Source of the DNA: an uncultured Verrucomicrobiota bacterium
GTDB taxonomy: Bacteria; Verrucomicrobiota; Verrucomicrobiia; Opitutales; Opitutaceae
Reading direction: 5' to 3'
Assembly (NCBI GenBank): GCA_903960515.1
Contig: CAJCBL010000023.1
Location: 7,909 to 71,908 of the forward strand
DNA: 64,000 bases
Part shown: one piece after another, positions 1-64,000 of the stretch
Layout: the number at the start of each line of letters is the position of its first letter
How positions within the stretch are numbered: position 1 is the first letter of the stretch
Notes under the pieces: model-generated
What the model was told of the DNA's origin: nothing
The model's database searches: none
Seen by the model: only the letters and a program-made list of their open reading frames with translations
Translations under genes and position numbers: made by a program

Positions 1-372
1 TACGAGTGGACCACTGAGCCGTATTCGCCAGGGGCCGCGAAACCTGCGACTCGGTCCGCCTCTCCGGCTTCATCGGTTTCTGGGATGTGGACCGGCACTT
101 GGACCAACAGCGTAGGCGAGAAACAGACCGACTCGTTGTCGATCGAGGAGAAAGCCGACGGCACCGTCAGCGGCACGTGGTCCGGCAACATCCGCATCTC
201 CGGCAGGCGCACTTCAGCCACCACCTTGGAATTCAACGGGCGCACGGCCACGCGGAACTACCAAGTAACGGCTACGCTACAGGGTGGCAGCATGACTCTC
301 GACTACGTTGCTCATCGCCTGGATACCTCGGGGTCGTATCGCGGCAGGTCCACCATGACGCGCGAGCAATAG
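1..372 (+). CDS. hypothetical protein, C-terminal part (reading frame open to left window edge)
   Basis: Frame 1 has no stop from nt 1 to the TAG at 370-372. Third-codon positions are GC-rich like neighbouring genes. The Thr/Gly/Ser-rich, beta-strand-like sequence has no recognisable motif. Confidence 0.5.
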   Translation, partial: YEWTTEPYSPGAAKPATRSASPASSVSGMWTGTWTNSVGEKQTDSLSIEEKADGTVSGTWSGNIRISGRRTSATTLEFNGRTATRNYQVTATLQGGSMTLDYVAHRLDTSGSYRGRSTMTREQ

Positions 373-437
373 AGCTCGCCTACCGGCTAGGGCCCTTGGG
401 CCCTCAGGGGCGGCCACGCCGCCCCCGAGCCCGGAAC

Positions 438-543
438 AAGGCAATCGTACCGCGTGCGCTCTGGCAGTGCACGAACTCTGGGGGCAGCCGTAGCAGGAGC
501 GTGCTTGCACGCGATCTGCGCCCTTAAGCGCGTGCAAGCACCC
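438..543 (+). repeat. composite palindromic (REP/MITE-like) element, copy 1, forward, truncated stem
   Basis: Stem GTGCTTGCACGCG (501-513) pairs with CGCGTGCAAGCAC (529-541). The upstream module GCGCTCTGGCAGTGCACGAACT (456-477) is shared with copy 5. It sits between convergent genes. Confidence 0.8.
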
Positions 544-569
544 ATCTGGCAAAACCCAAGCTGTCCGCC

Positions 570-1442
570 TCAAGTGTTGAGCAGCAACCCCGTTGAACCG
601 CCGGAGGCGATGATCACTTTACCGGTGCTGCGCAACGTGGCCTGGATATCCAGCAGCTTGAAGAGCGCCTCGGCCACCTCGGGCTGGCGTCGGATCTCGG
701 CCAGCGCCTGACCGATCACCATCGGGCGCACGGCCTGCGCCTCGCCCAGGCGTTGCGCCGCCTTCATGTCGGCAGAGGAGTGGATCAGCGCCACCTCGTT
801 CTCGCCGGCCTGCTTCATCGCAGCGGTGACCTGTCGCAGCCGGTTCACCACTTTGCGCTGGATCTCCACGATCATTCCGCGGTCGCGGAAGGCTACCTTG
901 CGGATGTAGGCCGAACCGAGGTGGAACCCCCAGCGCAGGGAGGTGGGCGTAACCTCTTCGCGGACGCGGCGCGAGAGGGCGTCGCGGTTTTCCAGGAGCA
1001 CCTCCAGCTTGAGGTTGGAGAGTTGCTTGACCACGGCGGTGGCCACATTGGCCTGCAGCGAGCCCAGCGGGTCGGCGTTCTGGAAGAGGAAAGCCTCCGG
1101 GTCGCTCACGAAGCCCTCAAACCAGATGCCAACGCCCATCGGCGCGCCCTCCTCGGAGTTGACGAGCTGGTTGCGCAAATACGACTGGAAGATGTGCGTC
1201 TTCACTGGATAGGCCTTGCCGAAAAAGGGCAGCAGCATCGCCTGCGGCCCGAAGTGGGCTACGGGGAAGAACAGCCCGGGCTCCTCGACCCGCCCGATGA
1301 CCTTGCCGAACAACGTGTATACCAGCACCGAGCGCTCGGGCAGCACGCGCCAGAGCTGGAAGGAGCGCCCGAGGGCCAGCACGATGGGCGTGGCGATGAA
1401 GGTGCCGATGAAGCCGATGAAAAGTGAGATTAGAAAATCCAT
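570..1442 (-). CDS. SPFH/band-7 domain membrane protein
   Basis: ATG confirmed at 1442. It has an N-terminal TM helix (FLISLFIGFIGTFIATPIVLAL), then a stomatin/prohibitin-like core and a C-terminal Ala/Gln-rich helix. It is in tandem with a second SPFH gene. Confidence 0.7.
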   Translation of the reverse strand: MDFLISLFIGFIGTFIATPIVLALGRSFQLWRVLPERSVLVYTLFGKVIGRVEEPGLFFPVAHFGPQAMLLPFFGKAYPVKTHIFQSYLRNQLVNSEEGAPMGVGIWFEGFVSDPEAFLFQNADPLGSLQANVATAVVKQLSNLKLEVLLENRDALSRRVREEVTPTSLRWGFHLGSAYIRKVAFRDRGMIVEIQRKVVNRLRQVTAAMKQAGENEVALIHSSADMKAAQRLGEAQAVRPMVIGQALAEIRRQPEVAEALFKLLDIQATLRSTGKVIIASGGSTGLLLNT

Positions 1443-1454
1443 GACGGGGGAGAA

Positions 1455-2396
1455 TCAGAGGTTGACGACGGTTTGCGCGGCCTTCTCGCGCAGCGGGAGG
1501 CTGGCGTTGCGCAAGTAGGCCTCGAGGGCCGGCATGCCCCCGCTGGCGTGCATCTGGGTGAGGGTCTTGCCGAGCTCTACGAGCGGACCGGCCTCGGCGG
1601 CTGCCCGGTTCTGGGCAATCTGCACCGCCTGCTCGGCCATCTTGAGCTTCTGATCGGCGTCGGCCTTGGACTGGCTGATCGCAGCAGCCACCTGATTCTG
1701 GGTGGTGTTGATCGAGGCGAGCGCCTCGTCGACGTCGGCCGGCGGATCGATGGTGGTGATAAGCGCGGCGTCGAGCTCCACACCGTAACGCGCGGCGGTC
1801 TTGCGGCAGGATTCCTCCATGTAGCGGTTGATGCTGGAGAGGTTCTTGCGCAGGTCGTTTATGGACACGCCCTCCACGGCCCCCTCGTGCGCCTCGCCCT
1901 GGAAGGTGGCGATGCGGTCGCGCAGCACCGAGATGAAGTAACCCACCACATGTGCCGCCGGATTGGCGACGCCGAAGAGGTAGGCGTAGAGGTTGCGTTC
2001 GCACGGGCGCCAGCGCAGCTGGCCGGTGATCGACACGGTGAGGTTGTCCTTGGTCACCGCCTCGATGCAGTCCTGGCGGATGTCCGGATCCCAACAGATA
2101 TCGGTGGTCTGGATGGTCATGCCCACCTTGTAGAGCTTCTGCCAGGGCCACTTGAAGTACGGGCCGCCGGGAGGGGTGACTCGGATGTTGGGGTAGTTGT
2201 AGCGCCCCTTCTCCTCCTCGGTCAGCAGAGCACCGAGCTGCGGGTCGTCGCCGGTGTGGCCAGCCAGGCGTTGCACGCGGCCGAAGGTGGTGACCACGCC
2301 GCGCTCGGTGGGCCCGATGGTGTACACTCCGAACAACAGGGTGAGCAGCGCGGCAAAGCCGACGCCAAGGGCCAGGCCGATCAGTATCGTTATCAT
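1455..2396 (-). CDS. SPFH/band-7 domain protein (stomatin/HflK-C-like)
   Basis: The internal ATG at 2396 (MITILIGLALGVGFAALL, a TM helix) is the likely start; the longer ORF to 2636 is an Arg/Pro-rich extension. The SPFH core (TFGRV...YNYPNIRV...) is followed by an AAAEA coiled-coil tail. Confidence 0.75.
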   Translation of the reverse strand: MITILIGLALGVGFAALLTLLFGVYTIGPTERGVVTTFGRVQRLAGHTGDDPQLGALLTEEEKGRYNYPNIRVTPPGGPYFKWPWQKLYKVGMTIQTTDICWDPDIRQDCIEAVTKDNLTVSITGQLRWRPCERNLYAYLFGVANPAAHVVGYFISVLRDRIATFQGEAHEGAVEGVSINDLRKNLSSINRYMEESCRKTAARYGVELDAALITTIDPPADVDEALASINTTQNQVAAAISQSKADADQKLKMAEQAVQIAQNRAAAEAGPLVELGKTLTQMHASGGMPALEAYLRNASLPLREKAAQTVVNL

Positions 2397-2785
2397 CGCA
2401 GGGTTTCTTTGAGGAAGTCCGGGCGGCGCCACACGCCGGCGGGTTTCATCCGGCGCCCGCAGCACCGCAGACGGGGCGGAGAATGCCGCCTGCATTCCCG
2501 GTGACAAGCGCTGCGCCGCCACAATCTGGTGGCGCCTTTGTAGGTGAAGGCCGGAAACGTGGCCGGTTCCGCGCAGCCAACCCAGCAGACTCGCTTCCTG
2601 CGCCGCCGGCCGGCTCGCGCGCGGCCGGCACGCCATCCGCCGCCCAGCCCGGCCTGCAGTAGCGTTTCCTGCGCCGCTTCAGCCGCTCGGCCCTCACCGG
2701 GTACGGCTCCTGATCCTCTCGGCGTCCACACTCCGTGGAGAAAACCCTTGGCAGCACCGGGGAAACTCCTTTGCGTCGGCCCCCG

Positions 2786-3955
2786 ATGTCCACTCGGCCC
2801 ACCGCAATCCTCGCACTTGAAGACGGCAGCGTGTTTCGCGGCCTGGCGTTCGGCGCCCCCGCGACGACAATCGCTGGCGAAGCCGTGTTTAACACGAGCA
2901 TGACCGGCTACCAGGAGATCCTCTCCGACCCCTCCTACTTCGGGCAGATCGTCACGATGACGGCGCCCCAGATCGGCAACTACGGCATCAGTCCCGAGGA
3001 CGAGGAGTCCGACGGCCCCAAGGTGGCCGGCTTCGTGGTGCGCGAGCTCAGCCCTGTAGTCAGCAACTGGCGCAGCCGCATGAGCGTGCACGACTACCTG
3101 CTCAAGCACGGCATCCCCGGCATCCAGGAAGTAGACACCCGGGCTATCACCAAGAAACTGCGAGTCGAGGGCGCGATGCGCGCCTGCCTCAGCACCGAGG
3201 GCCTCAGCGACGCCGAGGCCGTGGCCCGCGCCCGCGCCTGGGAAAGCATCGTGGGAGCCGACTATGTGAAGGACGTCACCTGCGCAAAGTCCTACGTATG
3301 GAACCCGCAGGACCCGACCAACATCGCCTATCTCCCGGTAGGCACTACGCTGGGCGCCTTCCCCATCCCCGAGAAACGCTTCAAGGTGGCCGCCTTCGAC
3401 TTCGGCGCCAAGCACACCATCTACCGCAAGCTTGTACGCCACGGTTTCGACGTGCATGTGCTGCCCGCCAACGCCACCGCAGCCCAGGTGAAGGAACTCG
3501 CGCCCGACGGCGTATTCCTTTCCAACGGCCCCGGCGACCCTGCCGCCCTCCACTACATTCATGGAACGGTGCGCGAGCTGCTGCCCCACTTCCCCACCTT
3601 CGGCATCTGCCTGGGCCATCAAATGATCACCCACGCCCTGGGAGCCAGCACCTTCAAACTGAAGTTCGGCCACCGCGGCGGCAACCAGCCCGTCAAGAAT
3701 CTGGAGACGGGCAAGGTCTCGATCACCTCGCAGAACCACGGCTTCGCTGCCGACCCGCAATCGTTGGAGAAGGTCGGAGCGGTCGTCACCGAGATCAATC
3801 TCAACGACGGCACCGTAGAGGGCCTGCGGCATAAGGAGCTGCCTGTGTTCTCCGTGCAGTATCACCCCGAAGCCGCTCCCGGCCCCAACGACGCCGACCC
3901 GCTCTTCATCGATTTCTACCGCCTCATCGAAGCCCGCAAAGCCGGGAAGATCTGA
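2786..3955 (+). CDS. carA: carbamoyl-phosphate synthase small (glutaminase) subunit
   Basis: MSTRPTAILALEDGSVFRG...TGYQEILSDPSY matches the CarA N-domain. The class-I amidotransferase triad context is GICLGHQ plus YHPE. ATG at 2786 checked. Confidence 0.95.
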   Translation: MSTRPTAILALEDGSVFRGLAFGAPATTIAGEAVFNTSMTGYQEILSDPSYFGQIVTMTAPQIGNYGISPEDEESDGPKVAGFVVRELSPVVSNWRSRMSVHDYLLKHGIPGIQEVDTRAITKKLRVEGAMRACLSTEGLSDAEAVARARAWESIVGADYVKDVTCAKSYVWNPQDPTNIAYLPVGTTLGAFPIPEKRFKVAAFDFGAKHTIYRKLVRHGFDVHVLPANATAAQVKELAPDGVFLSNGPGDPAALHYIHGTVRELLPHFPTFGICLGHQMITHALGASTFKLKFGHRGGNQPVKNLETGKVSITSQNHGFAADPQSLEKVGAVVTEINLNDGTVEGLRHKELPVFSVQYHPEAAPGPNDADPLFIDFYRLIEARKAGKI

Positions 3956-4039
3956 GGCAGGGAAGAGCCGAAGGAATGGGTCGCATGGATCACATAGGTC
4001 GCATGCGACCTATGCGACCGATCCCAAGGCCGCCCACGC

Positions 4040-4087
4040 CCCCCGGAAAACACTACGCCCGCCTCCCGGGTGAACCGGTGGCGGGCG
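4040..4087 (-). terminator. possible intrinsic terminator downstream of the MCP gene
   Basis: GC stem CGCCCGCC (4056-4063) pairs with GGCGGGCG (4080-4087). On the minus strand it is followed by GTGTTTTCC, a weak T-tract. Confidence 0.35.
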
Positions 4088-4121
4088 CCTGAGCTTCCTC
4101 GTATGACGGGGAGGATAACAC

Positions 4122-6191
4122 TCAGAGATCGCGAAAGAAACTGTCGGCGCTATCGGCCTTGCCGGCCTTTACCACAGCCCGGCCGACGCTCGCCACAGGA
4201 GAAGTAGCCCGCGCCATCATCGGCGCAGCCGATGCCTTGGGGGCCGATGATCGCACCATGGGTTTGGCCGAGAGGGTCGGGGAAGTCTTGCGAGCCATGA
4301 TTGGAGCAGGAGCTGCGGCCTTCGCAGGCGCATGAACCGCGGCCTTCGCTGGCGCAGCCGCAGCGGCTACCGAATGCTCACGCACAGTGGCTACGTGTCC
4401 TTGTTGCGTGCTGGGATGCACCATCTGGCTGAGCTCCTCCACAGCCTCGCTGAGCCTGTCGGCCTGCGACTGGAGTTCGGCCGAGGAACTGGCCGTCTCC
4501 TCCGCGCTGGCGGAGTTGGCCTGGGTGATACGGTCGATGCGCGAGATCTCGGCATTGATCGTCTCGATACCCTGGCTCTGCTGCTTGGCGGCGTCGGCAA
4601 TCTCCTGGATCATCGTATCGAGTTTCCTGGCCCGCTCGGTGATCTCATTGAAACTGTTGCCCACGCGCTCGCTCAGCCGGATACCATGCTCGCTGCGCTG
4701 GTTGGAATTTTCGATCTTGGCGGCGGTTTCGCGGGCGGCCCCGGCGCTGCGGTGGGCCAAGTTGCGCACCTCCTCGGCTACGACTGCGAAGCCGGCTCCG
4801 GCTTCGCCCGCGCGGGCGGCCTCGACGGCGGCGTTAAGGGCCAGGATGTTGGTCTGGAAGGCGATCTCGTCGATGGTCTTGATGATCTTGGTGATCTCCC
4901 CGCCGGCGGATTTGATGGAGTCCATCGCCTCCTTCATGGCCTTCATGTCGTCGGAGCCGTGGTCGGCAGCCTTGCAGGTCTCCCCGGCCATCTGGCGGGC
5001 GCTCTCGGTGTGTTCGGCGGTGCGCTTGATCATGCTGCCCATCTCCACAAGAGAAGAACTGGTTTCCTCCAGGGAAGCCGCCTGCTGGCAGGAACCGTCG
5101 GCCATCGCCTGACTGGCTGTGCTCACTTGTCGCGAGGCTTCGGCGGTGCGGTCGCTGCCCTCCTTGAGCACGGCGGCCACATGGGAGATAGGCAAAGTTA
5201 CGCTGCGGACGATGAAATACCCGGCTACGATGCCAAATACGATACCCAGCAGGCTCAGCCCCATTACCAGGTTCTCGTTACGACTCTGGGCCGCGCTGCT
5301 CGCCTGCTGGGTATCCGCGCGGCGGCTGGCCAGGAGCTGGTTGATCTTCTGTACACGTCCGTTGAAATCGGAGGCCAGCCCACGCATCTCCTTCTCGTAG
5401 ATCACACGGCTGCGGGCCACGCCCTCGCTGACCTTGGCCAGCCCTTGCAACAGCGAAGTGGATTCAGCACGAGTGGCCTTGAGCGCGGCGCGCCGCTCCG
5501 GGTCCTTGAAGGTGGCATCGAACTGCTCCATCTCCTCGATCTCCTTGTCGATCGCCGTGGCCCCTTCGACAAGCTTGTTCAGCGACTGGGTGGCGGAGGC
5601 AGACATGCTCGCATCGGAGGTGAGGAGAAACTGGTTCACCCTCATCAACCCCTCGAAGAAATTCTGCAGGCTGGTGGAGGCCTTGAACGATGCGCTCATA
5701 TCGCCGCTGTCGCGCGCCTTCACCAGCACAAGTTGGAGCGACTTCTGGATCGTGTCCGAACTCGGCTTCATGGCCGCCTCGAACTGGTCGCGCCCGGCAC
5801 GCAGGGCCACGATCTCGCGGAATTGGTTCTCAAACTTGCCAAAATACTGCTTGGACTCGCCTAGCACCGCTTTGGTTTCGGCATCGAGTGCCTGCGCCTC
5901 CAGTCCGCTGAAGTGGCTTTGCATGGAGCGCGATTGCTCGGCGAACACAGCAGCGTCCTCCTTGGCACCGCTGGCCTGGAAGGCGCTCACCGAGCGCAAG
6001 AGCTCCTTCATGGTGAGGTCCAGGCTAGCCGCCTTCGAAGCCAGTTCGGCCCCCTCGACCACGGCTCGCATCCCCTGCCCGGCGCGCCCCAAGGCGAAAT
6101 AGGCTGTGGTAGCCACGAGGATGAGCACCAAGACGACGACTCCAAGCCCGGCAGACATTCGCCGGCCTACGGTGAAATGGGCGCTTTTCAT
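4122..6191 (-). CDS. methyl-accepting chemotaxis protein
   Basis: N-terminal TM, helical sensor and second TM/HAMP are present, plus the conserved signalling hairpin [22 protein letters not shown]. The C-terminal tail is Ala/Pro-rich. No che genes lie nearby. Confidence 0.9.
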
Positions 6192-6216
6192 GATAAATGG
6201 GAAAGTGTTGCGAGAA

Positions 6217-6567
6217 CTAGTTTGGGGAGAATTTCAAGGGAATGGCGACCTGCACAGCCACCGGCGCGCCACCCTTCTTCGCCGGTATGAACTTCCATTT
6301 CGTCAAGGCCTCGAGTGCAGGCTGTTCGAACTCCGGGCGGGTGCTCTTCTTGACCACCGCGTTTTGCACATCGCCCTGCACATCAACCAAGAACGACACC
6401 GTCACCATGCCGGCTACCCCCTCGGCCTTGAGCGCCGCCGGGTATACAGGGGCCACCGTCTTGGTCGGCATCGGAGGCTCATCGAATTTGCTCTCCTGCC
6501 CAAGGGCGGCGCCGGGCAGCAGGGCGCCACAGACCAAAGCGAGCGTAAGCAGCGCGGCGACTCTCAC
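6217..6567 (-). CDS. secreted TonB C-terminal-domain protein
   Basis: GTG start at 6567, signal peptide [23 protein letters not shown], and a TonB_C-like core ([28 protein letters not shown]...[24 protein letters not shown]). Confidence 0.7.
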
Positions 6568-6912
6568 AGGCGAAAGGAGTTTTCGGGATCAACCATCATG
6601 GGGACGTTTCGGAGACAGCTAATCGTCGCCTTTCCTGCCCAACTTGAGGGTAAAATTCCAAGGCATGGTTTCGAAGCCTTCCAGTCGGCCCGGGCCGTGA
6701 GGAAGCAAGCTGCCCGGGGGGCTGTATCAGCATCGCGTGAGGCACACCGAATCGGCCCTTCGCACACCGCGCTCCTTGCCCCACCGCAGGGCGCAGCATC
6801 GCGCCGGTTGCCCGACTCAGAACACTGCACGCGCTCCGCTTTGCGACCGTGCCCGCACTCGGGTGACGGCAGAACGAGGTTACCTGCACACGATCTCTGA
6901 TGCCCATCGGTG

Positions 6913-6963
6913 GCAGCGTGCTTGCACGCGATCCGCCCTCTGAATCGCGTGCAAGCACGCTCC
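6913..6963 (+). repeat. palindromic REP-like element, copy 2 (core hairpin only)
   Basis: AGCGTGCTTGCACGCGAT (6915-6932) pairs with ATCGCGTGCAAGCACGCT (6944-6961) around the loop CCGCCCTCTGA. It lies just 3' of kdsB. Confidence 0.85.
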
Positions 6964-6983
6964 CACAACTGAACTGGCGCGCT

Positions 6984-7733
6984 TCAGGCCCCGCCCAGCA
7001 AACGCTCGAACTTCACCGCATCCTCCGGGGTATCCACTCCTACGCTCGGATCGGCGGTGAGCCCCACAGCGATCGCCGCGCCGCTCTCCAGTGCCCGCAG
7101 TTGTTCCAGTTTCTCGATCTGCTCCAGGCGGCCCGGCGGCAGCTTCGTGAAACGTTCCAGGAACTCAGCGTGGTAGGCATAGAGCCCGAGATGTTTGTAA
7201 CAGGGGTGGGCCGCGAGCCAGGCGTCGTCGACCACTCCGGAGCGGTCTCGGGCGAAAGGCATCGGCGAGCGGGAAAAGTACAACGCACGGCCAGCGTCGC
7301 TCAGGACCACCTTCACCTGGTTGGGATTGGCGAAATCCTCCGCGCGCTGAAACCGGGTGGCCAACGTGGCCAGCGGTGCCTCGCCTCGGATCAGGTCGGC
7401 GAGCGCCTGTAACTGCGCGCGGCTCACCAACGGCTCATCGGCCTGCACGTTGATCACCCGCCTCGCGCCCACGCTGCGATTGGCCTCCGCTAGCCGGTCG
7501 GTGCCGCTTTGATGGCACACCGAGGTGGCGATCGTCCGAAAACCGTGAGGCTCCAACACTGCGGCCAACAGCGGATCGTCCACGGCGAAAAACAGCGGCA
7601 GTTCAGGCATCTCTTGCCTGATACGTTCGGCCACCCAGCGCAGCAGCGGTTTGCCCCGGATGGGGTGCAGCAGCTTGCGGGGGAAACGCGTGGATTCGAG
7701 ACGGCAGGGGACGATGATCGCGAGCTCGTTCAT
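6984..7733 (-). CDS. kdsB: 3-deoxy-manno-octulosonate cytidylyltransferase (CMP-Kdo synthetase)
   Basis: Internal ATG at 7733 (MNELAIIVPCRLESTRFPRKLL). The sequence is KdsB-like throughout (VINVQADEP, YKHLGLYAY). Confidence 0.9.
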   Translation of the reverse strand: MNELAIIVPCRLESTRFPRKLLHPIRGKPLLRWVAERIRQEMPELPLFFAVDDPLLAAVLEPHGFRTIATSVCHQSGTDRLAEANRSVGARRVINVQADEPLVSRAQLQALADLIRGEAPLATLATRFQRAEDFANPNQVKVVLSDAGRALYFSRSPMPFARDRSGVVDDAWLAAHPCYKHLGLYAYHAEFLERFTKLPPGRLEQIEKLEQLRALESGAAIAVGLTADPSVGVDTPEDAVKFERLLGGA

Positions 7734-7819
7734 GAAACGGAATATTTTTTTGACGTTGCCAGTGCCCGGCGACTCATAGGGAATCCCCGTCCGCCGCGCC
7801 AATCGCAAAGGCACAACCA

Positions 7820-8116
7820 ATGGAAAACACCGAATCCTCCGCTGCCATACAGCACATCAAAGTGCTGACCGTGCAGAACAAGATGGGCATCCACGCCCGT
7901 CCGGCGGCGATGATTGTGCGCATCACCAACAAGTTCAAAGCCGATGTGCTGGTGGAGCGAGACGAGGAGCAGGTGAACGGCAAGAGCATCATGGGTCTGA
8001 TGATGCTCGCGGCAGGCCGCGGCTCGTCGCTCAAGTTCATCGTCACCGGCAACGACGGCCCCGGGATGATCGCCGAGCTCGAAGCGCTCTTCTCCCGCAA
8101 GTTCGACGAGGTCTGA
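7820..8116 (+). CDS. ptsH: HPr phosphocarrier protein
   Basis: 98 aa. The His-15 site is GIHARPAA and the Ser-46 regulatory site is VNGKSIMGLM. ATG at 7820. Confidence 0.9.
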   Translation: MENTESSAAIQHIKVLTVQNKMGIHARPAAMIVRITNKFKADVLVERDEEQVNGKSIMGLMMLAAGRGSSLKFIVTGNDGPGMIAELEALFSRKFDEV

Positions 8117-8117
8117 G

Positions 8118-8258
8118 CGGTAACCATTCAATGGCAGGAGCGTGCTTCCACGCGATTCAGAGCGCAGATCGCGTGCAAGCACGCTTCTGCTACGGCTGAC
8201 ACTGGAATTCGGGCACGGTTCGAGAGCAAAGCGGTGCCGCTTCATGGTTACGGCTGAA
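8118..8258 (-). repeat. composite palindromic element, copy 3, reverse orientation
   Basis: Core GGAGCGTGCTTCCACGCGAT (8137-8156), loop TCAGAGCGCAG, then ATCGCGTGCAAGCACGCTTC (8168-8187). The loop is the reverse complement of the copy-4 loop. The CATGGTTACGGCT module at 8243-8255 faces the downstream gene. Confidence 0.85.
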
Positions 8259-8295
8259 GTTTGCGGATTGTCGTCAGCTCACAGGCGCTGCTGCC

Positions 8296-10782
8296 TTGCG
8301 GGGGGTGGCAACTTCAGATCCAGCAACGGCAGCCTATACGATTCGCGCAAGACTTGCCTCCCTCGAGGTCGAGCGGCTGCGGCTGGAAGATGAGCTTCGT
8401 GCGCTGGAGGATGCCCGGCGAGGGCTGCTGCCCTTGTCGCCAGAATCCTCGGCCTCGGGAGTCCTTCAACCCGCCGAGAAGGTAGCCCTCTTTCTCTCGC
8501 TGTTCGGCGCCCGCCGCTCGGTGTATCCCAAGCTATGGGAGAACCCGAAGGCCGGGAAGAAGGGGTACTCACCGGCCTGCGAGAACGAGTGGCGGCGCGG
8601 CGTCTGCGCGAAGCCGAAGGTGAAATGCTCCGAATGCCGTCACCAGAAGTTTCCGCCGCTTGATGCGAGCGCAGTCGAGGCCCACCTGCGAGGCGCGCAC
8701 ACAGTAGGCACCTACGCGATACGAGAGGACGACTCCTGCATCTTCCTCGCCGCCGACTTCGACGAAGATGGCTGGTGGGAGGAGGCGCAGGCCTATGGGC
8801 AGGTGGCGGCCAACGCGCTGGTTCCCGTAGCACTTGAGCGTTCGCGCTCTGGCAACGGCGCCCACGCGTGGACCTTCTTTGCCGAGCCGGTGCCGGCCGT
8901 GCTCGCCCGCCGCCTCGCCACCATCCTGCTGGCCAAGACCTCCGCGGCGCGACCGTCGATGAGCCTGCGTGCGTACGACCGGCTGTTCCCCAATCAGGAC
9001 ACGATGCCGGCAGGGGGCTTCGGCAACCTCATCGCGCTCCCGCTGGCCAAGGTACCGCGGCAGCAAGGCAACACCGTATTCATAGACGAGCAACGCCGGC
9101 CCTACGCCGACCAATGGGCGTATCTCGCCTCGCTCCGCCGCCTGCCCCGCGACGAACTCGACCGACTGCTGGAGCGGCTCGCCCCTCCCGCCCCCATCAG
9201 CACACCAGCGGCGGACGCGGGCGCCGCCTTCTCGCTGGAGAGCGACGAACGAGCGCTCGACCTGTCGTGCCCTAAAATCCCCACCTCAGCGATCCAAGGA
9301 GAGGTGACACTGCGGCTCGATGCCGCCGTCCACATCCCGCGCACGACCCTGCCCCCGGCGCTCCTCGCAAACCTCAAACGCCTGGCGACCTTCGCCAACC
9401 CTGTATTCTACGAGAAGCAGCGGCTGCGTTTCCCAACCTACGATACGCCCCGATTCCTCTTCGCCGGGGAATGGCACCCGGACCGCCTCGTACTGCCGCG
9501 CGGCGTCCTGGAGGAGGCGCAACGCCTCATCGAGGACGCCGGTGCAACCGTGATAATCCATGACTCCCGCCCCGTAGCCCGGCGCATCCGATGGACCTTC
9601 AGCGGCCAACTGCGGCCGGAACAGGAGCTCGCGGTGCGGGAGATGATGAAGCACGAGCGCGGAGTGCTCGCCGCTCCGCCCGGCGCGGGGAAGACAGTCA
9701 TGGGCTGCGCCCTGATCGCCCGGCACCGCACCGCCACGCTGGTCCTGGTGCACCGCGCGGTGCTCCTCGACCAGTGGCGCCAGGAGGCGACAAGTCTCCT
9801 CGGTCTCAAAAAGAAGGATATCGGCGTCTGGCGCGGAAAGACCACCACACGCACCGGCCGCCTGGATATCGCGATGCTGCCCAGCCTCGCCCGCCACGAG
9901 AACCCTGCTGAGGTTTTCGCCCAATACGGGTTGGTCATCGTGGACGAGTGCCACCACGTGCCCGCGGTTTCGTTCGAGGCCTTGCTGAAGGCCTGCACCT
10001 GCCGGCACATCGTGGGCCTCACCGCCACGCCCCAGCGCAAGGACGGGCTGGAGCGCTTGATGCACCTGCAGTGCGGCCCTCTCCGGCACAGCCTCGCCGA
10101 GACGAGGGAAGAAGCGGTACCGCGAGTCGTATTCGTCCGGAAGAGCTCGTTTCAAGTGGAGCCCAATCTGGGTCCGAAGCCTCCGCTCCATGAGGTCTGG
10201 CAGGCCTTGGTCGAGGACCCCGGACGCACAGAGCAGATCGCCTCCGATATCTGGAGCAGCATGAGCGAAGGGCGCAGCCCGCTGGTGCTCTCGGACCGCA
10301 AAGCCCACTTGGAAAAGATCGAAGCAGCGGTCGGCCGGCTACGAGGGGCAGCCGAGGTGTCCGTATTCCGGTTTTCGAGCAGCGATGGGGTGAAACGCCG
10401 GCGCGAAATCCGAGCGGAGCTCGAGGCTCGCGCAGCCGAGGGCAGCCGCTTCGTAATCTTCGCCACGGCCGCGTTGGTCGGAGAGGGCTTCGACCTGCCC
10501 CGGCTCGACACCCTGTTTCTCGCCATGCCGCTCTCGTTCAAGGGTCGGCTAATCCAATACGCCGGCAGGCTGCACCGAGCCCATGCCGACAAAACGGAGA
10601 TCCGAGTCTACGACTACCTCGACGAGAACCACCCCATCACCCTCGCGATGTTCCGCCGCCGCGCCGCGGCCTACCGGCAGATGGGGTACCGGTTTGCCAT
10701 CGACGAGAGCATCGGCGGCGCCGCGCTCCGCGGGCAGCAAGGTCTTTTCGAGGACAGCGTCTCCGCTCCGGATAGACACTAG
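8296..10782 (+). CDS. archaeo-eukaryotic primase (AEP/Prim-Pol)-like domain fused to an SF2 DExH helicase
   Basis: There is no ATG near the 5' end; the start is TTG 8296 or GTG 8305. Motifs: coiled coil aa 20-45; Cys cluster C-x8-C-x6-C-x2-C-x-H aa 94-116; FLAADFD aa 150-156; SRSGNGAHAW aa 183-192. Helicase motifs: PPGAGKT aa 461-467, VDECHH aa 549-554, GLTATP aa 574-579 and QYAGRLHR aa 754-761. Confidence 0.8.
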   Translation: MRGVATSDPATAAYTIRARLASLEVERLRLEDELRALEDARRGLLPLSPESSASGVLQPAEKVALFLSLFGARRSVYPKLWENPKAGKKGYSPACENEWRRGVCAKPKVKCSECRHQKFPPLDASAVEAHLRGAHTVGTYAIREDDSCIFLAADFDEDGWWEEAQAYGQVAANALVPVALERSRSGNGAHAWTFFAEPVPAVLARRLATILLAKTSAARPSMSLRAYDRLFPNQDTMPAGGFGNLIALPLAKVPRQQGNTVFIDEQRRPYADQWAYLASLRRLPRDELDRLLERLAPPAPISTPAADAGAAFSLESDERALDLSCPKIPTSAIQGEVTLRLDAAVHIPRTTLPPALLANLKRLATFANPVFYEKQRLRFPTYDTPRFLFAGEWHPDRLVLPRGVLEEAQRLIEDAGATVIIHDSRPVARRIRWTFSGQLRPEQELAVREMMKHERGVLAAPPGAGKTVMGCALIARHRTATLVLVHRAVLLDQWRQEATSLLGLKKKDIGVWRGKTTTRTGRLDIAMLPSLARHENPAEVFAQYGLVIVDECHHVPAVSFEALLKACTCRHIVGLTATPQRKDGLERLMHLQCGPLRHSLAETREEAVPRVVFVRKSSFQVEPNLGPKPPLHEVWQALVEDPGRTEQIASDIWSSMSEGRSPLVLSDRKAHLEKIEAAVGRLRGAAEVSVFRFSSSDGVKRRREIRAELEARAAEGSRFVIFATAALVGEGFDLPRLDTLFLAMPLSFKGRLIQYAGRLHRAHADKTEIRVYDYLDENHPITLAMFRRRAAAYRQMGYRFAIDESIGGAALRGQQGLFEDSVSAPDRH

Positions 10783-10799
10783 GGCCGCCGGCAACAACG

Positions 10800-10920
10800 C
10801 AGTCGTAGCCATGCAATCGTGCTGCTTTGCGTCTCCCACAGTGCACAAACTTGTCCGCCGTAGGAGCGTGCTCGCGCGCGATCTGCGCTCTGAATCGCGT
10901 GCAAGCACGCTCCTACGGCT
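10800..10920 (+). repeat. composite palindromic element, copy 4, forward (best copy)
   Basis: 25-nt arms CCGTAGGAGCGTGCTCGCGCGCGAT (10858-10882) and ATCGCGTGCAAGCACGCTCCTACGG (10894-10918) with 2 mismatches, loop CTGCGCTCTGA. The TCGTAGCCATGCAATC module at 10803-10818 faces the upstream gene. Confidence 0.9.
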
Positions 10921-11343
10921 CTCAAGAAACAACTGTCTCTTCCCGTCCGGGGCAAAACCCGTTTTGCGGTGGAGGCCGGATGGTAACGGCTCTGTCGCGC
11001 GGCCGCCAAAGGGCTCATCCCCCAGTTGCACCGCCATCCACGCCGACTCCCGCCTCGGCGGCGCGCACATGCCCTCCCCCACGCTCGGATATGTCCCCAA
11101 AACCGGCACCCACGACGAGCATGTGAACGAACCGCAGGGGGGAGCTAGGGCGCGAAACCCGGAAAAGTTTCCCTCCCGCCACAATTGCGGCTTCCATTGC
11201 TCCACTGTGCACCCCACAGTTTGAGAGCCCGTCGACTGATCGCGGTTCAATCCTCCACGCCCCTCACGCGTGACGGGGCTGGACTTCGCCCGGCAGTCGG
11301 GCACGTTCCGCCGCCCATGACGGCGGTACACCGATAGCCCACC

Positions 11344-12780
11344 ATGTCCCAACCTCTCATCATCCAAGGCGGCATGGGCGTCGCCGTTTCCAACTGGCGG
11401 CTCGCCCGTTCCGTAGCGCAGCTCGGCCAACTCGGTGTCATCTCAGGCACTTTGCTGGCGGTTGTCTTTGCGCGTCGCCTGCAAGCGGGCGACCCCGAGG
11501 GGCACATGGCCGATGCGATGGTCCATTTCCCCCTGCCCACAATCGCAGAGCGGGTACGCGCAAACTACTTTGTTGCGGGCGGCAAACCGGCCGGCGCCCC
11601 GTTCAAGGCCGTGGCAATGCCGGGGGTGAACCTGAGCCAATCCCTCAACGAGCTCACCGTCCTGGCCAACTTCGCCGAGATCCACCTCGCCAAGCAGGGG
11701 CACTCCAATCCGGTCGGTATCAACCTGCTGGAGAAGATTCAGGTCGCCACCCTCGCCTCGCTTTACGGAGCGATGCTCGCCGGGGTTGACTACGTGCTCA
11801 TGGGCGCGGGCATCCCGCGGGAAATTCCCGGAGTGCTTGATCGCTTCGCAGCCGGCGAGGCCGCCGAGATCGGTATCGATGTCCTCGGGGCCGCCGCCGG
11901 CACCAAGACCATCGCACGCTTCGATCCCTCCGTACTTTTCAACGGCCCTGCTCCCAAGCTGCGCCGTCCCCAGTTCCTGGCCATAGTCTCCTCGGCCACT
12001 CTCGCAATCACCCTCGCCAAGAAATCCACCGGCCGGGTGGACGGTTTCATCGTCGAAGGCGACGTGGCCGGCGGGCACAATGCCCCGCCCCGAGGGCAGC
12101 TTCAGCTCAGCGCCATCGGCGAACCCGTCTACGGCCCGCGCGATATCCCCGACCTGCCCAAGATTGCGTCCATCGGCCTGCCCTTCTGGCTGGCCGGCGC
12201 CTACGCCGACCCGGCCAAGATCGCCGAAGCCCGTGCGCTGGGTGCCACCGGAGTGCAGATCGGCACCGCCTTCGCCTTCTGCGAAGAGTCGGCCGTGCGT
12301 CCCGACCTCAAGCGCCAGGTCTGCCGCCTCGCCCTCGCCGGTAAGGCCGGTGTGTATACCGATCCGCTCGCCTCGCCCACCGGGTTCCCCTTCAAGGTGC
12401 TCCAGGTCGAGGGTTCGCTCTCGGCCGAGAACGTCTATGGCGCCCGCCCGCGTGTCTGCGATCTCGGGTACCTCCGCGACCCCTACGCCCGTGCCGACGG
12501 CTCGGTCGGATACCGCTGCGCCGCCGAACCCGCCGAGGACTACGTCCGCAAGCTGGGCGAAGCCCCGGCGCTGGCCGGCCGCAAATGCCTCTGCAACGGC
12601 CTGCTCGCCACCGCTGGCTTGGGCCAAAGCCGCGCCGATGGCACCGTGGAGCCTCCGATCCTCACCGCAGGCAACGACGTGGCCCTACTGGCCCGCTTCA
12701 TACCCGCCGGCGCAGAAAGTTACACGGCAGCCGACGTCATACGTTTCCTCCTCGGCGAGATTCCCCAGGCCACCGCCTGA
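11344..12780 (+). CDS. nitronate monooxygenase / 2-nitropropane dioxygenase family flavoprotein (long form)
   Basis: MSQPLIIQGGMGVAVSNWRLARSVAQLGQLGVISGT is the typical NMO N-terminus. Also present are GFIVEGDVAGGHN and GATGVQIGTAF motifs. Confidence 0.8.
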   Translation: MSQPLIIQGGMGVAVSNWRLARSVAQLGQLGVISGTLLAVVFARRLQAGDPEGHMADAMVHFPLPTIAERVRANYFVAGGKPAGAPFKAVAMPGVNLSQSLNELTVLANFAEIHLAKQGHSNPVGINLLEKIQVATLASLYGAMLAGVDYVLMGAGIPREIPGVLDRFAAGEAAEIGIDVLGAAAGTKTIARFDPSVLFNGPAPKLRRPQFLAIVSSATLAITLAKKSTGRVDGFIVEGDVAGGHNAPPRGQLQLSAIGEPVYGPRDIPDLPKIASIGLPFWLAGAYADPAKIAEARALGATGVQIGTAFAFCEESAVRPDLKRQVCRLALAGKAGVYTDPLASPTGFPFKVLQVEGSLSAENVYGARPRVCDLGYLRDPYARADGSVGYRCAAEPAEDYVRKLGEAPALAGRKCLCNGLLATAGLGQSRADGTVEPPILTAGNDVALLARFIPAGAESYTAADVIRFLLGEIPQATA

Positions 12781-13103
12781 CCTTCCGCTTCCCGGCCCGG
12801 ATCGCCCCGGTAGAGCAAACAGGACATGGGCCGCCTCGCCCTTGAGCGAGCGGCCCACCCATCAAGAGCTCAACCCGCAAGGGTTACCCCGAGCGGCACA
12901 ACAGCCTCTGAGCAACAAGCATCGCGTAGTAGGACACATGCACCAGATCCAGTCCAAGATCGACTGGGACATCGCAGGTGCTGTGGTCACTGGATCAAAG
13001 ATTACGTGAAACCCTGATCGTCCCCGACTGTCAAGATTCCGACAGACTTCGCGCTTCCGTTCCGCCCTGCCGCCGGTAGCGTCGAACAAACTCCACCCCG
13101 CCC

Positions 13104-14138
13104 ATGCCGAAAGCCGTCACCGCCGTCTCCGTCGCAGATTTCTTCGCCAAGTACGGCGAGAAACTGAAGGCCGAGCTCATCGCCGGCAGCGAGGGCGTGC
13201 ATCGGCAGATCCGCGAGCCGAGCATCAACCGGCCGGCCCTCGCCCTCACCGGGTTCTACAAGTATTTCGCCTACAAACGCGTCCAGGTCATCGGTTCCAC
13301 GGAGATGACCTACTTCAAGACCCTCACGCCACTGCGGCAGGCGGAGATGATGCATGCGATGATCGATCGCGGTATCCCCTGTCTGGTGCTCACGCGCAAC
13401 CTGCTGCCGCCCAAGCCCATGCTCACCGTCGCGCGCGAGCGGAAACTGCCGCTCTACCGCACGCCGCTGATCACGATGCATTTCGTCAACATCGCGACCC
13501 TGTGCATCGACGCGGAGTTCGCACGGCAGACCACCGAACACGGCACCGCACTGAGCATTGAGGGCGTGGGCGTCATGATCCGCGGACACAGCGGGGTGGG
13601 CAAGAGCGAGGCCGCCCTGGCCATCATCGAGCGCGGGCACAGCCTGGTGGCCGACGACCTCACCCACCTGCGTGTGCTCGACGAGCGCGAGCTCATCGCC
13701 TCCAGCCTGGCGCTAAACCGCGGGTACATGGAGTGCCGGGGCATCGGCATCATCAACGTGGCCGAGATGTTCGGCGTGCGCAGCGTGCGCCCCGAGGTGC
13801 GGCTCGACATGGTGGTTACACTTCAGGACTGGCGCCCCGACGTGGAGGAGGAGCGCACGGGGTTGGAGGAGAATTTCTACCACATCCTCGGCATCCGGGT
13901 GCCCCACATCGAAATCCATGTTCGGCCCGGCCGCGACATCGCCCGCCTGGTCGAGGTAGCCGCTCTCGTGCAGGCCCTCAAGAAGATGGGCAAGGATCCG
14001 GCCAAGGAATTCAACGAGCGGCTGATCGCCTTCATGAGCAACCAGCATCCGATCACCGGCGACACTGAGGAGGATGAGGAGGACGCGGAGAAGGATCAGG
14101 CAGCCGCCGAGCCCGAGCAGGCCGGCAACGCCACCTGA
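13104..14138 (+). CDS. hprK: HPr kinase/phosphorylase
   Basis: HGTALSIEGVGVMIRGHSGVGKSEAALAIIERGHSLVADD (Walker A) and ECRGIGIINV. The C-terminal tail is unusually acidic (TEEDEEDAEKDQAAAEPEQ). Confidence 0.9.
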   Translation: MPKAVTAVSVADFFAKYGEKLKAELIAGSEGVHRQIREPSINRPALALTGFYKYFAYKRVQVIGSTEMTYFKTLTPLRQAEMMHAMIDRGIPCLVLTRNLLPPKPMLTVARERKLPLYRTPLITMHFVNIATLCIDAEFARQTTEHGTALSIEGVGVMIRGHSGVGKSEAALAIIERGHSLVADDLTHLRVLDERELIASSLALNRGYMECRGIGIINVAEMFGVRSVRPEVRLDMVVTLQDWRPDVEEERTGLEENFYHILGIRVPHIEIHVRPGRDIARLVEVAALVQALKKMGKDPAKEFNERLIAFMSNQHPITGDTEEDEEDAEKDQAAAEPEQAGNAT

Positions 14139-14313
14139 AGCATAGCCCGGGGGCTCCACGGCGCTTCAGTGGAGGCGCGGTGGCAAGGTGCGCCCCCTAC
14201 AGCCTGTTCCCTGTCGGGTCCAAGTTGAGACGAAGGCCGAGTCCGTGCGGGTGCGTGCTTGCACGAGCGGCCTCCTCTCGAGAGCGATTGGGAATCAACT
14301 GCCTGGGTACGGC

Positions 14314-14997
14314 TCAGGCGAACAGCTCCAGCAGGCGCCGGAACAAATCGTTGACCTTCTCCTGGTTCGCTCGCACCAGCGCGGCGAACCCCTCCGGCGA
14401 GAGCACCGTGCCCAGGATACCGTTGGCATAGTTGTCCACCATGCACAGCGAGTTGTAGTTGAGCCCGATCTCGCGGCAAAGGTCCGCCTCGCAGGCGGCC
14501 GTCATGCCCACCACATCGCCCCATTGGCGGAGAATGCGCACCTCCGCACGAGTCTCAAAGCGGGGCCCAGGAGTCTGGACGTACACCTTACCAACAGGAA
14601 GCGGATACGGCAGGGCGGCGGCAATCTTCCCGATGAGGTTGTTGGCGATTTCCGGGCCCAGGGCACGCAGCTCGGTGTCGGAAAACGTGGCCGGTCGAAA
14701 GCTCACGTAGTCGTCGCACGAAACCACGGTGCCGGGCGCAAGCTCCAGCTGTAGCGATCCCACCGAGTTGAGCGCCACGACATCGCGAAACCCCAGGTCG
14801 GCCAGCGCCTGGATATTGGCGCGATGGTTGATCGCGTGGGGCGGCAGGTAGGCGGGGCCATGTCGGTTGAGCAGAAGATGCTCGCCTCGGCTGCGCACGA
14901 TGGCCGTGCCATGACAGGTCCCTACCTCGCGCTCCTGCCAGCCCTCGAAGAGCGAGGAGTGGGCGATGCTGGTCCCGCTGAGGAAGGCGATTTTCAT
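14314..14997 (-). CDS. purine nucleoside / 5'-methylthioadenosine phosphorylase family protein
   Basis: MKIAFLSGTS...LNRHG...PHAINHRANIQALADLGFRDVVALNSVGSL and GPRFETRAEV are PNP/MTAP family motifs. Confidence 0.8.
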   Translation of the reverse strand: MKIAFLSGTSIAHSSLFEGWQEREVGTCHGTAIVRSRGEHLLLNRHGPAYLPPHAINHRANIQALADLGFRDVVALNSVGSLQLELAPGTVVSCDDYVSFRPATFSDTELRALGPEIANNLIGKIAAALPYPLPVGKVYVQTPGPRFETRAEVRILRQWGDVVGMTAACEADLCREIGLNYNSLCMVDNYANGILGTVLSPEGFAALVRANQEKVNDLFRRLLELFA

Positions 14998-15128
14998 GCG
15001 CGCGACGATGCGCCCTACGGCCCGCCCGGCAACGCCAGAGAAGCCGCCTCGATGCCCCGGCAGGAAAAACCGCCAATCGCGCCTCTTGCCAAACGCTGGC
15101 GAATCATGAAAGTCCTCCTTTTTTATTT

Positions 15129-15836
15129 ATGGCGATGAGCCTCGCACGCGCAGTCAGCACTCCTTCCGTCGCCGCCCGGCCACACCGCCCGGCCGCGCGC
15201 TCCACCGCGCCCGCCATCGCCGTGCCCCCGCCGCCGCCAGCGGCCACCGCCACGCCGGCGGAAATAGAGTTCTGGGATTTTCGTTACAGAACCAACCGCA
15301 CCCCGTGGGACGCCGGTCGCGCCCCCACCGGCGTGCTCCAGTGGATCGAGCGCAACCCGCCGCGGCGTCGCCACATTTTGATTCCCGGCTGCGGGCGCGG
15401 CCACGAGATCTTCTCCTTTTCGGGTGCGGGCTGGAACACCACCGCCATCGACGTGAGCCCGGCCGCGATTGAAAAGGTCAAGCGCCGCGCCAACCGTGCG
15501 CTGGCCAAGCAGATCTACTGCGCAGACTTTTTCACCCACCCGTTCAACCCGGCCCAGTTCGACGTGATCTACGAGCGGGCCTTCCTCAACGCCATCGCCC
15601 CCGCCCGCTGGCCCGAGTTCGTTCAACGCGCCGCCTCCCTGCTCAAGCCCGGCGGCCTGCTGCTGGGCTCGATCGTATTCGGAGACTCCGGCAGCGAACC
15701 GCCCCACGGCATGGCCGAGGGTGAGGACCGCAGGCTCTTCGAGCCCGGCTTCGTATTGGTGGAGGAAGCTCCAGTAACCGACTCCGTGGCTCTCTTCGAG
15801 GGCCGCGAACGCTGGCAGGTTTGGCAGAAACGCTGA
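15129..15836 (+). CDS. SAM-dependent methyltransferase, TPMT-like
   Basis: FWDFRY...TPWD, the SAM motif I ILIPGCGRGHE, and AIDVSPAAIE, FDVIYERAFLNAI. The N-terminal ~45 aa are Ala/Pro-rich, so the start is uncertain. Confidence 0.75.
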   Translation: MAMSLARAVSTPSVAARPHRPAARSTAPAIAVPPPPPAATATPAEIEFWDFRYRTNRTPWDAGRAPTGVLQWIERNPPRRRHILIPGCGRGHEIFSFSGAGWNTTAIDVSPAAIEKVKRRANRALAKQIYCADFFTHPFNPAQFDVIYERAFLNAIAPARWPEFVQRAASLLKPGGLLLGSIVFGDSGSEPPHGMAEGEDRRLFEPGFVLVEEAPVTDSVALFEGRERWQVWQKR

Positions 15837-15900
15837 TCCACACACTCCGGCGCAGCCAAAACGCGCTCGCCAACCCCTCCCCGCCCTTCACTTTAGCGCC

Positions 15901-16551
15901 ATGCACTTCGAGCAACTCCAGCCCGGCCTCAACGTCCCCCCAGCCCGCCTCGACGACGACGATGACGACGACGAGTGCGAAGAGAAGGCCGCCAAACAGC
16001 CCGGCCCGATCGCCACGCTCATGCAGCGCAAGTTCCTCAAGCAGCGGAAGATTTTCCTCTGGGGAGCGGTCACCGACGAGACGGCCAAGGACATCACCGA
16101 GAAGCTGCTCTACCTGGAGGCCGTCGGGCCCGGCCAGGAGATCACCTTCTACATGAACACCCCCGGCGGCTCCATCACCGCGGGTATGGCTGTCTACGAT
16201 ACGATGCAGTTGATCACCTCCCCGATCACCGTGGTGGTCACCGGCATGGCCGCCTCGATGGGCTCGATCCTGCTGAGCGCCGTCAAGAAGGGCCGCCGCC
16301 TGATCTTCCCTCACGCCCGGGTGCTCATCCACCAGCCTCTGATCACCGGCCGCATGATCGGGCCGGCCGCCGACATCAATATTCAAGCACGCGAGATGGA
16401 GAAGATCCGCGAGGAGCTCAACCAGATCCTCGCCACCGCCTCCGGCCAGCCGCTCGAGAAGATCACCCGCGATACCGATCGCGACTTCTACCTCAACGCG
16501 CAGGAAGCGATCGACTACGGCCTGGCCGATCGGATCGTCGACAAGCTCTGA
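15901..16551 (+). CDS. clpP: ATP-dependent Clp protease proteolytic subunit
   Basis: YMNTPGGSITAGMAVYDTM, catalytic Ser in GMAASMGS, His in LIHQP, and an Asp region RDTDRDFY. The N-terminal extension carries a D7 run; an alternative start is ATG 16021. Confidence 0.9.
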   Translation: MHFEQLQPGLNVPPARLDDDDDDDECEEKAAKQPGPIATLMQRKFLKQRKIFLWGAVTDETAKDITEKLLYLEAVGPGQEITFYMNTPGGSITAGMAVYDTMQLITSPITVVVTGMAASMGSILLSAVKKGRRLIFPHARVLIHQPLITGRMIGPAADINIQAREMEKIREELNQILATASGQPLEKITRDTDRDFYLNAQEAIDYGLADRIVDKL

Positions 16552-16788
16552 GCGGGAGCGCTTCGAACCGGGCCTGTCCCGCGTCTCCGTTGACTTGCGA
16601 CCGGCCCCATTCCAGGGCCGGCCGATGCACGGCAGCATCGCTTCTTCTCGGCCGCTCAATCCGCTGCGGTCCCTAGGCCAGGCTCCCGGCTCCGGCAGGG
16701 GTATCCGGGAATATTAGCTCCCCTGCGCGGCGACACCCGCTCGGGGCCGCCAGCCTCCCAGTGGCACCCGCAGGCTTCCTCTGCCCGT

Positions 16789-17073
16789 TCACCCCAGCAG
16801 CCACCACGCCCCGCTGAGCAGCAGGGCCAGCAACACCGCCAAGGCGCACACAAACCAGGCCTTCCAGCCGCGCCCCTTGCCGCCGCCAAACTCGCGCTCC
16901 ACCGTGCTCTCGTAGTCTCCACCGGCCTCACCGGGCAGGTCCACCCCGTCGAGATAGGTTTCCTCGTTCCAGCCGGCCCGCGAGTCGGCTCCACAATTGG
17001 GACACGCCGTGGCGCGCGCAGGCACCCACTCGCCGCAGTTGGGGCACTCGCCCGGGGGCACGAAGGCACTCAT
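16789..17073 (-). CDS. zinc-ribbon protein with C-terminal TM anchor
   Basis: Internal ATG at 17073. There are two CxxC pairs (CPNCGEW...CPNCGAD) and a C-terminal hydrophobic helix WFVCALAVLLALLLSGAWWLL. Confidence 0.55.
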   Translation of the reverse strand: MSAFVPPGECPNCGEWVPARATACPNCGADSRAGWNEETYLDGVDLPGEAGGDYESTVEREFGGGKGRGWKAWFVCALAVLLALLLSGAWWLLG

Positions 17074-17225
17074 GGCGCCAGCTCCCGCGCCGCCGGTTTC
17101 GGTCTTTCGCTCGATCTGGTCACGCTCGCCATGCTGTGCTCCTGAGTGCAGCACGCAAGCCGGCGGCGCCGCAGCCGCGCGAAGTTTCATTGCCGCCGCC
17201 GGGCCGGCTCGCCTACTCCTAGCGG

Positions 17226-17888
17226 GTGACCCAATCGCCCCCGCCCCCCAAGCCGCGCATACACGCCATCGCCGGCTGGCGACGAGTGCTCATCTGGCCG
17301 CTGGGCCTGCTCGTGCGCCTCTGGTGCCGCACGCTGCGCATCGCCCTCGACGAGCCCTCCCGCATCCTCATGGCCCGCACCGATCGGGCCGCGGTATTCA
17401 CCCTCTGGCACAACCGGCTATTCATCGCGGCGGAGATCTACCGGCGTTTCCGCAGGGGCAAACACCTTTACGCGCTGGTGAGCGCCAGCAAGGACGGCGC
17501 ATGGCTGTCGGCTTTTTTCGGGGTCGTGGGTATGCGAACCGTGCGCGGCTCCAGCAGCCGTTTCGGCCGCGAGGCCCTGCACAGCCTCGCCGAAAAGCTG
17601 CACACCGGTGAGGACATCGGCATCACTCCCGACGGCCCTCGGGGGCCCTGCTACGACCTGAAGGGCGGCGGCATCATCCTGGCCCGGCGCACCGGGGCAA
17701 CCACCATCCTGGTGGGTATGCGGTTCAACCGCGCCTGGCGGCTGCCCAGTTGGGACCGGTTCTATCTGCCCCGCCCCTTTTCCCGCATCACCGTGATCGC
17801 GGAGGAATGGTCGGCCGAGCGGCTTGCAGAGATGAAGGACCCCTTAGGCGAAATGCGCGCACGCCTTCTCGCCATGAATCCAGATTGA
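17226..17888 (+). CDS. lysophospholipid acyltransferase family protein (DUF374-like)
   Basis: GTG start. Motifs: LWHNRLF...ALVSASKDGAWLSAFFGVVGMRTVRGSSSR...ITPDGPRGP. Confidence 0.75.
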   Translation: MTQSPPPPKPRIHAIAGWRRVLIWPLGLLVRLWCRTLRIALDEPSRILMARTDRAAVFTLWHNRLFIAAEIYRRFRRGKHLYALVSASKDGAWLSAFFGVVGMRTVRGSSSRFGREALHSLAEKLHTGEDIGITPDGPRGPCYDLKGGGIILARRTGATTILVGMRFNRAWRLPSWDRFYLPRPFSRITVIAEEWSAERLAEMKDPLGEMRARLLAMNPD

Positions 17889-17949
17889 GGCTGGGCCGCC
17901 ACCGGATCACCGGAGGCGGCACCACAAGCACCCTACTCCAGGCGCACGA

Positions 17950-18471
17950 TCAGATCGTGGGCACGAGGGTGATCTTGTTGCCCGGCTCCACTACATAGTC
18001 GTCGCCCGTGCACCAGGTCTCGTCGTTGACCAGGAACTTGAAAATGATCGGCTTGGCGGCGGCCTCGATGGTGTGCGCCCAGAGGTCGTTCCTCACGCAA
18101 TCCATCGCCACTCCGCGCTCCCAGCTCAGCCCCGGTCCTTCTCCTCGTACATAGAGGGAATTCCCGAACCCGACATCGACATTGGCTTGGATGACTGTGG
18201 GCTGCGGGCCGGCGGACTTTGCGCGCTTCACTGCAGCAACCGGCTTGGATGCTTCAACCGGCTTGGTCACCTCAACGGACTTGGGGGCAGCCACAGCCTT
18301 GGGCGCTTCTGCCGGCTTGGGCGCAGCCACCGGCTTGGCGGTTTCGACCGGTTTGGAAGCAGCCACCGCCTTGGCGGCGACAACCGGCTTGCTGGCCGGG
18401 GCCTCGGCGGCGGCCGGCTTCGTGGTGGTAGAACGCGGTGCAGCCGCGGCGGAGGTCTTCGTCTTTTTCAT
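17950..18471 (-). CDS. hypothetical protein: Lys/Pro/Ala-repeat N-terminus plus CBM20-like beta-sandwich C-terminus
   Basis: ATG at 18471. About 85 aa of KPV(A/E)A-type repeats are followed by VDVGFGNSLYVRGEGPGLSWERGVAM...LWAHTIE...IIFKFLVNDETW, which resembles starch-binding-module spacing. Confidence 0.6.
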   Translation of the reverse strand: MKKTKTSAAAAPRSTTTKPAAAEAPASKPVVAAKAVAASKPVETAKPVAAPKPAEAPKAVAAPKSVEVTKPVEASKPVAAVKRAKSAGPQPTVIQANVDVGFGNSLYVRGEGPGLSWERGVAMDCVRNDLWAHTIEAAAKPIIFKFLVNDETWCTGDDYVVEPGNKITLVPTI

Positions 18472-18797
18472 CGGTTGTTATTCGTGTTCGATAAGGTCCT
18501 GACACGGACGCTCTGTTCAGCGAGTCCATCCGCGGTCCCGGCACCGGAAAGCGCCTGACTTGCCCTAGGCTGGCCGCTTTTTCGGCGCTTGTCACCGCAT
18601 TTAGCCGACGATTGCCCTCTTTTTTCGCGTTTTCACCCCAGAACCGGAGGGCCCTAGACCTCAATCCGGCCTCCGTGCCGGTATCGACTAAAGAATTCCA
18701 TTGCCGTCGGCATGTCCCGCCCCCAACCCTACTTGCAGAGGCTTGCGGTAACTAGCAGGCAGCTTTCTCGGGCAGGACATCGGACCTGAAAGTCGAA

Positions 18798-18859
18798 GGC
18801 ACAACACCTCCACCACCCCATCTCGGGGCCAGTGGAGGCGTTGTGCCTTTTTGCTTTTT
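18798..18859 (+). terminator. strong intrinsic terminator with no annotated upstream gene
   Basis: 16-nt stem GGCACAACACCTCCAC (18798-18813) pairs with GTGGAGGCGTTGTGCC (18832-18847) with 1 mismatch. It is followed by TTTTTGCTTTTT (18848-18859). Confidence 0.6.
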
Positions 18860-18974
18860 GGGGGTGGAAGGCCCGAGCTACGCACAGACCTCGGATACCC
18901 AGGACAAAATCACCCGCCGCTAAATCCAGTCATCCACCTTCGAGATACTCGCCACGCCAGCCTCGACCACCCGA

Positions 18975-19427
18975 ATGAACGAACCGCCCTCACCGCCTCC
19001 AGCCGATCGCCCGGCGGCCAGCCTGCGCCTGCAGCCCGAGCACCAGGGCCGGGGCGAACACGTTCTGCACGTCGACGACGACCCCGCCGTCACCCTCTCC
19101 CTCCAACGACTGCTCCAGAAACTCGGATACCACGCAGACTCCTTCAACTGCCCCAAGGCCGCCCTCGACCACTTCCGCGCCGACCCCGCCCGCTTCCGCC
19201 TCGTGCTCACCGATCTGATGATGCCCGGCATGAACGGCCTGCAATTCGCCGCCGCAGTGACCACGCTGCGCCCTGAACTGCCTGTGATGCTCTTCAGCGC
19301 CTACGCCGATGGCTGCAGCGCCCAGGAGATCAAGCTCAGTGGCATACGCGAGGTCCTCATCAAGCCGGCCGGTATCATTCCCATCGCAGAGGCTATTCGC
19401 CGGGCCCTCAGTGCCCTCCCCACATGA
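18975..19427 (+). CDS. response regulator, receiver domain only (CheY-like)
   Basis: VLHVDDDP, the phospho-acceptor context VLTDLMMPGMNG, then LFSAY and LIKP. Confidence 0.85.
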   Translation: MNEPPSPPPADRPAASLRLQPEHQGRGEHVLHVDDDPAVTLSLQRLLQKLGYHADSFNCPKAALDHFRADPARFRLVLTDLMMPGMNGLQFAAAVTTLRPELPVMLFSAYADGCSAQEIKLSGIREVLIKPAGIIPIAEAIRRALSALPT

Positions 19428-20209
19428 CACTCCCTCCGCCCAGCTCACGCGGCCACATTCTCTTCGCCGACGACGAACCCCTCATCCGGGCTTCGCTCTC
19501 GGGCCTCTTGCGCGCCAAGGGGTTCACCTGCACCTGCGTGGCCCACGGCGACGAGGTGCTCGCCCTGTTGAGCCAACAGGAGTTCGACGCGCTCATCTCC
19601 GATCTTCACATGCCCGGCAACGACGGGCTCTCGCTCATCAAGAGCGTTGCCCTGCACCTGCCCGGCCTGCCCGGCCTGCCCATCGTGCTGCTCACCGGCA
19701 ACCCCACCGTCGAGACGGCGGCCCGTTCCGTGCGACTGCCGGTAGCCGCCTACCTGACCAAGCCGATGGATTTCGACGAGCTCAACGAGGTGCTCGAGAA
19801 ATCAATCGCCGAATACCGCGCCCTGCGGGCGATGCAGGCGGGCCGCCGCCGCCTCAACGATTGGGAGGCGGAGCTTGAGCGCATCCTTGTGCAGCACCGT
19901 GTGCCCGCCTCGCTCCCCGGCGGTTCCATGGGCAGCTACCTGCGCCTCACCCTCCGTCATGTGATTCTAGTGTTGTCCGATCTGGAGAGCGCGATCCAGC
20001 ATCTCGAACAACAACCCGGCACGCCCCAGGCGCTTCAGAATCTCGACCGAGATGCCGCCCTGCGGCGCGCCGTAGAGGTGCTGCGCCGCACCAAACAAAG
20101 CTTCAAGAGCCGCGAACTCGCCGAGCTCCGCAAAGAGCTTGAGCAACTCCTCAACCGCGACTCTGCCGGGGAGCCGGAGGGCGCCCCCGTTGCCCCCAGC
20201 GCAAGCTGA
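19424..20209 (+). CDS. response regulator: receiver domain plus uncharacterised helical C-terminal domain
   Basis: ATGA overlap with the upstream regulator. ILFADDEP, LISDLHMPGNDG, LLTGN and LTKP are followed by ~130 aa with no recognisable DNA-binding or enzymatic motif. Confidence 0.8.
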   Translation: MTLPPPSSRGHILFADDEPLIRASLSGLLRAKGFTCTCVAHGDEVLALLSQQEFDALISDLHMPGNDGLSLIKSVALHLPGLPGLPIVLLTGNPTVETAARSVRLPVAAYLTKPMDFDELNEVLEKSIAEYRALRAMQAGRRRLNDWEAELERILVQHRVPASLPGGSMGSYLRLTLRHVILVLSDLESAIQHLEQQPGTPQALQNLDRDAALRRAVEVLRRTKQSFKSRELAELRKELEQLLNRDSAGEPEGAPVAPSAS

Positions 20210-20442
20210 GGCAGGGCTGATTCAGTACGATTGCCAGGGCGCGAACTTGCTGGGCGCGCCGTAGGTCCTGCGATCGCGGGCCCACGCGCCGGTTCCACCT
20301 GAGGAGCACAGGCTCGGCTGGCAGCAAAGACTATCCTTGGCCCACAGCCGGTATCTGCTATCCAAGGCAGAGTTCGCCGCCCCACTGACGACCGCCGTGC
20401 CTCTTTCGCCACGGCCACTAAGCCCAAACCGTCAGCACCACC

Positions 20443-21168
20443 ATGGCCGAACCCACCGTCTATCCCGTACCGCGCATCAAAGACCTGGCCGTGGGCGAAC
20501 GCCCACAGGAGCGACAGGAGCGCTCCGGCCCCGAGGCGCTCACCGACACCGAGCAACTCGCGATGATCCTGCGCAGCGGCAGCTCCGGGAGGAACGTAAA
20601 ATGCATCGCCCAGGATCTGCTCGCGGCCGCCGGCGGCAACCTCGCCGGCCTGCTCCCATGGTCGGCCTCCGACTTCCGCCGGATAAAGGGCATCGGCCGG
20701 GTGAAGGCCCAGCAACTCGTCAGCGTTCTGGAGATCTCGCGACGCATGCTGGAACAGCGCGAGGCGCTCCCGCCCCTGCTGGAGCGCCCCGACCAGGTGC
20801 TCGCCCACTTCCAGGGTGAAGTGCTGCGCCTCGACGTGGAGAAATTCTGGGTACTCAGCCTCAACCGCAAGAACCGCCTGCTGCGCCGCGACGAGATCAC
20901 CTCAGGCACCGCCACCAACAGTCTGGTACACCCGCGCGAGGTCTTTCGCGAGGCGATCAAGGCGGGCGCCTGCTCGATCATCGCCGTGCACAACCACCCC
21001 AGCGGCGACCCCGCCCCCAGCAACGCCGACCTGCAGGTGACCCGCCAGCTCCGGGAGGCCGCTCGCACCGTGGAGATCGGCCTGCTCGACCACGTAATCC
21101 TGGGCAGGCCCGGGGCCGATCCGTCCGGCCGCGGCTACTACAGCTTCCGCGAAGCCGGCCTGCTCTGA
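20443..21168 (+). CDS. radC: RadC-family JAB/MPN domain protein
   Basis: The JAMM-like motif AVHNHPSGDPAPSNADLQVT follows an N-terminal HhH-like region (ELLAIL-type: EQLAMILRSG). Confidence 0.85.
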   Translation: MAEPTVYPVPRIKDLAVGERPQERQERSGPEALTDTEQLAMILRSGSSGRNVKCIAQDLLAAAGGNLAGLLPWSASDFRRIKGIGRVKAQQLVSVLEISRRMLEQREALPPLLERPDQVLAHFQGEVLRLDVEKFWVLSLNRKNRLLRRDEITSGTATNSLVHPREVFREAIKAGACSIIAVHNHPSGDPAPSNADLQVTRQLREAARTVEIGLLDHVILGRPGADPSGRGYYSFREAGLL

Positions 21169-21238
21169 GTCGTGGCCATTCCGGCGCAGGAGCGTGCCTG
21201 CACGCTGCCCAGGGCGAAAACCGAGCTCCTGCAGGCGC

Positions 21239-22291
21239 CTACGGCCGGCGCCACACCGCCCGGCTCGTACGCGCGGTGCCCACACCCAACTGCTCACAGA
21301 AGTCCAGCAAACGGCGGTCGTCGCCAAGCAGCGGCCGGAAACCGGCGTGTTTGCGCTCGGCGTTGAGCCGCTCGATCATCAGCGCATCCAGAAGCACAGG
21401 ATCGGCGCCCAGCCACAGCCGACGCTCGCTGGCGGTGTAGAGCGAGTTGAACAGAGGCCCTCCGATGAACTGGTAGCACTCGAGGCTCACGATCGTCAGC
21501 CGCCAGCTCTCGCGCAGTTCCGGGATGGCCGCCATCTCGGCCACCGCGGCCGGGGCGTTGGCCGGGCTGTTGAAGAAGCGCTGGGTGTTGCTGGCGTTCC
21601 AGAGCGTGGCGTTGACCAGCGCCCCGTTGATACCGAGCACGGGATGGTCGCTGTACACCGGCAGGTTGATCCAGAAATCCGCCTCAAGAAACAGCGGCGT
21701 GGCCAGAAAACTTTTACGGTCGGCGGAGACCGCCCCCGGCCGCCCCTCCTCGTCGTCGGCCTTGCGCTCGAGCACCGCTGGGGCGAAACGCGCGGGCAGC
21801 GGGCTGTCGTAGAACCACTGCGAATCGTAGAAGCGCCCGGATTCCAGCACGAAGACCGGGTGCTCGGCGAAGCTGTTGCCGCCCTTGCTCAACGCGGGCA
21901 GGAAGCCGGTGGCGCGCAGGCGCACCTGGCTCAGCCCGACCAAGAAAATCTGGTTGGGCGCGAAACCGCGCCGCTCCAGCGCGGCGATCACCGCCAGCAC
22001 CAGGGTGGGAGGCGTGCTCAGCCCGGCGCCCGAGTCGGTGTAGATCTTCAACCCCACCCGCCGGCGCGCGCCCGGCAGCAGCGGCCGCCCGGTCTGCGTC
22101 TCGTAGTCGGAAACCAAGCGCTCGACGGCGGCGCTGTAGCTCGCCTGGCCGAAGTCGGGCAACGCCGCCTCCCATACCACCGGCGAGGGCGGCGGCGGCG
22201 CAGCGGGCTCAACGGCGGCCGAAGCGGTATTCGCGGCGACGAGCCACGGCAAAAACGACCAGTACAAGCGCAGCGGCCAAAGGCTTCTCAT
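21239..22291 (-). CDS. secreted hypothetical protein (DUF362-like)
   Basis: Signal-like N-terminus. RVGLKIYTDSGAGLSTPPTLVLAVIAALERRGF resembles the DUF362 N-terminal pattern. The function call is weak. Confidence 0.55.
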   Translation of the reverse strand: MRSLWPLRLYWSFLPWLVAANTASAAVEPAAPPPPSPVVWEAALPDFGQASYSAAVERLVSDYETQTGRPLLPGARRRVGLKIYTDSGAGLSTPPTLVLAVIAALERRGFAPNQIFLVGLSQVRLRATGFLPALSKGGNSFAEHPVFVLESGRFYDSQWFYDSPLPARFAPAVLERKADDEEGRPGAVSADRKSFLATPLFLEADFWINLPVYSDHPVLGINGALVNATLWNASNTQRFFNSPANAPAAVAEMAAIPELRESWRLTIVSLECYQFIGGPLFNSLYTASERRLWLGADPVLLDALMIERLNAERKHAGFRPLLGDDRRLLDFCEQLGVGTARTSRAVWRRP

Positions 22292-22402
22292 GGGTGGAAG
22301 GGCGGGATTCTTGACAGTGGAAAATCCGGGAGGGAAGGTAAAACCTGCAGGTTAGGACTCGCTCCGCGACGCTTCGTGCCCGACCCGCCAACTCCTCCCG
22401 CC

Positions 22403-24256
22403 ATGCCGATGATCAAACCCGCCAGCGTCCGCGACCTCAAGCAGCGGGTGAACATCGTGGATGTCATCTCCGGGGTGGTCACCCTGCGCAAGGCGGGGGC
22501 AAGCTTCAAGGGCCTGTGCCCCTTCCACCAGGAGAAGTCGCCATCTTTCCACGTCACGCCCGACCGCGGGCTGTACAAGTGTTTCGGATGCGGCAAGGGC
22601 GGCGACTCGATCTCCTTCGTGATGGAGACCGAGCACCTCGCCTTCACCGAGGCCGCCGAGACTCTCGCCCGCCGCTTCAACGTGCCGCTGGAATACGAGG
22701 AGGGAGGCCCCACCCGCGAGGAGCGCTCGCTGCGCCAGGAACTCTACGACCTGCACGAGCTCGCCACCGAGCATTTCCACGGCGCCCTCCAGGGGCCGGC
22801 GGCGGTGGGCACCTTCATGCGTGCGTATTGGACGGACAAACGCCGCTTCCCGCTCGAACTCGCCGAGGAGTTCAAGATCGGCGCCTCCGACGAGACCGGA
22901 GGCGGCCTGGCCGCCCTGCTCGCCCGGCACAAGTTCTCCGAGGAGGCCTTCCGGCAGTGCGGCCTGTTCTTTGTGCGCGAAGGAGTGCCCTTCTCCGTGG
23001 GCGCGCTCAAGCCCCGCTTCCGCGGCCGCCTGATGATCCCCATCCGCGACATCCAGGGGCGCGTCGTGGCATTCACCGCACGCCAGACCGACATCACCCC
23101 TGCCGACGATCCGTCGCGCGAGGCCAAGTACGTCAACTCCCCCGAGACTCCGATCTTCACCAAGGGCGACCTGCTCTTCAACCTCGACCGCGCCCGCAAA
23201 CACGTGGACAAGACGCCCTTCGTCATGGTCGAGGGCCAGCTCGACGCCATGCGCTGCTGGCACGCCGGGCTCAAGAGCGTAGTGGCCCCCCAGGGCACCT
23301 CCATCACCGAGCGCCAGCTCCACCTGCTGCACCGGCTCAATCCGCGCCTGGAGTGTTTCCTCGATGGCGACGCCGCCGGGCGCAAGGCCGCCTTCCGCCT
23401 GCTGCCGCTCTCGCTCAAGACCGGCCTTGAGGTGAAGTTTCTCCTGCTCTCCCCCGGCGAGGACCCCGACGCTCTCTTCCGCGACCGGGGCATGGCCGCC
23501 TACGAGGAACTCCGCCTCCAGGCCCTCGACGGCATCACCTTCGCCTGCCGCGCCCTGCTGCCCGACCCCGCCAAGGCCTCCGCACTCGACCGCCAGGAGG
23601 CCATGAAGCAGCTCTTCGAGATCATCGCCCACAGCCCTTCGGAAACCGCCCTCGAAGCCTACCTCGGCCAGATCCAGCGCGAACTGCGACTGGGCCGCGG
23701 ACTCTTTGCCGACTTCGAAACCTTCCGCCGCAGTGCTCGCCACGGAGGGATCGCCGCCGACCAGGACCACCGGGTAACACCCGATTCCGGCGTCACCGAA
23801 ACCTACCGCCCCGCCGGCCCCGAGGAACACCTGCTCCTCCTTTGTCTCCACCACGAGGAGCTCGGCCCGCCCCTGGCCTCGCTGGTCCAACACGACTGGA
23901 CCACAGCGGACTCGGTCGCCGGCCGCCTGCTAAACCGCGCCCTCGCCGCCTTCCACGACTGCGACTGGCCGGGCAAGGACGAGGTGATGAGCCTCGCCCA
24001 CGACGACCCCGCCGAGCAGGCCCTGCTGACCAAACTGCTCTTCGTACCGCCGCGCGAAGACGACCCGATCAAAGTCGCCAACGAGGGGTTACGCATGCTC
24101 CACCAGCGCTTCATCCGCCGCCAGCTCGACCAGATCGGACTTGAAATAGCCTCCATTCGTCCGGACAGTGACGCCGACTCTTCTCTTGTGCTGCGGAAAA
24201 AGGCCGACTTGATCCGACAGTCCAAACACCCGCCGCAGCTCTCCGCCCACCACTAG
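22403..24256 (+). CDS. dnaG: DNA primase
   Basis: Start ATG 22403 (MPMIKPASVRDLKQRVNIVDVI). Zinc finger CPFHQEKSPSFHV...YKCFGCG, with a TOPRIM motif VMVEGQLDA. The 1020-aa ORF in the track is an upstream read-through. Confidence 0.95.
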   Translation: MPMIKPASVRDLKQRVNIVDVISGVVTLRKAGASFKGLCPFHQEKSPSFHVTPDRGLYKCFGCGKGGDSISFVMETEHLAFTEAAETLARRFNVPLEYEEGGPTREERSLRQELYDLHELATEHFHGALQGPAAVGTFMRAYWTDKRRFPLELAEEFKIGASDETGGGLAALLARHKFSEEAFRQCGLFFVREGVPFSVGALKPRFRGRLMIPIRDIQGRVVAFTARQTDITPADDPSREAKYVNSPETPIFTKGDLLFNLDRARKHVDKTPFVMVEGQLDAMRCWHAGLKSVVAPQGTSITERQLHLLHRLNPRLECFLDGDAAGRKAAFRLLPLSLKTGLEVKFLLLSPGEDPDALFRDRGMAAYEELRLQALDGITFACRALLPDPAKASALDRQEAMKQLFEIIAHSPSETALEAYLGQIQRELRLGRGLFADFETFRRSARHGGIAADQDHRVTPDSGVTETYRPAGPEEHLLLLCLHHEELGPPLASLVQHDWTTADSVAGRLLNRALAAFHDCDWPGKDEVMSLAHDDPAEQALLTKLLFVPPREDDPIKVANEGLRMLHQRFIRRQLDQIGLEIASIRPDSDADSSLVLRKKADLIRQSKHPPQLSAHH

Positions 24257-24259
24257 TAT

Positions 24260-26065
<1,806 letters not shown>

Positions 26066-26097
26066 GGCAGGCGAGCCCCCGCTCGCATCGTTTCACC

Positions 26098-26130
26098 AAC
26101 GGCGGACTTCGGTCCGCCGTTTTCTTTTTC
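26098..26130 (+). terminator. intrinsic terminator of rpoD
   Basis: AACGGCGGAC (26098-26107), loop TTCG, then GTCCGCCGTT (26112-26121), followed by TTCTTTTTC. Confidence 0.75.
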
Positions 26131-26415
26131 CCCGGGTTCGCCAAGCCGGAGGGCAGACCAGTGGCGCAAAGCTTCATCTCGCCTGGAGAGCAGAGTGCGG
26201 CGCACCCACCCTGCGGTGAGCCAACGGCCGTTTCGGTCCCCTCACCCGCTCATTCTACTCGCTCCGCCCCCGCGCATCCCCGCGCCCACCTGCTGCGCCA
26301 CTCGCTCGCCCGGCGCCCGATCTTGCAGAAACGCAGCTGCGAATCCGCCCATATTTCCCAGGGCAAGCTATTTTCCCGCCTTCCGCTGGCCTCGACCACG
26401 CCCCTAGTCCACCGG

Positions 26416-26997
26416 CTACCCCACCAGCTTTCCTGAAAGCCACGCCAAGTTGTCGGCGAAACGATCAATCGTCGCGAGCGCCTCAGTGTCGTTGCTCACC
26501 TCTCCGGGCTCGCGGGCCAGCGCCACATTCCAGTAACTGGACCCGGGGACCACCATATCGTTGATCATATACCAGAACATCAGTTGGGCGTAGGTGAAAT
26601 TGTGCCCGGCGCGGCGCGCCACGGCGAGAGGCCCGCCAAGTTTGCGCGAGAACAATCCTCCATTTGCACGCGATACATAGCCGGCGCGGTCCAGCAGCGC
26701 CATCAACTCCGGAGTCGCCGACCCGAAGTAGACCGGCGAGCCCACGATGATGATATCGGCGCGCTGCATCGCCTCGAAAATCGGAGGGAAGTCGTCGTCG
26801 GATATTCCGGGGCAACTGGCGTCCTTCGACTCCCCACAGGCAGCGCAGGCCGTGCAGCCGCGGATAGTCTTGCCCGACAAGGTGACCAGTTCACCTCCTA
26901 TGCCCTGCCCGGCCAACCGGTCCAAACAGCGTCTCAATAGCGTTTCCGTGTTTCCGTTACGACGGGGACTGCCACAGATGGCGAGGGCGGTGCTCAT
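26416..26997 (-). CDS. flavodoxin-like NAD(P)H-dependent FMN reductase / iron-sulfur flavoprotein family
   Basis: ICGSPRRNGNTETLL, Cys cluster CTACAACGESKDASC, and IIVGSPVYFGS. Confidence 0.75.
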   Translation of the reverse strand: MSTALAICGSPRRNGNTETLLRRCLDRLAGQGIGGELVTLSGKTIRGCTACAACGESKDASCPGISDDDFPPIFEAMQRADIIIVGSPVYFGSATPELMALLDRAGYVSRANGGLFSRKLGGPLAVARRAGHNFTYAQLMFWYMINDMVVPGSSYWNVALAREPGEVSNDTEALATIDRFADNLAWLSGKLVG

Positions 26998-27101
26998 GGA
27001 AGGACTCTGGGTGGGCGACCGGCCCCGGTGAAGACCAAAATGGGGCTACAGTCGCTTGGACGCTCGCCGTCCCCGCACCGCCTGCCCACGCTGCTTGCCC
27101 C

Positions 27102-27737
27102 ATGGCAGCCCGCTTCGACCTCTCGCTCTACCTCGTCACCGACCCCGAGATGACCGCCCGCCGCGGGGTTGTGCACACGGTCGCCGCCGCTGTGGCCGGC
27201 GGAGTAACCATGGTTCAATTGCGCGACAAGCCCGGTTGCGCCCGCGAACTCGCCGAGGCCGCTCGCGCCCTGCTAGCCCTACTGCGCCCGCTGGGAGTGC
27301 CGCTCATCATCAACGACCGCCTCGACGTCGCCCACTCTATCGGGGCCGATGGGGTGCATCTCGGCCAAGACGATCTGAGGCCCACCCAAGCGCGCATCCT
27401 ATTGGGCCCCGAGGCGATCATCGGCCTCTCGATCACGGCGGCATGTGAACTCGGCAGCATCGACTCGGCCGTCGACTATATCGGACTGGGCCCCATCTTC
27501 CCAACTGGCACGAAGGCCGATGCAGCACCAGCTCTTGGCGAAGCCGCCTTTGCCGCGCTTCGCCGCCAGATAGCGTTGCCGGTTGTGGCCATCGGGGGCA
27601 TCAACCAGGAAAACATCGCCCGCACCCTTGCGGCTGGAGCCGACGGCGTCGCCGTGGTCTCCGCCATCTGCGCCGCTGCCGATCCGCAGGCCGCCGCCCG
27701 GAGCTTGCGACAGGCTATAGCAGCCGCACGCCGGTAA
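27102..27737 (+). CDS. thiE: thiamine-phosphate synthase
   Basis: LYLVTD...VQLRDK...LIINDRLDVA...ADGVHLGQDD...IGGI...GADGVAVVSAI. Confidence 0.9.
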   Translation: MAARFDLSLYLVTDPEMTARRGVVHTVAAAVAGGVTMVQLRDKPGCARELAEAARALLALLRPLGVPLIINDRLDVAHSIGADGVHLGQDDLRPTQARILLGPEAIIGLSITAACELGSIDSAVDYIGLGPIFPTGTKADAAPALGEAAFAALRRQIALPVVAIGGINQENIARTLAAGADGVAVVSAICAAADPQAAARSLRQAIAAARR

Positions 27738-27970
27738 AGGCGGGCACAAGTTGGCCAGCCAAAATCACCGAGCGGTAACGATTCGGCCCGGCGGGGAAGG
27801 TGAACCGAATATACACAGCTCCTTGTTCATCATTCAGTCCGCTATTCGGCGGTAGGACACTGGGCCGCACCGGCTCGATCGTATACTCTCCGCCGGCAGC
27901 GCGCGCCCTACACCACCTCGCTTCGAAGAGGATGCAGAGCAGCCGGCTCGGGTTATCGCATGATCGCGGC

Positions 27971-28666
27971 TCAGACAAAAAGACCGTCGCGCATCGGGCG
28001 AATAATATCGCAGCGTTTGGCTATATCGGGGTTGTGCGTGACGAGCACCACCGCCTGCTCATTGTCTCTCGCGAGCTTGCACAGAAGGTCGAACACCAGC
28101 CCGGAGTTGGCCTGGTCGAGATTGCCGGTGGGTTCGTCAGCAAGAATGATAGAGGGCGCATTGGCCAGCGCCCGTGCTATCGCCACGCGCTGCTGCTCAC
28201 CGCCGGAGAGTTGCGTGGCCAGACGCTTGGATTTGTCCCCTAGCCCAACGTCGGTCAGCAATTGCTGGGCACGCGCCGCCATGTGGTCCGGGCTGAGGCG
28301 GCCGAGCTTGCGCATCGGCATCATCACGTTTTCCAACGCGCTGAATTCCGGTAGCAGGAAGTGGAACTGGAATACAAAGCCGACGTGTTCGCATCGCACT
28401 GCCGTGCGGGCGGCGTCATCGGCTTGACTCATCTGGTTGCCGTTGATCCAAATATCTCCTTGTTCGGCGCGATCCAGCAGGCCGAGGAGATACAGCAAAG
28501 TGCTCTTGCCGCAGCCTGAAGGCCCTACGATGGCACAAACCTTACCCCGTTCAGCTTCGAAGCCGACCCCGCGCAATACATGCACCCGGCCTTCGCCAGA
28601 GCCGAGATAGCGGTGTACGCCATTGCAGGAAAGTGCGAGGTCTCGGGGAGTGGAGGGGTTGCTCAT
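27971..28666 (-). CDS. ABC transporter ATP-binding protein (MacB/LolD/DevA-type)
   Basis: Walker A GPSGCGKST, signature LSGGEQQR, Walker B ILADEPTGNLD. ATGA overlap with the permease gene. Confidence 0.9.
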   Translation of the reverse strand: MSNPSTPRDLALSCNGVHRYLGSGEGRVHVLRGVGFEAERGKVCAIVGPSGCGKSTLLYLLGLLDRAEQGDIWINGNQMSQADDAARTAVRCEHVGFVFQFHFLLPEFSALENVMMPMRKLGRLSPDHMAARAQQLLTDVGLGDKSKRLATQLSGGEQQRVAIARALANAPSIILADEPTGNLDQANSGLVFDLLCKLARDNEQAVVLVTHNPDIAKRCDIIRPMRDGLFV

Positions 28667-29901
28667 TGCGAAGTCCCTCGGATAACGTCACCCGGTTCAA
28701 GACGGGCGGCGCGGCGCGCAGGGATAAGGCTGGCCATCATCACCACCACCGTAGCCGTGGCGGCAGCGAATACATAGTGCCAGATCGACCAGGCTACAAC
28801 AAAGCTGTCGGTCGAAAATATACCGCGGATGCGGATAGGCAGTCGGGATACGCCATAAGTGATGGCGGCGCCGAAGATCCAGCCCAAGACAACACCTATG
28901 ATCAGTACGATGGCGCCCTGCCAGAGGAAAATACGGGCGATATCCTGCCGAGTATAACCCATCGAGCGCAAGATGGCTATCTCCTTGGTCTTCTCCATAA
29001 CAATCATGGCCAAGGTATTAAACATGCCAAGCCCGGAAATAAGGATCAGGGTGGAAACAGTGAGGGCGGATGAAACGCGCAGCGCCCGGAACACCTCAAG
29101 CCAGGTCTTCTCGCGTGCCTGCCAAGACTTGACCGAATGCCCCAAGGTACGCTCCATATGAGCGGCGTCAGCCGGAGCGCGATCGCGATCGGCGATCGCC
29201 ACCTGCAGGAATGAGGCACCGCTGGGCTTTTGCAGCAGGGATCGGGTTTCCTGCATGTGCATGTACATGCGCTGCCGATCAATATCGCTCACACCGGTCT
29301 CAAAAATCGCAGAAACACGGTAATTGCGCATCTGGTTGGAGGCCTCCAGGGTAATCGACTCGCCCACATTTACCCCTAGGCGGCTGGCCAAAACCCGGCC
29401 CACGAGAAGCCCGCTGGGGTTGATCTTAAAGTCGTTGAGATGGCCGAATACGATCTGCTGTCCCAGATCGGACACCCGCAACTGATCGTCTATATTTATA
29501 CCGAAAACCCGGGCCGAATCGCTTTGGCTGCCCCGGCGCACAAGCACCGCCCCCGTAAGCACCTCAGCGATTCCGGTGACGTTGCCGAACTGGTTGACCG
29601 CCTGCCGCAACTTCTCGGGTTCGGTGATGCCCTCTACGTATTTCACACTGTCGCGATGTTCAAAGTCGAAAGCGGAACCGTCGGAAGACATCGAACTGAG
29701 GGTATCCTGGATGCGATCCTCAATGCGAATAGCCCCGTTGGTCCCAAGAATGGTCTTGATGAAAAACTCCTCGAAACCGCTGGTCTGCGCCTGGGTGACG
29801 ATGAAGAAACCCACGCCAAACACAATGCCTGCGAGGCTCATCAACATGGAGCGCCGCTTGGCTGTGAGGAACCGCAGCGCGATACGGATGTTCGGTGACA
29901 T
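28663..29901 (-). CDS. ABC transporter permease, FtsX/MacB-type
   Basis: TM1, a large periplasmic domain, then three C-terminal TMs. Contains KEIAILRSMGYTRQDI, the FtsX-family pattern. Confidence 0.85.
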   Translation of the reverse strand: MSPNIRIALRFLTAKRRSMLMSLAGIVFGVGFFIVTQAQTSGFEEFFIKTILGTNGAIRIEDRIQDTLSSMSSDGSAFDFEHRDSVKYVEGITEPEKLRQAVNQFGNVTGIAEVLTGAVLVRRGSQSDSARVFGINIDDQLRVSDLGQQIVFGHLNDFKINPSGLLVGRVLASRLGVNVGESITLEASNQMRNYRVSAIFETGVSDIDRQRMYMHMQETRSLLQKPSGASFLQVAIADRDRAPADAAHMERTLGHSVKSWQAREKTWLEVFRALRVSSALTVSTLILISGLGMFNTLAMIVMEKTKEIAILRSMGYTRQDIARIFLWQGAIVLIIGVVLGWIFGAAITYGVSRLPIRIRGIFSTDSFVVAWSIWHYVFAAATATVVVMMASLIPARRAARLEPGDVIRGTSQ

Positions 29902-29915
29902 CAGGCGTGGTAGGG

Positions 29916-31037
29916 TTAGGAGCCCTTGTCGGTTTTTACCTCGGCAACCGACACTCGATCTCCCACACGAAACCGATCGAGATCCTCAACGATAACAGCG
30001 TCGCCAGCTTCGAGACCACGCATAATTTCCACAGAATTGAGACTGGTGAAGCCCACCTCGACGGTCTTCAGTTCCACACGGCCATCCTTCACCAGAAAAA
30101 CACTGCGGCCAAACAAGGCCCGCCGGGGAATGATCACCGCATTGTCCCGAGCATCCACTACAATATTAACCTCACCGGTGATGCCGGGCACCAACAGCTT
30201 GGGATCGATCTCCACGGACAGGTGGACCATATAACGCTGGGTGAGCGGGTCGGCAGCGGGAAGGATCTTCTCCACTCGCGCGGAGTACTGTGTGGCACCG
30301 TAACTTAGAAAGCGTAGCGTGGCGTGCTGCCCGATCTTCAAACCGGCGAAATTTTCCTCGCTGATCCTCGCCTCGATCACGCGACTGTCGGCGATGATGG
30401 TGGCCACCGGTTCACCAGTCGAAATCAAATCGCCAACATTGGTAAATACTGCGGAGATGACTCCCTCCACAGGCGAGCGAAGCGTCATCTTGCTGCGACT
30501 GCGGTTAGCCACCTTCAAATCGTTCTCGATCCTCGCCAACTGCTGAGCGTTGGCAACATTCTCAAGTTCCAATTTCTGCTCGATCTGTTTCACCACGCGC
30601 CGCTGCCGCTCCAGATCAACGGCTGTCACTGTGCCCTGCTTGGCCAAGCGATCCGCAGTCTCCAATTGGTCATTGGCATTTTGAAGCTCAAACTGAGTGG
30701 CCGACCCGATCTGGATACGCTTCTGTATCGTCGAGCGATCATTCTCCAATTGATCGATTTGCAGGTTCAGATCGGTCTGGTCGAGTTCGATCAGCACACC
30801 GCCGGCAGCCACCTTCGAACTCAGTTCGAGATTGCTGCTGACAATGCGCCCGCCCACATCGCTTTTGACCTGTAGCGCGCGCTCGGCCAACACCGTGATG
30901 GACCCGGGAACCGCATTGATCGCACGGTCTCGCTTGGCCAGCACCACGATGGCTTGGGGGCGCATCATCTGCACCCCAAGCCAAGCAGCCACGGCGATCA
31001 ACACCAGAACTCCAGCCAACTTCAACTTGTAGGACAT
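29916..31037 (-). CDS. efflux periplasmic adaptor (HlyD/MFP family)
   Basis: Internal ATG at 31037 (MSYKLKLAGVLVLIAV). Lipoyl, coiled-coil and beta-barrel pattern, including SPVEGVI. Confidence 0.85.
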   Translation of the reverse strand: MSYKLKLAGVLVLIAVAAWLGVQMMRPQAIVVLAKRDRAINAVPGSITVLAERALQVKSDVGGRIVSSNLELSSKVAAGGVLIELDQTDLNLQIDQLENDRSTIQKRIQIGSATQFELQNANDQLETADRLAKQGTVTAVDLERQRRVVKQIEQKLELENVANAQQLARIENDLKVANRSRSKMTLRSPVEGVISAVFTNVGDLISTGEPVATIIADSRVIEARISEENFAGLKIGQHATLRFLSYGATQYSARVEKILPAADPLTQRYMVHLSVEIDPKLLVPGITGEVNIVVDARDNAVIIPRRALFGRSVFLVKDGRVELKTVEVGFTSLNSVEIMRGLEAGDAVIVEDLDRFRVGDRVSVAEVKTDKGS

Positions 31038-31050
31038 CGAAAGATAAGAA

Positions 31051-32409
31051 TTAGTGCTGCTGGACACCGACACGGGCCACAGGATCCGCACCCTTGGAAG
31101 AAAGATACTCTACGACAGCGCTAAGATGAGCCGCCAGCGCCGCTTGAGCGTAATATTGATGGGAAAACACATTGCCTTGGGCTGCGTCGATCTGCTCCTG
31201 TGACACCAAGCCACGGCCGGCCTCCTCACGCTGGTGGGTCAAGCCTTCGCTAGCCATGCGCAAATGCATCTTCGCCACCTGATAGGAATCCCAAGTGAAG
31301 CCCACATTGTCGCTCGCGCGGGCCAACTTTCGGGCGACCACCAGCCGCGAGCTCACCAATTTCTGCTCAGCACGGCGCAGTCGGGTAAGCGCCGCGAGCC
31401 GCTGGCCCTTAGAGCTCAAGCCGTCGAACAAATTCCAGTTCACCACAGTGCCGATAAAGGCTGTGTCGGCTTGGTATCTATAGGTACCCTTATCCTGGGG
31501 TTGAGTATACTGATCGCGACTGATGCCGGCAGTCAGTCCCAATTTCGGATAAAGCGCGTAGCGGGGACCAACGCGTGCGAGCTTGGCCTTCTCCACCTCC
31601 ATCTCGACTATCTTCACTTCAGCGGAATCGTCGATCGCGGAACTGGCCACCACGGGAGCCACCGCTGGCGCTTCCGTAATATCGCCTATCGCCTCGGGTA
31701 TCTCTGCCTCAGTGAGCGCCACGTCGCCGCACATTGAACGGAAACTATCCAGGAGAAACACCAGATCGGCCTTCGCCCGGCGCATCGCCAAGGAAGCCTC
31801 GTCCACCCGCAGTTGGTGGGTCATGATCTCGCCATAGGTCACCTGGTTTGCGCTATATCGCGCCTGCTGACGTGCGAGGTTTCCCTGCGCCAGACGAAAG
31901 GTGAGCTCGGCGTTGCGCACCACCATTTTGTTCAGAACCAAACCGAGATAGGCTGAGCGAACTTCGCCCGCCAATACCCGAAAGGCCTCTGAGTAATTCT
32001 TCTTCGCCAAGTCCCGATCAATTCGGGAGATCTTGCGAGTCGCCTCCAACGCACCCCATTGCCAGACTGACTGGTTGATGGAGAAGTTGTAGCCCAGTTT
32101 GTCTTTGTTATTCCAACCGGTGCCATCGATAAGCTTCTCCTTCTGGAGCTGATACTGCGCATACCCGCCTACGGACGGCAGGCTGGAGGAGCGGGCCACG
32201 TAGCCATCGGCTTCAGCCAGCACAAGATCGAGATTGCGCTCCAAGACCTTGGGCGACTGCTGCATTGCGCGCTCAAGTAGCGGTTTCAGTTGGGGCAGAA
32301 CATCTTCCGGCAACTGTACCTTCTCGTCCACGCCGCCGGCAGCGCAAGCCCCGGTGGTCGCCAAGGTAATCAGGACTGTGGATAGGAGGCTCGCGATCGA
32401 TTGCTTCAT
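31051..32409 (-). CDS. TolC-family outer-membrane efflux protein
   Basis: Internal ATG at 32409 with a signal peptide (MKQSIASLLSTVLITLATTGACAAG). Two tandem alpha-helical/beta repeats typical of OEP. Confidence 0.85.
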   Translation of the reverse strand: MKQSIASLLSTVLITLATTGACAAGGVDEKVQLPEDVLPQLKPLLERAMQQSPKVLERNLDLVLAEADGYVARSSSLPSVGGYAQYQLQKEKLIDGTGWNNKDKLGYNFSINQSVWQWGALEATRKISRIDRDLAKKNYSEAFRVLAGEVRSAYLGLVLNKMVVRNAELTFRLAQGNLARQQARYSANQVTYGEIMTHQLRVDEASLAMRRAKADLVFLLDSFRSMCGDVALTEAEIPEAIGDITEAPAVAPVVASSAIDDSAEVKIVEMEVEKAKLARVGPRYALYPKLGLTAGISRDQYTQPQDKGTYRYQADTAFIGTVVNWNLFDGLSSKGQRLAALTRLRRAEQKLVSSRLVVARKLARASDNVGFTWDSYQVAKMHLRMASEGLTHQREEAGRGLVSQEQIDAAQGNVFSHQYYAQAALAAHLSAVVEYLSSKGADPVARVGVQQH

Positions 32410-32589
32410 CGGGTTTGCTGGTTTGTCCGGCCAAACACCAAGCCACCCTTTGGCAGTGATAGCCGAACGGAAATTCCGTCGAGATGTAAGGGTCACCGGA
32501 GACGGGTCAAACACAAAATTTTGCGCCGCCAGAGCGCTTGGGCGCGGGGATCGCAAGATTTCAGTTCCTTAACCGTACCCATTCTCAGT

Positions 32590-32715
32590 CGCAGGAGCGT
32601 GCTTGCACGCGATTCAGAGCGCAGATGGCGTGCTAGCACGCTCCTTCGGCGGGCACCGGAGTTCGTGCACTGCCAGAGCGCAAGGCCGTAGGATTGCATG
32701 GTTACGGCTTAGGTG
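32590..32715 (-). repeat. composite palindromic element, copy 5, reverse orientation
   Basis: Core GGAGCGTGCTTGCACGCGAT (32594-32613), loop TCAGAGCGCAG, then ATGGCGTGCTAGCACGCTCC (32625-32644). Downstream modules GGAGTTCGTGCACTGCCAGAGCGC and GCATGGTTACGGCT match the other copies. Confidence 0.85.
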
Positions 32716-32996
32716 TCGCGCACCTGAGGTGGGCGAATCGTGAGGGTCCGAACTCGGTGAGTAGCGCCGTCCCTCTCCCTGCCGGGCTTCAATGCCAGTG
32801 GCCCCCGAATCAGGCGAAGGAACGTCCATACCAGCGAATGCCCCGCCTGCACCACTCTCACTGAACTCACATGGCTCAATATATGGGGCAGAAATGCAAC
32901 TAACCAAATGTAACAAATCGCGGCCAGTTTCGTGGCCGAATTGCCCCGTCCCTAGCAGCAGAGTCGGCGGTCCCGTTCTCTCGTTATCAAGAGCAC

Positions 32997-33216
32997 AATC
33001 GACCTGTCCCTTATCGGGGCTTTCGACCTGTCCCTTATCGGGGCTCGCCTGGGCGGCCCCGCCCGCGTGGTACGCGGCGCACCTGAACGCAGCGCCAGTG
33101 CCTATATATCCACCAGGAAGCGAGATCCCTGTGTCCTAGAGTGCAAAATCGACCTGTCCCCTATTCGGAGCAGAATCTCCCTCGGAGACCATAATCGACC
33201 TGTCCCTTATCGGGGC
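32997..33216 (+). repeat. four direct copies of a 22-24-bp motif (iteron-like array)
   Basis: (A)ATCGACCTGTCCCTTATCGGGGC at 32997-33020, 33023-33044 and 33193-33216, plus a variant AATCGACCTGTCCCCTATTCGGAGC at 33147-33171. Confidence 0.85.
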
Positions 33217-33429
33217 ACGTGTAAACTCGGCGGGGCTCTATCCTCCGCCGGGAAGCGACGTTCGCCCGGCGCTCAAGGCCGCAGCCGTCGGCCGCTTGCC
33301 ATGCCCCTCCACCATGTGCTCGAAGCATGGTTCCGTTACGCCTTCGGCCTTGCCCAGGAACACCGCCCCCCCGACCATTTGAACCACCGGCATGGCCTGT
33401 AACCAAACGCAGGACTCCCCTCGCACCCC

Positions 33430-34776
33430 ATGAAACGCATCGCCATCGTCGGCGCCGGGATCACCGGTCTCACCGCAGCCAGCGAACTAGCCGCCGCCGG
33501 CCACTCCGTAACCGTATTCGAGTCCTCCGACCGCGTGGGCGGCGCCATCCGCTCGATTCGCCGCGACGGCTGGCTGGTGGAGGCGGGCCCAAACACCCTG
33601 CTGCTGCGCGACTCCTCCCTCGATCCTCTCTTGGCCCGTGCCGGCCTCAACCCGGACCTGCAGATCGCCAACCCTTCCGCCGCCCGTCGCTTCATCGTGC
33701 GCCACGGCCGCCCCCACGCCCTGCCCGAAAACCTCTGGCAGGCGATCACGACTCCTATCTTCAACTTCAGCGGCAAGCTGCGCGTGCTCGGAGAACCCTT
33801 CGTGCGGCAAAACCGCACCCACCCCGACGAGACCCTCGCCGCCTTCGCCCGGCGCCGCGTGGGCCAGGAGTTTCTCGACTACGCAGTCAACCCGTTCATC
33901 GGCGGCGTCTACGCCTGCGCTCCCGAGGAGCTCTGTGTGCGCCACGCCCTTCCCCGCCTCTGGCGGCTGGAGCAAAACTACGGCTCGCTCGTGCGCGGCA
34001 CCATCGCTCTGATGCGCGCCAAGCGGAAGGCCGGCCTGCGCACCAAGTCGCGCCTTGTCTCCTTCCGCGACGGCCTGCAAGCGCTACCCACCGCCCTCGC
34101 CGCCGCTCTCGACCAAGCCGTCCATCTCGACTCCGAGGTCGTCGCCGCCGAGCGCCTACCTGCGGGCTGGCGCCTCACCGTCCGCCGCGCCGGTGCCGCC
34201 ACCACAGCAGACTTCGATTCCGTACTCTTCACCTGCGGCTCGGCCGCGCTGGCCCGCCTCCACGTCGCCAACCTCCAGCCGCTCGCCCCTCTCGCCACGC
34301 TGCCCTACTCCGCCGTCACCAGCCTGGCCCTGGGCTTCCGCCGCGAGGCCGTAGCGCATCCGCTCGACGGATTCGGCATGCTCGTGCCCGCCAAGGCGGG
34401 CCGGCGCATCCTGGGCGCGCTCTTCTCGTCGACGCTATTTCCCGGCCGCGCCCCGGAGGGCCACGTGCTCGTCACCGTATTTGTCGGAGGCCGGCAAGCG
34501 GAGGTCGCCGCCCTGCCCGACGCCGAGCTCGACACACTCGTACTGGGCGAACTGCGCGAGCTGCTCGGCGTGAGCGGCGAGCCCGTATTCCGGCAGTGCA
34601 ACCGCTGGCCGCAGGCGATCCCCAAATACACAGTGGCCTTCGGCGCTCTCGCCGCCGCCATGGAGGGCTTTGAGCGCGATCACCCCGGCCTGTATCTGGC
34701 CGGCAACTGCCGCACCGGCATCTCGCTCTCCGATTGCCTGGCGGCCGGAGTCGCCGTGGCCGAGCGGATTTCCTAG
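33430..34776 (+). CDS. hemY: protoporphyrinogen oxidase (FAD-dependent, HemY-type)
   Basis: [17 protein letters not shown]...[14 protein letters not shown] (dinucleotide fold), with the C-terminal GLYLAGN...GISLSDC. Confidence 0.85.
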
Positions 34777-34834
34777 TTGGGCGGCTCATCTCTTGGTATC
34801 CCATTCCCCCCTAGGCGGGCGGCGGAACCGTGCA

Positions 34835-35035
34835 TCTTTCCTTCCCCCGCAGCCGGGCGGCTCAGCCGTTCAGCATCCCGCCTGCCGTAGTCGGCCGGCA
34901 CAGCCGTTCGCCTTTCCTTGCTTCGTAGCCGGGCGACTCAGCCGTTCAGCTCTCCCCTCCATCGAGGCCGGATGGCTCAGCCGTTCCGCCCCCACCCGAA
35001 ACGGCCGTTGCCTGCCCGCCCGTGTCCGTTAACGG
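34835..35035 (+). repeat. tandem ~76-bp duplication carrying phased CAGCCGTTC boxes, plus two CCGTT/AACGG palindromes
   Basis: Boxes at 34863, 34901, 34939 and 34978 (spacing 38/38/39 bp). AACGGCCGTT at 35000-35009 and CCGTTAACGG at 35026-35035. Confidence 0.8.
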
Positions 35036-35048
35036 TGGACGCATCGAC

Positions 35049-36911
35049 ATGCTGCGCCGACTCAACCTCTTCCGCCTATTCCTCCCGTGCTGCCTGCTGG
35101 GCATGATGCTGCTCGGGTTGGGCGGAAAGCTGTGGCTGATCTACAACCACGGCACAGCCCTGCCCGATGTTCTCCAATGGCAGGCCGGCCTGCCCGAACT
35201 GATACCGCATTGGGCCGATGGAGAGGTCGTGCTCGGCCGCGCCCAGGCCGTGGCTCCCGTTGAGTTCCCCCTCTTGGCGCGCCTGGCCCTCGGCGCGCAG
35301 GTACACGCCAACCGTCAGTGGGACGAACGCCTGACCACCTTGGTGAACGCCCTGTTGCTGGTCTGCACCATGAGCCTGCTGCTCGCTGTGGCCGCCCGCC
35401 GTCTAGGCTGGCTGGCGCTCTGGTCCACCGCGCTTTGCGCCGGAGTGCTGCTGGCGCTGCCCCTGGGTTGGGAGCAATCGCTGGCCGGCTCGGCCCTGCC
35501 GGATCGGCTCGGGCTGCTGCTCGCCTTCCCGGCGGCTTGGGCGCTGCTGGATCGTAAACTCGAATCGCCGCTGTGGTTGCTGGGCGCAGTCGCCATGCTG
35601 TTGGCCACCGCAGCCTCGGAGTTGACGGCGGCGGTCTGCATCGCCACCGGACTCGTCGCCCTCATCCGGGCATTCACTACGCCGGCCCGCCGCAACCGCG
35701 ACCTCTCCGTGGTGGCGCTCACCGCCCTTTGCACGGCGCTGGTATTCCAGTTTCAACCGCTGCAGCCCTTCGGCTGGTCGTGGGCCCAGGCCGGCGCGCT
35801 GCTGACCCCCTTCGCCACCTTCTCAAACCCTCTGCCCTGGGTGGTACTGGTACTGCAGGCACCCATCGCTATCCGCATGGTCTCCGCCATGCGCAACGGC
35901 GACCGCAAGCACTCCGTGGCCCCGCTCATCGCGCTCACCGCAGCCTGTGTTTTTATCCTGGTGGCGCTCGCCTGGTGCCCGTCCCCGCGGCATTGGGGCA
36001 CAGCCGGCGCCGCCCAGGACATCGCGGCGATCCTTCTGGTCTTTAATTTCTGCGTACTCACCCAGTTCTGGCACAGGCGCTGGCTCGGTTGGACCTCCCG
36101 CGCCCTGCTCACCTCCGCTTGGGTGACGATTCTCGCAGTAGGCCTGCGCGAGCACCTGGAGACCACCATCGGTCGCGATCTGCCGGCTCGCACTGTGCAA
36201 AACCAGGCCCACCTCCAAGCCCTCCGCGATGCCCTGCGCACCGGCCAGGCCTGCACAACCGGCCCTGCCGGCCTCGCTGCCACCAGCGCCACCATCCTGG
36301 GCAACCCCCGCTTGCAGGCCGTGCTCCCGGCCCCACTGCAACCTCCGGTGCCTGTGCTGCGCGGGCCGGCCACCACCGATGATTTCACCACCGGCGCGGT
36401 GGCTAACATCGACCTTCCAGCCCCCGGCGTTGCGGCCTGGATGGGAGGACCCGCCGCCACAGCGGAGGGTGGCACCCTGTTCATCAGCCTGCCCCTGCCC
36501 CCCGCCCGCTCCGGAGTGCTGCGCTTCCTCGTGGCCGGCGACCTGGGCACCGCCCGTTTCCCCTTCGTGCTGCGCTCCACCCGTACCGGAGAACTCACTC
36601 CACTGGTGCTCGACACCCGCACGGGTGAACGTTGGCGCACGGTCAACCTCGTGCGCCCCGAAGACCCGCTGGTGATCATCGCCGGTCCTGCATCGCTGGG
36701 TACCTGGGGCGCCTTCACCTCCCCGGTCGAGATGGGCCTGTGGTCGTGGTACGCGGTGAAACTCGCAAAGAACTGGCTCTGGTTTCTCTCCAGCGGCTGC
36801 CTGGTATTCGCCTGCGCACTGCTGCTCCCTCTCGCCCCCCGCCACCCACGGCGCGACACCTTCACCCTTGATCGCGACGGCCGCGTCCGCCTTGCCGCCG
36901 AGAGGGAATGA
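35049..36911 (+). CDS. polytopic membrane protein with C-terminal extracytoplasmic domain, function unknown
   Basis: ATG 35049 is preferred over GTG 35022. About 10 hydrophobic segments are followed by a ~200-aa soluble region and a final TM. GC3-rich. Confidence 0.6.
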   Translation: MLRRLNLFRLFLPCCLLGMMLLGLGGKLWLIYNHGTALPDVLQWQAGLPELIPHWADGEVVLGRAQAVAPVEFPLLARLALGAQVHANRQWDERLTTLVNALLLVCTMSLLLAVAARRLGWLALWSTALCAGVLLALPLGWEQSLAGSALPDRLGLLLAFPAAWALLDRKLESPLWLLGAVAMLLATAASELTAAVCIATGLVALIRAFTTPARRNRDLSVVALTALCTALVFQFQPLQPFGWSWAQAGALLTPFATFSNPLPWVVLVLQAPIAIRMVSAMRNGDRKHSVAPLIALTAACVFILVALAWCPSPRHWGTAGAAQDIAAILLVFNFCVLTQFWHRRWLGWTSRALLTSAWVTILAVGLREHLETTIGRDLPARTVQNQAHLQALRDALRTGQACTTGPAGLAATSATILGNPRLQAVLPAPLQPPVPVLRGPATTDDFTTGAVANIDLPAPGVAAWMGGPAATAEGGTLFISLPLPPARSGVLRFLVAGDLGTARFPFVLRSTRTGELTPLVLDTRTGERWRTVNLVRPEDPLVIIAGPASLGTWGAFTSPVEMGLWSWYAVKLAKNWLWFLSSGCLVFACALLLPLAPRHPRRDTFTLDRDGRVRLAAERE

Positions 36912-36972
36912 GTCCGGCCCACCGGCGCTTCCGGCTTCACTTGTTGCGGGCATTCCCGCTTCATGTCCCGCG

Positions 36973-37458
36973 ATGAAGCCCGGCCCGGACAGCACCGCTC
37001 CCGATTCCGATGCGCTGCGCAAGCAACTCATCCTCGCCCAGGTGCAGCTCATGGAGTTGGAGGATGTGCGCGACTCGCTGCGCACCGAGCTGGCCTCCGC
37101 CCAGTCCTTGCTCGAGCAGAACCGCCTGCTCACCGACTCCGCTCTTCGAGCACACGACCACACCGAGTCCGCACGCCTGGAGCTTCAGGAGGAATGCACC
37201 CGGTTGCGCGCCGCCCTCCGGCAATCGCGAGAGCAGGAGGTGGCACTGGCCGCCCGCTTCACCCAGGCCCAGTCCTCCCTCGCCGAACGCGACCGCACAC
37301 TCAGCGACGTCCACGCCGTCCTCGCCGCGCTACGAAACCGTATCGAGCAGCTTGAGGCCGGCCGCCAAGCCATCGAGTCCTCGCTGGCTTGGCGCTGCAC
37401 CGCCCCCTTGCGCGCCCTGGGGCGGCTGCTGAGCCGGCCGGGAGGCAGGCCGCAGTGA
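36973..37458 (+). CDS. coiled-coil protein
   Basis: ATG 36973. Heptad-rich sequence LRKQLILAQVQLMELEDVRDSLRTELASAQSLLEQN... The stop overlaps the GTG of the next gene (GTGA). Confidence 0.55.
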   Translation: MKPGPDSTAPDSDALRKQLILAQVQLMELEDVRDSLRTELASAQSLLEQNRLLTDSALRAHDHTESARLELQEECTRLRAALRQSREQEVALAARFTQAQSSLAERDRTLSDVHAVLAALRNRIEQLEAGRQAIESSLAWRCTAPLRALGRLLSRPGGRPQ

Positions 37459-39449
37459 ATCCGCCGCCCGAATTCCTCCACGAACTGGAGACCCCGGCGC
37501 CGCTCTGCGCCCCCGGTGGGGCCCTGCAACTGCGGGGCTGGTGCGTGCATCCCTCCACCCGCTGCGCCCCCGCGCTCCGGCTGGTCTGCTGCGGCCAAGA
37601 GCTCCCCGTGCACTCGCGCCTGCCGCGGCCCGATGTCTGCACCGCTTTTGCCCTGCCGGCTGCGGCGCTCCAGTGCGGCTTCCAGCTCACCAGCCTGATC
37701 GCGCCCGGAGTGCATCTCGCCCGGCTGGAGGCGTCCCTTGACTCCAGCGAATGGATTTGCCTGCGGCGCTTCACCGTGGCGGCCACCGCCGGCCCCCTGC
37801 AGGCCGCCATCGAGTACCCCGGCACCGCCACCGTAGGCGGCAGTGTGCGCATCCAAGGCTGGTGCGCCCACCCGGAGCTGGCGATAGCGGAGGTATGGCT
37901 GCACTACGGCAACCGCCGCCTGCGCTGCGAGCACGGCCTGGTGCGCACCGACGTGCCGCGCCTCCTGCCCGGCTCCCCCGATGCGGCCCGCGCCGGCTTC
38001 ATCTCCATCAAGAACCTGCCCGTGGGCTGCGGGCCGCTGCGGGTGTGTGCAGTCACCACCGACGGCTGTCGCCATTTCTTTGCCACCGACCGCCGGATCG
38101 ACATCCGCACCGACGAGGAGAACCCACTCCCGCTCGATCTTTCCGCCGCCCCGGCCCGCCTCGGCCCGCTGCAACCGCCGGCCACAACCACGCTTCAGCC
38201 AACCTGCGCCGCCACCCCCCGCCGTATCCTATTTGTGCTATACGGCGACATGACCTCCAACAGCGCGCTGCATGTAGCCGCGCTCGCCAACGAGCTCAGC
38301 CTCCAGGGCCACGAATGTGTGGTCGCCGTGCCGCGCAATGCCGAGACCGCCCGCTACCATCCCCACGCCCGTTTCCGCTGCGTAGACTTTGCCGCCTGCG
38401 GCAGCAGCGGGGCCGTCTTTAGAGGAGGGGCCGGCCCGCACCTTGTCCACGCCTGGACCACCCGGGAGGTCGTGCGCCGGTTCTGCGTACGCCTCCTCGC
38501 CGGCGCCGCCCCCTGCCTGGTTGTCCATCTCGAAGACCATGAGGCGCGTATCCTCGAATCCACCCTAGGCCGCTCCGAGGCTGAGCTGGCGGCCCTGCCC
38601 TCGACCGATCTGGTCGCCCTCGTGGGCGAGGCGCTCTCGCATCCGTTGCGCAGCGGCGAGTTCCTGCGAGCCGCTGCCGCCTGCACCGTGATCATCGACC
38701 GCCTGCAGGAGCTGCTGCCCCCGGGCAAGCCCGCCCGAGTCATCTGGCCGGCAGCCACCGCCGCCTTCTTCGAGCGGCCCATCCCGTGGGAGTTGCGCAC
38801 CGCGCTGGGCTGGGAGCGCACCCACACCGTGCTCTTCTACCACGGCAACCTGCATCCAACCAATCGCGACGAGCTTGCCGCGCTGTACGAGGCGGTGGTC
38901 GAGCTCAACGCCACCGGCACACCCACCACCCTGCTGCGCGCCGGCCGCGACGTCTGCGCCCTCCCCGGCGACCTCGGCGAGCGCGCCGCCCCCCACGTCG
39001 TCGCCCTGGGCCGCATCGGCCGCCACGAGCACCTCGCCCCGCTCATGGCCCTGGCCGACTTCTTCGTGCAACCCGGGGAACCCGATACCTTCAACGACTA
39101 CCGCTTCCCCTCGAAGCTGCCGGAGTTCTTCTCCCTCGGGCGGCCCGTGATCCTGCCCCGCACCAACCTCGGCACCGTGGCCCGGCACGGACTGGACGCC
39201 TACATCGTGGACCGCGCCGATGCCGCCGGCATCGCCCAGGCCGTGCGTGCGCTGCGCGCCGATCCGGCCTTGGGCGCGACTCTATCCAAGGGCGCAGCCG
39301 CGTTTGCCCGGGAGCATTTCAGTTGGGCGCGCAGCGCCGCGCACTTGGCCAAGTTCTACGATACAGTCCTGTCGCCGGCCAAGCCCTACGACACCCCGCC
39401 CGCCACCAAGGCGATCGCGATGCCCCCCATGGTGGGCGTGCGGGTTTGA
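37455..39449 (+). CDS. glycosyltransferase (GT-B, GT4-like C-terminal half) with duplicated N-terminal beta-rich modules
   Basis: Likely GTG start at 37455. Repeated LQLRGWCVHPS / VRIQGWCAHPE modules are followed by RILFVLYGDMTSNSALHVAALANEL and C-terminal GEPDTFNDYRFPSKLPEF (EX7E-like region). Confidence 0.7.
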   Translation: MNPPPEFLHELETPAPLCAPGGALQLRGWCVHPSTRCAPALRLVCCGQELPVHSRLPRPDVCTAFALPAAALQCGFQLTSLIAPGVHLARLEASLDSSEWICLRRFTVAATAGPLQAAIEYPGTATVGGSVRIQGWCAHPELAIAEVWLHYGNRRLRCEHGLVRTDVPRLLPGSPDAARAGFISIKNLPVGCGPLRVCAVTTDGCRHFFATDRRIDIRTDEENPLPLDLSAAPARLGPLQPPATTTLQPTCAATPRRILFVLYGDMTSNSALHVAALANELSLQGHECVVAVPRNAETARYHPHARFRCVDFAACGSSGAVFRGGAGPHLVHAWTTREVVRRFCVRLLAGAAPCLVVHLEDHEARILESTLGRSEAELAALPSTDLVALVGEALSHPLRSGEFLRAAAACTVIIDRLQELLPPGKPARVIWPAATAAFFERPIPWELRTALGWERTHTVLFYHGNLHPTNRDELAALYEAVVELNATGTPTTLLRAGRDVCALPGDLGERAAPHVVALGRIGRHEHLAPLMALADFFVQPGEPDTFNDYRFPSKLPEFFSLGRPVILPRTNLGTVARHGLDAYIVDRADAAGIAQAVRALRADPALGATLSKGAAAFAREHFSWARSAAHLAKFYDTVLSPAKPYDTPPATKAIAMPPMVGVRV

Positions 39450-39470
39450 ATGCCCGCCGCCCCAGGGGAA

Positions 39471-41606
39471 TCACTCCACCGGCCGGATGCTCAGCGGCCC
39501 CAGCGCGGCCCAATCGAACGACCAGTTGCCCGCCGGCCCCGGGGTTGCCTCGAAGAGCAGTTCCGAGCCCGGCGCCGTGGTCACCTCGAGCTCCAACTTC
39601 TGGAGTCCGCGGTCGGCCTCCTTGCCCATCGGATCGAGAAGTCGCTCGAAGAGCGTGCGGCGCGTCCCATCGGCCCGGAGCTCGACCAGCGCGAAGAGCA
39701 CGCCGTCGGTGCACTCTCCCGGCTTACGGTCCTTGTAGGCCCCTTCGTAGATCACGAAGCTGCCGGATACGTGGCAGCGCGCTGCCGGGGGAGTGAACCA
39801 CAGCCGCGTGTAGGGATGGGCGCTGAAGAAGATCCGCCCCTCGTACTCGGCGGATGAATAGGCGAAGGTGGACTGGCTGCGCACCGGCGCCGGGGAGAAC
39901 TCCCGGAAGTGTTGCCGTATTAGTGCCGGCAGCTTCGCCACGCGCACCACCTGCCCGCGCAACGGGTCCTCGTCGGCCTCGGCGCGCGGCGGCAGCACCA
40001 GCTCGGGCAACGGCACGGTATGCAGGAATCCAAGAGCCGAGGGCCGGACCTCCGACGGTACCAACACTTCAGTGTCGCCCAGGGCGAACAGGGGCCGCGG
40101 GTCCAGGCCGAAACGCTGGACGGCGCGCGAACGCAGCCCGGCGTTGTACCGCTGCTCGCCGCAGAGCAGCAGCGCCCCGACTGTCTCCCCTTCCAGAGCG
40201 GCAAAACTGCTCTCAACCAGCGGCCAGTCCTGGGTGCTGCCATTGCGGATAAGCAGCGCCCGGCGCTGCGCATAATAGGGGGTCATGGCGTTCCAGTCCT
40301 GGCCGGCAACTACAAGCACCTCGCCCGGGGCCGTCACCCGGCGCAGCATCTGGCTGAGCTGGTCGCCGCCGTTGCTCGGCTGCGCCTGCGCCTGCCGGTA
40401 GGAGGCGCAATAGCTCCAGGCCTGCAGCGCAGGCAACACCGCCAGCAGCACCACCGCCAGCCAGCGCCGCCGCGGCTGGTCGAAGAGTGCGGCCACGGCC
40501 AGCCCCAGGGCCACCAGCAGGAAGACCGCGTTGGCCATGAAGTAGTATTCATGGATCTCGTAGAGCTTGGGAAACACCAGCGGAGGCACCAGAAACGCTC
40601 CTAGTGCGGCCAGAGCCCAGCCGCGGAACCGCCGCGCCAGCAGCAGCGCCAGCGCCCCCAGCAGCAGCACCGCCGGGCCGGCCACTCCGCGCAGCAGATG
40701 GGCGCCCTGGTGCATCCAGAGTCCGGCGTCGAGGCGCTCTTGAAGGTTGGAGAAGTTGAAGAACCTCAGGTTGGCCGAGAGGGCGAAGTGGGCGTTGGGG
40801 TTGAGCGCCTTCACCGCGTCGGCGAAATGCACCCACCAGACCGTCGCCCACAGGGGCAACGCCACCAGCGCGAGCAGCCAAGCCAGCTCCCGTGCCACCG
40901 AGCGCCAGCCCCCACAGTCCGGCCGCGCTCCCGCCCCGGATCGAGGGCGCATCGCCCACAGCCTCCAGGCCGCCCATGCCGCCGCCGGCCCGAGCACGGC
41001 CGCAAAAGTGGTCACTTTCACAATACCCGCGCCCGCCCCGGCCACATTGGCGACCAGCAGCCATGCGAGGCGGCGCCCCTCCAGCGCGGCCACAAACGCC
41101 TGCAGGAACCACAGCGAAAACATCAGCGCCAGCGTCTCGATCAGAAACGCCCGCGAGTAGAATACGTGCAGCGGGCAGGCCAGCACCAGCCCGAGCACGA
41201 TCAAGCGCCGCGACCGCCCCACGCCCATGCGAGCGAGCAGCAGCCACACAGCCGGCAGCGCCAGGTAGAAGCACACCGCGCTCACCAGCCGCCCGGATTG
41301 CACCAACGGATACCCTGTGGCGTTGCTCAAACCGACCACCGACCACTGGTAGAGCGGAAACTCGAAGGGCACCGACCACGGCTTGCCCAGCACCGGAGTC
41401 GGGTAGGCGAGCGCGAAGCCGCCATCCTGCTGGATCGCTACCGCCGAGAGCGCCGTCTGCGCCTGCCTGAACTCGTTGCCCGGCAGGTTGAGGTTGCCCC
41501 AGCCCAAGGTGAGCGCCGCTAAGTGAAGGGCCAAAATCAGCACGAACCAGCCGCCCAAGCCCCAGGCTGCCACGCGCAAAGCGCGCTCGGAGGAAAGATC
41601 AGGCAT
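39471..41606 (-). CDS. GT-C-fold-like (ArnT/PMT-like) polytopic membrane protein with C-terminal beta-rich domain
   Basis: ATG at 41606. At least 10 TM segments, an early periplasmic loop with an acidic/aromatic pattern (PFEFPLYQW), and ~280 aa of soluble C-terminus. It lies 205 nt downstream of ftsZ on the same strand. Confidence 0.6.
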   Translation of the reverse strand: MPDLSSERALRVAAWGLGGWFVLILALHLAALTLGWGNLNLPGNEFRQAQTALSAVAIQQDGGFALAYPTPVLGKPWSVPFEFPLYQWSVVGLSNATGYPLVQSGRLVSAVCFYLALPAVWLLLARMGVGRSRRLIVLGLVLACPLHVFYSRAFLIETLALMFSLWFLQAFVAALEGRRLAWLLVANVAGAGAGIVKVTTFAAVLGPAAAWAAWRLWAMRPRSGAGARPDCGGWRSVARELAWLLALVALPLWATVWWVHFADAVKALNPNAHFALSANLRFFNFSNLQERLDAGLWMHQGAHLLRGVAGPAVLLLGALALLLARRFRGWALAALGAFLVPPLVFPKLYEIHEYYFMANAVFLLVALGLAVAALFDQPRRRWLAVVLLAVLPALQAWSYCASYRQAQAQPSNGGDQLSQMLRRVTAPGEVLVVAGQDWNAMTPYYAQRRALLIRNGSTQDWPLVESSFAALEGETVGALLLCGEQRYNAGLRSRAVQRFGLDPRPLFALGDTEVLVPSEVRPSALGFLHTVPLPELVLPPRAEADEDPLRGQVVRVAKLPALIRQHFREFSPAPVRSQSTFAYSSAEYEGRIFFSAHPYTRLWFTPPAARCHVSGSFVIYEGAYKDRKPGECTDGVLFALVELRADGTRRTLFERLLDPMGKEADRGLQKLELEVTTAPGSELLFEATPGPAGNWSFDWAALGPLSIRPVE

Positions 41607-41811
41607 GGGAGGGGTTGTCGTGGTTCATTTGATGCTCGGCCGAGGGAAATCCACCGCCGGGCATCGCCAATGCGGTTCAGGGCCGCCCGGGGCGGTCGCC
41701 GCTCCCCGGAGCGAGCAACGACCGGGTGAACCGCAATCCCTTTACAGGGGAACGCAACTCCCGGCCGAGCACGCCACGAGCAGCGGGCCGGGGATCAGCC
41801 GGCCACGGCGC

Positions 41812-43104
41812 TCACAGGCTGATCTTAAGCCCCTTGCGCAGGTAGGTGGGCACGTCGAGGTCCTGGCCCTCGAAGAGATTGCGGTCCGTGCTGTCGAACC
41901 AACCGCGGGACTCGGGCTCGTTGCCCCCGCCAAAGAGAAACTCGTCCTGCTTCACTGGAGCCTTGGCGGGTGCGGCAGCAGCCACGCCGGCCAGCTCGGG
42001 CTGGGCCACCTCGGAGGGCCGCCGGGAGGGCACCCCGGGGCGGGCGCGCTGCGGGGTATCCGAACTTCCGGGCTTGTCGGCGGCCGGCTGGGCGCCGCCG
42101 CGGCGCACCGTGGTGCGGCTCACATCGGAGGTGCCGATGATGCACACCTCCACCTTGCCGGCGAGATCCTCGTCGATCACGGCGCCCAGGAAGATGTGGG
42201 CATCGCGTCCGTACTGTTCGGAGACGGCGGCCATGATGTCGTTCACACTGGCCAGGGTGAGCTCGGCGCCGCCCACGATGTTGACCAGCAGGCGGTCGGC
42301 CTTGCGGGAGAACTCGGGGGTGTGCAGCAGCGGGCACTGCTTGAGGCTGGCGATCACCTCGGCCACGGCGTGCTCGCCGGAGCCCGACCCGAGGCCGAAG
42401 AGGGTCTTGCCGCTCTTCTGGGCGAAGGCTTGGCGCAGCGTGGCGTAATCCAGATTGATGAGACCGGTGCGGTTGAGCATCGACCACAGGCTCTTCACCC
42501 CTCGGCCGATCCACTCGTCGGCCAGGGCGAAGGAGTCCAGCGCGCTCTGCCCCTCGCCGCTCACCTGAATGAGCATGTCGTTGGGAAGCGGAATCACTGC
42601 GTCGCAGCAGCGGCGCAGTTCGGCTAGCCCCTCCTCGGCCTGCTTGAGGCGACGGCCGCCCTCGAAGCTGAACGGGAGGTTGGCAAAGGCGATGACGAGC
42701 GCTCCGGCCTGTCGGCAAATCTCGGCGACAACCGGGGCTGCGCCGCTGCCGGTGCCCCCGCCCATGCCGGCCACCAGGAATACCAGGTCGCTGCGGGCTA
42801 CGAGGGCTGCGATCTTCTCCCGGTCGGCCTCGGCGGCGAGGCGGCCCAGTTCGGGGTCGCCGCCGGCGCTGAGGCCGCGGGTGACTCCGGCGCCGATCAT
42901 GAGCTTGGTCTCCACCGGGGAGACCGAGAGGGCCTCGGCGTCGGTGTTGAGCACAGCGAGAGCCACGCTGCCGAGGTTTTCCATCTTGAGGCGATCCACG
43001 GCGTTGGCGCCTGCGCCTCCGATGCCGATAACCTTGATGGCTACGCTGCGGTTGGTGAGCATTTCCTGCGCGAGGGGCAGTTCGTTTTCGGATAGCAAGG
43101 ACAT
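41812..43104 (-). CDS. ftsZ: cell division GTPase FtsZ
   Basis: Internal ATG 43104 (MSLLSENEL). IKVIGIGGAGANAV, the tubulin signature GMGGGTGSGAAPV, and a C-terminal DLDVPTYLRKG peptide. Confidence 0.95.
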   Translation of the reverse strand: MSLLSENELPLAQEMLTNRSVAIKVIGIGGAGANAVDRLKMENLGSVALAVLNTDAEALSVSPVETKLMIGAGVTRGLSAGGDPELGRLAAEADREKIAALVARSDLVFLVAGMGGGTGSGAAPVVAEICRQAGALVIAFANLPFSFEGGRRLKQAEEGLAELRRCCDAVIPLPNDMLIQVSGEGQSALDSFALADEWIGRGVKSLWSMLNRTGLINLDYATLRQAFAQKSGKTLFGLGSGSGEHAVAEVIASLKQCPLLHTPEFSRKADRLLVNIVGGAELTLASVNDIMAAVSEQYGRDAHIFLGAVIDEDLAGKVEVCIIGTSDVSRTTVRRGGAQPAADKPGSSDTPQRARPGVPSRRPSEVAQPELAGVAAAAPAKAPVKQDEFLFGGGNEPESRGWFDSTDRNLFEGQDLDVPTYLRKGLKISL

Positions 43105-43109
43105 GGAGC

Positions 43110-44333
43110 TCAGGCGTTGGCGAACATCCGGCCGAAGCGCTCCATCAGCCCACCCTTGCCCCGAGGGGCGGCGGCGATGGGCGAGCGCTCGTTGATCTGG
43201 TTGAGCCCGTAGTAGAGCAGGCCCAGCACGGTGCTGTAGCCCGGGTCGCGCAGCTCGTCGGCTAGATTGGAGGGCAGGTCGCCGCGGCGCGCGGGCAGAC
43301 CGAATACCTGGGTGGCGGCCTCGTCGATGGCCATGAGCTTGGAGGTGCCCCCGGTGAGCACCACGCCGGCGCCGAGCATCTCGGGCACGAAGGCGGGGCC
43401 GAGTTTCTTCTTCACCACCTCGAGCAGCTCGATGATGCGCACGGAGGTGATCTGTTCCACGGCCTGGCGCGGGAAGTGGCGGTCGCCGATGGCAAAGTCG
43501 CCATTGAGCCAGACCTTCTCGCTGCGGTCCTTGGAGGTGATTACGGCCGAGCCGTGGCGCAGCTTCATCGCCTCGGCCTGGCCGGTGGCCAGGCGCAGCC
43601 CGAGGGCGAGATCGTTGGTGAGGTGGTCGCCGCCCACGGGGATGGCGCCGGTGAGCCACGGATACCCCTCGCGGTAGAGGACAAAGTCGGTGGTGCCGCG
43701 GCCAATATCGATTACGAGCACGCCGTTTTTCCGCTCCTCGATGGTGGTGACCATGGTGCCGGAGGCCAGGCTGGAGAGGATGATCTCGTCGACCTTCAGG
43801 TTGAAGCCGTTCACGAGATGGATGCCATCGGAGATCTTGCGCTTGTCGCCATGCACCGCCCAGAAGCCCACCTCGAGCTTGCGCCCGGAGAGCATCTCGG
43901 GATTGGGCACAGGCTGGCCGTCGAGCCTGTAGGGGCGGCGCAGATAGTGGACCATCGTGCGCTCGGAGGGCAGCTCCTTGCCGCGGGCGAGCTTGCCAAC
44001 CGTCTCAATATCGTGGCGACCCACGAGATTGTCGGCGCTGCTCACGTTGACGGAACCCTCGTGGTAGAAACCGTCGAGGTGCGCGCCGGTCTGGGCAAGG
44101 TAGATACCGTCGATGCGTGCCCCGGCCTTGCGCTCGGCCGCCTCGATGGCGGCGTGGGTGCAGTCGCTGGCCGCCTTGAAGTCGACGATGGAGCCCTTGA
44201 TGACGCCCTGGGAGGAGCAGGCACCCAGGCCGACGATGTTGAGGCGGCGCCCGCCGGCGAATTCCCCTACGAGGACGGACACCTTGTGGGTGCCGATTTC
44301 GACTGCGCCGATAATCCGGCTTTTAGAGATCAC
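43110..44333 (-). CDS. ftsA: cell division protein FtsA
   Basis: GTG 44333 (VISKSRIIGAVEIGTHKVSVLVGE) is preferred, since ATG 44414 would overlap ftsQ by 92 nt. Actin-like fold motifs include DIGRGTTD. Confidence 0.9.
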   Translation of the reverse strand: MISKSRIIGAVEIGTHKVSVLVGEFAGGRRLNIVGLGACSSQGVIKGSIVDFKAASDCTHAAIEAAERKAGARIDGIYLAQTGAHLDGFYHEGSVNVSSADNLVGRHDIETVGKLARGKELPSERTMVHYLRRPYRLDGQPVPNPEMLSGRKLEVGFWAVHGDKRKISDGIHLVNGFNLKVDEIILSSLASGTMVTTIEERKNGVLVIDIGRGTTDFVLYREGYPWLTGAIPVGGDHLTNDLALGLRLATGQAEAMKLRHGSAVITSKDRSEKVWLNGDFAIGDRHFPRQAVEQITSVRIIELLEVVKKKLGPAFVPEMLGAGVVLTGGTSKLMAIDEAATQVFGLPARRGDLPSNLADELRDPGYSTVLGLLYYGLNQINERSPIAAAPRGKGGLMERFGRMFANA

Positions 44334-45297
44334 GACGAGTTCTCGAATTAGAGGGTTTGACGGAAGAAGTGGGAAGAAGACGGGAGGCCGAATTGTCGAA
44401 CGACACCGGGACATCGCCCCCGAGCGAAAGATCGATTCGCTGCACGGTAGCCTCGGGCTGATTGCGGGCGTAGTCGGCTATGTAGTCAAGCCGGGCCAAC
44501 TGCTGGGTGAAGTCGATCTTGCGACTCACGACAACCTCGGGGATCGAGCGCGATTTCACCACGATCTCGTCGTAGAGACCTAGGCGGGCAAGGGAGACAA
44601 CCTTCCAGTCGGCGTAGAGCAGCGGAGCAGCGTTTTCGGCGGCCTGTAGCAGGTTGGCCACGTCCTCCATGCCCTCCACCGGCTGGAACCCGCCGAAGCG
44701 GTTGTGGGCCAGGCGCACGCCGTCCAGGAAGGGCAACCGCGCCAGGCGGGCCGGATCGTAGCCAAAGCCTTCGAACACCACGCCGTCGCGCGCCACCAGC
44801 ATGGTGCGAGTCTGGCCGTTGCCCACCTGCACATTCATGCGCAACACGGGCTGGCGCTCGCGCAGGGCCACCGTAAGTGTGCTCGGGAAATCGCGACGCA
44901 GCTCGACAGAGCGCACCTGGCGCACCGCCAGCAGGCGGTCGCGCAGCAGGCTCAAGTCGACCTCCAGCAGAGGGGTGCCCTTGCGCACCTTCAGGGTGTG
45001 TTCGAGCCATTCCTGGGCGAGCACGCCGTCGGAGTCGTTGATGAGCACGATCTCGCGCAGGGGTGCGGCCTGGGCGGGGTCGCGCATCGAGCCGGCATCG
45101 TTGCTGAGTGTATTAAGGATCTCGGTGGCACCCCAAAGCACTCCGGCGGCCATGGTGCCAAACAGCGCCAGCCTCACCGCAGCAAAGGCGAAACGGCGCC
45201 GGCCCGAGGCCGACATCGTGCGCGGGTTGACCGACTGGTCGAGTTCGCGCCAGGAGCGCTCCTCGGTGGATTTCTTATCGGGCTTGGACTTGGCCAT
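44323..45297 (-). CDS. ftsQ: cell division protein FtsQ (POTRA domain)
   Basis: Cytoplasmic tail, a single TM (FAFAAVRLALFGTMAAGVLWGA) and a POTRA-like region. Its position between ddl and ftsA supports the call. Confidence 0.8.
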   Translation of the reverse strand: MAKSKPDKKSTEERSWRELDQSVNPRTMSASGRRRFAFAAVRLALFGTMAAGVLWGATEILNTLSNDAGSMRDPAQAAPLREIVLINDSDGVLAQEWLEHTLKVRKGTPLLEVDLSLLRDRLLAVRQVRSVELRRDFPSTLTVALRERQPVLRMNVQVGNGQTRTMLVARDGVVFEGFGYDPARLARLPFLDGVRLAHNRFGGFQPVEGMEDVANLLQAAENAAPLLYADWKVVSLARLGLYDEIVVKSRSIPEVVVSRKIDFTQQLARLDYIADYARNQPEATVQRIDLSLGGDVPVSFDNSASRLLPTSSVKPSNSRTRRDL

Positions 45298-45303
45298 GGT
45301 CGG

Positions 45304-46227
45304 TCAGGGGAGGTCGTGTTGGAAACGGCGCAGGGCGGGCGCGAGCATCTCGCGAACCAGCGCGGCGTAATCGAGCCCGATGCACTTCGCGCTCAGCGGC
45401 AGCAGGCTGGTGCCGGTCATGCCCGGCAGGGTGTTGATCTCGAGAAAGAACGGCTCGCCATCGGCCGAGAGGATGAAATCGGCGCGCGCGAAATCGCGGC
45501 AGCCGCACACAGAGAATACCGACTCGGCGAAACGCTGCACCGCGCCAGCCGCCCCGGTGGGGATGCGGGCCGGGGCGAAGTACTCGGTGTTACCCTTGGT
45601 GTACTTGTTGGTGTAGTCGTAAACTCCAGTCTTCGGGGCCACCTCCACCACTCCCATCGCCCGGCCGTCGAGCAGGCCCACGGTGAGCTCTGTGCCGCGT
45701 ATGCGGCGCTCGGCTACCCAGCGGCCGGGAGCGAGTTGAGCCAAGGCGGCGGCGATCTCGTCGAGGCCAGAGCAAATGGAGAGCCCCACGCTGCTGCCCT
45801 CATTGTTGGGCTTGATGACCACCTCCGAGCCCAGGCGGGCGGTGAGCTCCGCGGCCAAGGGCGCCTGCGCAGCATCGAAGACCAGGCCGGCGGCCACGGG
45901 CACGCCTACGTTGGCGGCGAGCGCCTTGGTGGCGGCCTTGTCCATGGTGCACGCACTGGCCTCGGCTCCGCAGCCGGAGTAGGTGAAGCCTCCGGCCTCG
46001 AGCAGGCGCTGCATGCCGCCGTCCTCGCCGAAGGTGCCGTGCAAGGTGGAAAGCACCACATGGATCTTCGGATCGAGCCCGGCGGGCAGCTGCTCCGAAT
46101 CGACCTGGAAGAGCACGGTGGGCAGCAGACAGGCGGCTGCCGCGGCCACATTGGCTCCAGAACGCAGGGACACCTCGCGCTCGCGCGAAGTGCCTCCCGA
46201 CAAGACTGCAACAACGGGTGATTTCAC
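45304..46227 (-). CDS. ddl: D-alanine--D-alanine ligase
   Basis: GTG 46227 overlaps the murC::murB stop (GTGA). VAVLSGGTSREREVSLRSG, HGTFGEDGGMQRLLE and an ATP-grasp region ending EINTLPGMT. Confidence 0.9.
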   Translation of the reverse strand: MKSPVVAVLSGGTSREREVSLRSGANVAAAAACLLPTVLFQVDSEQLPAGLDPKIHVVLSTLHGTFGEDGGMQRLLEAGGFTYSGCGAEASACTMDKAATKALAANVGVPVAAGLVFDAAQAPLAAELTARLGSEVVIKPNNEGSSVGLSICSGLDEIAAALAQLAPGRWVAERRIRGTELTVGLLDGRAMGVVEVAPKTGVYDYTNKYTKGNTEYFAPARIPTGAAGAVQRFAESVFSVCGCRDFARADFILSADGEPFFLEINTLPGMTGTSLLPLSAKCIGLDYAALVREMLAPALRRFQHDLP

Positions 46228-48563
46228 AAGACGTCCCTCCAATCGCGGCCATAGAGCAGCACCTCGGGCTCCAGCTCGATGCCGTGGGCAGCCTTCACCC
46301 GCTCGCGTACGCGTCGCATCAGCGCGATCACATCTGCGGCGGTGGCCTGCCCGCGATTGACAATGAAATTGGCATGCACGGCCGACACCTCGGCGTCGCC
46401 CACCCGCTCGCCCTTGAGTCCGAGCGCGTCGATGAGGCGCCCGGCCGAGTCGTTGGGAGGGTTCTTGAACATGCAACCCGCGCTGGGGTCGCGCGGTTGC
46501 GTGGCGAGGCGGCGCACCTGGAAGGCTGCGATCTGCGCCTGGATATCGGCGGTAGGGACTCCGGCGGACACCGGGCGCAGCAGGGCGCCCAGCGCAATCG
46601 AATCGCCCAGCTCCCGGCAGTCCCGATACGCCACGTGCAACTCGTGCCTGCGCAGCGTACGCACAGTGCCGTCGAGCAGCACCAGGCGCACCGCCTCCAC
46701 AAGGTCGAACATCCAGCCGCCCATCGCGCCGGCGTTCATGCGCAGCGCACCGCCCAGGGTGCCGGGTATGCCCTCGAGAAACTCGAAACCGCGCAATCCG
46801 CGTGCAGCCGCCAGCCCGCACAGCTCCTTGAGCCGCAGCCCTGCGCCGGCCTCCACCCGGCCGTCGGGCCGCACGTCGAAACGCTGCCATTCCCGGCCGG
46901 CGAGCCGTAGCACCAGCGCCGCCACGCCCTCGTCGGGCACGAGCAGGTTCGAGCCGCGCCCCAGTATCAGCACCGGAAGCGCACGCAGCCGGGTTTCGCG
47001 CAGCAGCGCGCAGAGGTCGGCCTCGTTGGCCGGCTCGGCGTAGTAACGGGCCGGGCCACCCACGCGCATCGTGGTCTTGGGCCCGATCGGCTCGTTCTCC
47101 AGCAACTTGGTCTCCGGGGATAGCACACCCTGCAGCGCCCGCACGCACTCGCCCCAGCGCTCCTCCACCGCCACATCGCCCTGCAAATCGCGTACAAACT
47201 CGGCGGCGCTCTGGTCGATGTCTCCGGCGCCCACAAAGAGCACCAGGTCGCCCTCGCGCACCCGCTCGCGCAGCAGCCGCAGAAAGCCAGGACGGTCACC
47301 AGGAAGATAGTGCACCCGGGTGCCCGGCCCGCTGCGGGCGATCTCGGCATAGATGTCGGCAGTGGTGCCTCCGGCGATGGGCTGCTCGCTGGCGGCGTAC
47401 ACATCGAGAAGGAAGAGTTCGTCGGCCCCCAGCAGCGCGCGGGCGAAGTCGGCCTTGAAGCGCGCGGTGCGGCTGAAGCGGTGGGGCTGGAAGGCGACCA
47501 GCAGGCGCTTGTGGGGCAGCCGGCGCATGCCGCCAATCAAAGCCGCGATCTCCGTGGGATGGTGTGCGTAGTCCTCGATTACCTGGAGCCGGGCCGACTC
47601 CAGCATCACCACCTGCCGGCGTTTCACACCGGGATAGTGGGCGAGAAGGTCGGGCGTAACCGCCACTCCCAGACGCACGCACACCGCCAGCGCGGCGGCG
47701 GCGTTGAGGGCGTTGAAATCGCCTCCCGCGCGTACCCGGGCACTGGACGCACCGAAGGCCGGCGACAGGTCGAGCACCTGGCGGCCGTCCATCATGCCCA
47801 CGATGCGCACGGCGAACTCGCCCTCGAAGCCGAAGCGGTGCACCGGGGCGGTGAACCCGCGGCCGGCCAGCCGCGCCGAGAGCGCACAGGCCGGATTGAT
47901 GTAGATGTCCGAGCGCGTACGGGAAAACAGGGCGGCAAACGTAGCCTCCAGATCGCCGATCTGGCGGTAGTAGTCGGGGTGGTCCCAGTCGAGATTGGTG
48001 GCCACCGTGATCTCCGGCGAGAAGCGGTCGATGGTGCCGTCGCTCTCATCGATCTCGGCCACCACCCAGCCGTTGTGGTCGATCGCGGCCGGAGGCACGG
48101 AGTCGTCCTGGAATAGTCCACCCAGCAGCCAGCCTGCCTCGAAGCCGGCGCGGCGCAGCGCGGTGATGAGGAGTCCAGTGGTAGTGGTCTTCCCGTGCGC
48201 GCCTACGATGGCGATCAGCTTGCGGTCGCGCAGCAGCTCCGCGAGGAGCTCGCCGCGGCGCACCTGGGGCAGTCCCAACTGTGTGGCTACAACGCGGGCC
48301 GGATGCGCCGGGGCGATCGCCGATGAGTAGACCAGAAGCTGCGTCTGCGGCGGCACGAGGCCCACCGGGCCCAGAGCCACCCCAGCCTGATCCAGCCAGC
48401 GCTGGGCGGGCGCGGTGATCGCGTCGTCCTCGCCCGACACCGACCAGCCGCGCTGCGCCAGCAACATGGCCAGCGGCGTCATGCCCGCGCCGCCCACGCC
48501 TACAAGGTGGCAGTGGCGCACTGAGCAGCCGAAAAGCGGTGGCAACTGGATGGAGTCGCTCAT
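46224..48563 (-). CDS. murC: bifunctional UDP-N-acetylmuramate--L-alanine ligase / UDP-N-acetylenolpyruvoylglucosamine reductase (MurC-MurB fusion)
   Basis: One uninterrupted 779-aa frame. MurC spans aa 1-455 (HLVGVGGAGMTPLA, IVGAHGKTTTTGLL, VGAGDI). MurB spans aa 464-779 (TTMRVGGPARYYAEP, ILGRGSNLLV, GLRGFEFLEGIPGTLGGA, SAGCMFKNP). Confidence 0.9.
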   Translation of the reverse strand: MSDSIQLPPLFGCSVRHCHLVGVGGAGMTPLAMLLAQRGWSVSGEDDAITAPAQRWLDQAGVALGPVGLVPPQTQLLVYSSAIAPAHPARVVATQLGLPQVRRGELLAELLRDRKLIAIVGAHGKTTTTGLLITALRRAGFEAGWLLGGLFQDDSVPPAAIDHNGWVVAEIDESDGTIDRFSPEITVATNLDWDHPDYYRQIGDLEATFAALFSRTRSDIYINPACALSARLAGRGFTAPVHRFGFEGEFAVRIVGMMDGRQVLDLSPAFGASSARVRAGGDFNALNAAAALAVCVRLGVAVTPDLLAHYPGVKRRQVVMLESARLQVIEDYAHHPTEIAALIGGMRRLPHKRLLVAFQPHRFSRTARFKADFARALLGADELFLLDVYAASEQPIAGGTTADIYAEIARSGPGTRVHYLPGDRPGFLRLLRERVREGDLVLFVGAGDIDQSAAEFVRDLQGDVAVEERWGECVRALQGVLSPETKLLENEPIGPKTTMRVGGPARYYAEPANEADLCALLRETRLRALPVLILGRGSNLLVPDEGVAALVLRLAGREWQRFDVRPDGRVEAGAGLRLKELCGLAAARGLRGFEFLEGIPGTLGGALRMNAGAMGGWMFDLVEAVRLVLLDGTVRTLRRHELHVAYRDCRELGDSIALGALLRPVSAGVPTADIQAQIAAFQVRRLATQPRDPSAGCMFKNPPNDSAGRLIDALGLKGERVGDAEVSAVHANFIVNRGQATAADVIALMRRVRERVKAAHGIELEPEVLLYGRDWRDVL

Positions 48564-49690
48564 GAGGAGTGCAGCGCCGGGCTGGGGCGCCGGGGAGCCG
48601 CCGGGCCGGCGAGCGACTGGAGGTCGTCGATCATCGTCTCCAGAGAGTTTTCCTGATCCATCCGTTCGAGATTGTCGCGGAACTTGCGCAGCAACCAGTC
48701 GTTGAACACGAGCTCCTCCACCTCCTTGTGCAGATTGCCGAGGTAGCGCTGGTCCACGACCATTCCGCCGCCCTGCTGCTCGAAGAACTGCGCGTTGGCG
48801 GCCTGGTGGTTGTCGGCCGCATGGGGAAAGGGCACCAGCACCGCCGGGGTGCCGGTGCGCGCCAGTTCGGCAAGTGTGCCGGCGCCGGCGCGGGAAACCA
48901 CGACATCGGCACAGGAGAGCAACTCGGACATGCGGTCGCAGAACGGGACAAAATAGGATTTAACCACCCCACCCTCTCGGGTGCGCAGGGTGCGCTCCTC
49001 GCGGCTGGTGCGCTTGCCCGGTCCGGACACGCAGAATACCTGCACACCCTCCTGCGCCAGCGCCTCCAGGTGGCGCTCGGCCCAGTCGTTGAGGGGCGTG
49101 GCCCCCTGGCTGCCCCCCAACACCGCCACCAGGCGGCGGGCGGGCTCGATGGCCAGCGCCTCCAGGGCGGCAGCACGGGCGATACGTTGAAACTCGCTGC
49201 GCACAGGCAGGCCCTGGGGACGCACAGTGCCGCCGCGCGCACCGCTCAGGCGCACACCGGCGGGCAGATAGATGCGGTGCGCGAAACGGCTGAGCAGGCG
49301 CACCGCACGGCCGGGCACACGATTGGCCTCATGGAGCGCAACGGGGATTCGGCGAATCCGGGCTGCAAGCACAATGCTGGCCGTGGTGAACCCGCCGAAG
49401 CCCACGACCACATCGGGGCGGAGCTGGCGGAGCTGCTCGAGTCCGAAAGCGAAGCCGGCGCTCTGGTGCCAGAGGAAGCGGGCGAACCCCACCGGGTGGA
49501 GCGAGAGCGGGGCGGCGGGGATACGCGCGAGCTTGAGCCAAGGATACTTCTCCACCAGCCGGGAATCGACCTGTTTGCGCGAGATGAGCAGGTGCGGTTC
49601 GTGGCCGCGGGCCACCAGGCCCTCGGCCAGCGCGATGCCGGGCGCGAGGTGGCCACCGGTGCCGCCGCAGGCGATGAGGAAACGGCTCAC
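48560..49690 (-). CDS. murG: undecaprenyldiphospho-muramoylpentapeptide beta-N-acetylglucosaminyltransferase
   Basis: GTG 49690 overlaps the ftsW stop (GTGA). FLIACGGTGGHLAPGIALAEGL, and C-terminal AGAGTLAEL...AADNHQ..NA. Confidence 0.9.
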   Translation of the reverse strand: MSRFLIACGGTGGHLAPGIALAEGLVARGHEPHLLISRKQVDSRLVEKYPWLKLARIPAAPLSLHPVGFARFLWHQSAGFAFGLEQLRQLRPDVVVGFGGFTTASIVLAARIRRIPVALHEANRVPGRAVRLLSRFAHRIYLPAGVRLSGARGGTVRPQGLPVRSEFQRIARAAALEALAIEPARRLVAVLGGSQGATPLNDWAERHLEALAQEGVQVFCVSGPGKRTSREERTLRTREGGVVKSYFVPFCDRMSELLSCADVVVSRAGAGTLAELARTGTPAVLVPFPHAADNHQAANAQFFEQQGGGMVVDQRYLGNLHKEVEELVFNDWLLRKFRDNLERMDQENSLETMIDDLQSLAGPAAPRRPSPALHSS

Positions 49691-50859
49691 GAACTCACCT
49701 CCATCAAAGCGCGACGCGGGGTGAGGTTGGGCCGGTTCCAGGCGCGGCGGGTGTTGAAGATGATGCCGATTATGATACCCATCAGCACCAGGTTGGAGCC
49801 GCCGTAGGAGATGAACGGCATCGACATGCCCTTGGTCGGGAACGACCCGGTGACCACGCCCAGGTTGATGATCGCCTGCAGGGCCAGCAGCAGCAGCGAG
49901 CCTACGACCAGCAGGTATCCAAAGAGATTGGGTGCACGGCGCGCGTGCGCCAGGCCCGCGCCAAAGAGCCCTGCGAAGGCGAGGACCGCCGCCAGGGTGT
50001 ACCAGAGCCCGAGCTCCTCGCCCACGATGGCGAAGATGAAGTCGGTATGCGCCTCGGGCAGGAAGGCCATCTGCTGGCGCCCGTTGCCCAGTCCGGCGCC
50101 ATCGAGCCCGCCGGAGGCGAATGCCAGGATCGCCTGCCAGAGCTGATACGCACCGTCGGACCGGTTGCCCTCCACATCGAGGAAAGAGGTGATGCGCCCG
50201 AAACGCACCGGGTCGTGCCAGACCGCCAGCGAAAACAGCCCCAGGCCCGCCAGGACGGTGGGGATCATGTAGAGCAGCCGCACGCCGGCCAGGAAAAGCA
50301 TAATAAACCCCACCCCACCGGTGAGCGCGGTGGTGCCGAAATCGGGCTCGGCAATGATCAACATACAGAAGGCCCCAATGCCCACGCAGGGCATCAAGAA
50401 GCCCCGCTTGAAGGTGGGCATATGCCGCTGGTTGATCCCGCAGTAGTGGGCAAGGGCGAAGACCATCGCGATCTTGGCGAACTCCGAAGGCTGGATGCGC
50501 GCGAAGCCGAGCTCCACCCAGCGGCGCGCCCCGTTGACGGTCACCCCGATATGCGGAATGAGCACGCCCAGCAGCGCGGCAAGCGCCACGCCGGCTATGA
50601 TCCACGCGTATCGGCGGAAATGTTCCAGATCGAGACGGCTCACCAACCACCCCGCCGCCACGGCCACTCCCAGCCAGATCAGCTGGCGCTTCAGGAAGAA
50701 GTACGGATCGGCCCGCAGCGAGGCGGTGCTGCTGAACAGGATCGTAAGGCCGAGCACCGACAAGGCCACGGCGCAGATCAGCACTATCCACGCTGGCTGC
50801 ACCAGCATGGGGCTGCGCTGCTGAGCAGGCGCCTGAACTATGGATTGGGTGGCGGTCAC
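49687..50859 (-). CDS. ftsW: peptidoglycan glycosyltransferase FtsW (SEDS family)
   Basis: GTG 50859, with ATG 50808 as an alternative. About 10 TM segments. RIQPSEFAKI and PFISYGGSNL are SEDS motifs. Confidence 0.9.
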   Translation of the reverse strand: MTATQSIVQAPAQQRSPMLVQPAWIVLICAVALSVLGLTILFSSTASLRADPYFFLKRQLIWLGVAVAAGWLVSRLDLEHFRRYAWIIAGVALAALLGVLIPHIGVTVNGARRWVELGFARIQPSEFAKIAMVFALAHYCGINQRHMPTFKRGFLMPCVGIGAFCMLIIAEPDFGTTALTGGVGFIMLFLAGVRLLYMIPTVLAGLGLFSLAVWHDPVRFGRITSFLDVEGNRSDGAYQLWQAILAFASGGLDGAGLGNGRQQMAFLPEAHTDFIFAIVGEELGLWYTLAAVLAFAGLFGAGLAHARRAPNLFGYLLVVGSLLLLALQAIINLGVVTGSFPTKGMSMPFISYGGSNLVLMGIIIGIIFNTRRAWNRPNLTPRRALMEVSS

Positions 50860-50887
50860 GGAGCGAAGTTGGGAAGGCGGCGCCTAA

Positions 50888-52012
50888 TCAGTCGACATGG
50901 GGTGCGAGCACGGCCGGCGGCGGCTCGTCCACGCGGATCACCGGGGCATCGGCGGCGGCATCGGGCAGGCCGGCATCAAGGTCGGCGCCGGGGGCCGGGG
51001 CAACCGGAGCCACCGGAGCGGGCTCGGCCCTGGGGGCCCTGGGGGCGGGCTTAGAGGCGATCTCCGGCACAAGCGAGAGGGCCGGCTTGGCGGCCGAGGA
51101 GGCGCCGGCGCCGGGGATGTTGAGCAACTGGCCGATACGGATCTTGCGCGGATCGGTGAGCTGATTGGCGCGGGCGAGCTCGCCCACCGTGATCTTGTAC
51201 TTGCGCGCTATGGACTCGGCGCTCTCGCCCTGCCCTACGGTGTGCACTCCGGCAGGCCCGGAAGCGGGGGCCGGGGCGGCGGCGACCGGGGCGGAGGCAC
51301 GAGCCGGTACAGGCGCGGGAGCGCGAACGGCGGGCGCGGGTGCGGGCGCCACAGCACCACGCGTGCCCGAAGTACCGCTACCGGGCACCTGCAGCGCCTG
51401 GCCGATCTTGAGGTTGTCGTTGGCCAGGCCGTTGAGGGCGCGCAGCGCTGCGGCAGTGGTATGGTGACGGGTGGCAATCTTGGAAAGGGTGTCGCCCGAC
51501 TTCACCGTGTAGGTGCCGCCACCGGACGCTGGAGCGGAAGGCTCCGCTGCGGCTGCGGCGGGGCCGGCGGCCTTGGATCCCTTGTGGGGAATCACCAGCT
51601 TCTGGCCGGGGCGCAGGGTGGCGTTGCTGGTAGAGTTGTTGGCCGCAGCGAGCTCGGCCACGCTGATACCGTTCTTGCGGGCGATGAGCGCGAAGCTGTC
51701 ACCCTTGACCACCGTGTAGGTGCGCGCCGGCTGGACCTCGGCGGCGGCCGCAGTGCCGGGGCGGGTGGGCGCGGAGCGCTCACCGGCGGAGCCCGAGGGC
51801 TGAGCAAAGGGCAAGTTGAGGGCGAACTCCCCAGCGCCCTCTGTGGGCTCGGCGGCGGCCACCGGGCGGTCGCTCGGAGCCTCGGGCGCGGGTGCCACCG
51901 GGGCGGCAGTCTCGGGCCGGGCCGTGTTCGAACGGCAGCCCGGCTGGGCGATAATCAGATAGGCGACGACGTGGATACCCACGACTACACCGAGCACTTT
52001 GAGGATGTTCAT
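50888..52012 (-). CDS. membrane-anchored protein with three LysM peptidoglycan-binding domains
   Basis: N-terminal TM ([19 protein letters not shown]). Three LysM repeats: [54 protein letters not shown] and [27 protein letters not shown]. Confidence 0.85.
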
Positions 52013-52040
52013 GGCGGGAAGGAGAAAGATTGGTTGGTGA

Positions 52041-53342
52041 TCAGGACAAAGTACCTACCGGGTGGCGGGCGGCGGAGAGTTCGCGCACGACCGCCTCGAA
52101 GCGCTCGCCACGGTCCTCGTAGTTGCGAAACATGTCGAAGCTGGCGAACCCGGGGCTGAGCAGCACCTGGTCGCCAGGGCGGGCCAGGGCGGCGCCACGG
52201 CGCACCGCCTCGGGCAGGGAGGCGCAGATGCTGTGGGGCAGCCCGGCGGCGGCCGCACCGGCGGCCAGCTCCCCGGCGGTTTCTCCGATGAGCAAGAGGT
52301 GGGAGACCAGGCCGCGCAGCGATGTGGCGAAGGCGCGGATATCCCCGCCCTTGGCGCGCCCGCCGGCCACAAGGATAACCGGCCGGCCGAAACGCCGCAG
52401 GGCGCCATGTACGGCGTGGAAGTTGGTGGCCTTGGAGTCGTTCCAGTAGCGCACCCCATCCACCTCGGCCACGGGCGTGAGGCGATGGCGGCCCAGGGTG
52501 AAGCTGCGCGCCGCCGCAAGCAGCGCCTCCTCGGGCAGGCCGGCTGAGCGCCACCAGGCCTCGGCCAGCACGAAGTTCTCACGCTGCGGATACTCGGCGA
52601 AGACCGTCCCCGCCAGCCGGGCGTCGGGCAACAGGCCCTCGCTGCGCAGGCAGGTCTCCGGGGGAAGCGCACGCCCCAGCCGCGAGGCCCAGGCGGCCAC
52701 CGAAGTGCCCACCCAGAAGCGGCCGCTGGGGGTGCAGTGCACAAGGCGCAGCTTGGCGTCGAAGTACGCCCCCATGCCGGGGTGACGCTCGAGATGATCC
52801 TCGGCGAGATTGGTCCAAAGCGTGGCCTCGGCTCGGAAATGCCGCAGCGTTTCCGACTGAAAGGAACTCACTTCGCAGACGGCCACCGTGTCCTGCGCAT
52901 GCGGGGCCACCACGGCGCTGGAGAACGGATACCCCACATTGCCCACGGCCAGGGCCGGCACTCCGGCGGCGCGCAGAGCGTGGGTGAGGAACTCGGTGAG
53001 CGTGGTTTTACCGTTGGTACCGGTGATCGCCACGATGCGCCCGCGCCAGAACAGCGAGGCAAAGTCGAGCTCGCCCAGGCAGACGCAACCGGCCGCCCGG
53101 GCCGCCACCAGCCACGCATGCTCGGGGGCGAAGCCCGGGCTGAATACCACCAGCGAGTGGCCGGCGGCCTGGGCCGCGGTGAACTCGGGGCGCGCCGTGC
53201 CGCCCTTGGCATCGTACACCACCGCCTGAGTCCCCAGCCCGTGCAGGAGTTCCACAACGCCCTCCCCGCTCACGCCCGCGCCAAACACCGCGACCGGGCG
53301 GTCGAGGAGCGGGCGAAGAAAATCGGGAGCGACGGGCGACAT
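52041..53342 (-). CDS. murD: UDP-N-acetylmuramoylalanine--D-glutamate ligase
   Basis: [29 protein letters not shown] and [17 protein letters not shown]. Confidence 0.9.
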
Positions 53343-53345
53343 GGT

Positions 53346-54470
53346 TCAGCGGAGCTTCAGAGTGGCCAATCCGGCCAGAGCGCAAATCAGCGAGAGGATC
53401 CAGAAACGGGCTACAACCTTGGTCTCCGGCCAGCCCAGCTTCTGGAAATGGTGGTGGATGGGGGCCATCCGGAAGAAGCGCTTGCCCACGCCGTCGGGGC
53501 CCTTGGTGGCCTTGTAGTAGCCCACCTGGATGACGACCGACAGCCCCTCGGCCACAAAGACTCCGCCCACGATCACCAGCGTAACCGGTTGGTGGACCAT
53601 GAAGGCCATGATGCCGATCAGCCCGCCAAGGGCCAGCGAACCGGTGTCGCCCATGAAGATCTCGGCCGGGTGCGAGTTGTACCAAAGGAAGGCGATACAG
53701 GCGCCGATGAGCGCACCGCACACCACGGTGAGCTCCCCGGTGCCGGGCACATGGCTGATCAGCAGGTATCCGGAGATCACGGCGTGTCCGGCCGCGTAGG
53801 CCATGATGCCGTAGACGAGGGCCACCGAGAGGGTGCAGCCGGCCGCCAGCCCGTCGAGGCCGTCGGTGAGGTTGATGAAGTTGGAGAAGCCCACCACCCA
53901 CAGAAACATCGGCACGAAGAGCACCGGCAGGCACCACCAAGTCTCGGGTACAACGAAGGCCGGGTTCTTCAGGAAGGGCAGCCAGAGCTCGTGGATCTTG
54001 TGGGCGCTGAGCGGATGCAGCACGAGGGCCGCAAGGGCCACAGCGGTGATCAGAGTCTGCCAGGCCATCTTCTCGGCCGAGGAGATGCCGGCCTTGCTCT
54101 TGTGGACGACCTTCAGGTAGTCGTCGCGAAAACCCACCACGGTGAGCGCAGCGTAGACAAAGAGCGCCACCACCACCCAGATGTTGGGCTCGGCCCAGAG
54201 GAACGAGGAAAGCACTACCGAGCCGGAGATGAGCAGCCCGCCCATCGTGGGGGTATTCTGTTTGTCGAAACGGTGCGCGAGGTCGCCGGTGCGCGGATCG
54301 GGGCAGTTCTCGCCAAACTTGAGCCGGCGCAGGCGCGCGATCAGCCAGGGACCGATGATGAAGCCCACCAGCATCGCCGTGAGAGCGGCGAGCACGGTGC
54401 GCACGGTGATGAACCCGAGCAGGCGCAGCGGTCCGAGGAAGGCTTCGTATTTGGCGAGGTAGGAAAGCAT
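53346..54470 (-). CDS. mraY: phospho-N-acetylmuramoyl-pentapeptide transferase
   Basis: KQNTPTMGG, NLTDGLDGLAAG, FMGDTGSLALGG and MAPIHHHF. Confidence 0.95.
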   Translation of the reverse strand: MLSYLAKYEAFLGPLRLLGFITVRTVLAALTAMLVGFIIGPWLIARLRRLKFGENCPDPRTGDLAHRFDKQNTPTMGGLLISGSVVLSSFLWAEPNIWVVVALFVYAALTVVGFRDDYLKVVHKSKAGISSAEKMAWQTLITAVALAALVLHPLSAHKIHELWLPFLKNPAFVVPETWWCLPVLFVPMFLWVVGFSNFINLTDGLDGLAAGCTLSVALVYGIMAYAAGHAVISGYLLISHVPGTGELTVVCGALIGACIAFLWYNSHPAEIFMGDTGSLALGGLIGIMAFMVHQPVTLVIVGGVFVAEGLSVVIQVGYYKATKGPDGVGKRFFRMAPIHHHFQKLGWPETKVVARFWILSLICALAGLATLKLR

Positions 54471-54473
54471 GGC

Positions 54474-55871
54474 TCAGTGGGCCGCCCCAGCGGGAGGCGC
54501 GTCGGAGAAGAGGGTTTCGAGCTGGAACCGGCGGCTGCCCTTCACAAACACCGCGCCTTGGAAATGCGCCAAGTCCTGCCGGATCGTGTCGAGGCCGGCG
54601 GGAGCAAGCACCTGTGAGAGGAGGTTGCCTGCGGCGAGCATCCCCTCGGCCACGGCGGCGGCATGCGGCCCCACCACATAGGCCCGGTCGGCCGAGCGCA
54701 GGCACAGCCCGGCGCCCAGGCGACGATGGTAGTCGGGCGCTCCGGTCCCGAGCTCCTCCATGCCGCCCAGCACGTAGAGGCGCGGCAACTCCGCAGGTGT
54801 GAGCTGCTGGAATACCGACAAGGAGTCGGTCATCGAGGCGGGGTTGGCGTTGTAGCAGTCGAGATAGACCAGTTGGGCGCCGATCTGGCGAAGCTCGCCG
54901 CGCAGGCGTGCGGGCTCCCAGCCGGAGAGGCGCTGCTGCAGGGTGGAATCGTCCACGCCCAGGGCGGAGGCCATGAGCAGCGCGAGCACGGCGTTCTGTG
55001 CCATGCCATCGGAGACGCGCCGCAGGCGGAAGCGCCGAGGCGCCCCACCCGGACTCAGGACAACCTCGGTATGTTCCGCGCGGTGCTCGACGCAGAAATC
55101 CACAAAGCGGTGGCGCGAGGAGCCGGCCTCGGCCGCCTGGCCCGCCGGCACAGCGATGCAGGCCTCGCAGGCGAGAGTGTGGAACGCAGCCTGCTGCCAG
55201 ACTGACCACGGAAAGACGGCCAACCCGCCCTGCTGCAGCGCACGCAGCAGTTCGGACTTCTCCCGGGCAATTGTCTCAAGCGATCCGAGACGCTCCAAGT
55301 GCGCCGGGGCCACCAGAGTGATCAGCGCGTAGTCGGGCTGGATCATCGCCGCCAGAGCGCGCATTTCGCCGGGCCGGTCGATGCCGGCCTCCACCACCGC
55401 GTGGCGTGTAACTCCCGGCTCGATGCGCAGGAGGGTGAGCGGCACTCCGAGGTGGTTGTTGAGATTGCCCTGGGTGGCCAGCACCGCCGGCGCCTCGCCC
55501 AGCAGGCGGGCGAGCAGATCCTTGGTGGAAGTCTTGCCTGCGCTGCCACTGATGCCGACGACCTTCACCCCGGAGCTTTGACGATGGAGGCGGGCGATCT
55601 CCTGCAACGCGGCGAGCGGATCGGCCACCACCAACTGCGGCAACGCAGCCTGCTCCACGGCGCGGGAAACCAGCGCGGCTGCGGCGCCGGCTGCGGCAGC
55701 TGCAGCCAGATAGTCGTGACCGTCGCGCTTTTCCGTGCACAGGGCCACAAACACTTGCCCCGACTGCAGCGTGCGCGAGTCGGGGTTGAAGCCGTGAATG
55801 GGCGAGACCGGGAGCGAGGTCCACCGGCCATGGGCCCAGGCGGCAAGCAGATCTGGAGGATACAGGGGCAC
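54474..55871 (-). CDS. murF: UDP-N-acetylmuramoyl-tripeptide--D-alanyl-D-alanine ligase
   Basis: GTG start at 55871. VVGISGSAGKTSTKDLL and NANPASM. Confidence 0.9.
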   Translation of the reverse strand: MPLYPPDLLAAWAHGRWTSLPVSPIHGFNPDSRTLQSGQVFVALCTEKRDGHDYLAAAAAAGAAAALVSRAVEQAALPQLVVADPLAALQEIARLHRQSSGVKVVGISGSAGKTSTKDLLARLLGEAPAVLATQGNLNNHLGVPLTLLRIEPGVTRHAVVEAGIDRPGEMRALAAMIQPDYALITLVAPAHLERLGSLETIAREKSELLRALQQGGLAVFPWSVWQQAAFHTLACEACIAVPAGQAAEAGSSRHRFVDFCVEHRAEHTEVVLSPGGAPRRFRLRRVSDGMAQNAVLALLMASALGVDDSTLQQRLSGWEPARLRGELRQIGAQLVYLDCYNANPASMTDSLSVFQQLTPAELPRLYVLGGMEELGTGAPDYHRRLGAGLCLRSADRAYVVGPHAAAVAEGMLAAGNLLSQVLAPAGLDTIRQDLAHFQGAVFVKGSRRFQLETLFSDAPPAGAAH

Positions 55872-55923
55872 GTTGGCGGGCGGCGGGCGGCCTCAAAGGC
55901 CGGTTACAAGAGGGAGCGATGGC

Positions 55924-57519
55924 TCAGTGTTTAAGTTGTTTGACGGCGATGAGCTCGCGCACGACCTGGCGGTCGTCGAACGGGATCACAGTGTCGGCGA
56001 ATTCCTGGAAGGTTTCATGGCCCTTGCCGGCGATCAGCAGCGAGTCGCCCGGCCGGGCGGCGTCGAGGGCCACGGAGATGGCGCGGCGGCGGTCCTCGAT
56101 GAAGGTGATCTTGTCCTCGGCGGTGACGCCGGTGCGCATGTCGGCAAAGATCTGTGACAGGGCCTCGGCGCGCGGGTTGTCGGCGGTGGCCCAGGCGAAG
56201 TCGGCCACCTCCTGCACGGCGGCGGTCATCAGGGGTCGCTTGGAGCGGTCGCGGTTGCCCCCGCAGCCGAAGACTACCAGCAGGCGTCCCGGGGTGATGG
56301 CGCGCAGCATGCCCAGGGCGTTGCGCAGGGCGTCGTCGGTGTGTGCGTAGTCAACCAAGACATTGAAGGACTGCCCGGCCTCAATGCGTTCCATGCGGCC
56401 AGCTGGCGCGCGGAAGGCGACCAGGGCGGCGGCGGCCTCGGCGAGGTTGCCGCCCATGGCGTGCAGCGTGGCGAAGGCGGCGAGCAGATTGCTGACGTTG
56501 TAGCGGCCGATGAGCGGGCTCACGACTGCGAGCGAGCCGCCGGGGTAGACCAGGCGGAAGGCGGTGCCCTTGAACCCGAGCGCGATGGCCTCGGCGCGCA
56601 CCTGCGCCTCCGGGCTCTCTCCGTAGGTGACCAGTTGCACTCCCGCCGGTGTCTCCTCCGCGAGGCGACGGCCGTAGGCGTCGTCGAGGTTGATCACGGC
56701 GAGCTTGGGCATCGCGCCCACGCCGCCGCTGAACAGCCGCGCCTTCACGGCGAAGTAGTTCTCGATGGTCCCGTGGTAGTCGAGGTGGTCGCGGGTAAGA
56801 TTGGTGAATACGGCTACCGAGAAGGCCATTCCCTGGACACGCTTCTGGTCGATGCCGTGGGAACTCACCTCCATGACCGCCTCGGCGCAGCCTGCGGTGC
56901 GCATCTGGGCGAGCATGCCATAGATGTCGAGGGACTCGGGGGTGGTCTTGAACGACGGCACGGTGCGCTGGCCCAGGTCGTAGCTAACGGTGCCCAACAT
57001 TCCGACACGCCGGGTGCCGCCCGCCGACAGGAAATGCCTGAGCAGGTGGGCAACGGTGGTCTTGCCGTTGGTGCCGGTGATGCCCACCACGCGCAGGTCG
57101 GCATCGGGAGCGCGGTAATAGCGGCGCGCCACCAGCGCCAGTGAGGCGCGGGCATCGGCGACCTGGATAAAGGTGACCTTCGAGTGGGCGAGGGCCGGCA
57201 GGGTGGTGGCCACCACCGCCACGGCCCCGCGCTGAATGGCCTCGTCGATGAACCGCGCGCCGTCGGAGCGCAGTCCGGGCAGGGCGTAGAACAGGTTGCC
57301 CGGGGCCACGCGCCGGCTGTCCATCACGATGCCCGAGATCGGGCGATCCAGCGTGCCGCGGACGGCCAGCGTCTCGCCGGCGGGGAAGAGTTCGGAAAGT
57401 TTCACGGCGGATTTGAAGATTCGGGCAGAGGACAAGGCACCGCCGCCGGCACCACCGCGGATACGGTGGGTGCGGAAGGCCTGCACCAGCTCATGATTAT
57501 GGGTGAGATAGCCGATCAT
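55924..57519 (-). CDS. murE: UDP-N-acetylmuramoyl-L-alanyl-D-glutamate--2,6-diaminopimelate ligase
   Basis: Internal ATG 57519 overlaps the ftsI stop (ATGA). [25 protein letters not shown] and VDYAHT. Confidence 0.9.
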   Translation of the reverse strand: MIGYLTHNHELVQAFRTHRIRGGAGGGALSSARIFKSAVKLSELFPAGETLAVRGTLDRPISGIVMDSRRVAPGNLFYALPGLRSDGARFIDEAIQRGAVAVVATTLPALAHSKVTFIQVADARASLALVARRYYRAPDADLRVVGITGTNGKTTVAHLLRHFLSAGGTRRVGMLGTVSYDLGQRTVPSFKTTPESLDIYGMLAQMRTAGCAEAVMEVSSHGIDQKRVQGMAFSVAVFTNLTRDHLDYHGTIENYFAVKARLFSGGVGAMPKLAVINLDDAYGRRLAEETPAGVQLVTYGESPEAQVRAEAIALGFKGTAFRLVYPGGSLAVVSPLIGRYNVSNLLAAFATLHAMGGNLAEAAAALVAFRAPAGRMERIEAGQSFNVLVDYAHTDDALRNALGMLRAITPGRLLVVFGCGGNRDRSKRPLMTAAVQEVADFAWATADNPRAEALSQIFADMRTGVTAEDKITFIEDRRRAISVALDAARPGDSLLIAGKGHETFQEFADTVIPFDDRQVVRELIAVKQLKH

Positions 57520-59330
57520 CGGGCGAGAGAGGTCATGGCAACCACCGGGCGCGGCGCAGGTGCGTCTGCAGGCTGGATACCGAGATAGGGAATGAGCTGC
57601 TCGCCGATGCGCTTGAACGACGGAGCTGCCACGGTGCCGCCATAGGCGATGCCGCCGGTGGGCAGCTTGCCGTCGTTGACCACGACGGTGATCTGCACCT
57701 GGGGGCGGTTGGCGGGAAAGAAGCCGACGAAGGAGCCTATGTGATGCTTCTCCGAGTACCGGCCTCCGATGATCTTCTGGGTGGTGCCGGTCTTGCCGGC
57801 CACCTGGTAGCCGTCGATGGCGGCGGCCTTGCCGGTGCCCTCGGCGCTGGCAGCCTCCACAAGCAGTCCGGCCATGGTGGTGGCGGTCTGGCGGGTGATC
57901 ACCCGGCGGCGCGGCAGCGGCTCGAGGGCGGCAACCTGGCGGCCGAGATTGTCGCGGATCTCGCGGATGACCCAGGGGCGCACAAGCACGCCGCCGCTGG
58001 CGATCACGCCCATGGCGGAATGCACCTGCATGGGGGTGGCGGATATGGAGTGGCCCATGGGCAGGCGGGTGATGGTGAGCCCGTCCCATTTCGACACAGG
58101 ATGGAGCACCCCGGTAACCTCGCCGCCGAGCGGATAGCCGGTTTCAGCCCCGAACCCGAAGGCCTGCGCGTAGTCATGGAGCCGATCGGCCCCGAGCAGC
58201 ATGCCCAGATGGGCGGCGCCGCGATTGGAGGATTTGCCCACGATCTCGGCCACGGTGAGCCGACCATACGGATGGGTGTCGCGGGGGAGCGAGCGGGGTT
58301 TGCCCTGGTAATCGATACTGGAGACGCTGCAGTCGAACACGCTCCGGGGAGTGACCAAGCCCTCGTTGAGCGCACCCGAGGCGGCAACGATCTTGAAGGT
58401 CGAGCCCGGTTCATAGACGTCGGTGACGGCAATGTTGCGCTGGGCCTCCAGCGGGGCGGTATTGAAATGGTTCAGATCGAAGGTGGGCCAGTTGGCCAGC
58501 GCCAGGATCGCCCCGGTGGCCGGATCGCTGACGATGATGGTCGCGCTCTCGGGCTGGTACTTCTTGGCGATGGCCTCCACCTCGGCCTCTACGATGTGCT
58601 GCACAAACATGTCGAGGGTGAGCACCACGTCGTAGCCGTCGGTGGCGGGGATCTCGCGGCTGCGGAACTGCGCCAGCTCGCGCCGGCGGCCGTCGCGCTC
58701 GGACTCGCGCCAGCCGGACTGCCCGCGCAGGTAGAAGTCGAGGTGGCGCTCGATGCCGGTCACCGGGGTATCCTCCTTGTTAATATAACCGAGGATATGG
58801 GCTGCCAGCCCGCCGCCGGGGTAGACCCGCCGGTAGTGGCGCACGCCGTAGATGCCCTTAATACCCAGGGTCTGGATGCGCTCGTAGGCCGACTCCTCCA
58901 GCTCCTCGCTCAGCTTCACCCAGCGCACGGGGCGGCCCTGGCCGGCAGCATCGACTCCCTCGCCGGCCGCCTCCTGCGGAGTGGCAAAGCGGCGCCGCAG
59001 CATCGGCTCGAGTTGATAGAGCGGCATGCCCAGCTCGCGGGCGAGCTCGGGCCACTTGCGCTCATCCTCCTTGCGCAGGTCCTGAGGGTCGGCCGCCAAC
59101 TCGATGAGGTTGCGGCTGGTGGCCAGCCGGTTGCCGCGCACGTCGAGGATGTCGCCACGGCGGGCGAGTTCTACGGTCGTCTGCTTGCGCGCCTTGTCGA
59201 GGAAAGATATATACGTATCGCGCTCCAGCCAATGCAGCCACACCAGGCGGGTGCCCAAGGCGGCAAAGCAGGCGAAGATCGCGCCACTGAGCACGACCAA
59301 ACGGGCATTGGAGGCGAAACCTTTTCGCAT
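57516..59330 (-). CDS. ftsI: peptidoglycan D,D-transpeptidase FtsI (class B PBP)
   Basis: TM anchor and PBP dimer domain, plus the SxxK (STFK), SxN (SSN) and KTG (KTGT) motifs. Confidence 0.9.
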   Translation of the reverse strand: MRKGFASNARLVVLSGAIFACFAALGTRLVWLHWLERDTYISFLDKARKQTTVELARRGDILDVRGNRLATSRNLIELAADPQDLRKEDERKWPELARELGMPLYQLEPMLRRRFATPQEAAGEGVDAAGQGRPVRWVKLSEELEESAYERIQTLGIKGIYGVRHYRRVYPGGGLAAHILGYINKEDTPVTGIERHLDFYLRGQSGWRESERDGRRRELAQFRSREIPATDGYDVVLTLDMFVQHIVEAEVEAIAKKYQPESATIIVSDPATGAILALANWPTFDLNHFNTAPLEAQRNIAVTDVYEPGSTFKIVAASGALNEGLVTPRSVFDCSVSSIDYQGKPRSLPRDTHPYGRLTVAEIVGKSSNRGAAHLGMLLGADRLHDYAQAFGFGAETGYPLGGEVTGVLHPVSKWDGLTITRLPMGHSISATPMQVHSAMGVIASGGVLVRPWVIREIRDNLGRQVAALEPLPRRRVITRQTATTMAGLLVEAASAEGTGKAAAIDGYQVAGKTGTTQKIIGGRYSEKHHIGSFVGFFPANRPQVQITVVVNDGKLPTGGIAYGGTVAAPSFKRIGEQLIPYLGIQPADAPAPRPVVAMTSLAR

Positions 59331-59333
59331 CGC

Positions 59334-59729
59334 TCAGCGGGGGGTCGAGAGCGGGAAGGAGGTGGAGATGAAGGCGGTGGTGAAGCGGTCGGAGTTGCGC
59401 TTGGCAGCCAGGCGCACCTCCACGGCATCCACAACGCTCACGATCTGGTGCTCGCGGGGCATCTCAAGGCCCAGGCGAAGCGTCGAATTCTGGCCCAGCA
59501 GCACCTCGGGGTTGAGCGCCCCGGCGATCTCGGCGTTGGCCTCGGCGGTGCGCCGCTGCACCTCGAGAATGCGCGTCTGTAGCTGCTTATTGGACTCCGC
59601 CACCTCCGAGATCTGGTGACGCAACCAGACGGTCGCCAGTCCGATGGAGCCGGCGAAGGCGAGCAGAAGCAGGATGGCGAGGAAAAGCCGGTTGACCGGC
59701 GAAGCGGCGGGTGTGGTTGAGCGCTTCAT
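59334..59729 (-). CDS. FtsL-like cell division protein
   Basis: Internal ATG 59729 overlaps the rsmH stop (ATGA). 131 aa with a single TM ([22 protein letters not shown]) followed by a coiled coil. The call rests on the canonical position between rsmH and ftsI. Confidence 0.6.
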
Positions 59730-60667
59730 AGAAGGGAGGAGGTGGCGGGAAGTTTGCGCAGAGCCCGCAGCCGTGCGGAACGGCTGCGCGGGTTTTGGGC
59801 GGTCTCGGTATCGGTAGGGCCCACGGGGCGGCGGGTGAGCAACTCGGCCAGGCACAGCCGGTCCTGCTGGGCGCGCGAGTCGCTCTCCGACTCCGGCATG
59901 CCGGCCAGGCGCCGGAAGTACCGCTTCACAATGCGGTCCTCCAGCGAGTGGAAACTGATCACACAGAGCACCCCGCCCGCCGCGAGCTTGGCGAAGGCCG
60001 CCGGCAGCGCGCGCTCGATGGCGCCCAACTCGTCGTTGATGGCGATGCGGATACCCTGGAAGGCACGAGTGGCCGGATGGATCGCAGAGGTGCGCCGCAG
60101 CGCCGCAGGGATGGAAGCCGTGATGAGCTCGGAAAGCTGTTTGGTGGAGGCCAGCGCCCCGCTGCCGCGCGCCTCCATGATCGAGCGCACCACCCGGCGC
60201 CAGGATTTCTCTTCGCCGAAGTCGCGGATGGCGTGGACGAGATCGGCCTCCGGGGCGGTCTCTAGCCAGGCCGAGGCCGGCAACCCGGAGCGCGTATCCA
60301 TGCGCATGTCGGCCGGGGCGTCGTTGCGGAAGGAGAAGCCGCGGGCCACGTCGTCGAGCTGGAAGGAGGAGACGCCCAGGTCGAAGAGGATGCCGTCGAA
60401 GCCGGCCTCGGGCAGGGAGCCGAGTTCGGCAAAGTTGATCTCGCGCAGGGCGAAGCGACCGGGACAATTGGTCGCCACAACCTGGGCACGAGCGGCGGCC
60501 GCCGGGTCGCGGTCCAGGCCGATCACGGAGCAGCCCGGCGCAGCTTCCAGGATACCGCTGGTGTGCCCGCCGCCGCCGAAGGTGGCGTCGAGGTAGCGGC
60601 CGCCCGCGCGGGGGGCGAGCAGAGCGAGGACCTCGTCGAAAAGCACCGGTTTGTGGCCTGCAGACAT
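59726..60667 (-). CDS. rsmH: 16S rRNA (cytosine1402-N4)-methyltransferase
   Basis: [30 protein letters not shown] and [11 protein letters not shown]. Confidence 0.95.
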
Positions 60668-60688
60668 GGGAGGGAGTGCGCGGGGGCC

Positions 60689-61144
60689 TCAGAGGCCGAT
60701 GCGGCGCATCAGATCGCCGGGGTTCTCCCCGCTGGCGCGGGTCTGCATCTGGGCCAGGCGCTCGGGGCTCCAGATATTGAATTTGTTCATCGTGCCCACC
60801 AGCACCGCATCGCGATCGACGCCAGCGTGCTTGAGCAGTTCATCGGTGAGGTTCACGCGGCCCTGCTTGTCGCAGCCGAACGAATGCGCTTGGGCGAAGA
60901 ACCGGTTGAGGAACTCCTGGGCCTCGGTGTCGCTGAGGGCCTTCTCGGAAACCTTCTGGTAGAGCTTCTCCACCTCGGAGGGCGGGAGCACCGACACATA
61001 GCCACCCGGATTGGGCAAAGCCAGGTACACCTCGCCCGCTTCGTCGCCCGCGAAGCGCCAACGCGAAGGAATCGTGAGCCGATTCTTGGCGTCGAGCACA
61101 TGCCGGAACGAGCCGACATAGATGGGTTTGGAGGGAGGGACCAT
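60689..61144 (-). CDS. mraZ: division/cell wall cluster transcriptional regulator MraZ
   Basis: Internal ATG 61144. Duplicated SpoVT/AbrB-like halves carry DAKNRLTIPSRWR and DKQGRVNLTDEL. Confidence 0.9.
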   Translation of the reverse strand: MVPPSKPIYVGSFRHVLDAKNRLTIPSRWRFAGDEAGEVYLALPNPGGYVSVLPPSEVEKLYQKVSEKALSDTEAQEFLNRFFAQAHSFGCDKQGRVNLTDELLKHAGVDRDAVLVGTMNKFNIWSPERLAQMQTRASGENPGDLMRRIGL

Positions 61145-61170
61145 GGAAACGGGACGCCCAAAGCGGGTCG

Positions 61171-61206
61171 CCCCAAAGTGCCCCATTTCTCCCCACTTCG
61201 CCCCAC
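61171..61206 (-). promoter_or_regulatory. candidate MraZ operator: four direct (G/A/T)TGGGG boxes with exact 10-bp phasing
   Basis: The plus strand shows CCCCA at 61171, 61181, 61191 and 61201. On the mraZ strand these read GTGGGG-N4-GTGGGG-N4-ATGGGG-N4-TTGGGG, 27-62 nt upstream of the mraZ ATG. Confidence 0.55.
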
Positions 61207-61379
61207 CCGGTCAAGTAAACAACCACCCCAACCGACCAGAGGTTGTTCACATATTCACACCCCGAAAGTGCACTCCGCCCCGCCTAAACCTCCCCTCCCC
61301 AGAGCCAGGGCCAACTCTGGTAGAAGGCTCCAGCCCTCGCCGGCGTTTTGCTTCCGGTACAGGTAAATGCGCGGAGTCG

Positions 61380-61390
61380 CCCCCCCCCCC
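61380..61390. repeat. C11 homopolymer tract
   Basis: Eleven consecutive C at 61380-61390 in non-coding DNA upstream of mraZ. A second tract, C9, is at 62420-62428. Confidence 0.9.
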
Positions 61391-61500
61391 ACCGCTCCCA
61401 AGCAGAAGCAAGGCAAGCACGGCTGACCCGTGCCCCTGCCGCCCGATTGCAGGTTGCTACCTTGCGCCCGCACCGACTCGGCGGCAGCAGCGCTACTTAC

Positions 61501-61528
61501 CAGCGTTCTTCGCAGCGAAGAATGCGGG
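61501..61528 (+). repeat. 29-nt hairpin element, copy A
   Basis: CAGCG-TTCTTCGCAGCGAAGAA-TGCGGG. The reverse complement recurs at 62697-62725. Confidence 0.8.
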
Positions 61529-62569
61529 TCAATACCCTACGATCGGACTGATGCGTTACGGATAAGGAAATCGTGGCTCACGCCCCCACGGGATATCCAC
61601 AGCCACGTGCTCGCACGCTATTGCGAACGAGGAAGGCGGGCCGGCACGCTAACACGACCGCTCGGCGAAGCGCTCCCAAACCCAAAGGTAAAGCCAGCAC
61701 CAAGGAGCGATCCGCAGTTTGTTCCCGCCTGGGGTGAAATACGTATTGCGGGCCGCCATTTTCCGGCCTCCGGCCCGGGAAGCTCGGGGAGTGCACCACG
61801 CCACCTGCGGTATCGAAATAGAGCAGATGCCACCAAAGCCGGAAGCCCGCACACAGCGCCCGCCGAGTTGCACTACCCACCTACTGCCCATGTTCGATGG
61901 TGCCGGCCCCCGTTTGCAGACCTCTGCGTTTTCCCGCCGAAGCCAAAAGCATGGGCGATGGCATAAATAGTATCCCGCGGGGCCTTCGCATGCCCGTTTG
62001 CCGAAACCATGCAGGCGCGTGCTGGCTGGTCCGCTGGCTTGAGGGCGCGCGAAGCCTCACCTGGTATCCAAACCGCTACCGATAGTATGCACCCCAATAG
62101 ATGCACCCCACTGCCTTCGCCCCCGCCGCTTTGAATACCGTCACCGACTCCCTCACGCTCTCCGCCACATCCAGCATAGCCCTCAGTGGCCCCGCCACGA
62201 TCTCTAGCGAAGAATGATGGTCGCCCCTATTTGAGCCGTCTCGCCATGAATCCACGCCATGTAATCTTCCGCAGTGCCAGCGGGCTGGGCGGCTACGACC
62301 GGATGATCCCCAAATGGCAGATAGCCTTCTGGCCCGCCGCTGCCTTTGCAATCGGGGCAACCAAGGGACAAACGTGGCGGCCGGATTCGCTCCGCTTTGG
62401 TACGAACAGGCTGCAACCGCCCCCCCCCAAACAGAAGGCCCGTGTGGATATGTTGAACATGCCCGAAAAGCCGACACTGGATAGCGATCTGCCAGGTCTC
62501 AAAGAGCGGATCGCGTCCCTTCCGCCGCTGGCTAGTGCCACTTGAGTTCTGGGTTCATCATTCGGGGCT

Positions 62570-62650
62570 CTGCGTTAGCGAAGCGCCGCGGCGGCCCTAC
62601 CCCACTTCCTGCGGCTAGGGATCTATTCTTAGCCGTAGCCATGCAGTCCG
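62570..62650 (+). repeat. ~80-90-bp direct repeat, unit 1
   Basis: TCTGCGTTAGCGAAGCGCCGCGGCGGCCCTACCCCACTTCC...CTTAGCCGTAGCC. A second unit at 63107-63200 has roughly 70% identity by eye. Confidence 0.6.
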
Positions 62651-62696
62651 ATGGCATTATCACTGTTCTCCACCGAAGCAGGTGTAGGGTCGTCGC

Positions 62697-62725
62697 CCCG
62701 CAATCTTCGCAGCGAAGAACGCTGG
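62697..62725 (-). repeat. 29-nt hairpin element, copy B (inverted)
   Basis: CCCGCA-ATCTTCGCAGCGAAGAA-CGCTGG, the reverse complement of copy A with 2 substitutions. Confidence 0.8.
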
Positions 62726-63106
62726 CACAAAGCACCGTCTGTGATCTAACCGGTACGGACACAAAGTCCGCCCCTACAATCGGTCTGCATGGGCACGGCT
62801 CATTCGCGCTCAAGAAGAGACCAACTCCCCGCCCGTGCAGGAGCGTGGTCGCACGCGACAGGTCCCCATGTTGAAAGCGAACGGGAACCAGAACCACTGG
62901 GGTGGCCAATCGCATGGTTAAAGCTAAGCCGTAACCATGCAGTCCCCATTGTACGGCCACACCTTGCTTCAGCACCGTCTCGACGTGAGCGGTTGCGGCG
63001 GGCCTAACGAAGAATGAAGAGTGCAGATTGCAGAGTGCGAAGCCCGGAAGCATTCCCGCTACTCGCTCTCACTACTTCTGTTTGCTTCCGACGTGCTTCC
63101 CCTGGT

Positions 63107-63200
63107 CTTTGCGTTAGCGAGGTGCCGTAGGGGCACTACACCACCTCCGGTAGAGAAAAAGACACCACGATAACGCCGCTGAGCCGCAGGTTCACGGCTT
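63107..63200 (+). repeat. ~80-90-bp direct repeat, unit 2
   Basis: TCTTTGCGTTAGCGAGGTGCCGTAGGGGCACTACACCACCTCC...GGCTTAGCCGCACC. Confidence 0.6.
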
Positions 63201-63294
63201 AGCCGCACCGAAAAGACTGGCGGCACCACGAAAAATATCGTCTCGGCCGTAAATAGGAGTTGCGCCGCCGCTTTAGTGCCCCTAACTAATTCGC

Positions 63295-63765
63295 ATGGCC
63301 CAAGATACCATCAAGCAAATCGCAGAATATAAATCCCGGCTCGCCTCCCTCGAGCGCGACCTGTTCGCCCAACTCGCCCGCCTACCGGCGGATTACGGCT
63401 TCGCTACGGCGGAGGAATTCATCGTCGCCTTCAACAAAGCGAAGGGCACCAAGCCCGCCCCCAAGGCTGCCAAGGCTGGCAAGGCCGCTAAGGCTGCCAA
63501 GGCCCCGAAGGCCCCGAAGGAGCCCAAGGCTGGCCGCAAGGCTCGCGTCACTATCACCCCGGAAATCATTGCCCAAGTGAAGTCTCTCACCGAGGCTGGC
63601 AAGACCGGTAAGGAGATCGCCAAGGCAACCAGCATTTCGGTGCCGACGGTGCAGAATATCAAGAAGAAGCTCGGACTGGTCAGCGCCCCGGTTGCCACCG
63701 AAGTGGCCGCCCCGGCCCCGGTCGCGACCGAAGCGGTCGCCACCGATTCCGCTCCCGCCGTCTAA
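63295..63765 (+). CDS. putative nucleoid-associated protein: N-terminal coiled coil, Lys/Ala/Pro (H1-like) linker, C-terminal HTH
   Basis: ATG 63295. IKQIAEYKSRLASLERDLFAQL, then KPAPKAAKAGKAAKAAKAPKAPKEPKAGRKA, then an HTH-like segment GKTGKEIAKATSISVPTVQNIKKKLGL. A clean terminator follows. Confidence 0.65.
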   Translation: MAQDTIKQIAEYKSRLASLERDLFAQLARLPADYGFATAEEFIVAFNKAKGTKPAPKAAKAGKAAKAAKAPKAPKEPKAGRKARVTITPEIIAQVKSLTEAGKTGKEIAKATSISVPTVQNIKKKLGLVSAPVATEVAAPAPVATEAVATDSAPAV

Positions 63766-63784
63766 GATATCAACGGTTCTTTTC

Positions 63785-63822
63785 GGCGCGCCCTTCGCTA
63801 TACGCGAGAGCGCGCCTTTTTT
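63785..63822 (+). terminator. intrinsic terminator
   Basis: GGCGCGCCCTTCGC, loop TATAC, then GCGAGAGCGCGCC, followed by TTTTTT (63817-63822). Confidence 0.75.
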
Positions 63823-64000
63823 GCGTCTAGAGGTGCCGCTTGCTCCGCCTGTTCACCACTGCGGTCGCAGCGTTCACGCCGGGCGCCAGGGCCACCTCTA
63901 CGACAGCAAATACTGGGAGGCGCGACCAGTGCCAGCGCACTTCCGCAAGAGGCCTTGGCGCATGCAAGCATTCGCCAGCAAGGGGCTAGGCAACGGTCTG

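Follow-up and report, generated by a model that had tools for sequence, protein, structure and literature searches.

REP sequences typically carry a GTAG- or GTGG-like 5′ head, and REPINs usually owe their movement to a RAYT tyrosine transposase. Correia elements of Neisseria belong to the bacterial MITEs that have inverted ends and duplicate their target, and a DDE transposase is the usual mover of elements that combine inverted ends with a TNA duplication; such a duplication is reminiscent of some IS5-family and Harbinger-type elements. REPINs have been defined as hairpin-forming REP doublets (Bertels & Rainey, PMC3116915, PMC3337134), and the hosts in these studies were Pseudomonas, Stenotrophomonas and Enterobacteria. 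MITE-flanked composites are known as well: PMC6382973 cites class 1 integrons of Acinetobacter that lie between identical MITEs. [quoted passage not shown] (2022), as cited in PMC12458937.

Here we analysed a 64-kb window (the whole stretch of DNA under study) in which a primase-helicase gene lies between two copies, c3 and c4, of one composite repeat (Table 1). The initial annotation had proposed that this arrangement may be a gene cassette, which if true would mean that a defence gene can move in the absence of a resident transposase. Our analysis indicates that c3 and c4 probably arose independently, as old members of a dispersed family of ~138-bp non-autonomous elements, and that the symmetry of the bracket is likely a by-product.

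Table 1. Positions of the repeat copies and of the neighbouring genes in the window.
Feature	Position	Strand	Remarks
c1, full length, degenerate ends	431..569	-	Abuts TGA stop (570-572) of Band_7 gene
c2, hairpin and partial spacer	6888..6983	-	Abuts TGA stop (6984-6986) of kdsB
ptsH (HPr)	7820..8116	+	Pfam PTS-HPr, E=3e-25; stop TGA 8114-8116
c3, complete 138-bp element	8117..8254	+	Left end 8117-8127, right end 8244-8254
c3 REP doublet hairpin	8134-8190		Loop 8157-8167; then 53-nt spacer
Conserved leader, ~50 nt	8256..8304	+	Probable promoter or 5′UTR; aligns upstream of homologues
AEP-TOTE primase-polymerase fused to XPB/Rad25-like SF2 helicase	8305..10782	+	825 aa, GTG start
c4, atypical 189-bp element	10802..10990	-	Inner end 10802-10812, outer end 10980-10990
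c4 REP doublet	10850-10926		Loop 10883-10893
MBL-fold pseudogene remnant, last ~30 codons	11036..11134	+	tblastn vs intact L005 gene (5554-7572): 69% identity, E=4e-7
NMO-family gene	11344..12780	+	Followed by hprK, 13104-14138
c7, degenerate, one end and half a REP	14225..14313	-	Abuts TGA stop (14314-14316) of PNP_UDP_1 gene
c5, degenerate	21169..21250	+	Abuts TGA stop (21166-21168) of radC
c6, complete, 137 bp	32572..32708	+	Direct TTA 32569-32571 / 32709-32711; divergent intergenic region

The window contains at least seven copies of the repeat, four of them full and at least three partial. A single hairpin arm matched 13 times in the window against 0.65 expected, and the terminal module 7 times against 0.64. 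Both c3 and c4 have a REPIN-like double-REP hairpin enclosed by a private pair of 11-nt terminal inverted repeats (GCCGTAACCAT); in the hairpin, two inverted REP units (GTAGGAGCGTGCTTGCACGCGAT) are joined by an 11-nt asymmetric loop, and a spacer of ~50 nt follows it. The ends of c3, GCGGTAACCAT and GCCGTAACCAT, match at 10 of 11 positions, and those of c6 at 9 of 11. When folded as a single unit with its ends paired, c3 reaches -70.1 kcal/mol (z=-5.8); the hairpin alone, with 91% complementarity between its arms (8134-8156 and 8168-8190), accounts for -42.1 kcal/mol (z=-7.9). Across ten copies and species, 8 of 25 hairpin pairs were changed on both sides while 90.8% of cells remained paired, and none of 500 shuffles was as good. 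Solo hairpins occur in related species (L008, L015, L089 and L090). A metagenome scan with an over-stringent pattern, in which neither arm could deviate, returned two contigs (L089 and L090) with the hairpin only, and a search of a plasmid collection gave no match to the element. Rfam reported no family at gathering threshold in the whole window and only chance-level matches at the repeats. No DDE-type or RAYT transposase was found, and no transposase domain was present among the ~35 ORFs scanned, within one 72-kb contig of the genome. The repeats resemble small mobile elements of a non-autonomous kind.

Five copies (c1, c2, c3, c5 and c7) start exactly at a TGA stop codon and in the orientation of their gene, and the left flank conforms to TNA in 8 of 10 cases, against a background of 2.4%. 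The c3 copy is enclosed by direct repeats, TGA at 8114-8116 and TGA at 8255-8257. The left of these is native: relatives devoid of the element have it as the stop codon of ptsH, whose end (...GAGGTCTGA) is identical there. In both c3 (TGA/TGA) and c6 (TTA/TTA) the middle base matches a direct rather than an inverted repeat, and a tail-to-head junction of the form end-TAA-end was located at 62913-62938. Clean target-site duplications were restricted to c3 and c6, with none in c4 or c1, so that the mode of transposition is deduced from a small sample. These features suggest that insertion of the element takes place at T-N-A, with duplication of the triplet. With a TGA or TAA stop as the target, the stop codon would be regenerated, insertions there would be tolerated and copies would come to lie directly after genes. 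In this manner c3 would have landed, alone, on the ptsH stop codon. Homology to the relatives extends 3 nt beyond that stop (GCG, 8117-8119), and the left boundary of c3 could thus be 3 nt off.

The gene was confirmed to lie between inverted copies of a single composite repeat: over 60 nt, positions 8136-8195 are 88% complementary to 10855-10914 as an inverted pair, and blastn aligned 8136-8256 with 10914-10800 over 122 nt at 77% identity. The loops, TCAGAGCGCAG (8157-8167) and CTGCGCTCTGA (10883-10893), are exact reverse complements, as had been reported. The AGCCGTA(A/G)CCATG module described as facing the gene is present on both sides (CATGGTTACGGCT, 8243-8255; AGTCGTAGCCATG, 10801-10813), with one extra mismatch to this pattern in c4. 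We also found modules on the outer sides (GCGGTAACCAT at 8117-8127 in c3; the reverse complement of GCCGTTACCAT at 10980-10990 in c4). The layout previously given as hairpin-module-[gene]-module-hairpin is therefore amended to module-hairpin-module-[gene]-module-hairpin-module, and the length of c4 from ~120 bp to 189 bp.

The REP-doublet stem of c4 is as long as that of c3, and 59 nt separate its hairpin from its outer end, compared with 8-10 nt in c3 and c6. It is reversed relative to the primase-helicase gene, begins 19 nt past the TAG stop and is flanked by GCA and TCT, hence no duplication exists at c4. The two bracketing copies are 77% alike, which lies within the range of the whole family (75-82%) and is no closer than their likeness to c1 or c6. 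The alternative raised in the initial annotation, that both copies are simply 3′-end REP hairpins of ptsH and of the helicase gene, fits c3 but not c4, given its reversed orientation and its start 19 nt after the stop. We regard c4 as probably a separate, atypical copy.

We then considered how often such a bracket should arise. Modelling 6-8 copies among 48-56 intergenic regions gave a probability of 0.45-0.75 for at least one single-gene bracket in the window and of 0.24-0.47 for at least one inverted bracket; a binomial estimate counting only the ~30 intergenic regions outside the dcw operon was ~0.8. The bracket is not above chance at the present copy density. As an internal control, the core kdsB-ptsH pair likewise lies inside an inverted bracket, formed by c2 and c3. 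Because the element is abundant and usually sits on stop codons, the cassette appearance is most likely coincidence, and the hairpin-module-gene-module-hairpin symmetry would simply reflect how many copies there are in the loosely packed half of the region. More generally, single genes enclosed by inverted repeat pairs should turn up in any setting in which REP- or MITE-type elements are frequent.

The enclosed gene is well defined. Its start, first placed at 8296, was corrected to the GTG at 8305, where the ATG codons of homologues align and which agrees with the 825-aa JGI gene call. The product gave a full-length match to PF22548 (AEP-TOTE; E=4.2e-89) and a match to ResIII (E=3e-24) in Pfam, and the Cas-associated PrimPol model of PADLOC (E=2.5e-79). 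PDB matches included XPBII and also 7nqf, a chain with a TPR_REGION domain. The DFDED, SGNGAH, GAGKT and DECH motifs were all found. The comparison of GC3 and codon usage with neighbouring genes that had been proposed gave native values (GC3 = 0.81), typical of the window and the host, and a foreign origin by composition was rejected for this gene. A leader (8256-8304) aligns upstream of the 76-82% identical homologues in L086, L085 and L003, all in other genomic contexts, and was not found at the more distant homologues L091, L093 and L004. The homology of the leader starts exactly at the c3 edge. The leader travels with the primase-helicase gene and is a probable promoter or 5′UTR.

Homologues of 64-83% identity occur in six other genomic contexts, most of them with toxin-antitoxin, Fic or DUF3800 genes as neighbours. 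The repeat was not found at any of the six homologue loci with readable DNA (L003, L004, L085, L086, L091 and L093; 64-82% identical), and L092 likewise yielded no copy. Three relatives lack the gene after ptsH. The closest homologue, P0005 (83%), which belongs to the sister species (contigs in ERZ1426818 and ERZ1426660), is accompanied by unexplained gaps of ~890 and ~950 nt on either side, which counts against reading c3 and c4 as independent copies. The suggestion that the gene is mobile was upheld insofar as it is accessory and missing after ptsH in relatives; movement by means of the repeats was unsupported, since leader and coding sequence occur elsewhere free of repeats. The evidence shows that mobility of the primase-helicase gene is independent of these repeats. 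This lone AEP-TOTE primase-helicase gene changes locus between genomes, in surroundings rich in toxin-antitoxin genes, and is an accessory single-gene unit, probably with a role in defence.

A gene cassette with c3 and c4 as its ends is not supported, in view of the private TGA/TGA of c3, the 77% likeness of the copies, the repeat-free homologue loci, the leader that starts at the c3 edge, the similarly bracketed kdsB-ptsH pair and the chance expectation. The outer flanks of the bracket, TGA (8114-8116) and TCT (10991-10993), form no target-site duplication. The same cassette was not found at the homologue loci, and none of 80 NMO-containing loci from a genome-contig search had ptsH upstream.

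Both flanks of the primase-helicase gene are synteny breakpoints, making a simple comparison of filled and empty sites impossible. The metallo-beta-lactamase (MBL)-fold remnant starts ~45 nt past c4 and marks a deletion or rearrangement breakpoint; homology to L005 begins at 11158. The primase-helicase gene would accordingly sit at a rearrangement junction, where a kdsB-ptsH block meets a truncated MBL-NMO-hprK block. A search of the window for the genes that are neighbours in relatives (PALP, ATPase, Rsm22, radical SAM and aminotransferase) was negative. The window also contains no tRNA genes, so the locus is not a tRNA-linked island. Collinearity with relatives stops at 8119, ~11036-11158, 14079, 27965 and 32475, and four of six synteny breakpoints fall within ~150 nt of a copy (P ~0.006). 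Element copies tend to coincide with breakpoints, a hint that their role is not wholly passive.

This association bears on a minority reading, the "REP-recombined" variant of the initial annotation, in which homologous or illegitimate recombination of dispersed copies joined the ptsH and truncated MBL-NMO blocks, left the gene between two copies and produced c4 as a recombinant of two older copies. The mismatched flanks of c4, its long stretch between hairpin and outer end and its "wrong" orientation would all be accommodated, as would the truncated MBL pseudogene just beyond it and a lone terminal-module-like fragment at 27772-27782. We nevertheless consider such a rearrangement unlikely. Breakpoints and repeats both favour long unconstrained intergenic DNA, and their association may therefore be indirect; copies that are 75-82% alike are a poor substrate for RecA; and c3 retains its own intact duplication, which argues that it was not a recombination partner.

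It is less probable still, indeed improbable, that the two hairpins were kept as a functional pair, insulating the gene as a terminator or stabiliser for the ptsH and helicase mRNAs or permitting its inversion. The hairpins are very stable, lie right at the gene ends and have kept their structure across species. However, a promoter and terminator scan at both repeats detected nothing (no GC-rich hairpin followed by a T-run), there is no U-tract after either hairpin and no terminator-like site, c4 is opposite in orientation to the five stop-abutting copies, and homologues do without hairpins. Two independent assemblies show the same orientation, and thus no sign of inversion. For individual hairpins a present-day role, such as 3′-end RNA stabilisation or attenuation, may still be envisaged.

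A true composite transposon of paired MITEs, in which a transposase acting in trans used the outermost ends (8117-8127 and 10980-10990) together to move a 2.9-kb unit, is the least credible of the readings: its outer ends are correctly inverted with at most one mismatch each to the consensus, the Acinetobacter composites provide a precedent and the gene is absent from the corresponding site in relatives, but the unit as a whole is without flanking duplication, c3 has a private one, the copies are not identical as in known cases, no second instance exists with six homologue loci repeat-free, leader and coding sequence are found elsewhere without repeats, and in 80 related loci ptsH and NMO are never neighbours, leaving no simple empty site.

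The gene and the repeat can each be compared with described systems. The N-terminal domain of the primase-helicase strongly matches Pfam AEP-TOTE, linking it to TOTE conflict systems, and the Cas-associated PrimPol model of PADLOC, linking it to CRISPR-associated PrimPol. As in TOTE systems, its homologues have toxin-antitoxin, Abi and Fic genes around them. In contrast to TOTE systems the gene stands alone here, fused to an XPB-like SF2 helicase; its neighbours are ptsH and NMO, with no TPR-OB/CSD, TBP or cas genes beside it, and no TPR-OB/CSD or TBP genes were adjacent to the homologues in the loci checked.

The repeat resembles REPINs and BIMEs in having two inverted REP units in a long hairpin, each unit with a small palindrome of its own about TT or AA (GCGTGC-TT-GCACGC and GCGTGC-AA-GCACGC), in its GTAG/GTGG-like 5′ head and in being extragenic, multicopy and lineage-specific. 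It differs in its loop of just 11 nt, in the absence of a RAYT gene from the window, in its host (Opitutaceae, Verrucomicrobiota) and in the enclosure of the doublet in a 138-bp unit with 11-nt inverted ends and 3-bp TNA repeats, which is not described for REPINs. A REPIN-like family placed exactly at stop codons exists in Opitutaceae. Like MITEs such as MITEAba12 (PMC6382973), the element is ~140 bp long, has no ORF, ends in terminal inverted repeats, makes a short target duplication and occurs between genes, near gene ends, as many diverged copies; unlike them, it has a TNA target that coincides with stop codons and an internal REP doublet. The locus shares with the MITE composites around Acinetobacter class 1 integrons the presence of small-element copies on each side of a cargo gene, but c3 and c4 are only 77% alike, with one private duplication, none for the unit and no second instance. 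A doubtful further possibility, which would be new relative to all of these, is a hybrid non-autonomous element, a REPIN captured in an inverted-end/TNA shell, that would specifically colonise stop codons. Equally doubtful, and separate from this, is that the AEP-TOTE primase-helicase gene and its 50-nt leader form a self-relocating single-gene unit, with the activity of the primase-helicase contributing to its own movement between loci.

The primase-helicase gene is enclosed, as the initial annotation had it, by two inverted copies (c3 and c4) of one composite repeat, with reverse-complementary loops and gene-facing terminal modules. The proposed layout of hairpin-module-gene-module-hairpin holds for these inner modules but missed the outer ones at 8117-8127 and 10980-10990. 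The gene is accessory and lies at a rearranged site, and the feature is an ordinary outcome of the dense, stop-codon-seeking REPIN/MITE-type repeats around it. The observation itself is confirmed, and the interpretation given to it is supported in part only. The window has a GC content of 66% and covers nearly the entire 72-kb metagenomic contig of this Opitutaceae bacterium (Verrucomicrobiota).

Window coordinates of genes, repeat copies and other features
Feature	Position	Strand
kdsB	6984-7733	-
ptsH	7820-8116	+
Repeat copy c3	8117-8254	
Primase-helicase leader	8256-8304	
825-aa primase-helicase	8305-10782	+
Metallo-beta-lactamase-fold (MBL) pseudogene remnant	11036-11134	+
NMO-family gene	11344-12780	+
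hprK	13104-14138	+
Lone terminal-module-like fragment, GCGGTAACGAT	27772-27782	
Efflux operon (OEP/HlyD/FtsX/ABC)	27971-32556	
Repeat copy c6	32572-32708	
24-31-nt motifs, AATCGACCTGTCCCTTATCGGGGC	32990-33216	
38-nt tandem units, CCTTCCCCCGCAGCCGGGCGGCTCAGCCGTTCAGC	34771-34989	
Region without coding signal	61187-63294	
9-nt coding repeats, AAGGCTGCC-type	63457-63537	

Alignment of its copies defined an element of ~138 bp that ends in 11-nt inverted repeats (GCCGTAACCAT). Two inverted REP units (GTAGGAGCGTGCTTGCACGCGAT) make up a hairpin that starts ~8-10 nt inside the left end; both contain a small palindrome of their own (TT-centred in the left arm, AA-centred in the right), and an 11-nt asymmetric loop (TCAGAGCGCAG) joins them. 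A conserved ~50-nt spacer follows, and then the other end. Hairpin-only versions were present in other Opitutaceae contigs (L008, L015, L089 and L090), and the changes in their arms are coordinated, with 8 of 25 pairs altered on both sides and none of 500 shuffles performing as well. Hairpins were few in the ~1 Mb of related loci. The full composite was seen in this genome only, with 4 full and at least 3 partial copies in 64 kb, and pairwise identity within the family ranges from 75 to 82%. The 2.1-kb region without coding signal is crowded with fragments of the family (terminal modules at 62000, 62632 and 62928; half REPs at 61605 and 62843) and contains a second palindromic repeat, CCAGCGTTCTTCGCAGCGAAGAATGCGGG, at 61500 and 62697 (93% complementary). 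The lone terminal-module-like fragment lies ~190 nt from a synteny breakpoint at 27965.

Direct TGA and TTA triplets border c3 and c6, respectively, on both sides, and a tail-to-head junction at 62913-62938 reads end-TAA-end. On the left of c3 the TGA is the native stop codon of ptsH, which relatives without the element also have, so the right TGA is the duplication. TNA forms the left flank in 8 of 10 cases (background 2.4%), and five copies (c1, c2, c3, c5 and c7) start exactly at the TGA that ends the upstream gene, in the orientation of that gene. The element would appear to target TNA, with surviving insertions probably being those that regenerate a stop codon. Copy c4 is the exception: it is reversed, begins 19 nt past the TAG stop of the primase-helicase gene, has mismatched flanks (GCA versus TCT) and places its hairpin 59 nt from the outer end, compared with 8-10 nt in c3 and c6.

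An 870-nt divergent region separating the efflux operon from an amine oxidase gene contains four copies of the AATCGACCTGTCCCTTATCGGGGC motif, which may be regulator binding sites. Five to six diverged 38-nt tandem units lie between two genes and were not detected by Tandem Repeats Finder at its default score. The 9-nt repeats, rich in Lys and Ala codons, lie within a small ORF at the window end.

The primase-helicase combines an AEP-TOTE primase-polymerase domain (PF22548, E=4e-89) with an XPB/Rad25-like SF2 helicase and keeps the catalytic motifs DFDED, SGNGAH, GAGKT and DECH intact. The true start is GTG 8305, the position at which the ATG of homologues aligns; the JGI gene call likewise gives 825 aa. 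A leader of ~50 nt (GAAsTTGCGGrTTGTCG...TGCTGCCTTGC) is conserved 5' of homologues of 76-82% identity, being kept in L086, L085 and L003 despite differing genomic contexts, and was absent 5' of the more distant homologues L091, L093 and L004. Its start is the exact right edge of c3, which argues that the relocating unit is leader plus gene, without the repeats. Homologues of 83, 82, 79, 76, 74, 68 and 64% identity occupy six other contexts, mostly beside toxin-antitoxin, Fic, AbiE or DUF3800 genes; toxin-antitoxin modules (Unstab_antitox, ParE, PhdYeFM, MqsA, AbiEii), Fic or DUF3800 adjoin those in L003, L085, L086, L091, L093 and L004. The homologues in L003 and L091 have the same location, downstream of nuoLMN. 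Neither a repeat copy nor any flanking inverted repeat was found at the six homologue loci with readable DNA.

Synteny, proposed earlier as a check, indicated that the gene is not ancestral here. The order carA-MCP-TonB-kdsB-ptsH is conserved in two relatives (KdsB 88% identical), where a PALP gene lies 3' of ptsH and DNA homology ends at 8119. A Zn_ribbon_9 gene faces ptsH in the closest relative (KdsB 94%), and the samples of that relative contain an 83% homologue of the helicase at a different place. Beyond the other flank, an MBL-fold gene precedes NMO in the closest NMO relative (L005, 91%), intact at L005 5554-7572; its final ~30 codons remain in the window as a pseudogene. The homology break and this remnant together place the gene at a junction produced by rearrangement and deletion. 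The genes for HPr (ptsH) and its kinase (hprK) are merely 5 kb apart (window 7820-14138) and unlinked in the relatives examined, so rearrangement placed two functionally related genes near each other. Four of the six collinearity breakpoints in the window fall within ~150 nt of a repeat copy (P about 0.006). Repeat-assisted rearrangement, with c4 as a possible recombinant, therefore stays a credible minority reading of how the junction was produced.

Ordinary accumulation of repeats explains the bracket better than a mobilised cassette, for which c3 and c4 would be the two ends: the outer flanks do not match (TGA versus TCT), c3 is flanked by a duplication of its own, c3 and c4 are no more alike than the family at large, the six readable homologue loci are repeat-free, and such brackets arise at chance level. 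At this copy density the probability of a single-gene bracket is 0.45-0.75 and that of an inverted one 0.24-0.47, rising when the count excludes the tightly packed dcw operon that fills the right-hand part of the window. The syntenic core pair kdsB-ptsH is likewise bracketed by the inverted pair c2/c3. In an independent assembly from another run (L002, a Logan contig of 1252 nt) both ends of the kdsB-ptsH contig lie exactly inside c2 and c3, the usual effect of a high-copy repeat on short-read assemblies. Codon usage and GC3 of the primase-helicase gene, suggested earlier for comparison with its neighbours, are native.

The double-REP hairpin corresponds to the published REPIN definition (PMC3337134), and the element behaves like a REPIN in its hairpin part and like a MITE as a whole ~138-bp unit. 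No parent transposase, whether RAYT or DDE, turned up among the about 35 ORFs scanned on this contig. In the 825-aa protein the AEP domain is the one that takes its name from TOTE systems (TPR, OB, TBP, Effector, as expanded in PMC12458937), but their partner genes are missing beside it. The bracket does not qualify as a MITE-flanked composite transposon: c3 and c4 are 77% alike, whereas the known cases described in PMC6382973 carry identical copies.

Follow-up and report, generated by a model that had tools for sequence, protein, structure and literature searches.

What does a primase-polymerase joined to a DNA helicase do in a bacterium whose genome carries its housekeeping primase gene elsewhere? 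The question is raised by a gene at positions 8296..10782 (forward strand) of a 64-kb stretch of DNA from an uncultured Opitutaceae bacterium (hereafter the window), which encodes a fusion of an AEP primase-polymerase and an XPB-type SF2 helicase. Our best explanation, to which we give about even confidence, is that the product is a self-contained and catalytically competent protein of the AEP-TOTE / CAPP_A-helicase family, and that the gene is accessory and mobile, with a "conflict" role, and is neither a housekeeping gene nor a replicon initiator.

Genomic setting of the gene

From the open reading frame list, the translation and the GC3, the gene is complete and real, encoding 828 aa, ending with the stop codon TAG at 10780-10782 and showing a coding-type composition (GC3 of 0.81). 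The protein called by NCBI is shorter, with 782 aa. Because the N-terminal helix (see below) is kept in homologues, the true start is TTG at 8296 or GTG at 8305 and not that of the NCBI call, which bears out the non-ATG start and the reading frame given in a preliminary description of this DNA. The identical protein is called on two metagenome contigs, of 72 and 33 kb.

The genes within about 8 kb, as assigned with Pfam, are all housekeeping ones, with two SPFH genes, carA, MCP, TonB_C, KdsB and HPr on one side, and the NMO-like gene, HprK and PNP on the other. The fusion gene stands alone between ptsH and the NMO-like gene, and its GC content is typical of the genome. No phage, plasmid, replication or integrase gene was found within about 8 kb, in agreement with the preliminary description, and over the same distance there is no nuclease, toxin, methylase or sensor partner beside this copy, for which neither a self/non-self discrimination step nor an effector step is evident. 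The housekeeping dnaG, which the same description had placed elsewhere in the window, is located at 22403-24253 and is followed by rpoD. No CRISPR-like array was found in the 64-kb window.

Domain organisation and conservation

The protein begins with a long helix or coiled coil at aa 9-42 (8320..8421, forward strand), predicted in the AlphaFold model with a pLDDT of ~77-80, whose heptad-like pattern R-x-x-L-x-x-L is kept in homologues. It corresponds to the coiled coil earlier placed at aa 20-45, and is a putative oligomerisation element.

This helix is followed by the AEP-TOTE primase-polymerase catalytic domain at aa 61-290 (8476..9165, forward strand), which is matched by Pfam PF22548 with 298.5 bits against a cutoff of 27, over profile positions 1-229 of 230. 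The PADLOC model of the Cas-associated PrimPol scores 264.7 bits for this domain, and a PDB sequence search matches it to the CAPP PrimPol structures 7NQD and 7NQF (E 2e-17); the Pfam and PDB matches place aa 61-290 firmly inside the AEP superfamily. The NCBIfam equivalog PrimPol_Msp (CAPP) reaches 75.3 bits against a cutoff of 200. The AEP hallmarks originally read from the sequence, FLAADFD (aa 150-156) and SRSGNGAHAW (aa 183-192), are both in place. They contain motif I, with the metal ligands D154-x-D156 (8755..8763, forward strand) that are present in 75/75 homologues, and motif II, S183-R-S-G-N-G-A-H190, the nucleotide-binding sGxGxH (8842..8865, forward strand); motif III contributes the acidic residues D228 and D235 (8977-9000, forward strand). 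S183, S185, G186, G188, H190 and D235 are likewise found in all 75 homologues, and D228 in 74 of them.

Within the AEP module there is a cluster of four cysteines with the spacing C95-x8-C104-x6-C111-x2-C114 (8578..8637, forward strand), a putative zinc site to judge from its conservation, each Cys being retained in 70-72 of the 75 species-level homologues. Position 116 is His in 30/75 and Asn in 34/75 and is thus not conserved; judged from this alignment, His116 is no part of a conserved metal site, and of the C-x8-C-x6-C-x2-C-x-H cluster first described the four Cys are retained and the trailing His is dropped. The whole cluster is deleted in one subclade (6/30 sequences), and this region of the model has a low-to-moderate confidence (pLDDT 62-67).

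The middle region contains an alpha/beta domain at aa 310-435 (9223..9600, forward strand), modelled with a pLDDT of ~90 in the full-length protein. A fold search with the full-length model aligned a phage SSL2 helicase of 436 aa over 471 columns (TM 0.88), and archaeal XPB and T4 UvsW over ~500 columns, as compared with a helicase core of ~360 aa, so that these whole-model alignments reach ~100 residues N-terminal of the core. The isolated middle domain was modelled with a pLDDT of 65, its best PDB fold match is not significant (E 0.24), and a sequence search with it gave no match. This region, previously regarded as of unknown fold, is probably the N-terminal DNA-binding domain of an XPB/SSL2/UvsW-type unit, as suggested by the alignments extending past the core.

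The first helicase domain (9607..10095, forward strand; Pfam ResIII, 86 bits) contains motif I, GAGK466T, motif II, D550-E-C-H-H, and motif III, T576-A-T-P, followed by R581-K-D. The second (10123..10680, forward strand) contains motif VI, Q754-Y-A-G-R758-L-H-R761, and is recognised by a weak Helicase_C match at aa 656-762 and by the fold matches to XPB and UvsW. SF2 motifs I, II (DExH), III and VI are therefore all present, and the complete DExH core claimed in the preliminary description is confirmed, with PPGAGKT at aa 461-467, VDECHH at aa 549-554, GLTATP at aa 574-579 and QYAGRLHR at aa 754-761. K466, D550, E551, Q754, R758 and R761 are present in 75/75 homologues. The structure of XPBII (6P4F) matches the helicase with an E-value of 4e-20, the TATP-RKD segment being aligned with TATP-ERDD, and R581, K582 and D583, at the position of the XPB "RED" motif, are invariant in the homologue alignment. 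The NCBIfam equivalogs score far below their cutoffs (XPB, 72.9 against 610 bits; RadD, 38 against 720), and by this measure the helicase is not an XPB orthologue. Taken over both enzymes, the catalytic residues of the AEP and helicase domains are 99-100% conserved in the 75 homologues, which come from many phyla; on this pattern of conservation both active sites are intact and under selection.

Relationship to known systems

Over aa ~330-800, XPB/SSL2/UvsW proteins match best in both sequence and fold. With XPB/Rad25/SSL2 and T4 UvsW the protein shares the SF2 DExH core and the TATP motif, which is followed by R-K-D in the position of the XPB "RED" motif, and probably also an equivalently placed N-terminal domain. 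It differs from them in its fusion to a polymerase and in lacking Bax1 or TFIIH partners.

The AEP domain is homologous to that of the CAPP_A "CAPP-Helicase" proteins, in which the PrimPol and the helicase follow in the same order. This order was described as the "most prevalent" architecture among the non-CRISPR homologues of CAPP, and the "CAPP-Helicase" type also occurs in some CRISPR loci (Zabrady et al. 2021, PMC8211822). These PrimPols are able to start DNA chains and to extend them, the biochemistry on CAPP having been done on the TPR-type MpCAPP only and not on the helicase type (PMC8211822). In contrast to CAPP, which is associated with cas1/cas2 or a CRISPR array, the window gene has none of these nearby, and the N-terminal coiled coil and the Cys4 cluster are extra features of its product.

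The family is said to have been described by Aravind, Iyer and Burroughs in 2022, with its AEP domain as the effector of TOTE conflict systems. The window protein is a full-length, high-scoring match to the Pfam model of this AEP effector, PF22548, and PGAP gives the AEP-TOTE name to the E. coli homologue (WP_000233452). In the part of PMC12458937 that cites these systems, TOTE stands for TPR, OB, TBP, Effector conflict system. The defining partners, TPR-S1/CSD and TBP-domain proteins, were found neither beside the window gene nor among the recurrent neighbours of 79 species-level homologues, and the TOTE label is therefore to be read as a domain name and not as membership of the system. The "TOTE" name given in the preliminary description thus holds for the domain, as in Pfam and PGAP, and fails for the system.

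Another single-protein arrangement is found in DRT7 / PPRT (UG10), an anti-phage system that acts by DNA synthesis and in which a PrimPol domain takes part in the defence (bioRxiv 10.64898/2026.04.18.719102; PMC12439943). Those proteins contain a reverse transcriptase (RT) domain, whereas the window protein has none and instead has a helicase as the partner domain. No DRT model was found among the PADLOC matches at E ≤ 0.1, and none of the PADLOC models for validated defence systems covers the protein over its full length.

The pRN1 ORF904, BcMCM and P4 alpha / D5-type proteins also combine an AEP primase with an NTP-driven DNA motor on mobile DNA. However, their helicases are hexameric, of the SF3 or MCM type, and they belong to replication modules with origins, whereas the family of the window protein has an SF2 XPB-type motor and lies among defence and toxin-antitoxin (TA) cargo. 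In the literature searched we found no functional study of, or experiment on, the AEP-XPB-helicase architecture, in keeping with the earlier remark that no function had been shown for this family.

Distribution and gene neighbourhoods of the family

At least 589 of 185,579 species genomes carry a member of the family, and they are spread across many phyla; among complete E. coli genomes it is found in 876 of 5,426 (16%), O157:H7 included. Identity to the window protein is 57-83% in Opitutaceae, 46-52% in other Verrucomicrobiota and 40-47% in other phyla, and this decrease, which roughly follows taxonomic distance, would equally fit a gene that has long been resident and serves the cell. Relatives at 76-83% identity occupy three different chromosomal sites, and no synteny was found between the flanks of the window gene and 87 homologue loci. 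A search of metagenome contigs for an empty site, anchored on the NMO-like gene, returned relatives at most 78% identical, none of them with the HPr/HprK neighbourhood.

Matches were found in 120 plasmid records, of which 50 are conjugative, and a single one, weak and partial, in 50,697 phage records. The four plasmid copies that we examined lie among cargo, beside recombinases, TniQ, toxin-antitoxin or island genes and outside any replication module, on plasmids that carry their own typed replicons; one copy has traA and the coupling protein at a distance of ~7 kb. In E. coli the copies are found in integrative islands, after int, AlpA/HTH, YfjI and a Gp2-like gene. The family is accessory and horizontally mobile, and its near absence from phages and the cargo position of the four plasmid copies examined sustain the earlier view that the protein is not a replicon initiator.

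The 142 immediate neighbours of homologues from 79 species include Fic (10), XRE (8), PIN (7), AbiEii (5), methylase (3) and HepT (2) genes, and 9 of the 10 Fic proteins are recognised by the SoFic defence model, with a best E of 1e-123. Using 142 distal genes of the same loci as a control, only PIN (4) among these families has two or more members; relative to the distal genes, SoFic, AbiE, HigBA, PIN and restriction genes are over-represented directly beside the homologues. Integrases account for 2/142. SoFic and the AEP-helicase are translationally coupled in ~9 species, across phyla, and other homologues are directly coupled to a type I HsdR, an MmeI-like enzyme, SNF2 or AbiEii, while longer paralogues are fused to PLD or DUF559/Vsr nucleases. 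The association with TA and restriction-modification (RM) genes could mean shared insertion hot spots and not a shared function.

No universal partner gene emerged from an all-against-all clustering of the flanking ORFs, the maximum being Fic in 16/87 loci. TPR-OB/CSD, TBP and Cas families are not among the best 25 families of either of two neighbour shells (79 species), and repair genes (Ku, ligase, Bax1-like nuclease, Uvr) are likewise not recurrent in these shells. A CspA-like OB partner gave no match in the window or in ~95 loci, in a search that a divergent S1/CSD protein could escape. TBP-domain proteins were not found among the window neighbours, the recurrent neighbour families or the E. 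coli contexts, and the E. coli islands examined contain no TPR-OB, TBP or cas genes.

Possible function

The homology to CAPP, XPB and UvsW suggests that the protein would have primase-polymerase and helicase activities, and we infer foreign DNA as the target and immunity as the outcome. A defence role is suggested by guilt by association in the homologues, the window copy itself having only housekeeping neighbours, and it is through this association, with neighbourhoods rich in defence and TA genes, that the "candidate single-gene conflict module" of the preliminary description finds support. In the mechanism that we propose, a primase-polymerase bearing the putative zinc cluster, with an XPB-type N-terminal domain linking it to an SF2 ATPase that resembles XPB, SSL2 and UvsW, would be produced from a single monocistronic unit between REP-type hairpins (see below) of the Opitutaceae genome. 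The ATP-driven motor would bind the DNA of an invader, duplex or branched, and open it locally, for example in replication intermediates of a phage or plasmid, and the exposed single strand would be passed to the AEP domain, which would start a DNA chain de novo and extend it. Unscheduled priming and strand-displacement synthesis might then block or derail replication of the invader, or aberrant DNA products might arrest the infected cell; in the relatives with a PLD- or Vsr-type nuclease, DNA cutting may be added. A more far-reaching version would make the protein an immune effector that is sufficient by itself and contains no nuclease, whose origin-free synthesis on opened invader DNA kills the replication programme or makes a DNA alarm product, and which in some lineages forms an obligate two-gene system with SoFic; this we put forward tentatively, as a possibility on the doubtful side.

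Several other explanations have to be weighed against a conflict gene. By analogy with plasmid-borne primases or AEP-helicase replicases, the family could serve mobile elements selfishly, as a factor for their establishment or replication. On an island or plasmid that has just entered or been excised, it would start synthesis of the complementary strand or synthesis that needs no origin, and the Opitutaceae copy would be a stranded remnant. The plasmid records, conjugative ones included, the copy close to traA and the gene order in the E. coli islands all fit this proposal, but the motor is of the monomeric SF2 XPB/UvsW-like type and not a hexameric SF3/SF4/MCM helicase as in replicative primase-helicases, the plasmids have their own replicons, integrases are rare among the immediate neighbours and phages nearly lack the family. 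Moreover, the nuclease-fused paralogues and the HsdR/MmeI coupling are unlike a replicase, and the window copy has no mobile-element genes within 8 kb, so we judge this explanation unlikely.

We consider it quite improbable that the protein is an accessory enzyme of DNA damage tolerance or repair, in which the XPB-like motor opens lesions or stalled forks and the PrimPol re-primes, bypasses lesions or joins ends by microhomology, although precedents exist in eukaryotic PrimPol, Pol theta, mycobacterial Prim-Pols, AgaPP and PPRT. PrimPols derived from mobile elements are active in TLS and MMEJ and improve survival following damage (AgaPP, PMC11724360), the defence protein PPRT uses its PrimPol domain in the oxidative-damage response as well (PMC12439943), and the closest helicase relatives, XPB, RadD and UvsW, are repair or recombination motors; the GC content and housekeeping neighbours of the window copy also suit such a role. 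Against it, the homologues neighbour TA, RM and SoFic genes and not recurrent repair genes, their patchy, strain-variable spread and shifting chromosomal sites are atypical of core repair, and the XPB and RadD equivalogs are far from their cutoffs. Finally, the matches to the Pfam AEP-TOTE and PADLOC Cas-associated PrimPol models, and the "CAPP-Helicase" type of some CRISPR loci, would fit the effector of a true TOTE system made up of several genes, or an accessory of CRISPR adaptation (CAPP), with its partners elsewhere in the genome. This seems very improbable to us, since TPR-OB/CSD, TBP and cas genes and CRISPR arrays are neither near the gene nor obvious in the 64-kb window, no such partner recurs among the best 25 families of either shell of the 79 homologues, or in the E. 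coli islands, and the CAPP equivalog scores well below its cutoff.

Pfam and PGAP already have a name for the family, whose architecture has been reported as the most common one of CAPP homologues outside CRISPR, and the window gene is a further member, which brings no new architecture and offers a clean example free of nuclease and partner. To our knowledge, the polymerases for which a role in immunity has been shown so far are reverse transcriptases, those of the DRT systems, with the RT-PrimPol fusion DRT7 among them. If a conflict role is true, a widespread primase-polymerase with a DNA-opening motor would extend such immunity to AEP enzymes and, given the abundance of the family in species and E. 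coli genomes, a role for one member could cover thousands of genes.

Sequence elements flanking the gene

Around the gene, an Rfam search gave nothing at or near threshold, a sigma-70 promoter scan returned 0 sites and no T-tract terminator was found. The repeat finder identified two REP-like hairpins, one in the interval between ptsH and the gene (8132..8192, no strand assigned; folding energy -42.1 kcal/mol, z -6.7), and the other 3' of the gene (10850..10926, no strand assigned; -55.9 kcal/mol, z -10.7), starting 68 nt past the stop codon and inverted relative to the upstream copy. We had considered them as boundaries of a mobile cassette, a reading that was dropped because the same palindrome is present in at least six copies across the window, at unrelated intergenic sites (0.01 expected by chance), and the loop of the upstream hairpin is identical to that of a copy at 32.6 kb. 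The hairpins belong to a genome-wide family, the upstream one being likely a terminator or insulator, and the downstream one likely a terminator.

The AEP-helicase gene and its start codon

The 828-codon ORF at 8296-10782 (+) has a coding-type composition (GC3 0.81, GC2 0.49) resembling that of other real genes in this ~65% GC window, and its GC content is that of the genome. An identical protein is called on 72-kb and 33-kb metagenome scaffolds, which together with the composition confirms that the gene is real; one scaffold with the identical protein, ENA ERZ18650584 (BUCK21-1 scaffold_126), reproduces the gene order of the window. All named close relatives come from Opitutaceae (Verrucomicrobiota) MAGs. 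The start differs between gene calls, being GTG 8305 for JGI (825 aa) and Leu47 for NCBI (782 aa, protein P0003), and the NCBI call drops the conserved N-terminal coiled coil (region 8296-8436). Since the alignment and the AlphaFold model indicate that an N-terminal helix (aa 9-42) is conserved among homologues, the long form is the correct one, with the non-ATG start, TTG 8296 or GTG 8305, of the preliminary description.

Domain organization and residue conservation

The region aa 61-290 matches the Pfam AEP-TOTE family end to end (PF22548, 298.5 bits), and aa 438-762 are covered by ResIII, DEAD, and Helicase_C. When a 30-sequence profile was searched against solved structures, the PrimPol domain of Marinitoga CAPP (CRISPR-associated Prim-Pol; 7NQD/7NQF) was matched at aa 119-292 (E 2e-17), and Sulfurisphaera XPBII at aa 435-762 (E 4e-20). 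The assignment of the N-terminal part to the AEP superfamily thus holds, and every motif quoted for the protein was found at its reported residues. The invariant R581-K-D, directly after motif III, aligns with ERDD of XPBII, where the XPB 'RED' motif is placed.

The PADLOC model for Cas-associated PrimPol scores 265 bits with this protein, which is covered by none of the PADLOC models of validated defence systems. The NCBIfam equivalog scores are all far below their cutoffs (CAPP 75 against 200, XPB 73 against 610, RadD 38 against 720), and therefore the protein is a relative, not an orthologue, of each. Zabrady et al. (2021, PMC8211822) divide class CAPP_A into TPR, RT, and Helicase types, and the architecture that they describe as the most prevalent among non-CRISPR CAPP homologues is that of this protein. 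Their biochemical work, which showed both primase and DNA-dependent DNA polymerase activity, was on MpCAPP, of the TPR type.

A search of the PDB with the AlphaFold model (pLDDT 80, pTM 0.67) gave fold matches to T4 UvsW (E 1.7e-20) and to structures of XPB/TFIIH, and a viral structure library gave matches to phage SSL2-type helicases, with a TM of 0.88 over 471 alignment columns for one 436-aa phage helicase. Archaeal XPBs of about 440 aa align with it over about 500 columns. As the conserved helicase core has only about 360 residues, these alignments have to extend over approximately aa 330-437, where the middle region is well folded (pLDDT about 90 in the full-length model). On this indirect evidence the middle region, initially described as an unknown fold, is probably an N-terminal domain of DNA-binding type belonging to an XPB/SSL2/UvsW unit, although aa 296-440 modelled alone, and poorly (pLDDT 65), gave no significant fold match and no sequence match.

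Conservation was assessed in 75 full-length homologues from many phyla, one genome per species. In the primase part D154, D156, S183, S185, G186, G188, H190, and D235 are conserved in all 75, as are K466, T467, D550, E551, H554, Q754, R758, and R761 in the helicase part, with D228 and H553 present in 74, a pattern showing that both enzymes are under strong purifying selection. The proposed Cys cluster plus His stands in part: the four cysteines are retained in 70-72 of the 75 sequences, but at position 116 no more than 30 carry His, and 34 have Asn, so that the putative zinc site is Cys4, not Cys4-His. The whole Cys segment is deleted in a subclade comprising 6 of the 30 closest sequences. This subclade (P0036, P0046, P0051, P0052, P0073, and P0099; columns about 165-195 of A1, the alignment of close homologues) keeps every catalytic residue, and constitutes a natural test of whether priming needs the zinc cluster.

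Distribution and mobility of the family

With the N-terminal 440 aa as query, 7,742 clusters at 50% identity were retrieved (1,140 at E <= 1e-30), most of them 780-830 aa long. Relatives are encoded in at least 589 of 185,579 species-representative genomes, and those listed include Verrucomicrobiota, Desulfobacterota, Acidobacteriota, Planctomycetota, Gemmatimonadota, Chromatiaceae, Actinomycetota, and others. The E. coli homologue, about 39% identical to the window protein over the N-terminal half, is found in 876 of 5,426 complete genomes (901 of 908 places chromosomal), and is often disrupted by IS1 or IS66; in integrative islands it follows closely on int, HTH/AlpA, YfjI, and an 'inovirus Gp2-type' gene. 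The O157:H7 chromosomal copy (L095:12001-14361) sits toward the integrase end of an integrative island that also holds the urease genes, and that of EC93 pCP127 (L093:8872-11238) adjoins a DprA-like gene and cdiBA.

Homologues were not found to be consistently embedded in replication modules: 50,697 phage records gave one weak partial match, and 120 of 72,556 plasmids carry a relative, which in the four contexts examined is cargo. Its neighbours are a strawberry-notch gene and a tyrosine-recombinase trio in one context and TniQ, VapBC, and an integrase in another, while in the remaining two it follows HigB/HigA or belongs to an AlpA-YfjI island adjoining cdiBA. Two plasmids, from Azotobacter and Cupriavidus, have two places per record, and at a Planctomycetota locus (L058, match range 2787-12421) tblastn hints at another helicase or AEP-helicase-like match, ~7 kb upstream of the main copy. 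Three different housekeeping sites are used by relatives at 76-83% identity (ptsH/NMO in the window; PRiA4_ORF3/bacA; and an Mrp antiporter with a ParE toxin-antitoxin (TA) system), and no flank synteny was detected between the window locus and 87 homologue loci.

The family is already known from its Pfam model, a PGAP name, and two published comparative descriptions. The TOTE label of the preliminary description proved right as a domain name, given the PF22548 match and the PGAP name of the E. coli homologue, 'TOTE conflict system archaeo-eukaryotic primase domain-containing protein'. TOTE is expanded as TPR, OB, TBP, Effector by Aravind, Iyer & Burroughs (2022), as cited in PMC12458937. Our literature search found no functional study of an AEP-TOTE/XPB-type fusion, in line with the preliminary description.

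Gene neighbourhoods and coupled partners

In 79 species loci genes were called with a codon model for which the AEP-helicase gene of the locus concerned served as training set, and immediate neighbours (first shell, n=142) and a second shell (n=122) were compared with control genes of the same loci at least 5 genes and 4.5 kb away (n=142). The most frequent families of the first shell are Fic (10), HTH_3/XRE (8), AbiEii (5), PIN (4) and PIN_3 (3), N6_Mtase (3), and HepT, Eco57I, integrase, and DDE transposase (2 each), and the second Gp49/HigB, HepT, and DUF4143 (3 each), and HipA, Phd, MazE, and integrase (2 each). In the control the most frequent are DsbD, ABC, two-component, and thioredoxin families, along with PIN (4), whereas Fic, AbiEii, XRE, methylases, and HepT are all missing from the families of two or more members. 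PADLOC identified nine Fic neighbours as SoFic (best E 1e-123), as well as AbiEi/AbiEii and type I methylases. We conclude that the defence/TA signal is real and that it does not extend beyond a small islet surrounding the gene.

Direct coupling, with stop and start codons overlapping or nearly abutting, was found with SoFic in about nine species of several phyla, with type I HsdR (locus L083), and with an XRE gene behind a HigB-like gene (L035-L037, L045). A Fic_N+Fic gene of ~400 aa immediately precedes the AEP-helicase, being separated from it by 0-5 nt or overlapping it by 4 nt (L013, L016, L017, L018, L020, L024, L046, and L057; for example L016:8807-10006), in Opitutaceae, Spirochaetia, and an unclassified bacterium, a Spartobacteria case (L028) being truncated; the pair may be a two-gene system rather than a chance adjacency. 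A recurrent trio of HigB-like toxin (Gp49/HigB-like, ~118 aa), XRE/HigA regulator (~91 aa), and AEP-helicase at 2-25 nt (L027, L035, L036, L037, L045) occurs in Verrucomicrobiota, 'delta proteobacteria', and Acinetobacter plasmids (L094:7132-10271). AbiEii lies 16 nt upstream at L072, and an MmeI-like enzyme (L029, L043) or an SNF2 helicase (L033) is encoded upstream in the same orientation.

Family members of 940-1100 aa carry an extra C-terminal PLD-like nuclease (PLDc_2 in proteins P0164, P0171, and P0187) or DUF559/Vsr-like endonuclease (DUF559/MTES_1575 in P0141), and once an N-terminal GNAT (P0187); in P0216 a TraG P-loop replaces the SF2 helicase. The window protein is the nuclease-free core form, and the helicase-nuclease logic of the longer members is typical of restriction-type effectors.

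Possible function

The domain architecture, intact catalytic centres, and accessory and mobile status are well supported, and so are the defence/TA-rich micro-neighbourhoods of homologues. These properties support the proposed single-gene conflict module as a candidate, and protection against foreign DNA, with its manner, is inferred. The mechanism that we favour, at roughly even odds, is that the XPB-type motor would open duplex or branched invader DNA, the fused zinc-bearing AEP would prime the exposed strand and extend DNA, and the outcome would be disrupted invader replication or toxic/alarm DNA, to which nuclease-fused relatives would add cleavage. DRT7/PPRT is a single-protein defence system with a PrimPol domain that makes DNA products (bioRxiv 10.64898/2026.04.18.719102; PMC12439943).

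That the enzyme serves instead in the establishment or replication of mobile elements is unlikely, in view of its SF2-type motor, its near-absence from phages, its cargo position, and the nuclease fusions in the family. A somewhat less probable role, in accessory damage tolerance or repair, has good biochemical precedent, but there are no repair neighbours and the distribution is patchy. The MGE-derived PrimPol AgaPP performs TLS and MMEJ with a partner helicase (PMC11724360), and PPRT has a further role in the oxidative-damage response (PMC12439943). It is very improbable that the protein acts as effector for a TOTE or CRISPR system whose partners lie at a distance; neither TPR-S1/CSD nor TBP families are among the top 25 of either shell of the 79 loci, searching with CspA turned up no cold-shock-type OB protein in the window or in about 95 loci, and the window has no CRISPR-like array. 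The locus is a plain, partner-free family member, and its value is that it points to a very abundant enzyme family, represented in E. coli by a tractable homologue.

Surroundings in the window

Upstream are two SPFH genes, carA, and genes for an MCP and a TonB_C protein, kdsB, and ptsH (HPr, 7820-8116), and downstream an NMO-like oxidoreductase (11344-12780), hprK, and a PNP-family gene; dnaG was confirmed farther on (22403-24253), with rpoD also later. Hairpins flank the gene at 8132-8192 (-42 kcal/mol, z -6.7) and 10850-10926 (-56 kcal/mol, z -10.7). The palindrome, with arms AGGAGCGTGCTTGCACGCGAT / ATCGCGTGCAAGCACGCTCCT and an 11-nt loop, occurs in both orientations and is also present at 495-547, 6912-6964, 32593-32645, and 62839-62859 (0.01 copies expected by chance). 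Every copy is intergenic, the hairpins are very stable (-42 to -56 kcal/mol), and the element has no Rfam match, no Rfam family reaching the gathering threshold across the whole window. We rejected the hairpins as cassette ends, because the same palindrome occurs elsewhere in the window and the loop of the upstream hairpin is identical to that of the 32.6 kb copy. They are a genome-wide REP-like family, and most simply terminators that set the AEP-helicase apart as its own transcription unit.

At 27971-32556 (-) GC content falls to 55-58%, compared with about 65-68% on either side, in a block that encodes a MacB-type ABC efflux system (ABC ATPase, FtsX/MacB permease, HlyD adaptor, and OEP outer-membrane factor). 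This block ends at the REP copy 32593-32645 and may have been acquired separately by horizontal transfer. The mechanical ORF containing dnaG runs ~400 codons further upstream, with no Pfam match at 21194-22402, where an opposite-strand ORF (21239-22291, GC3 0.89) is probably the real gene.
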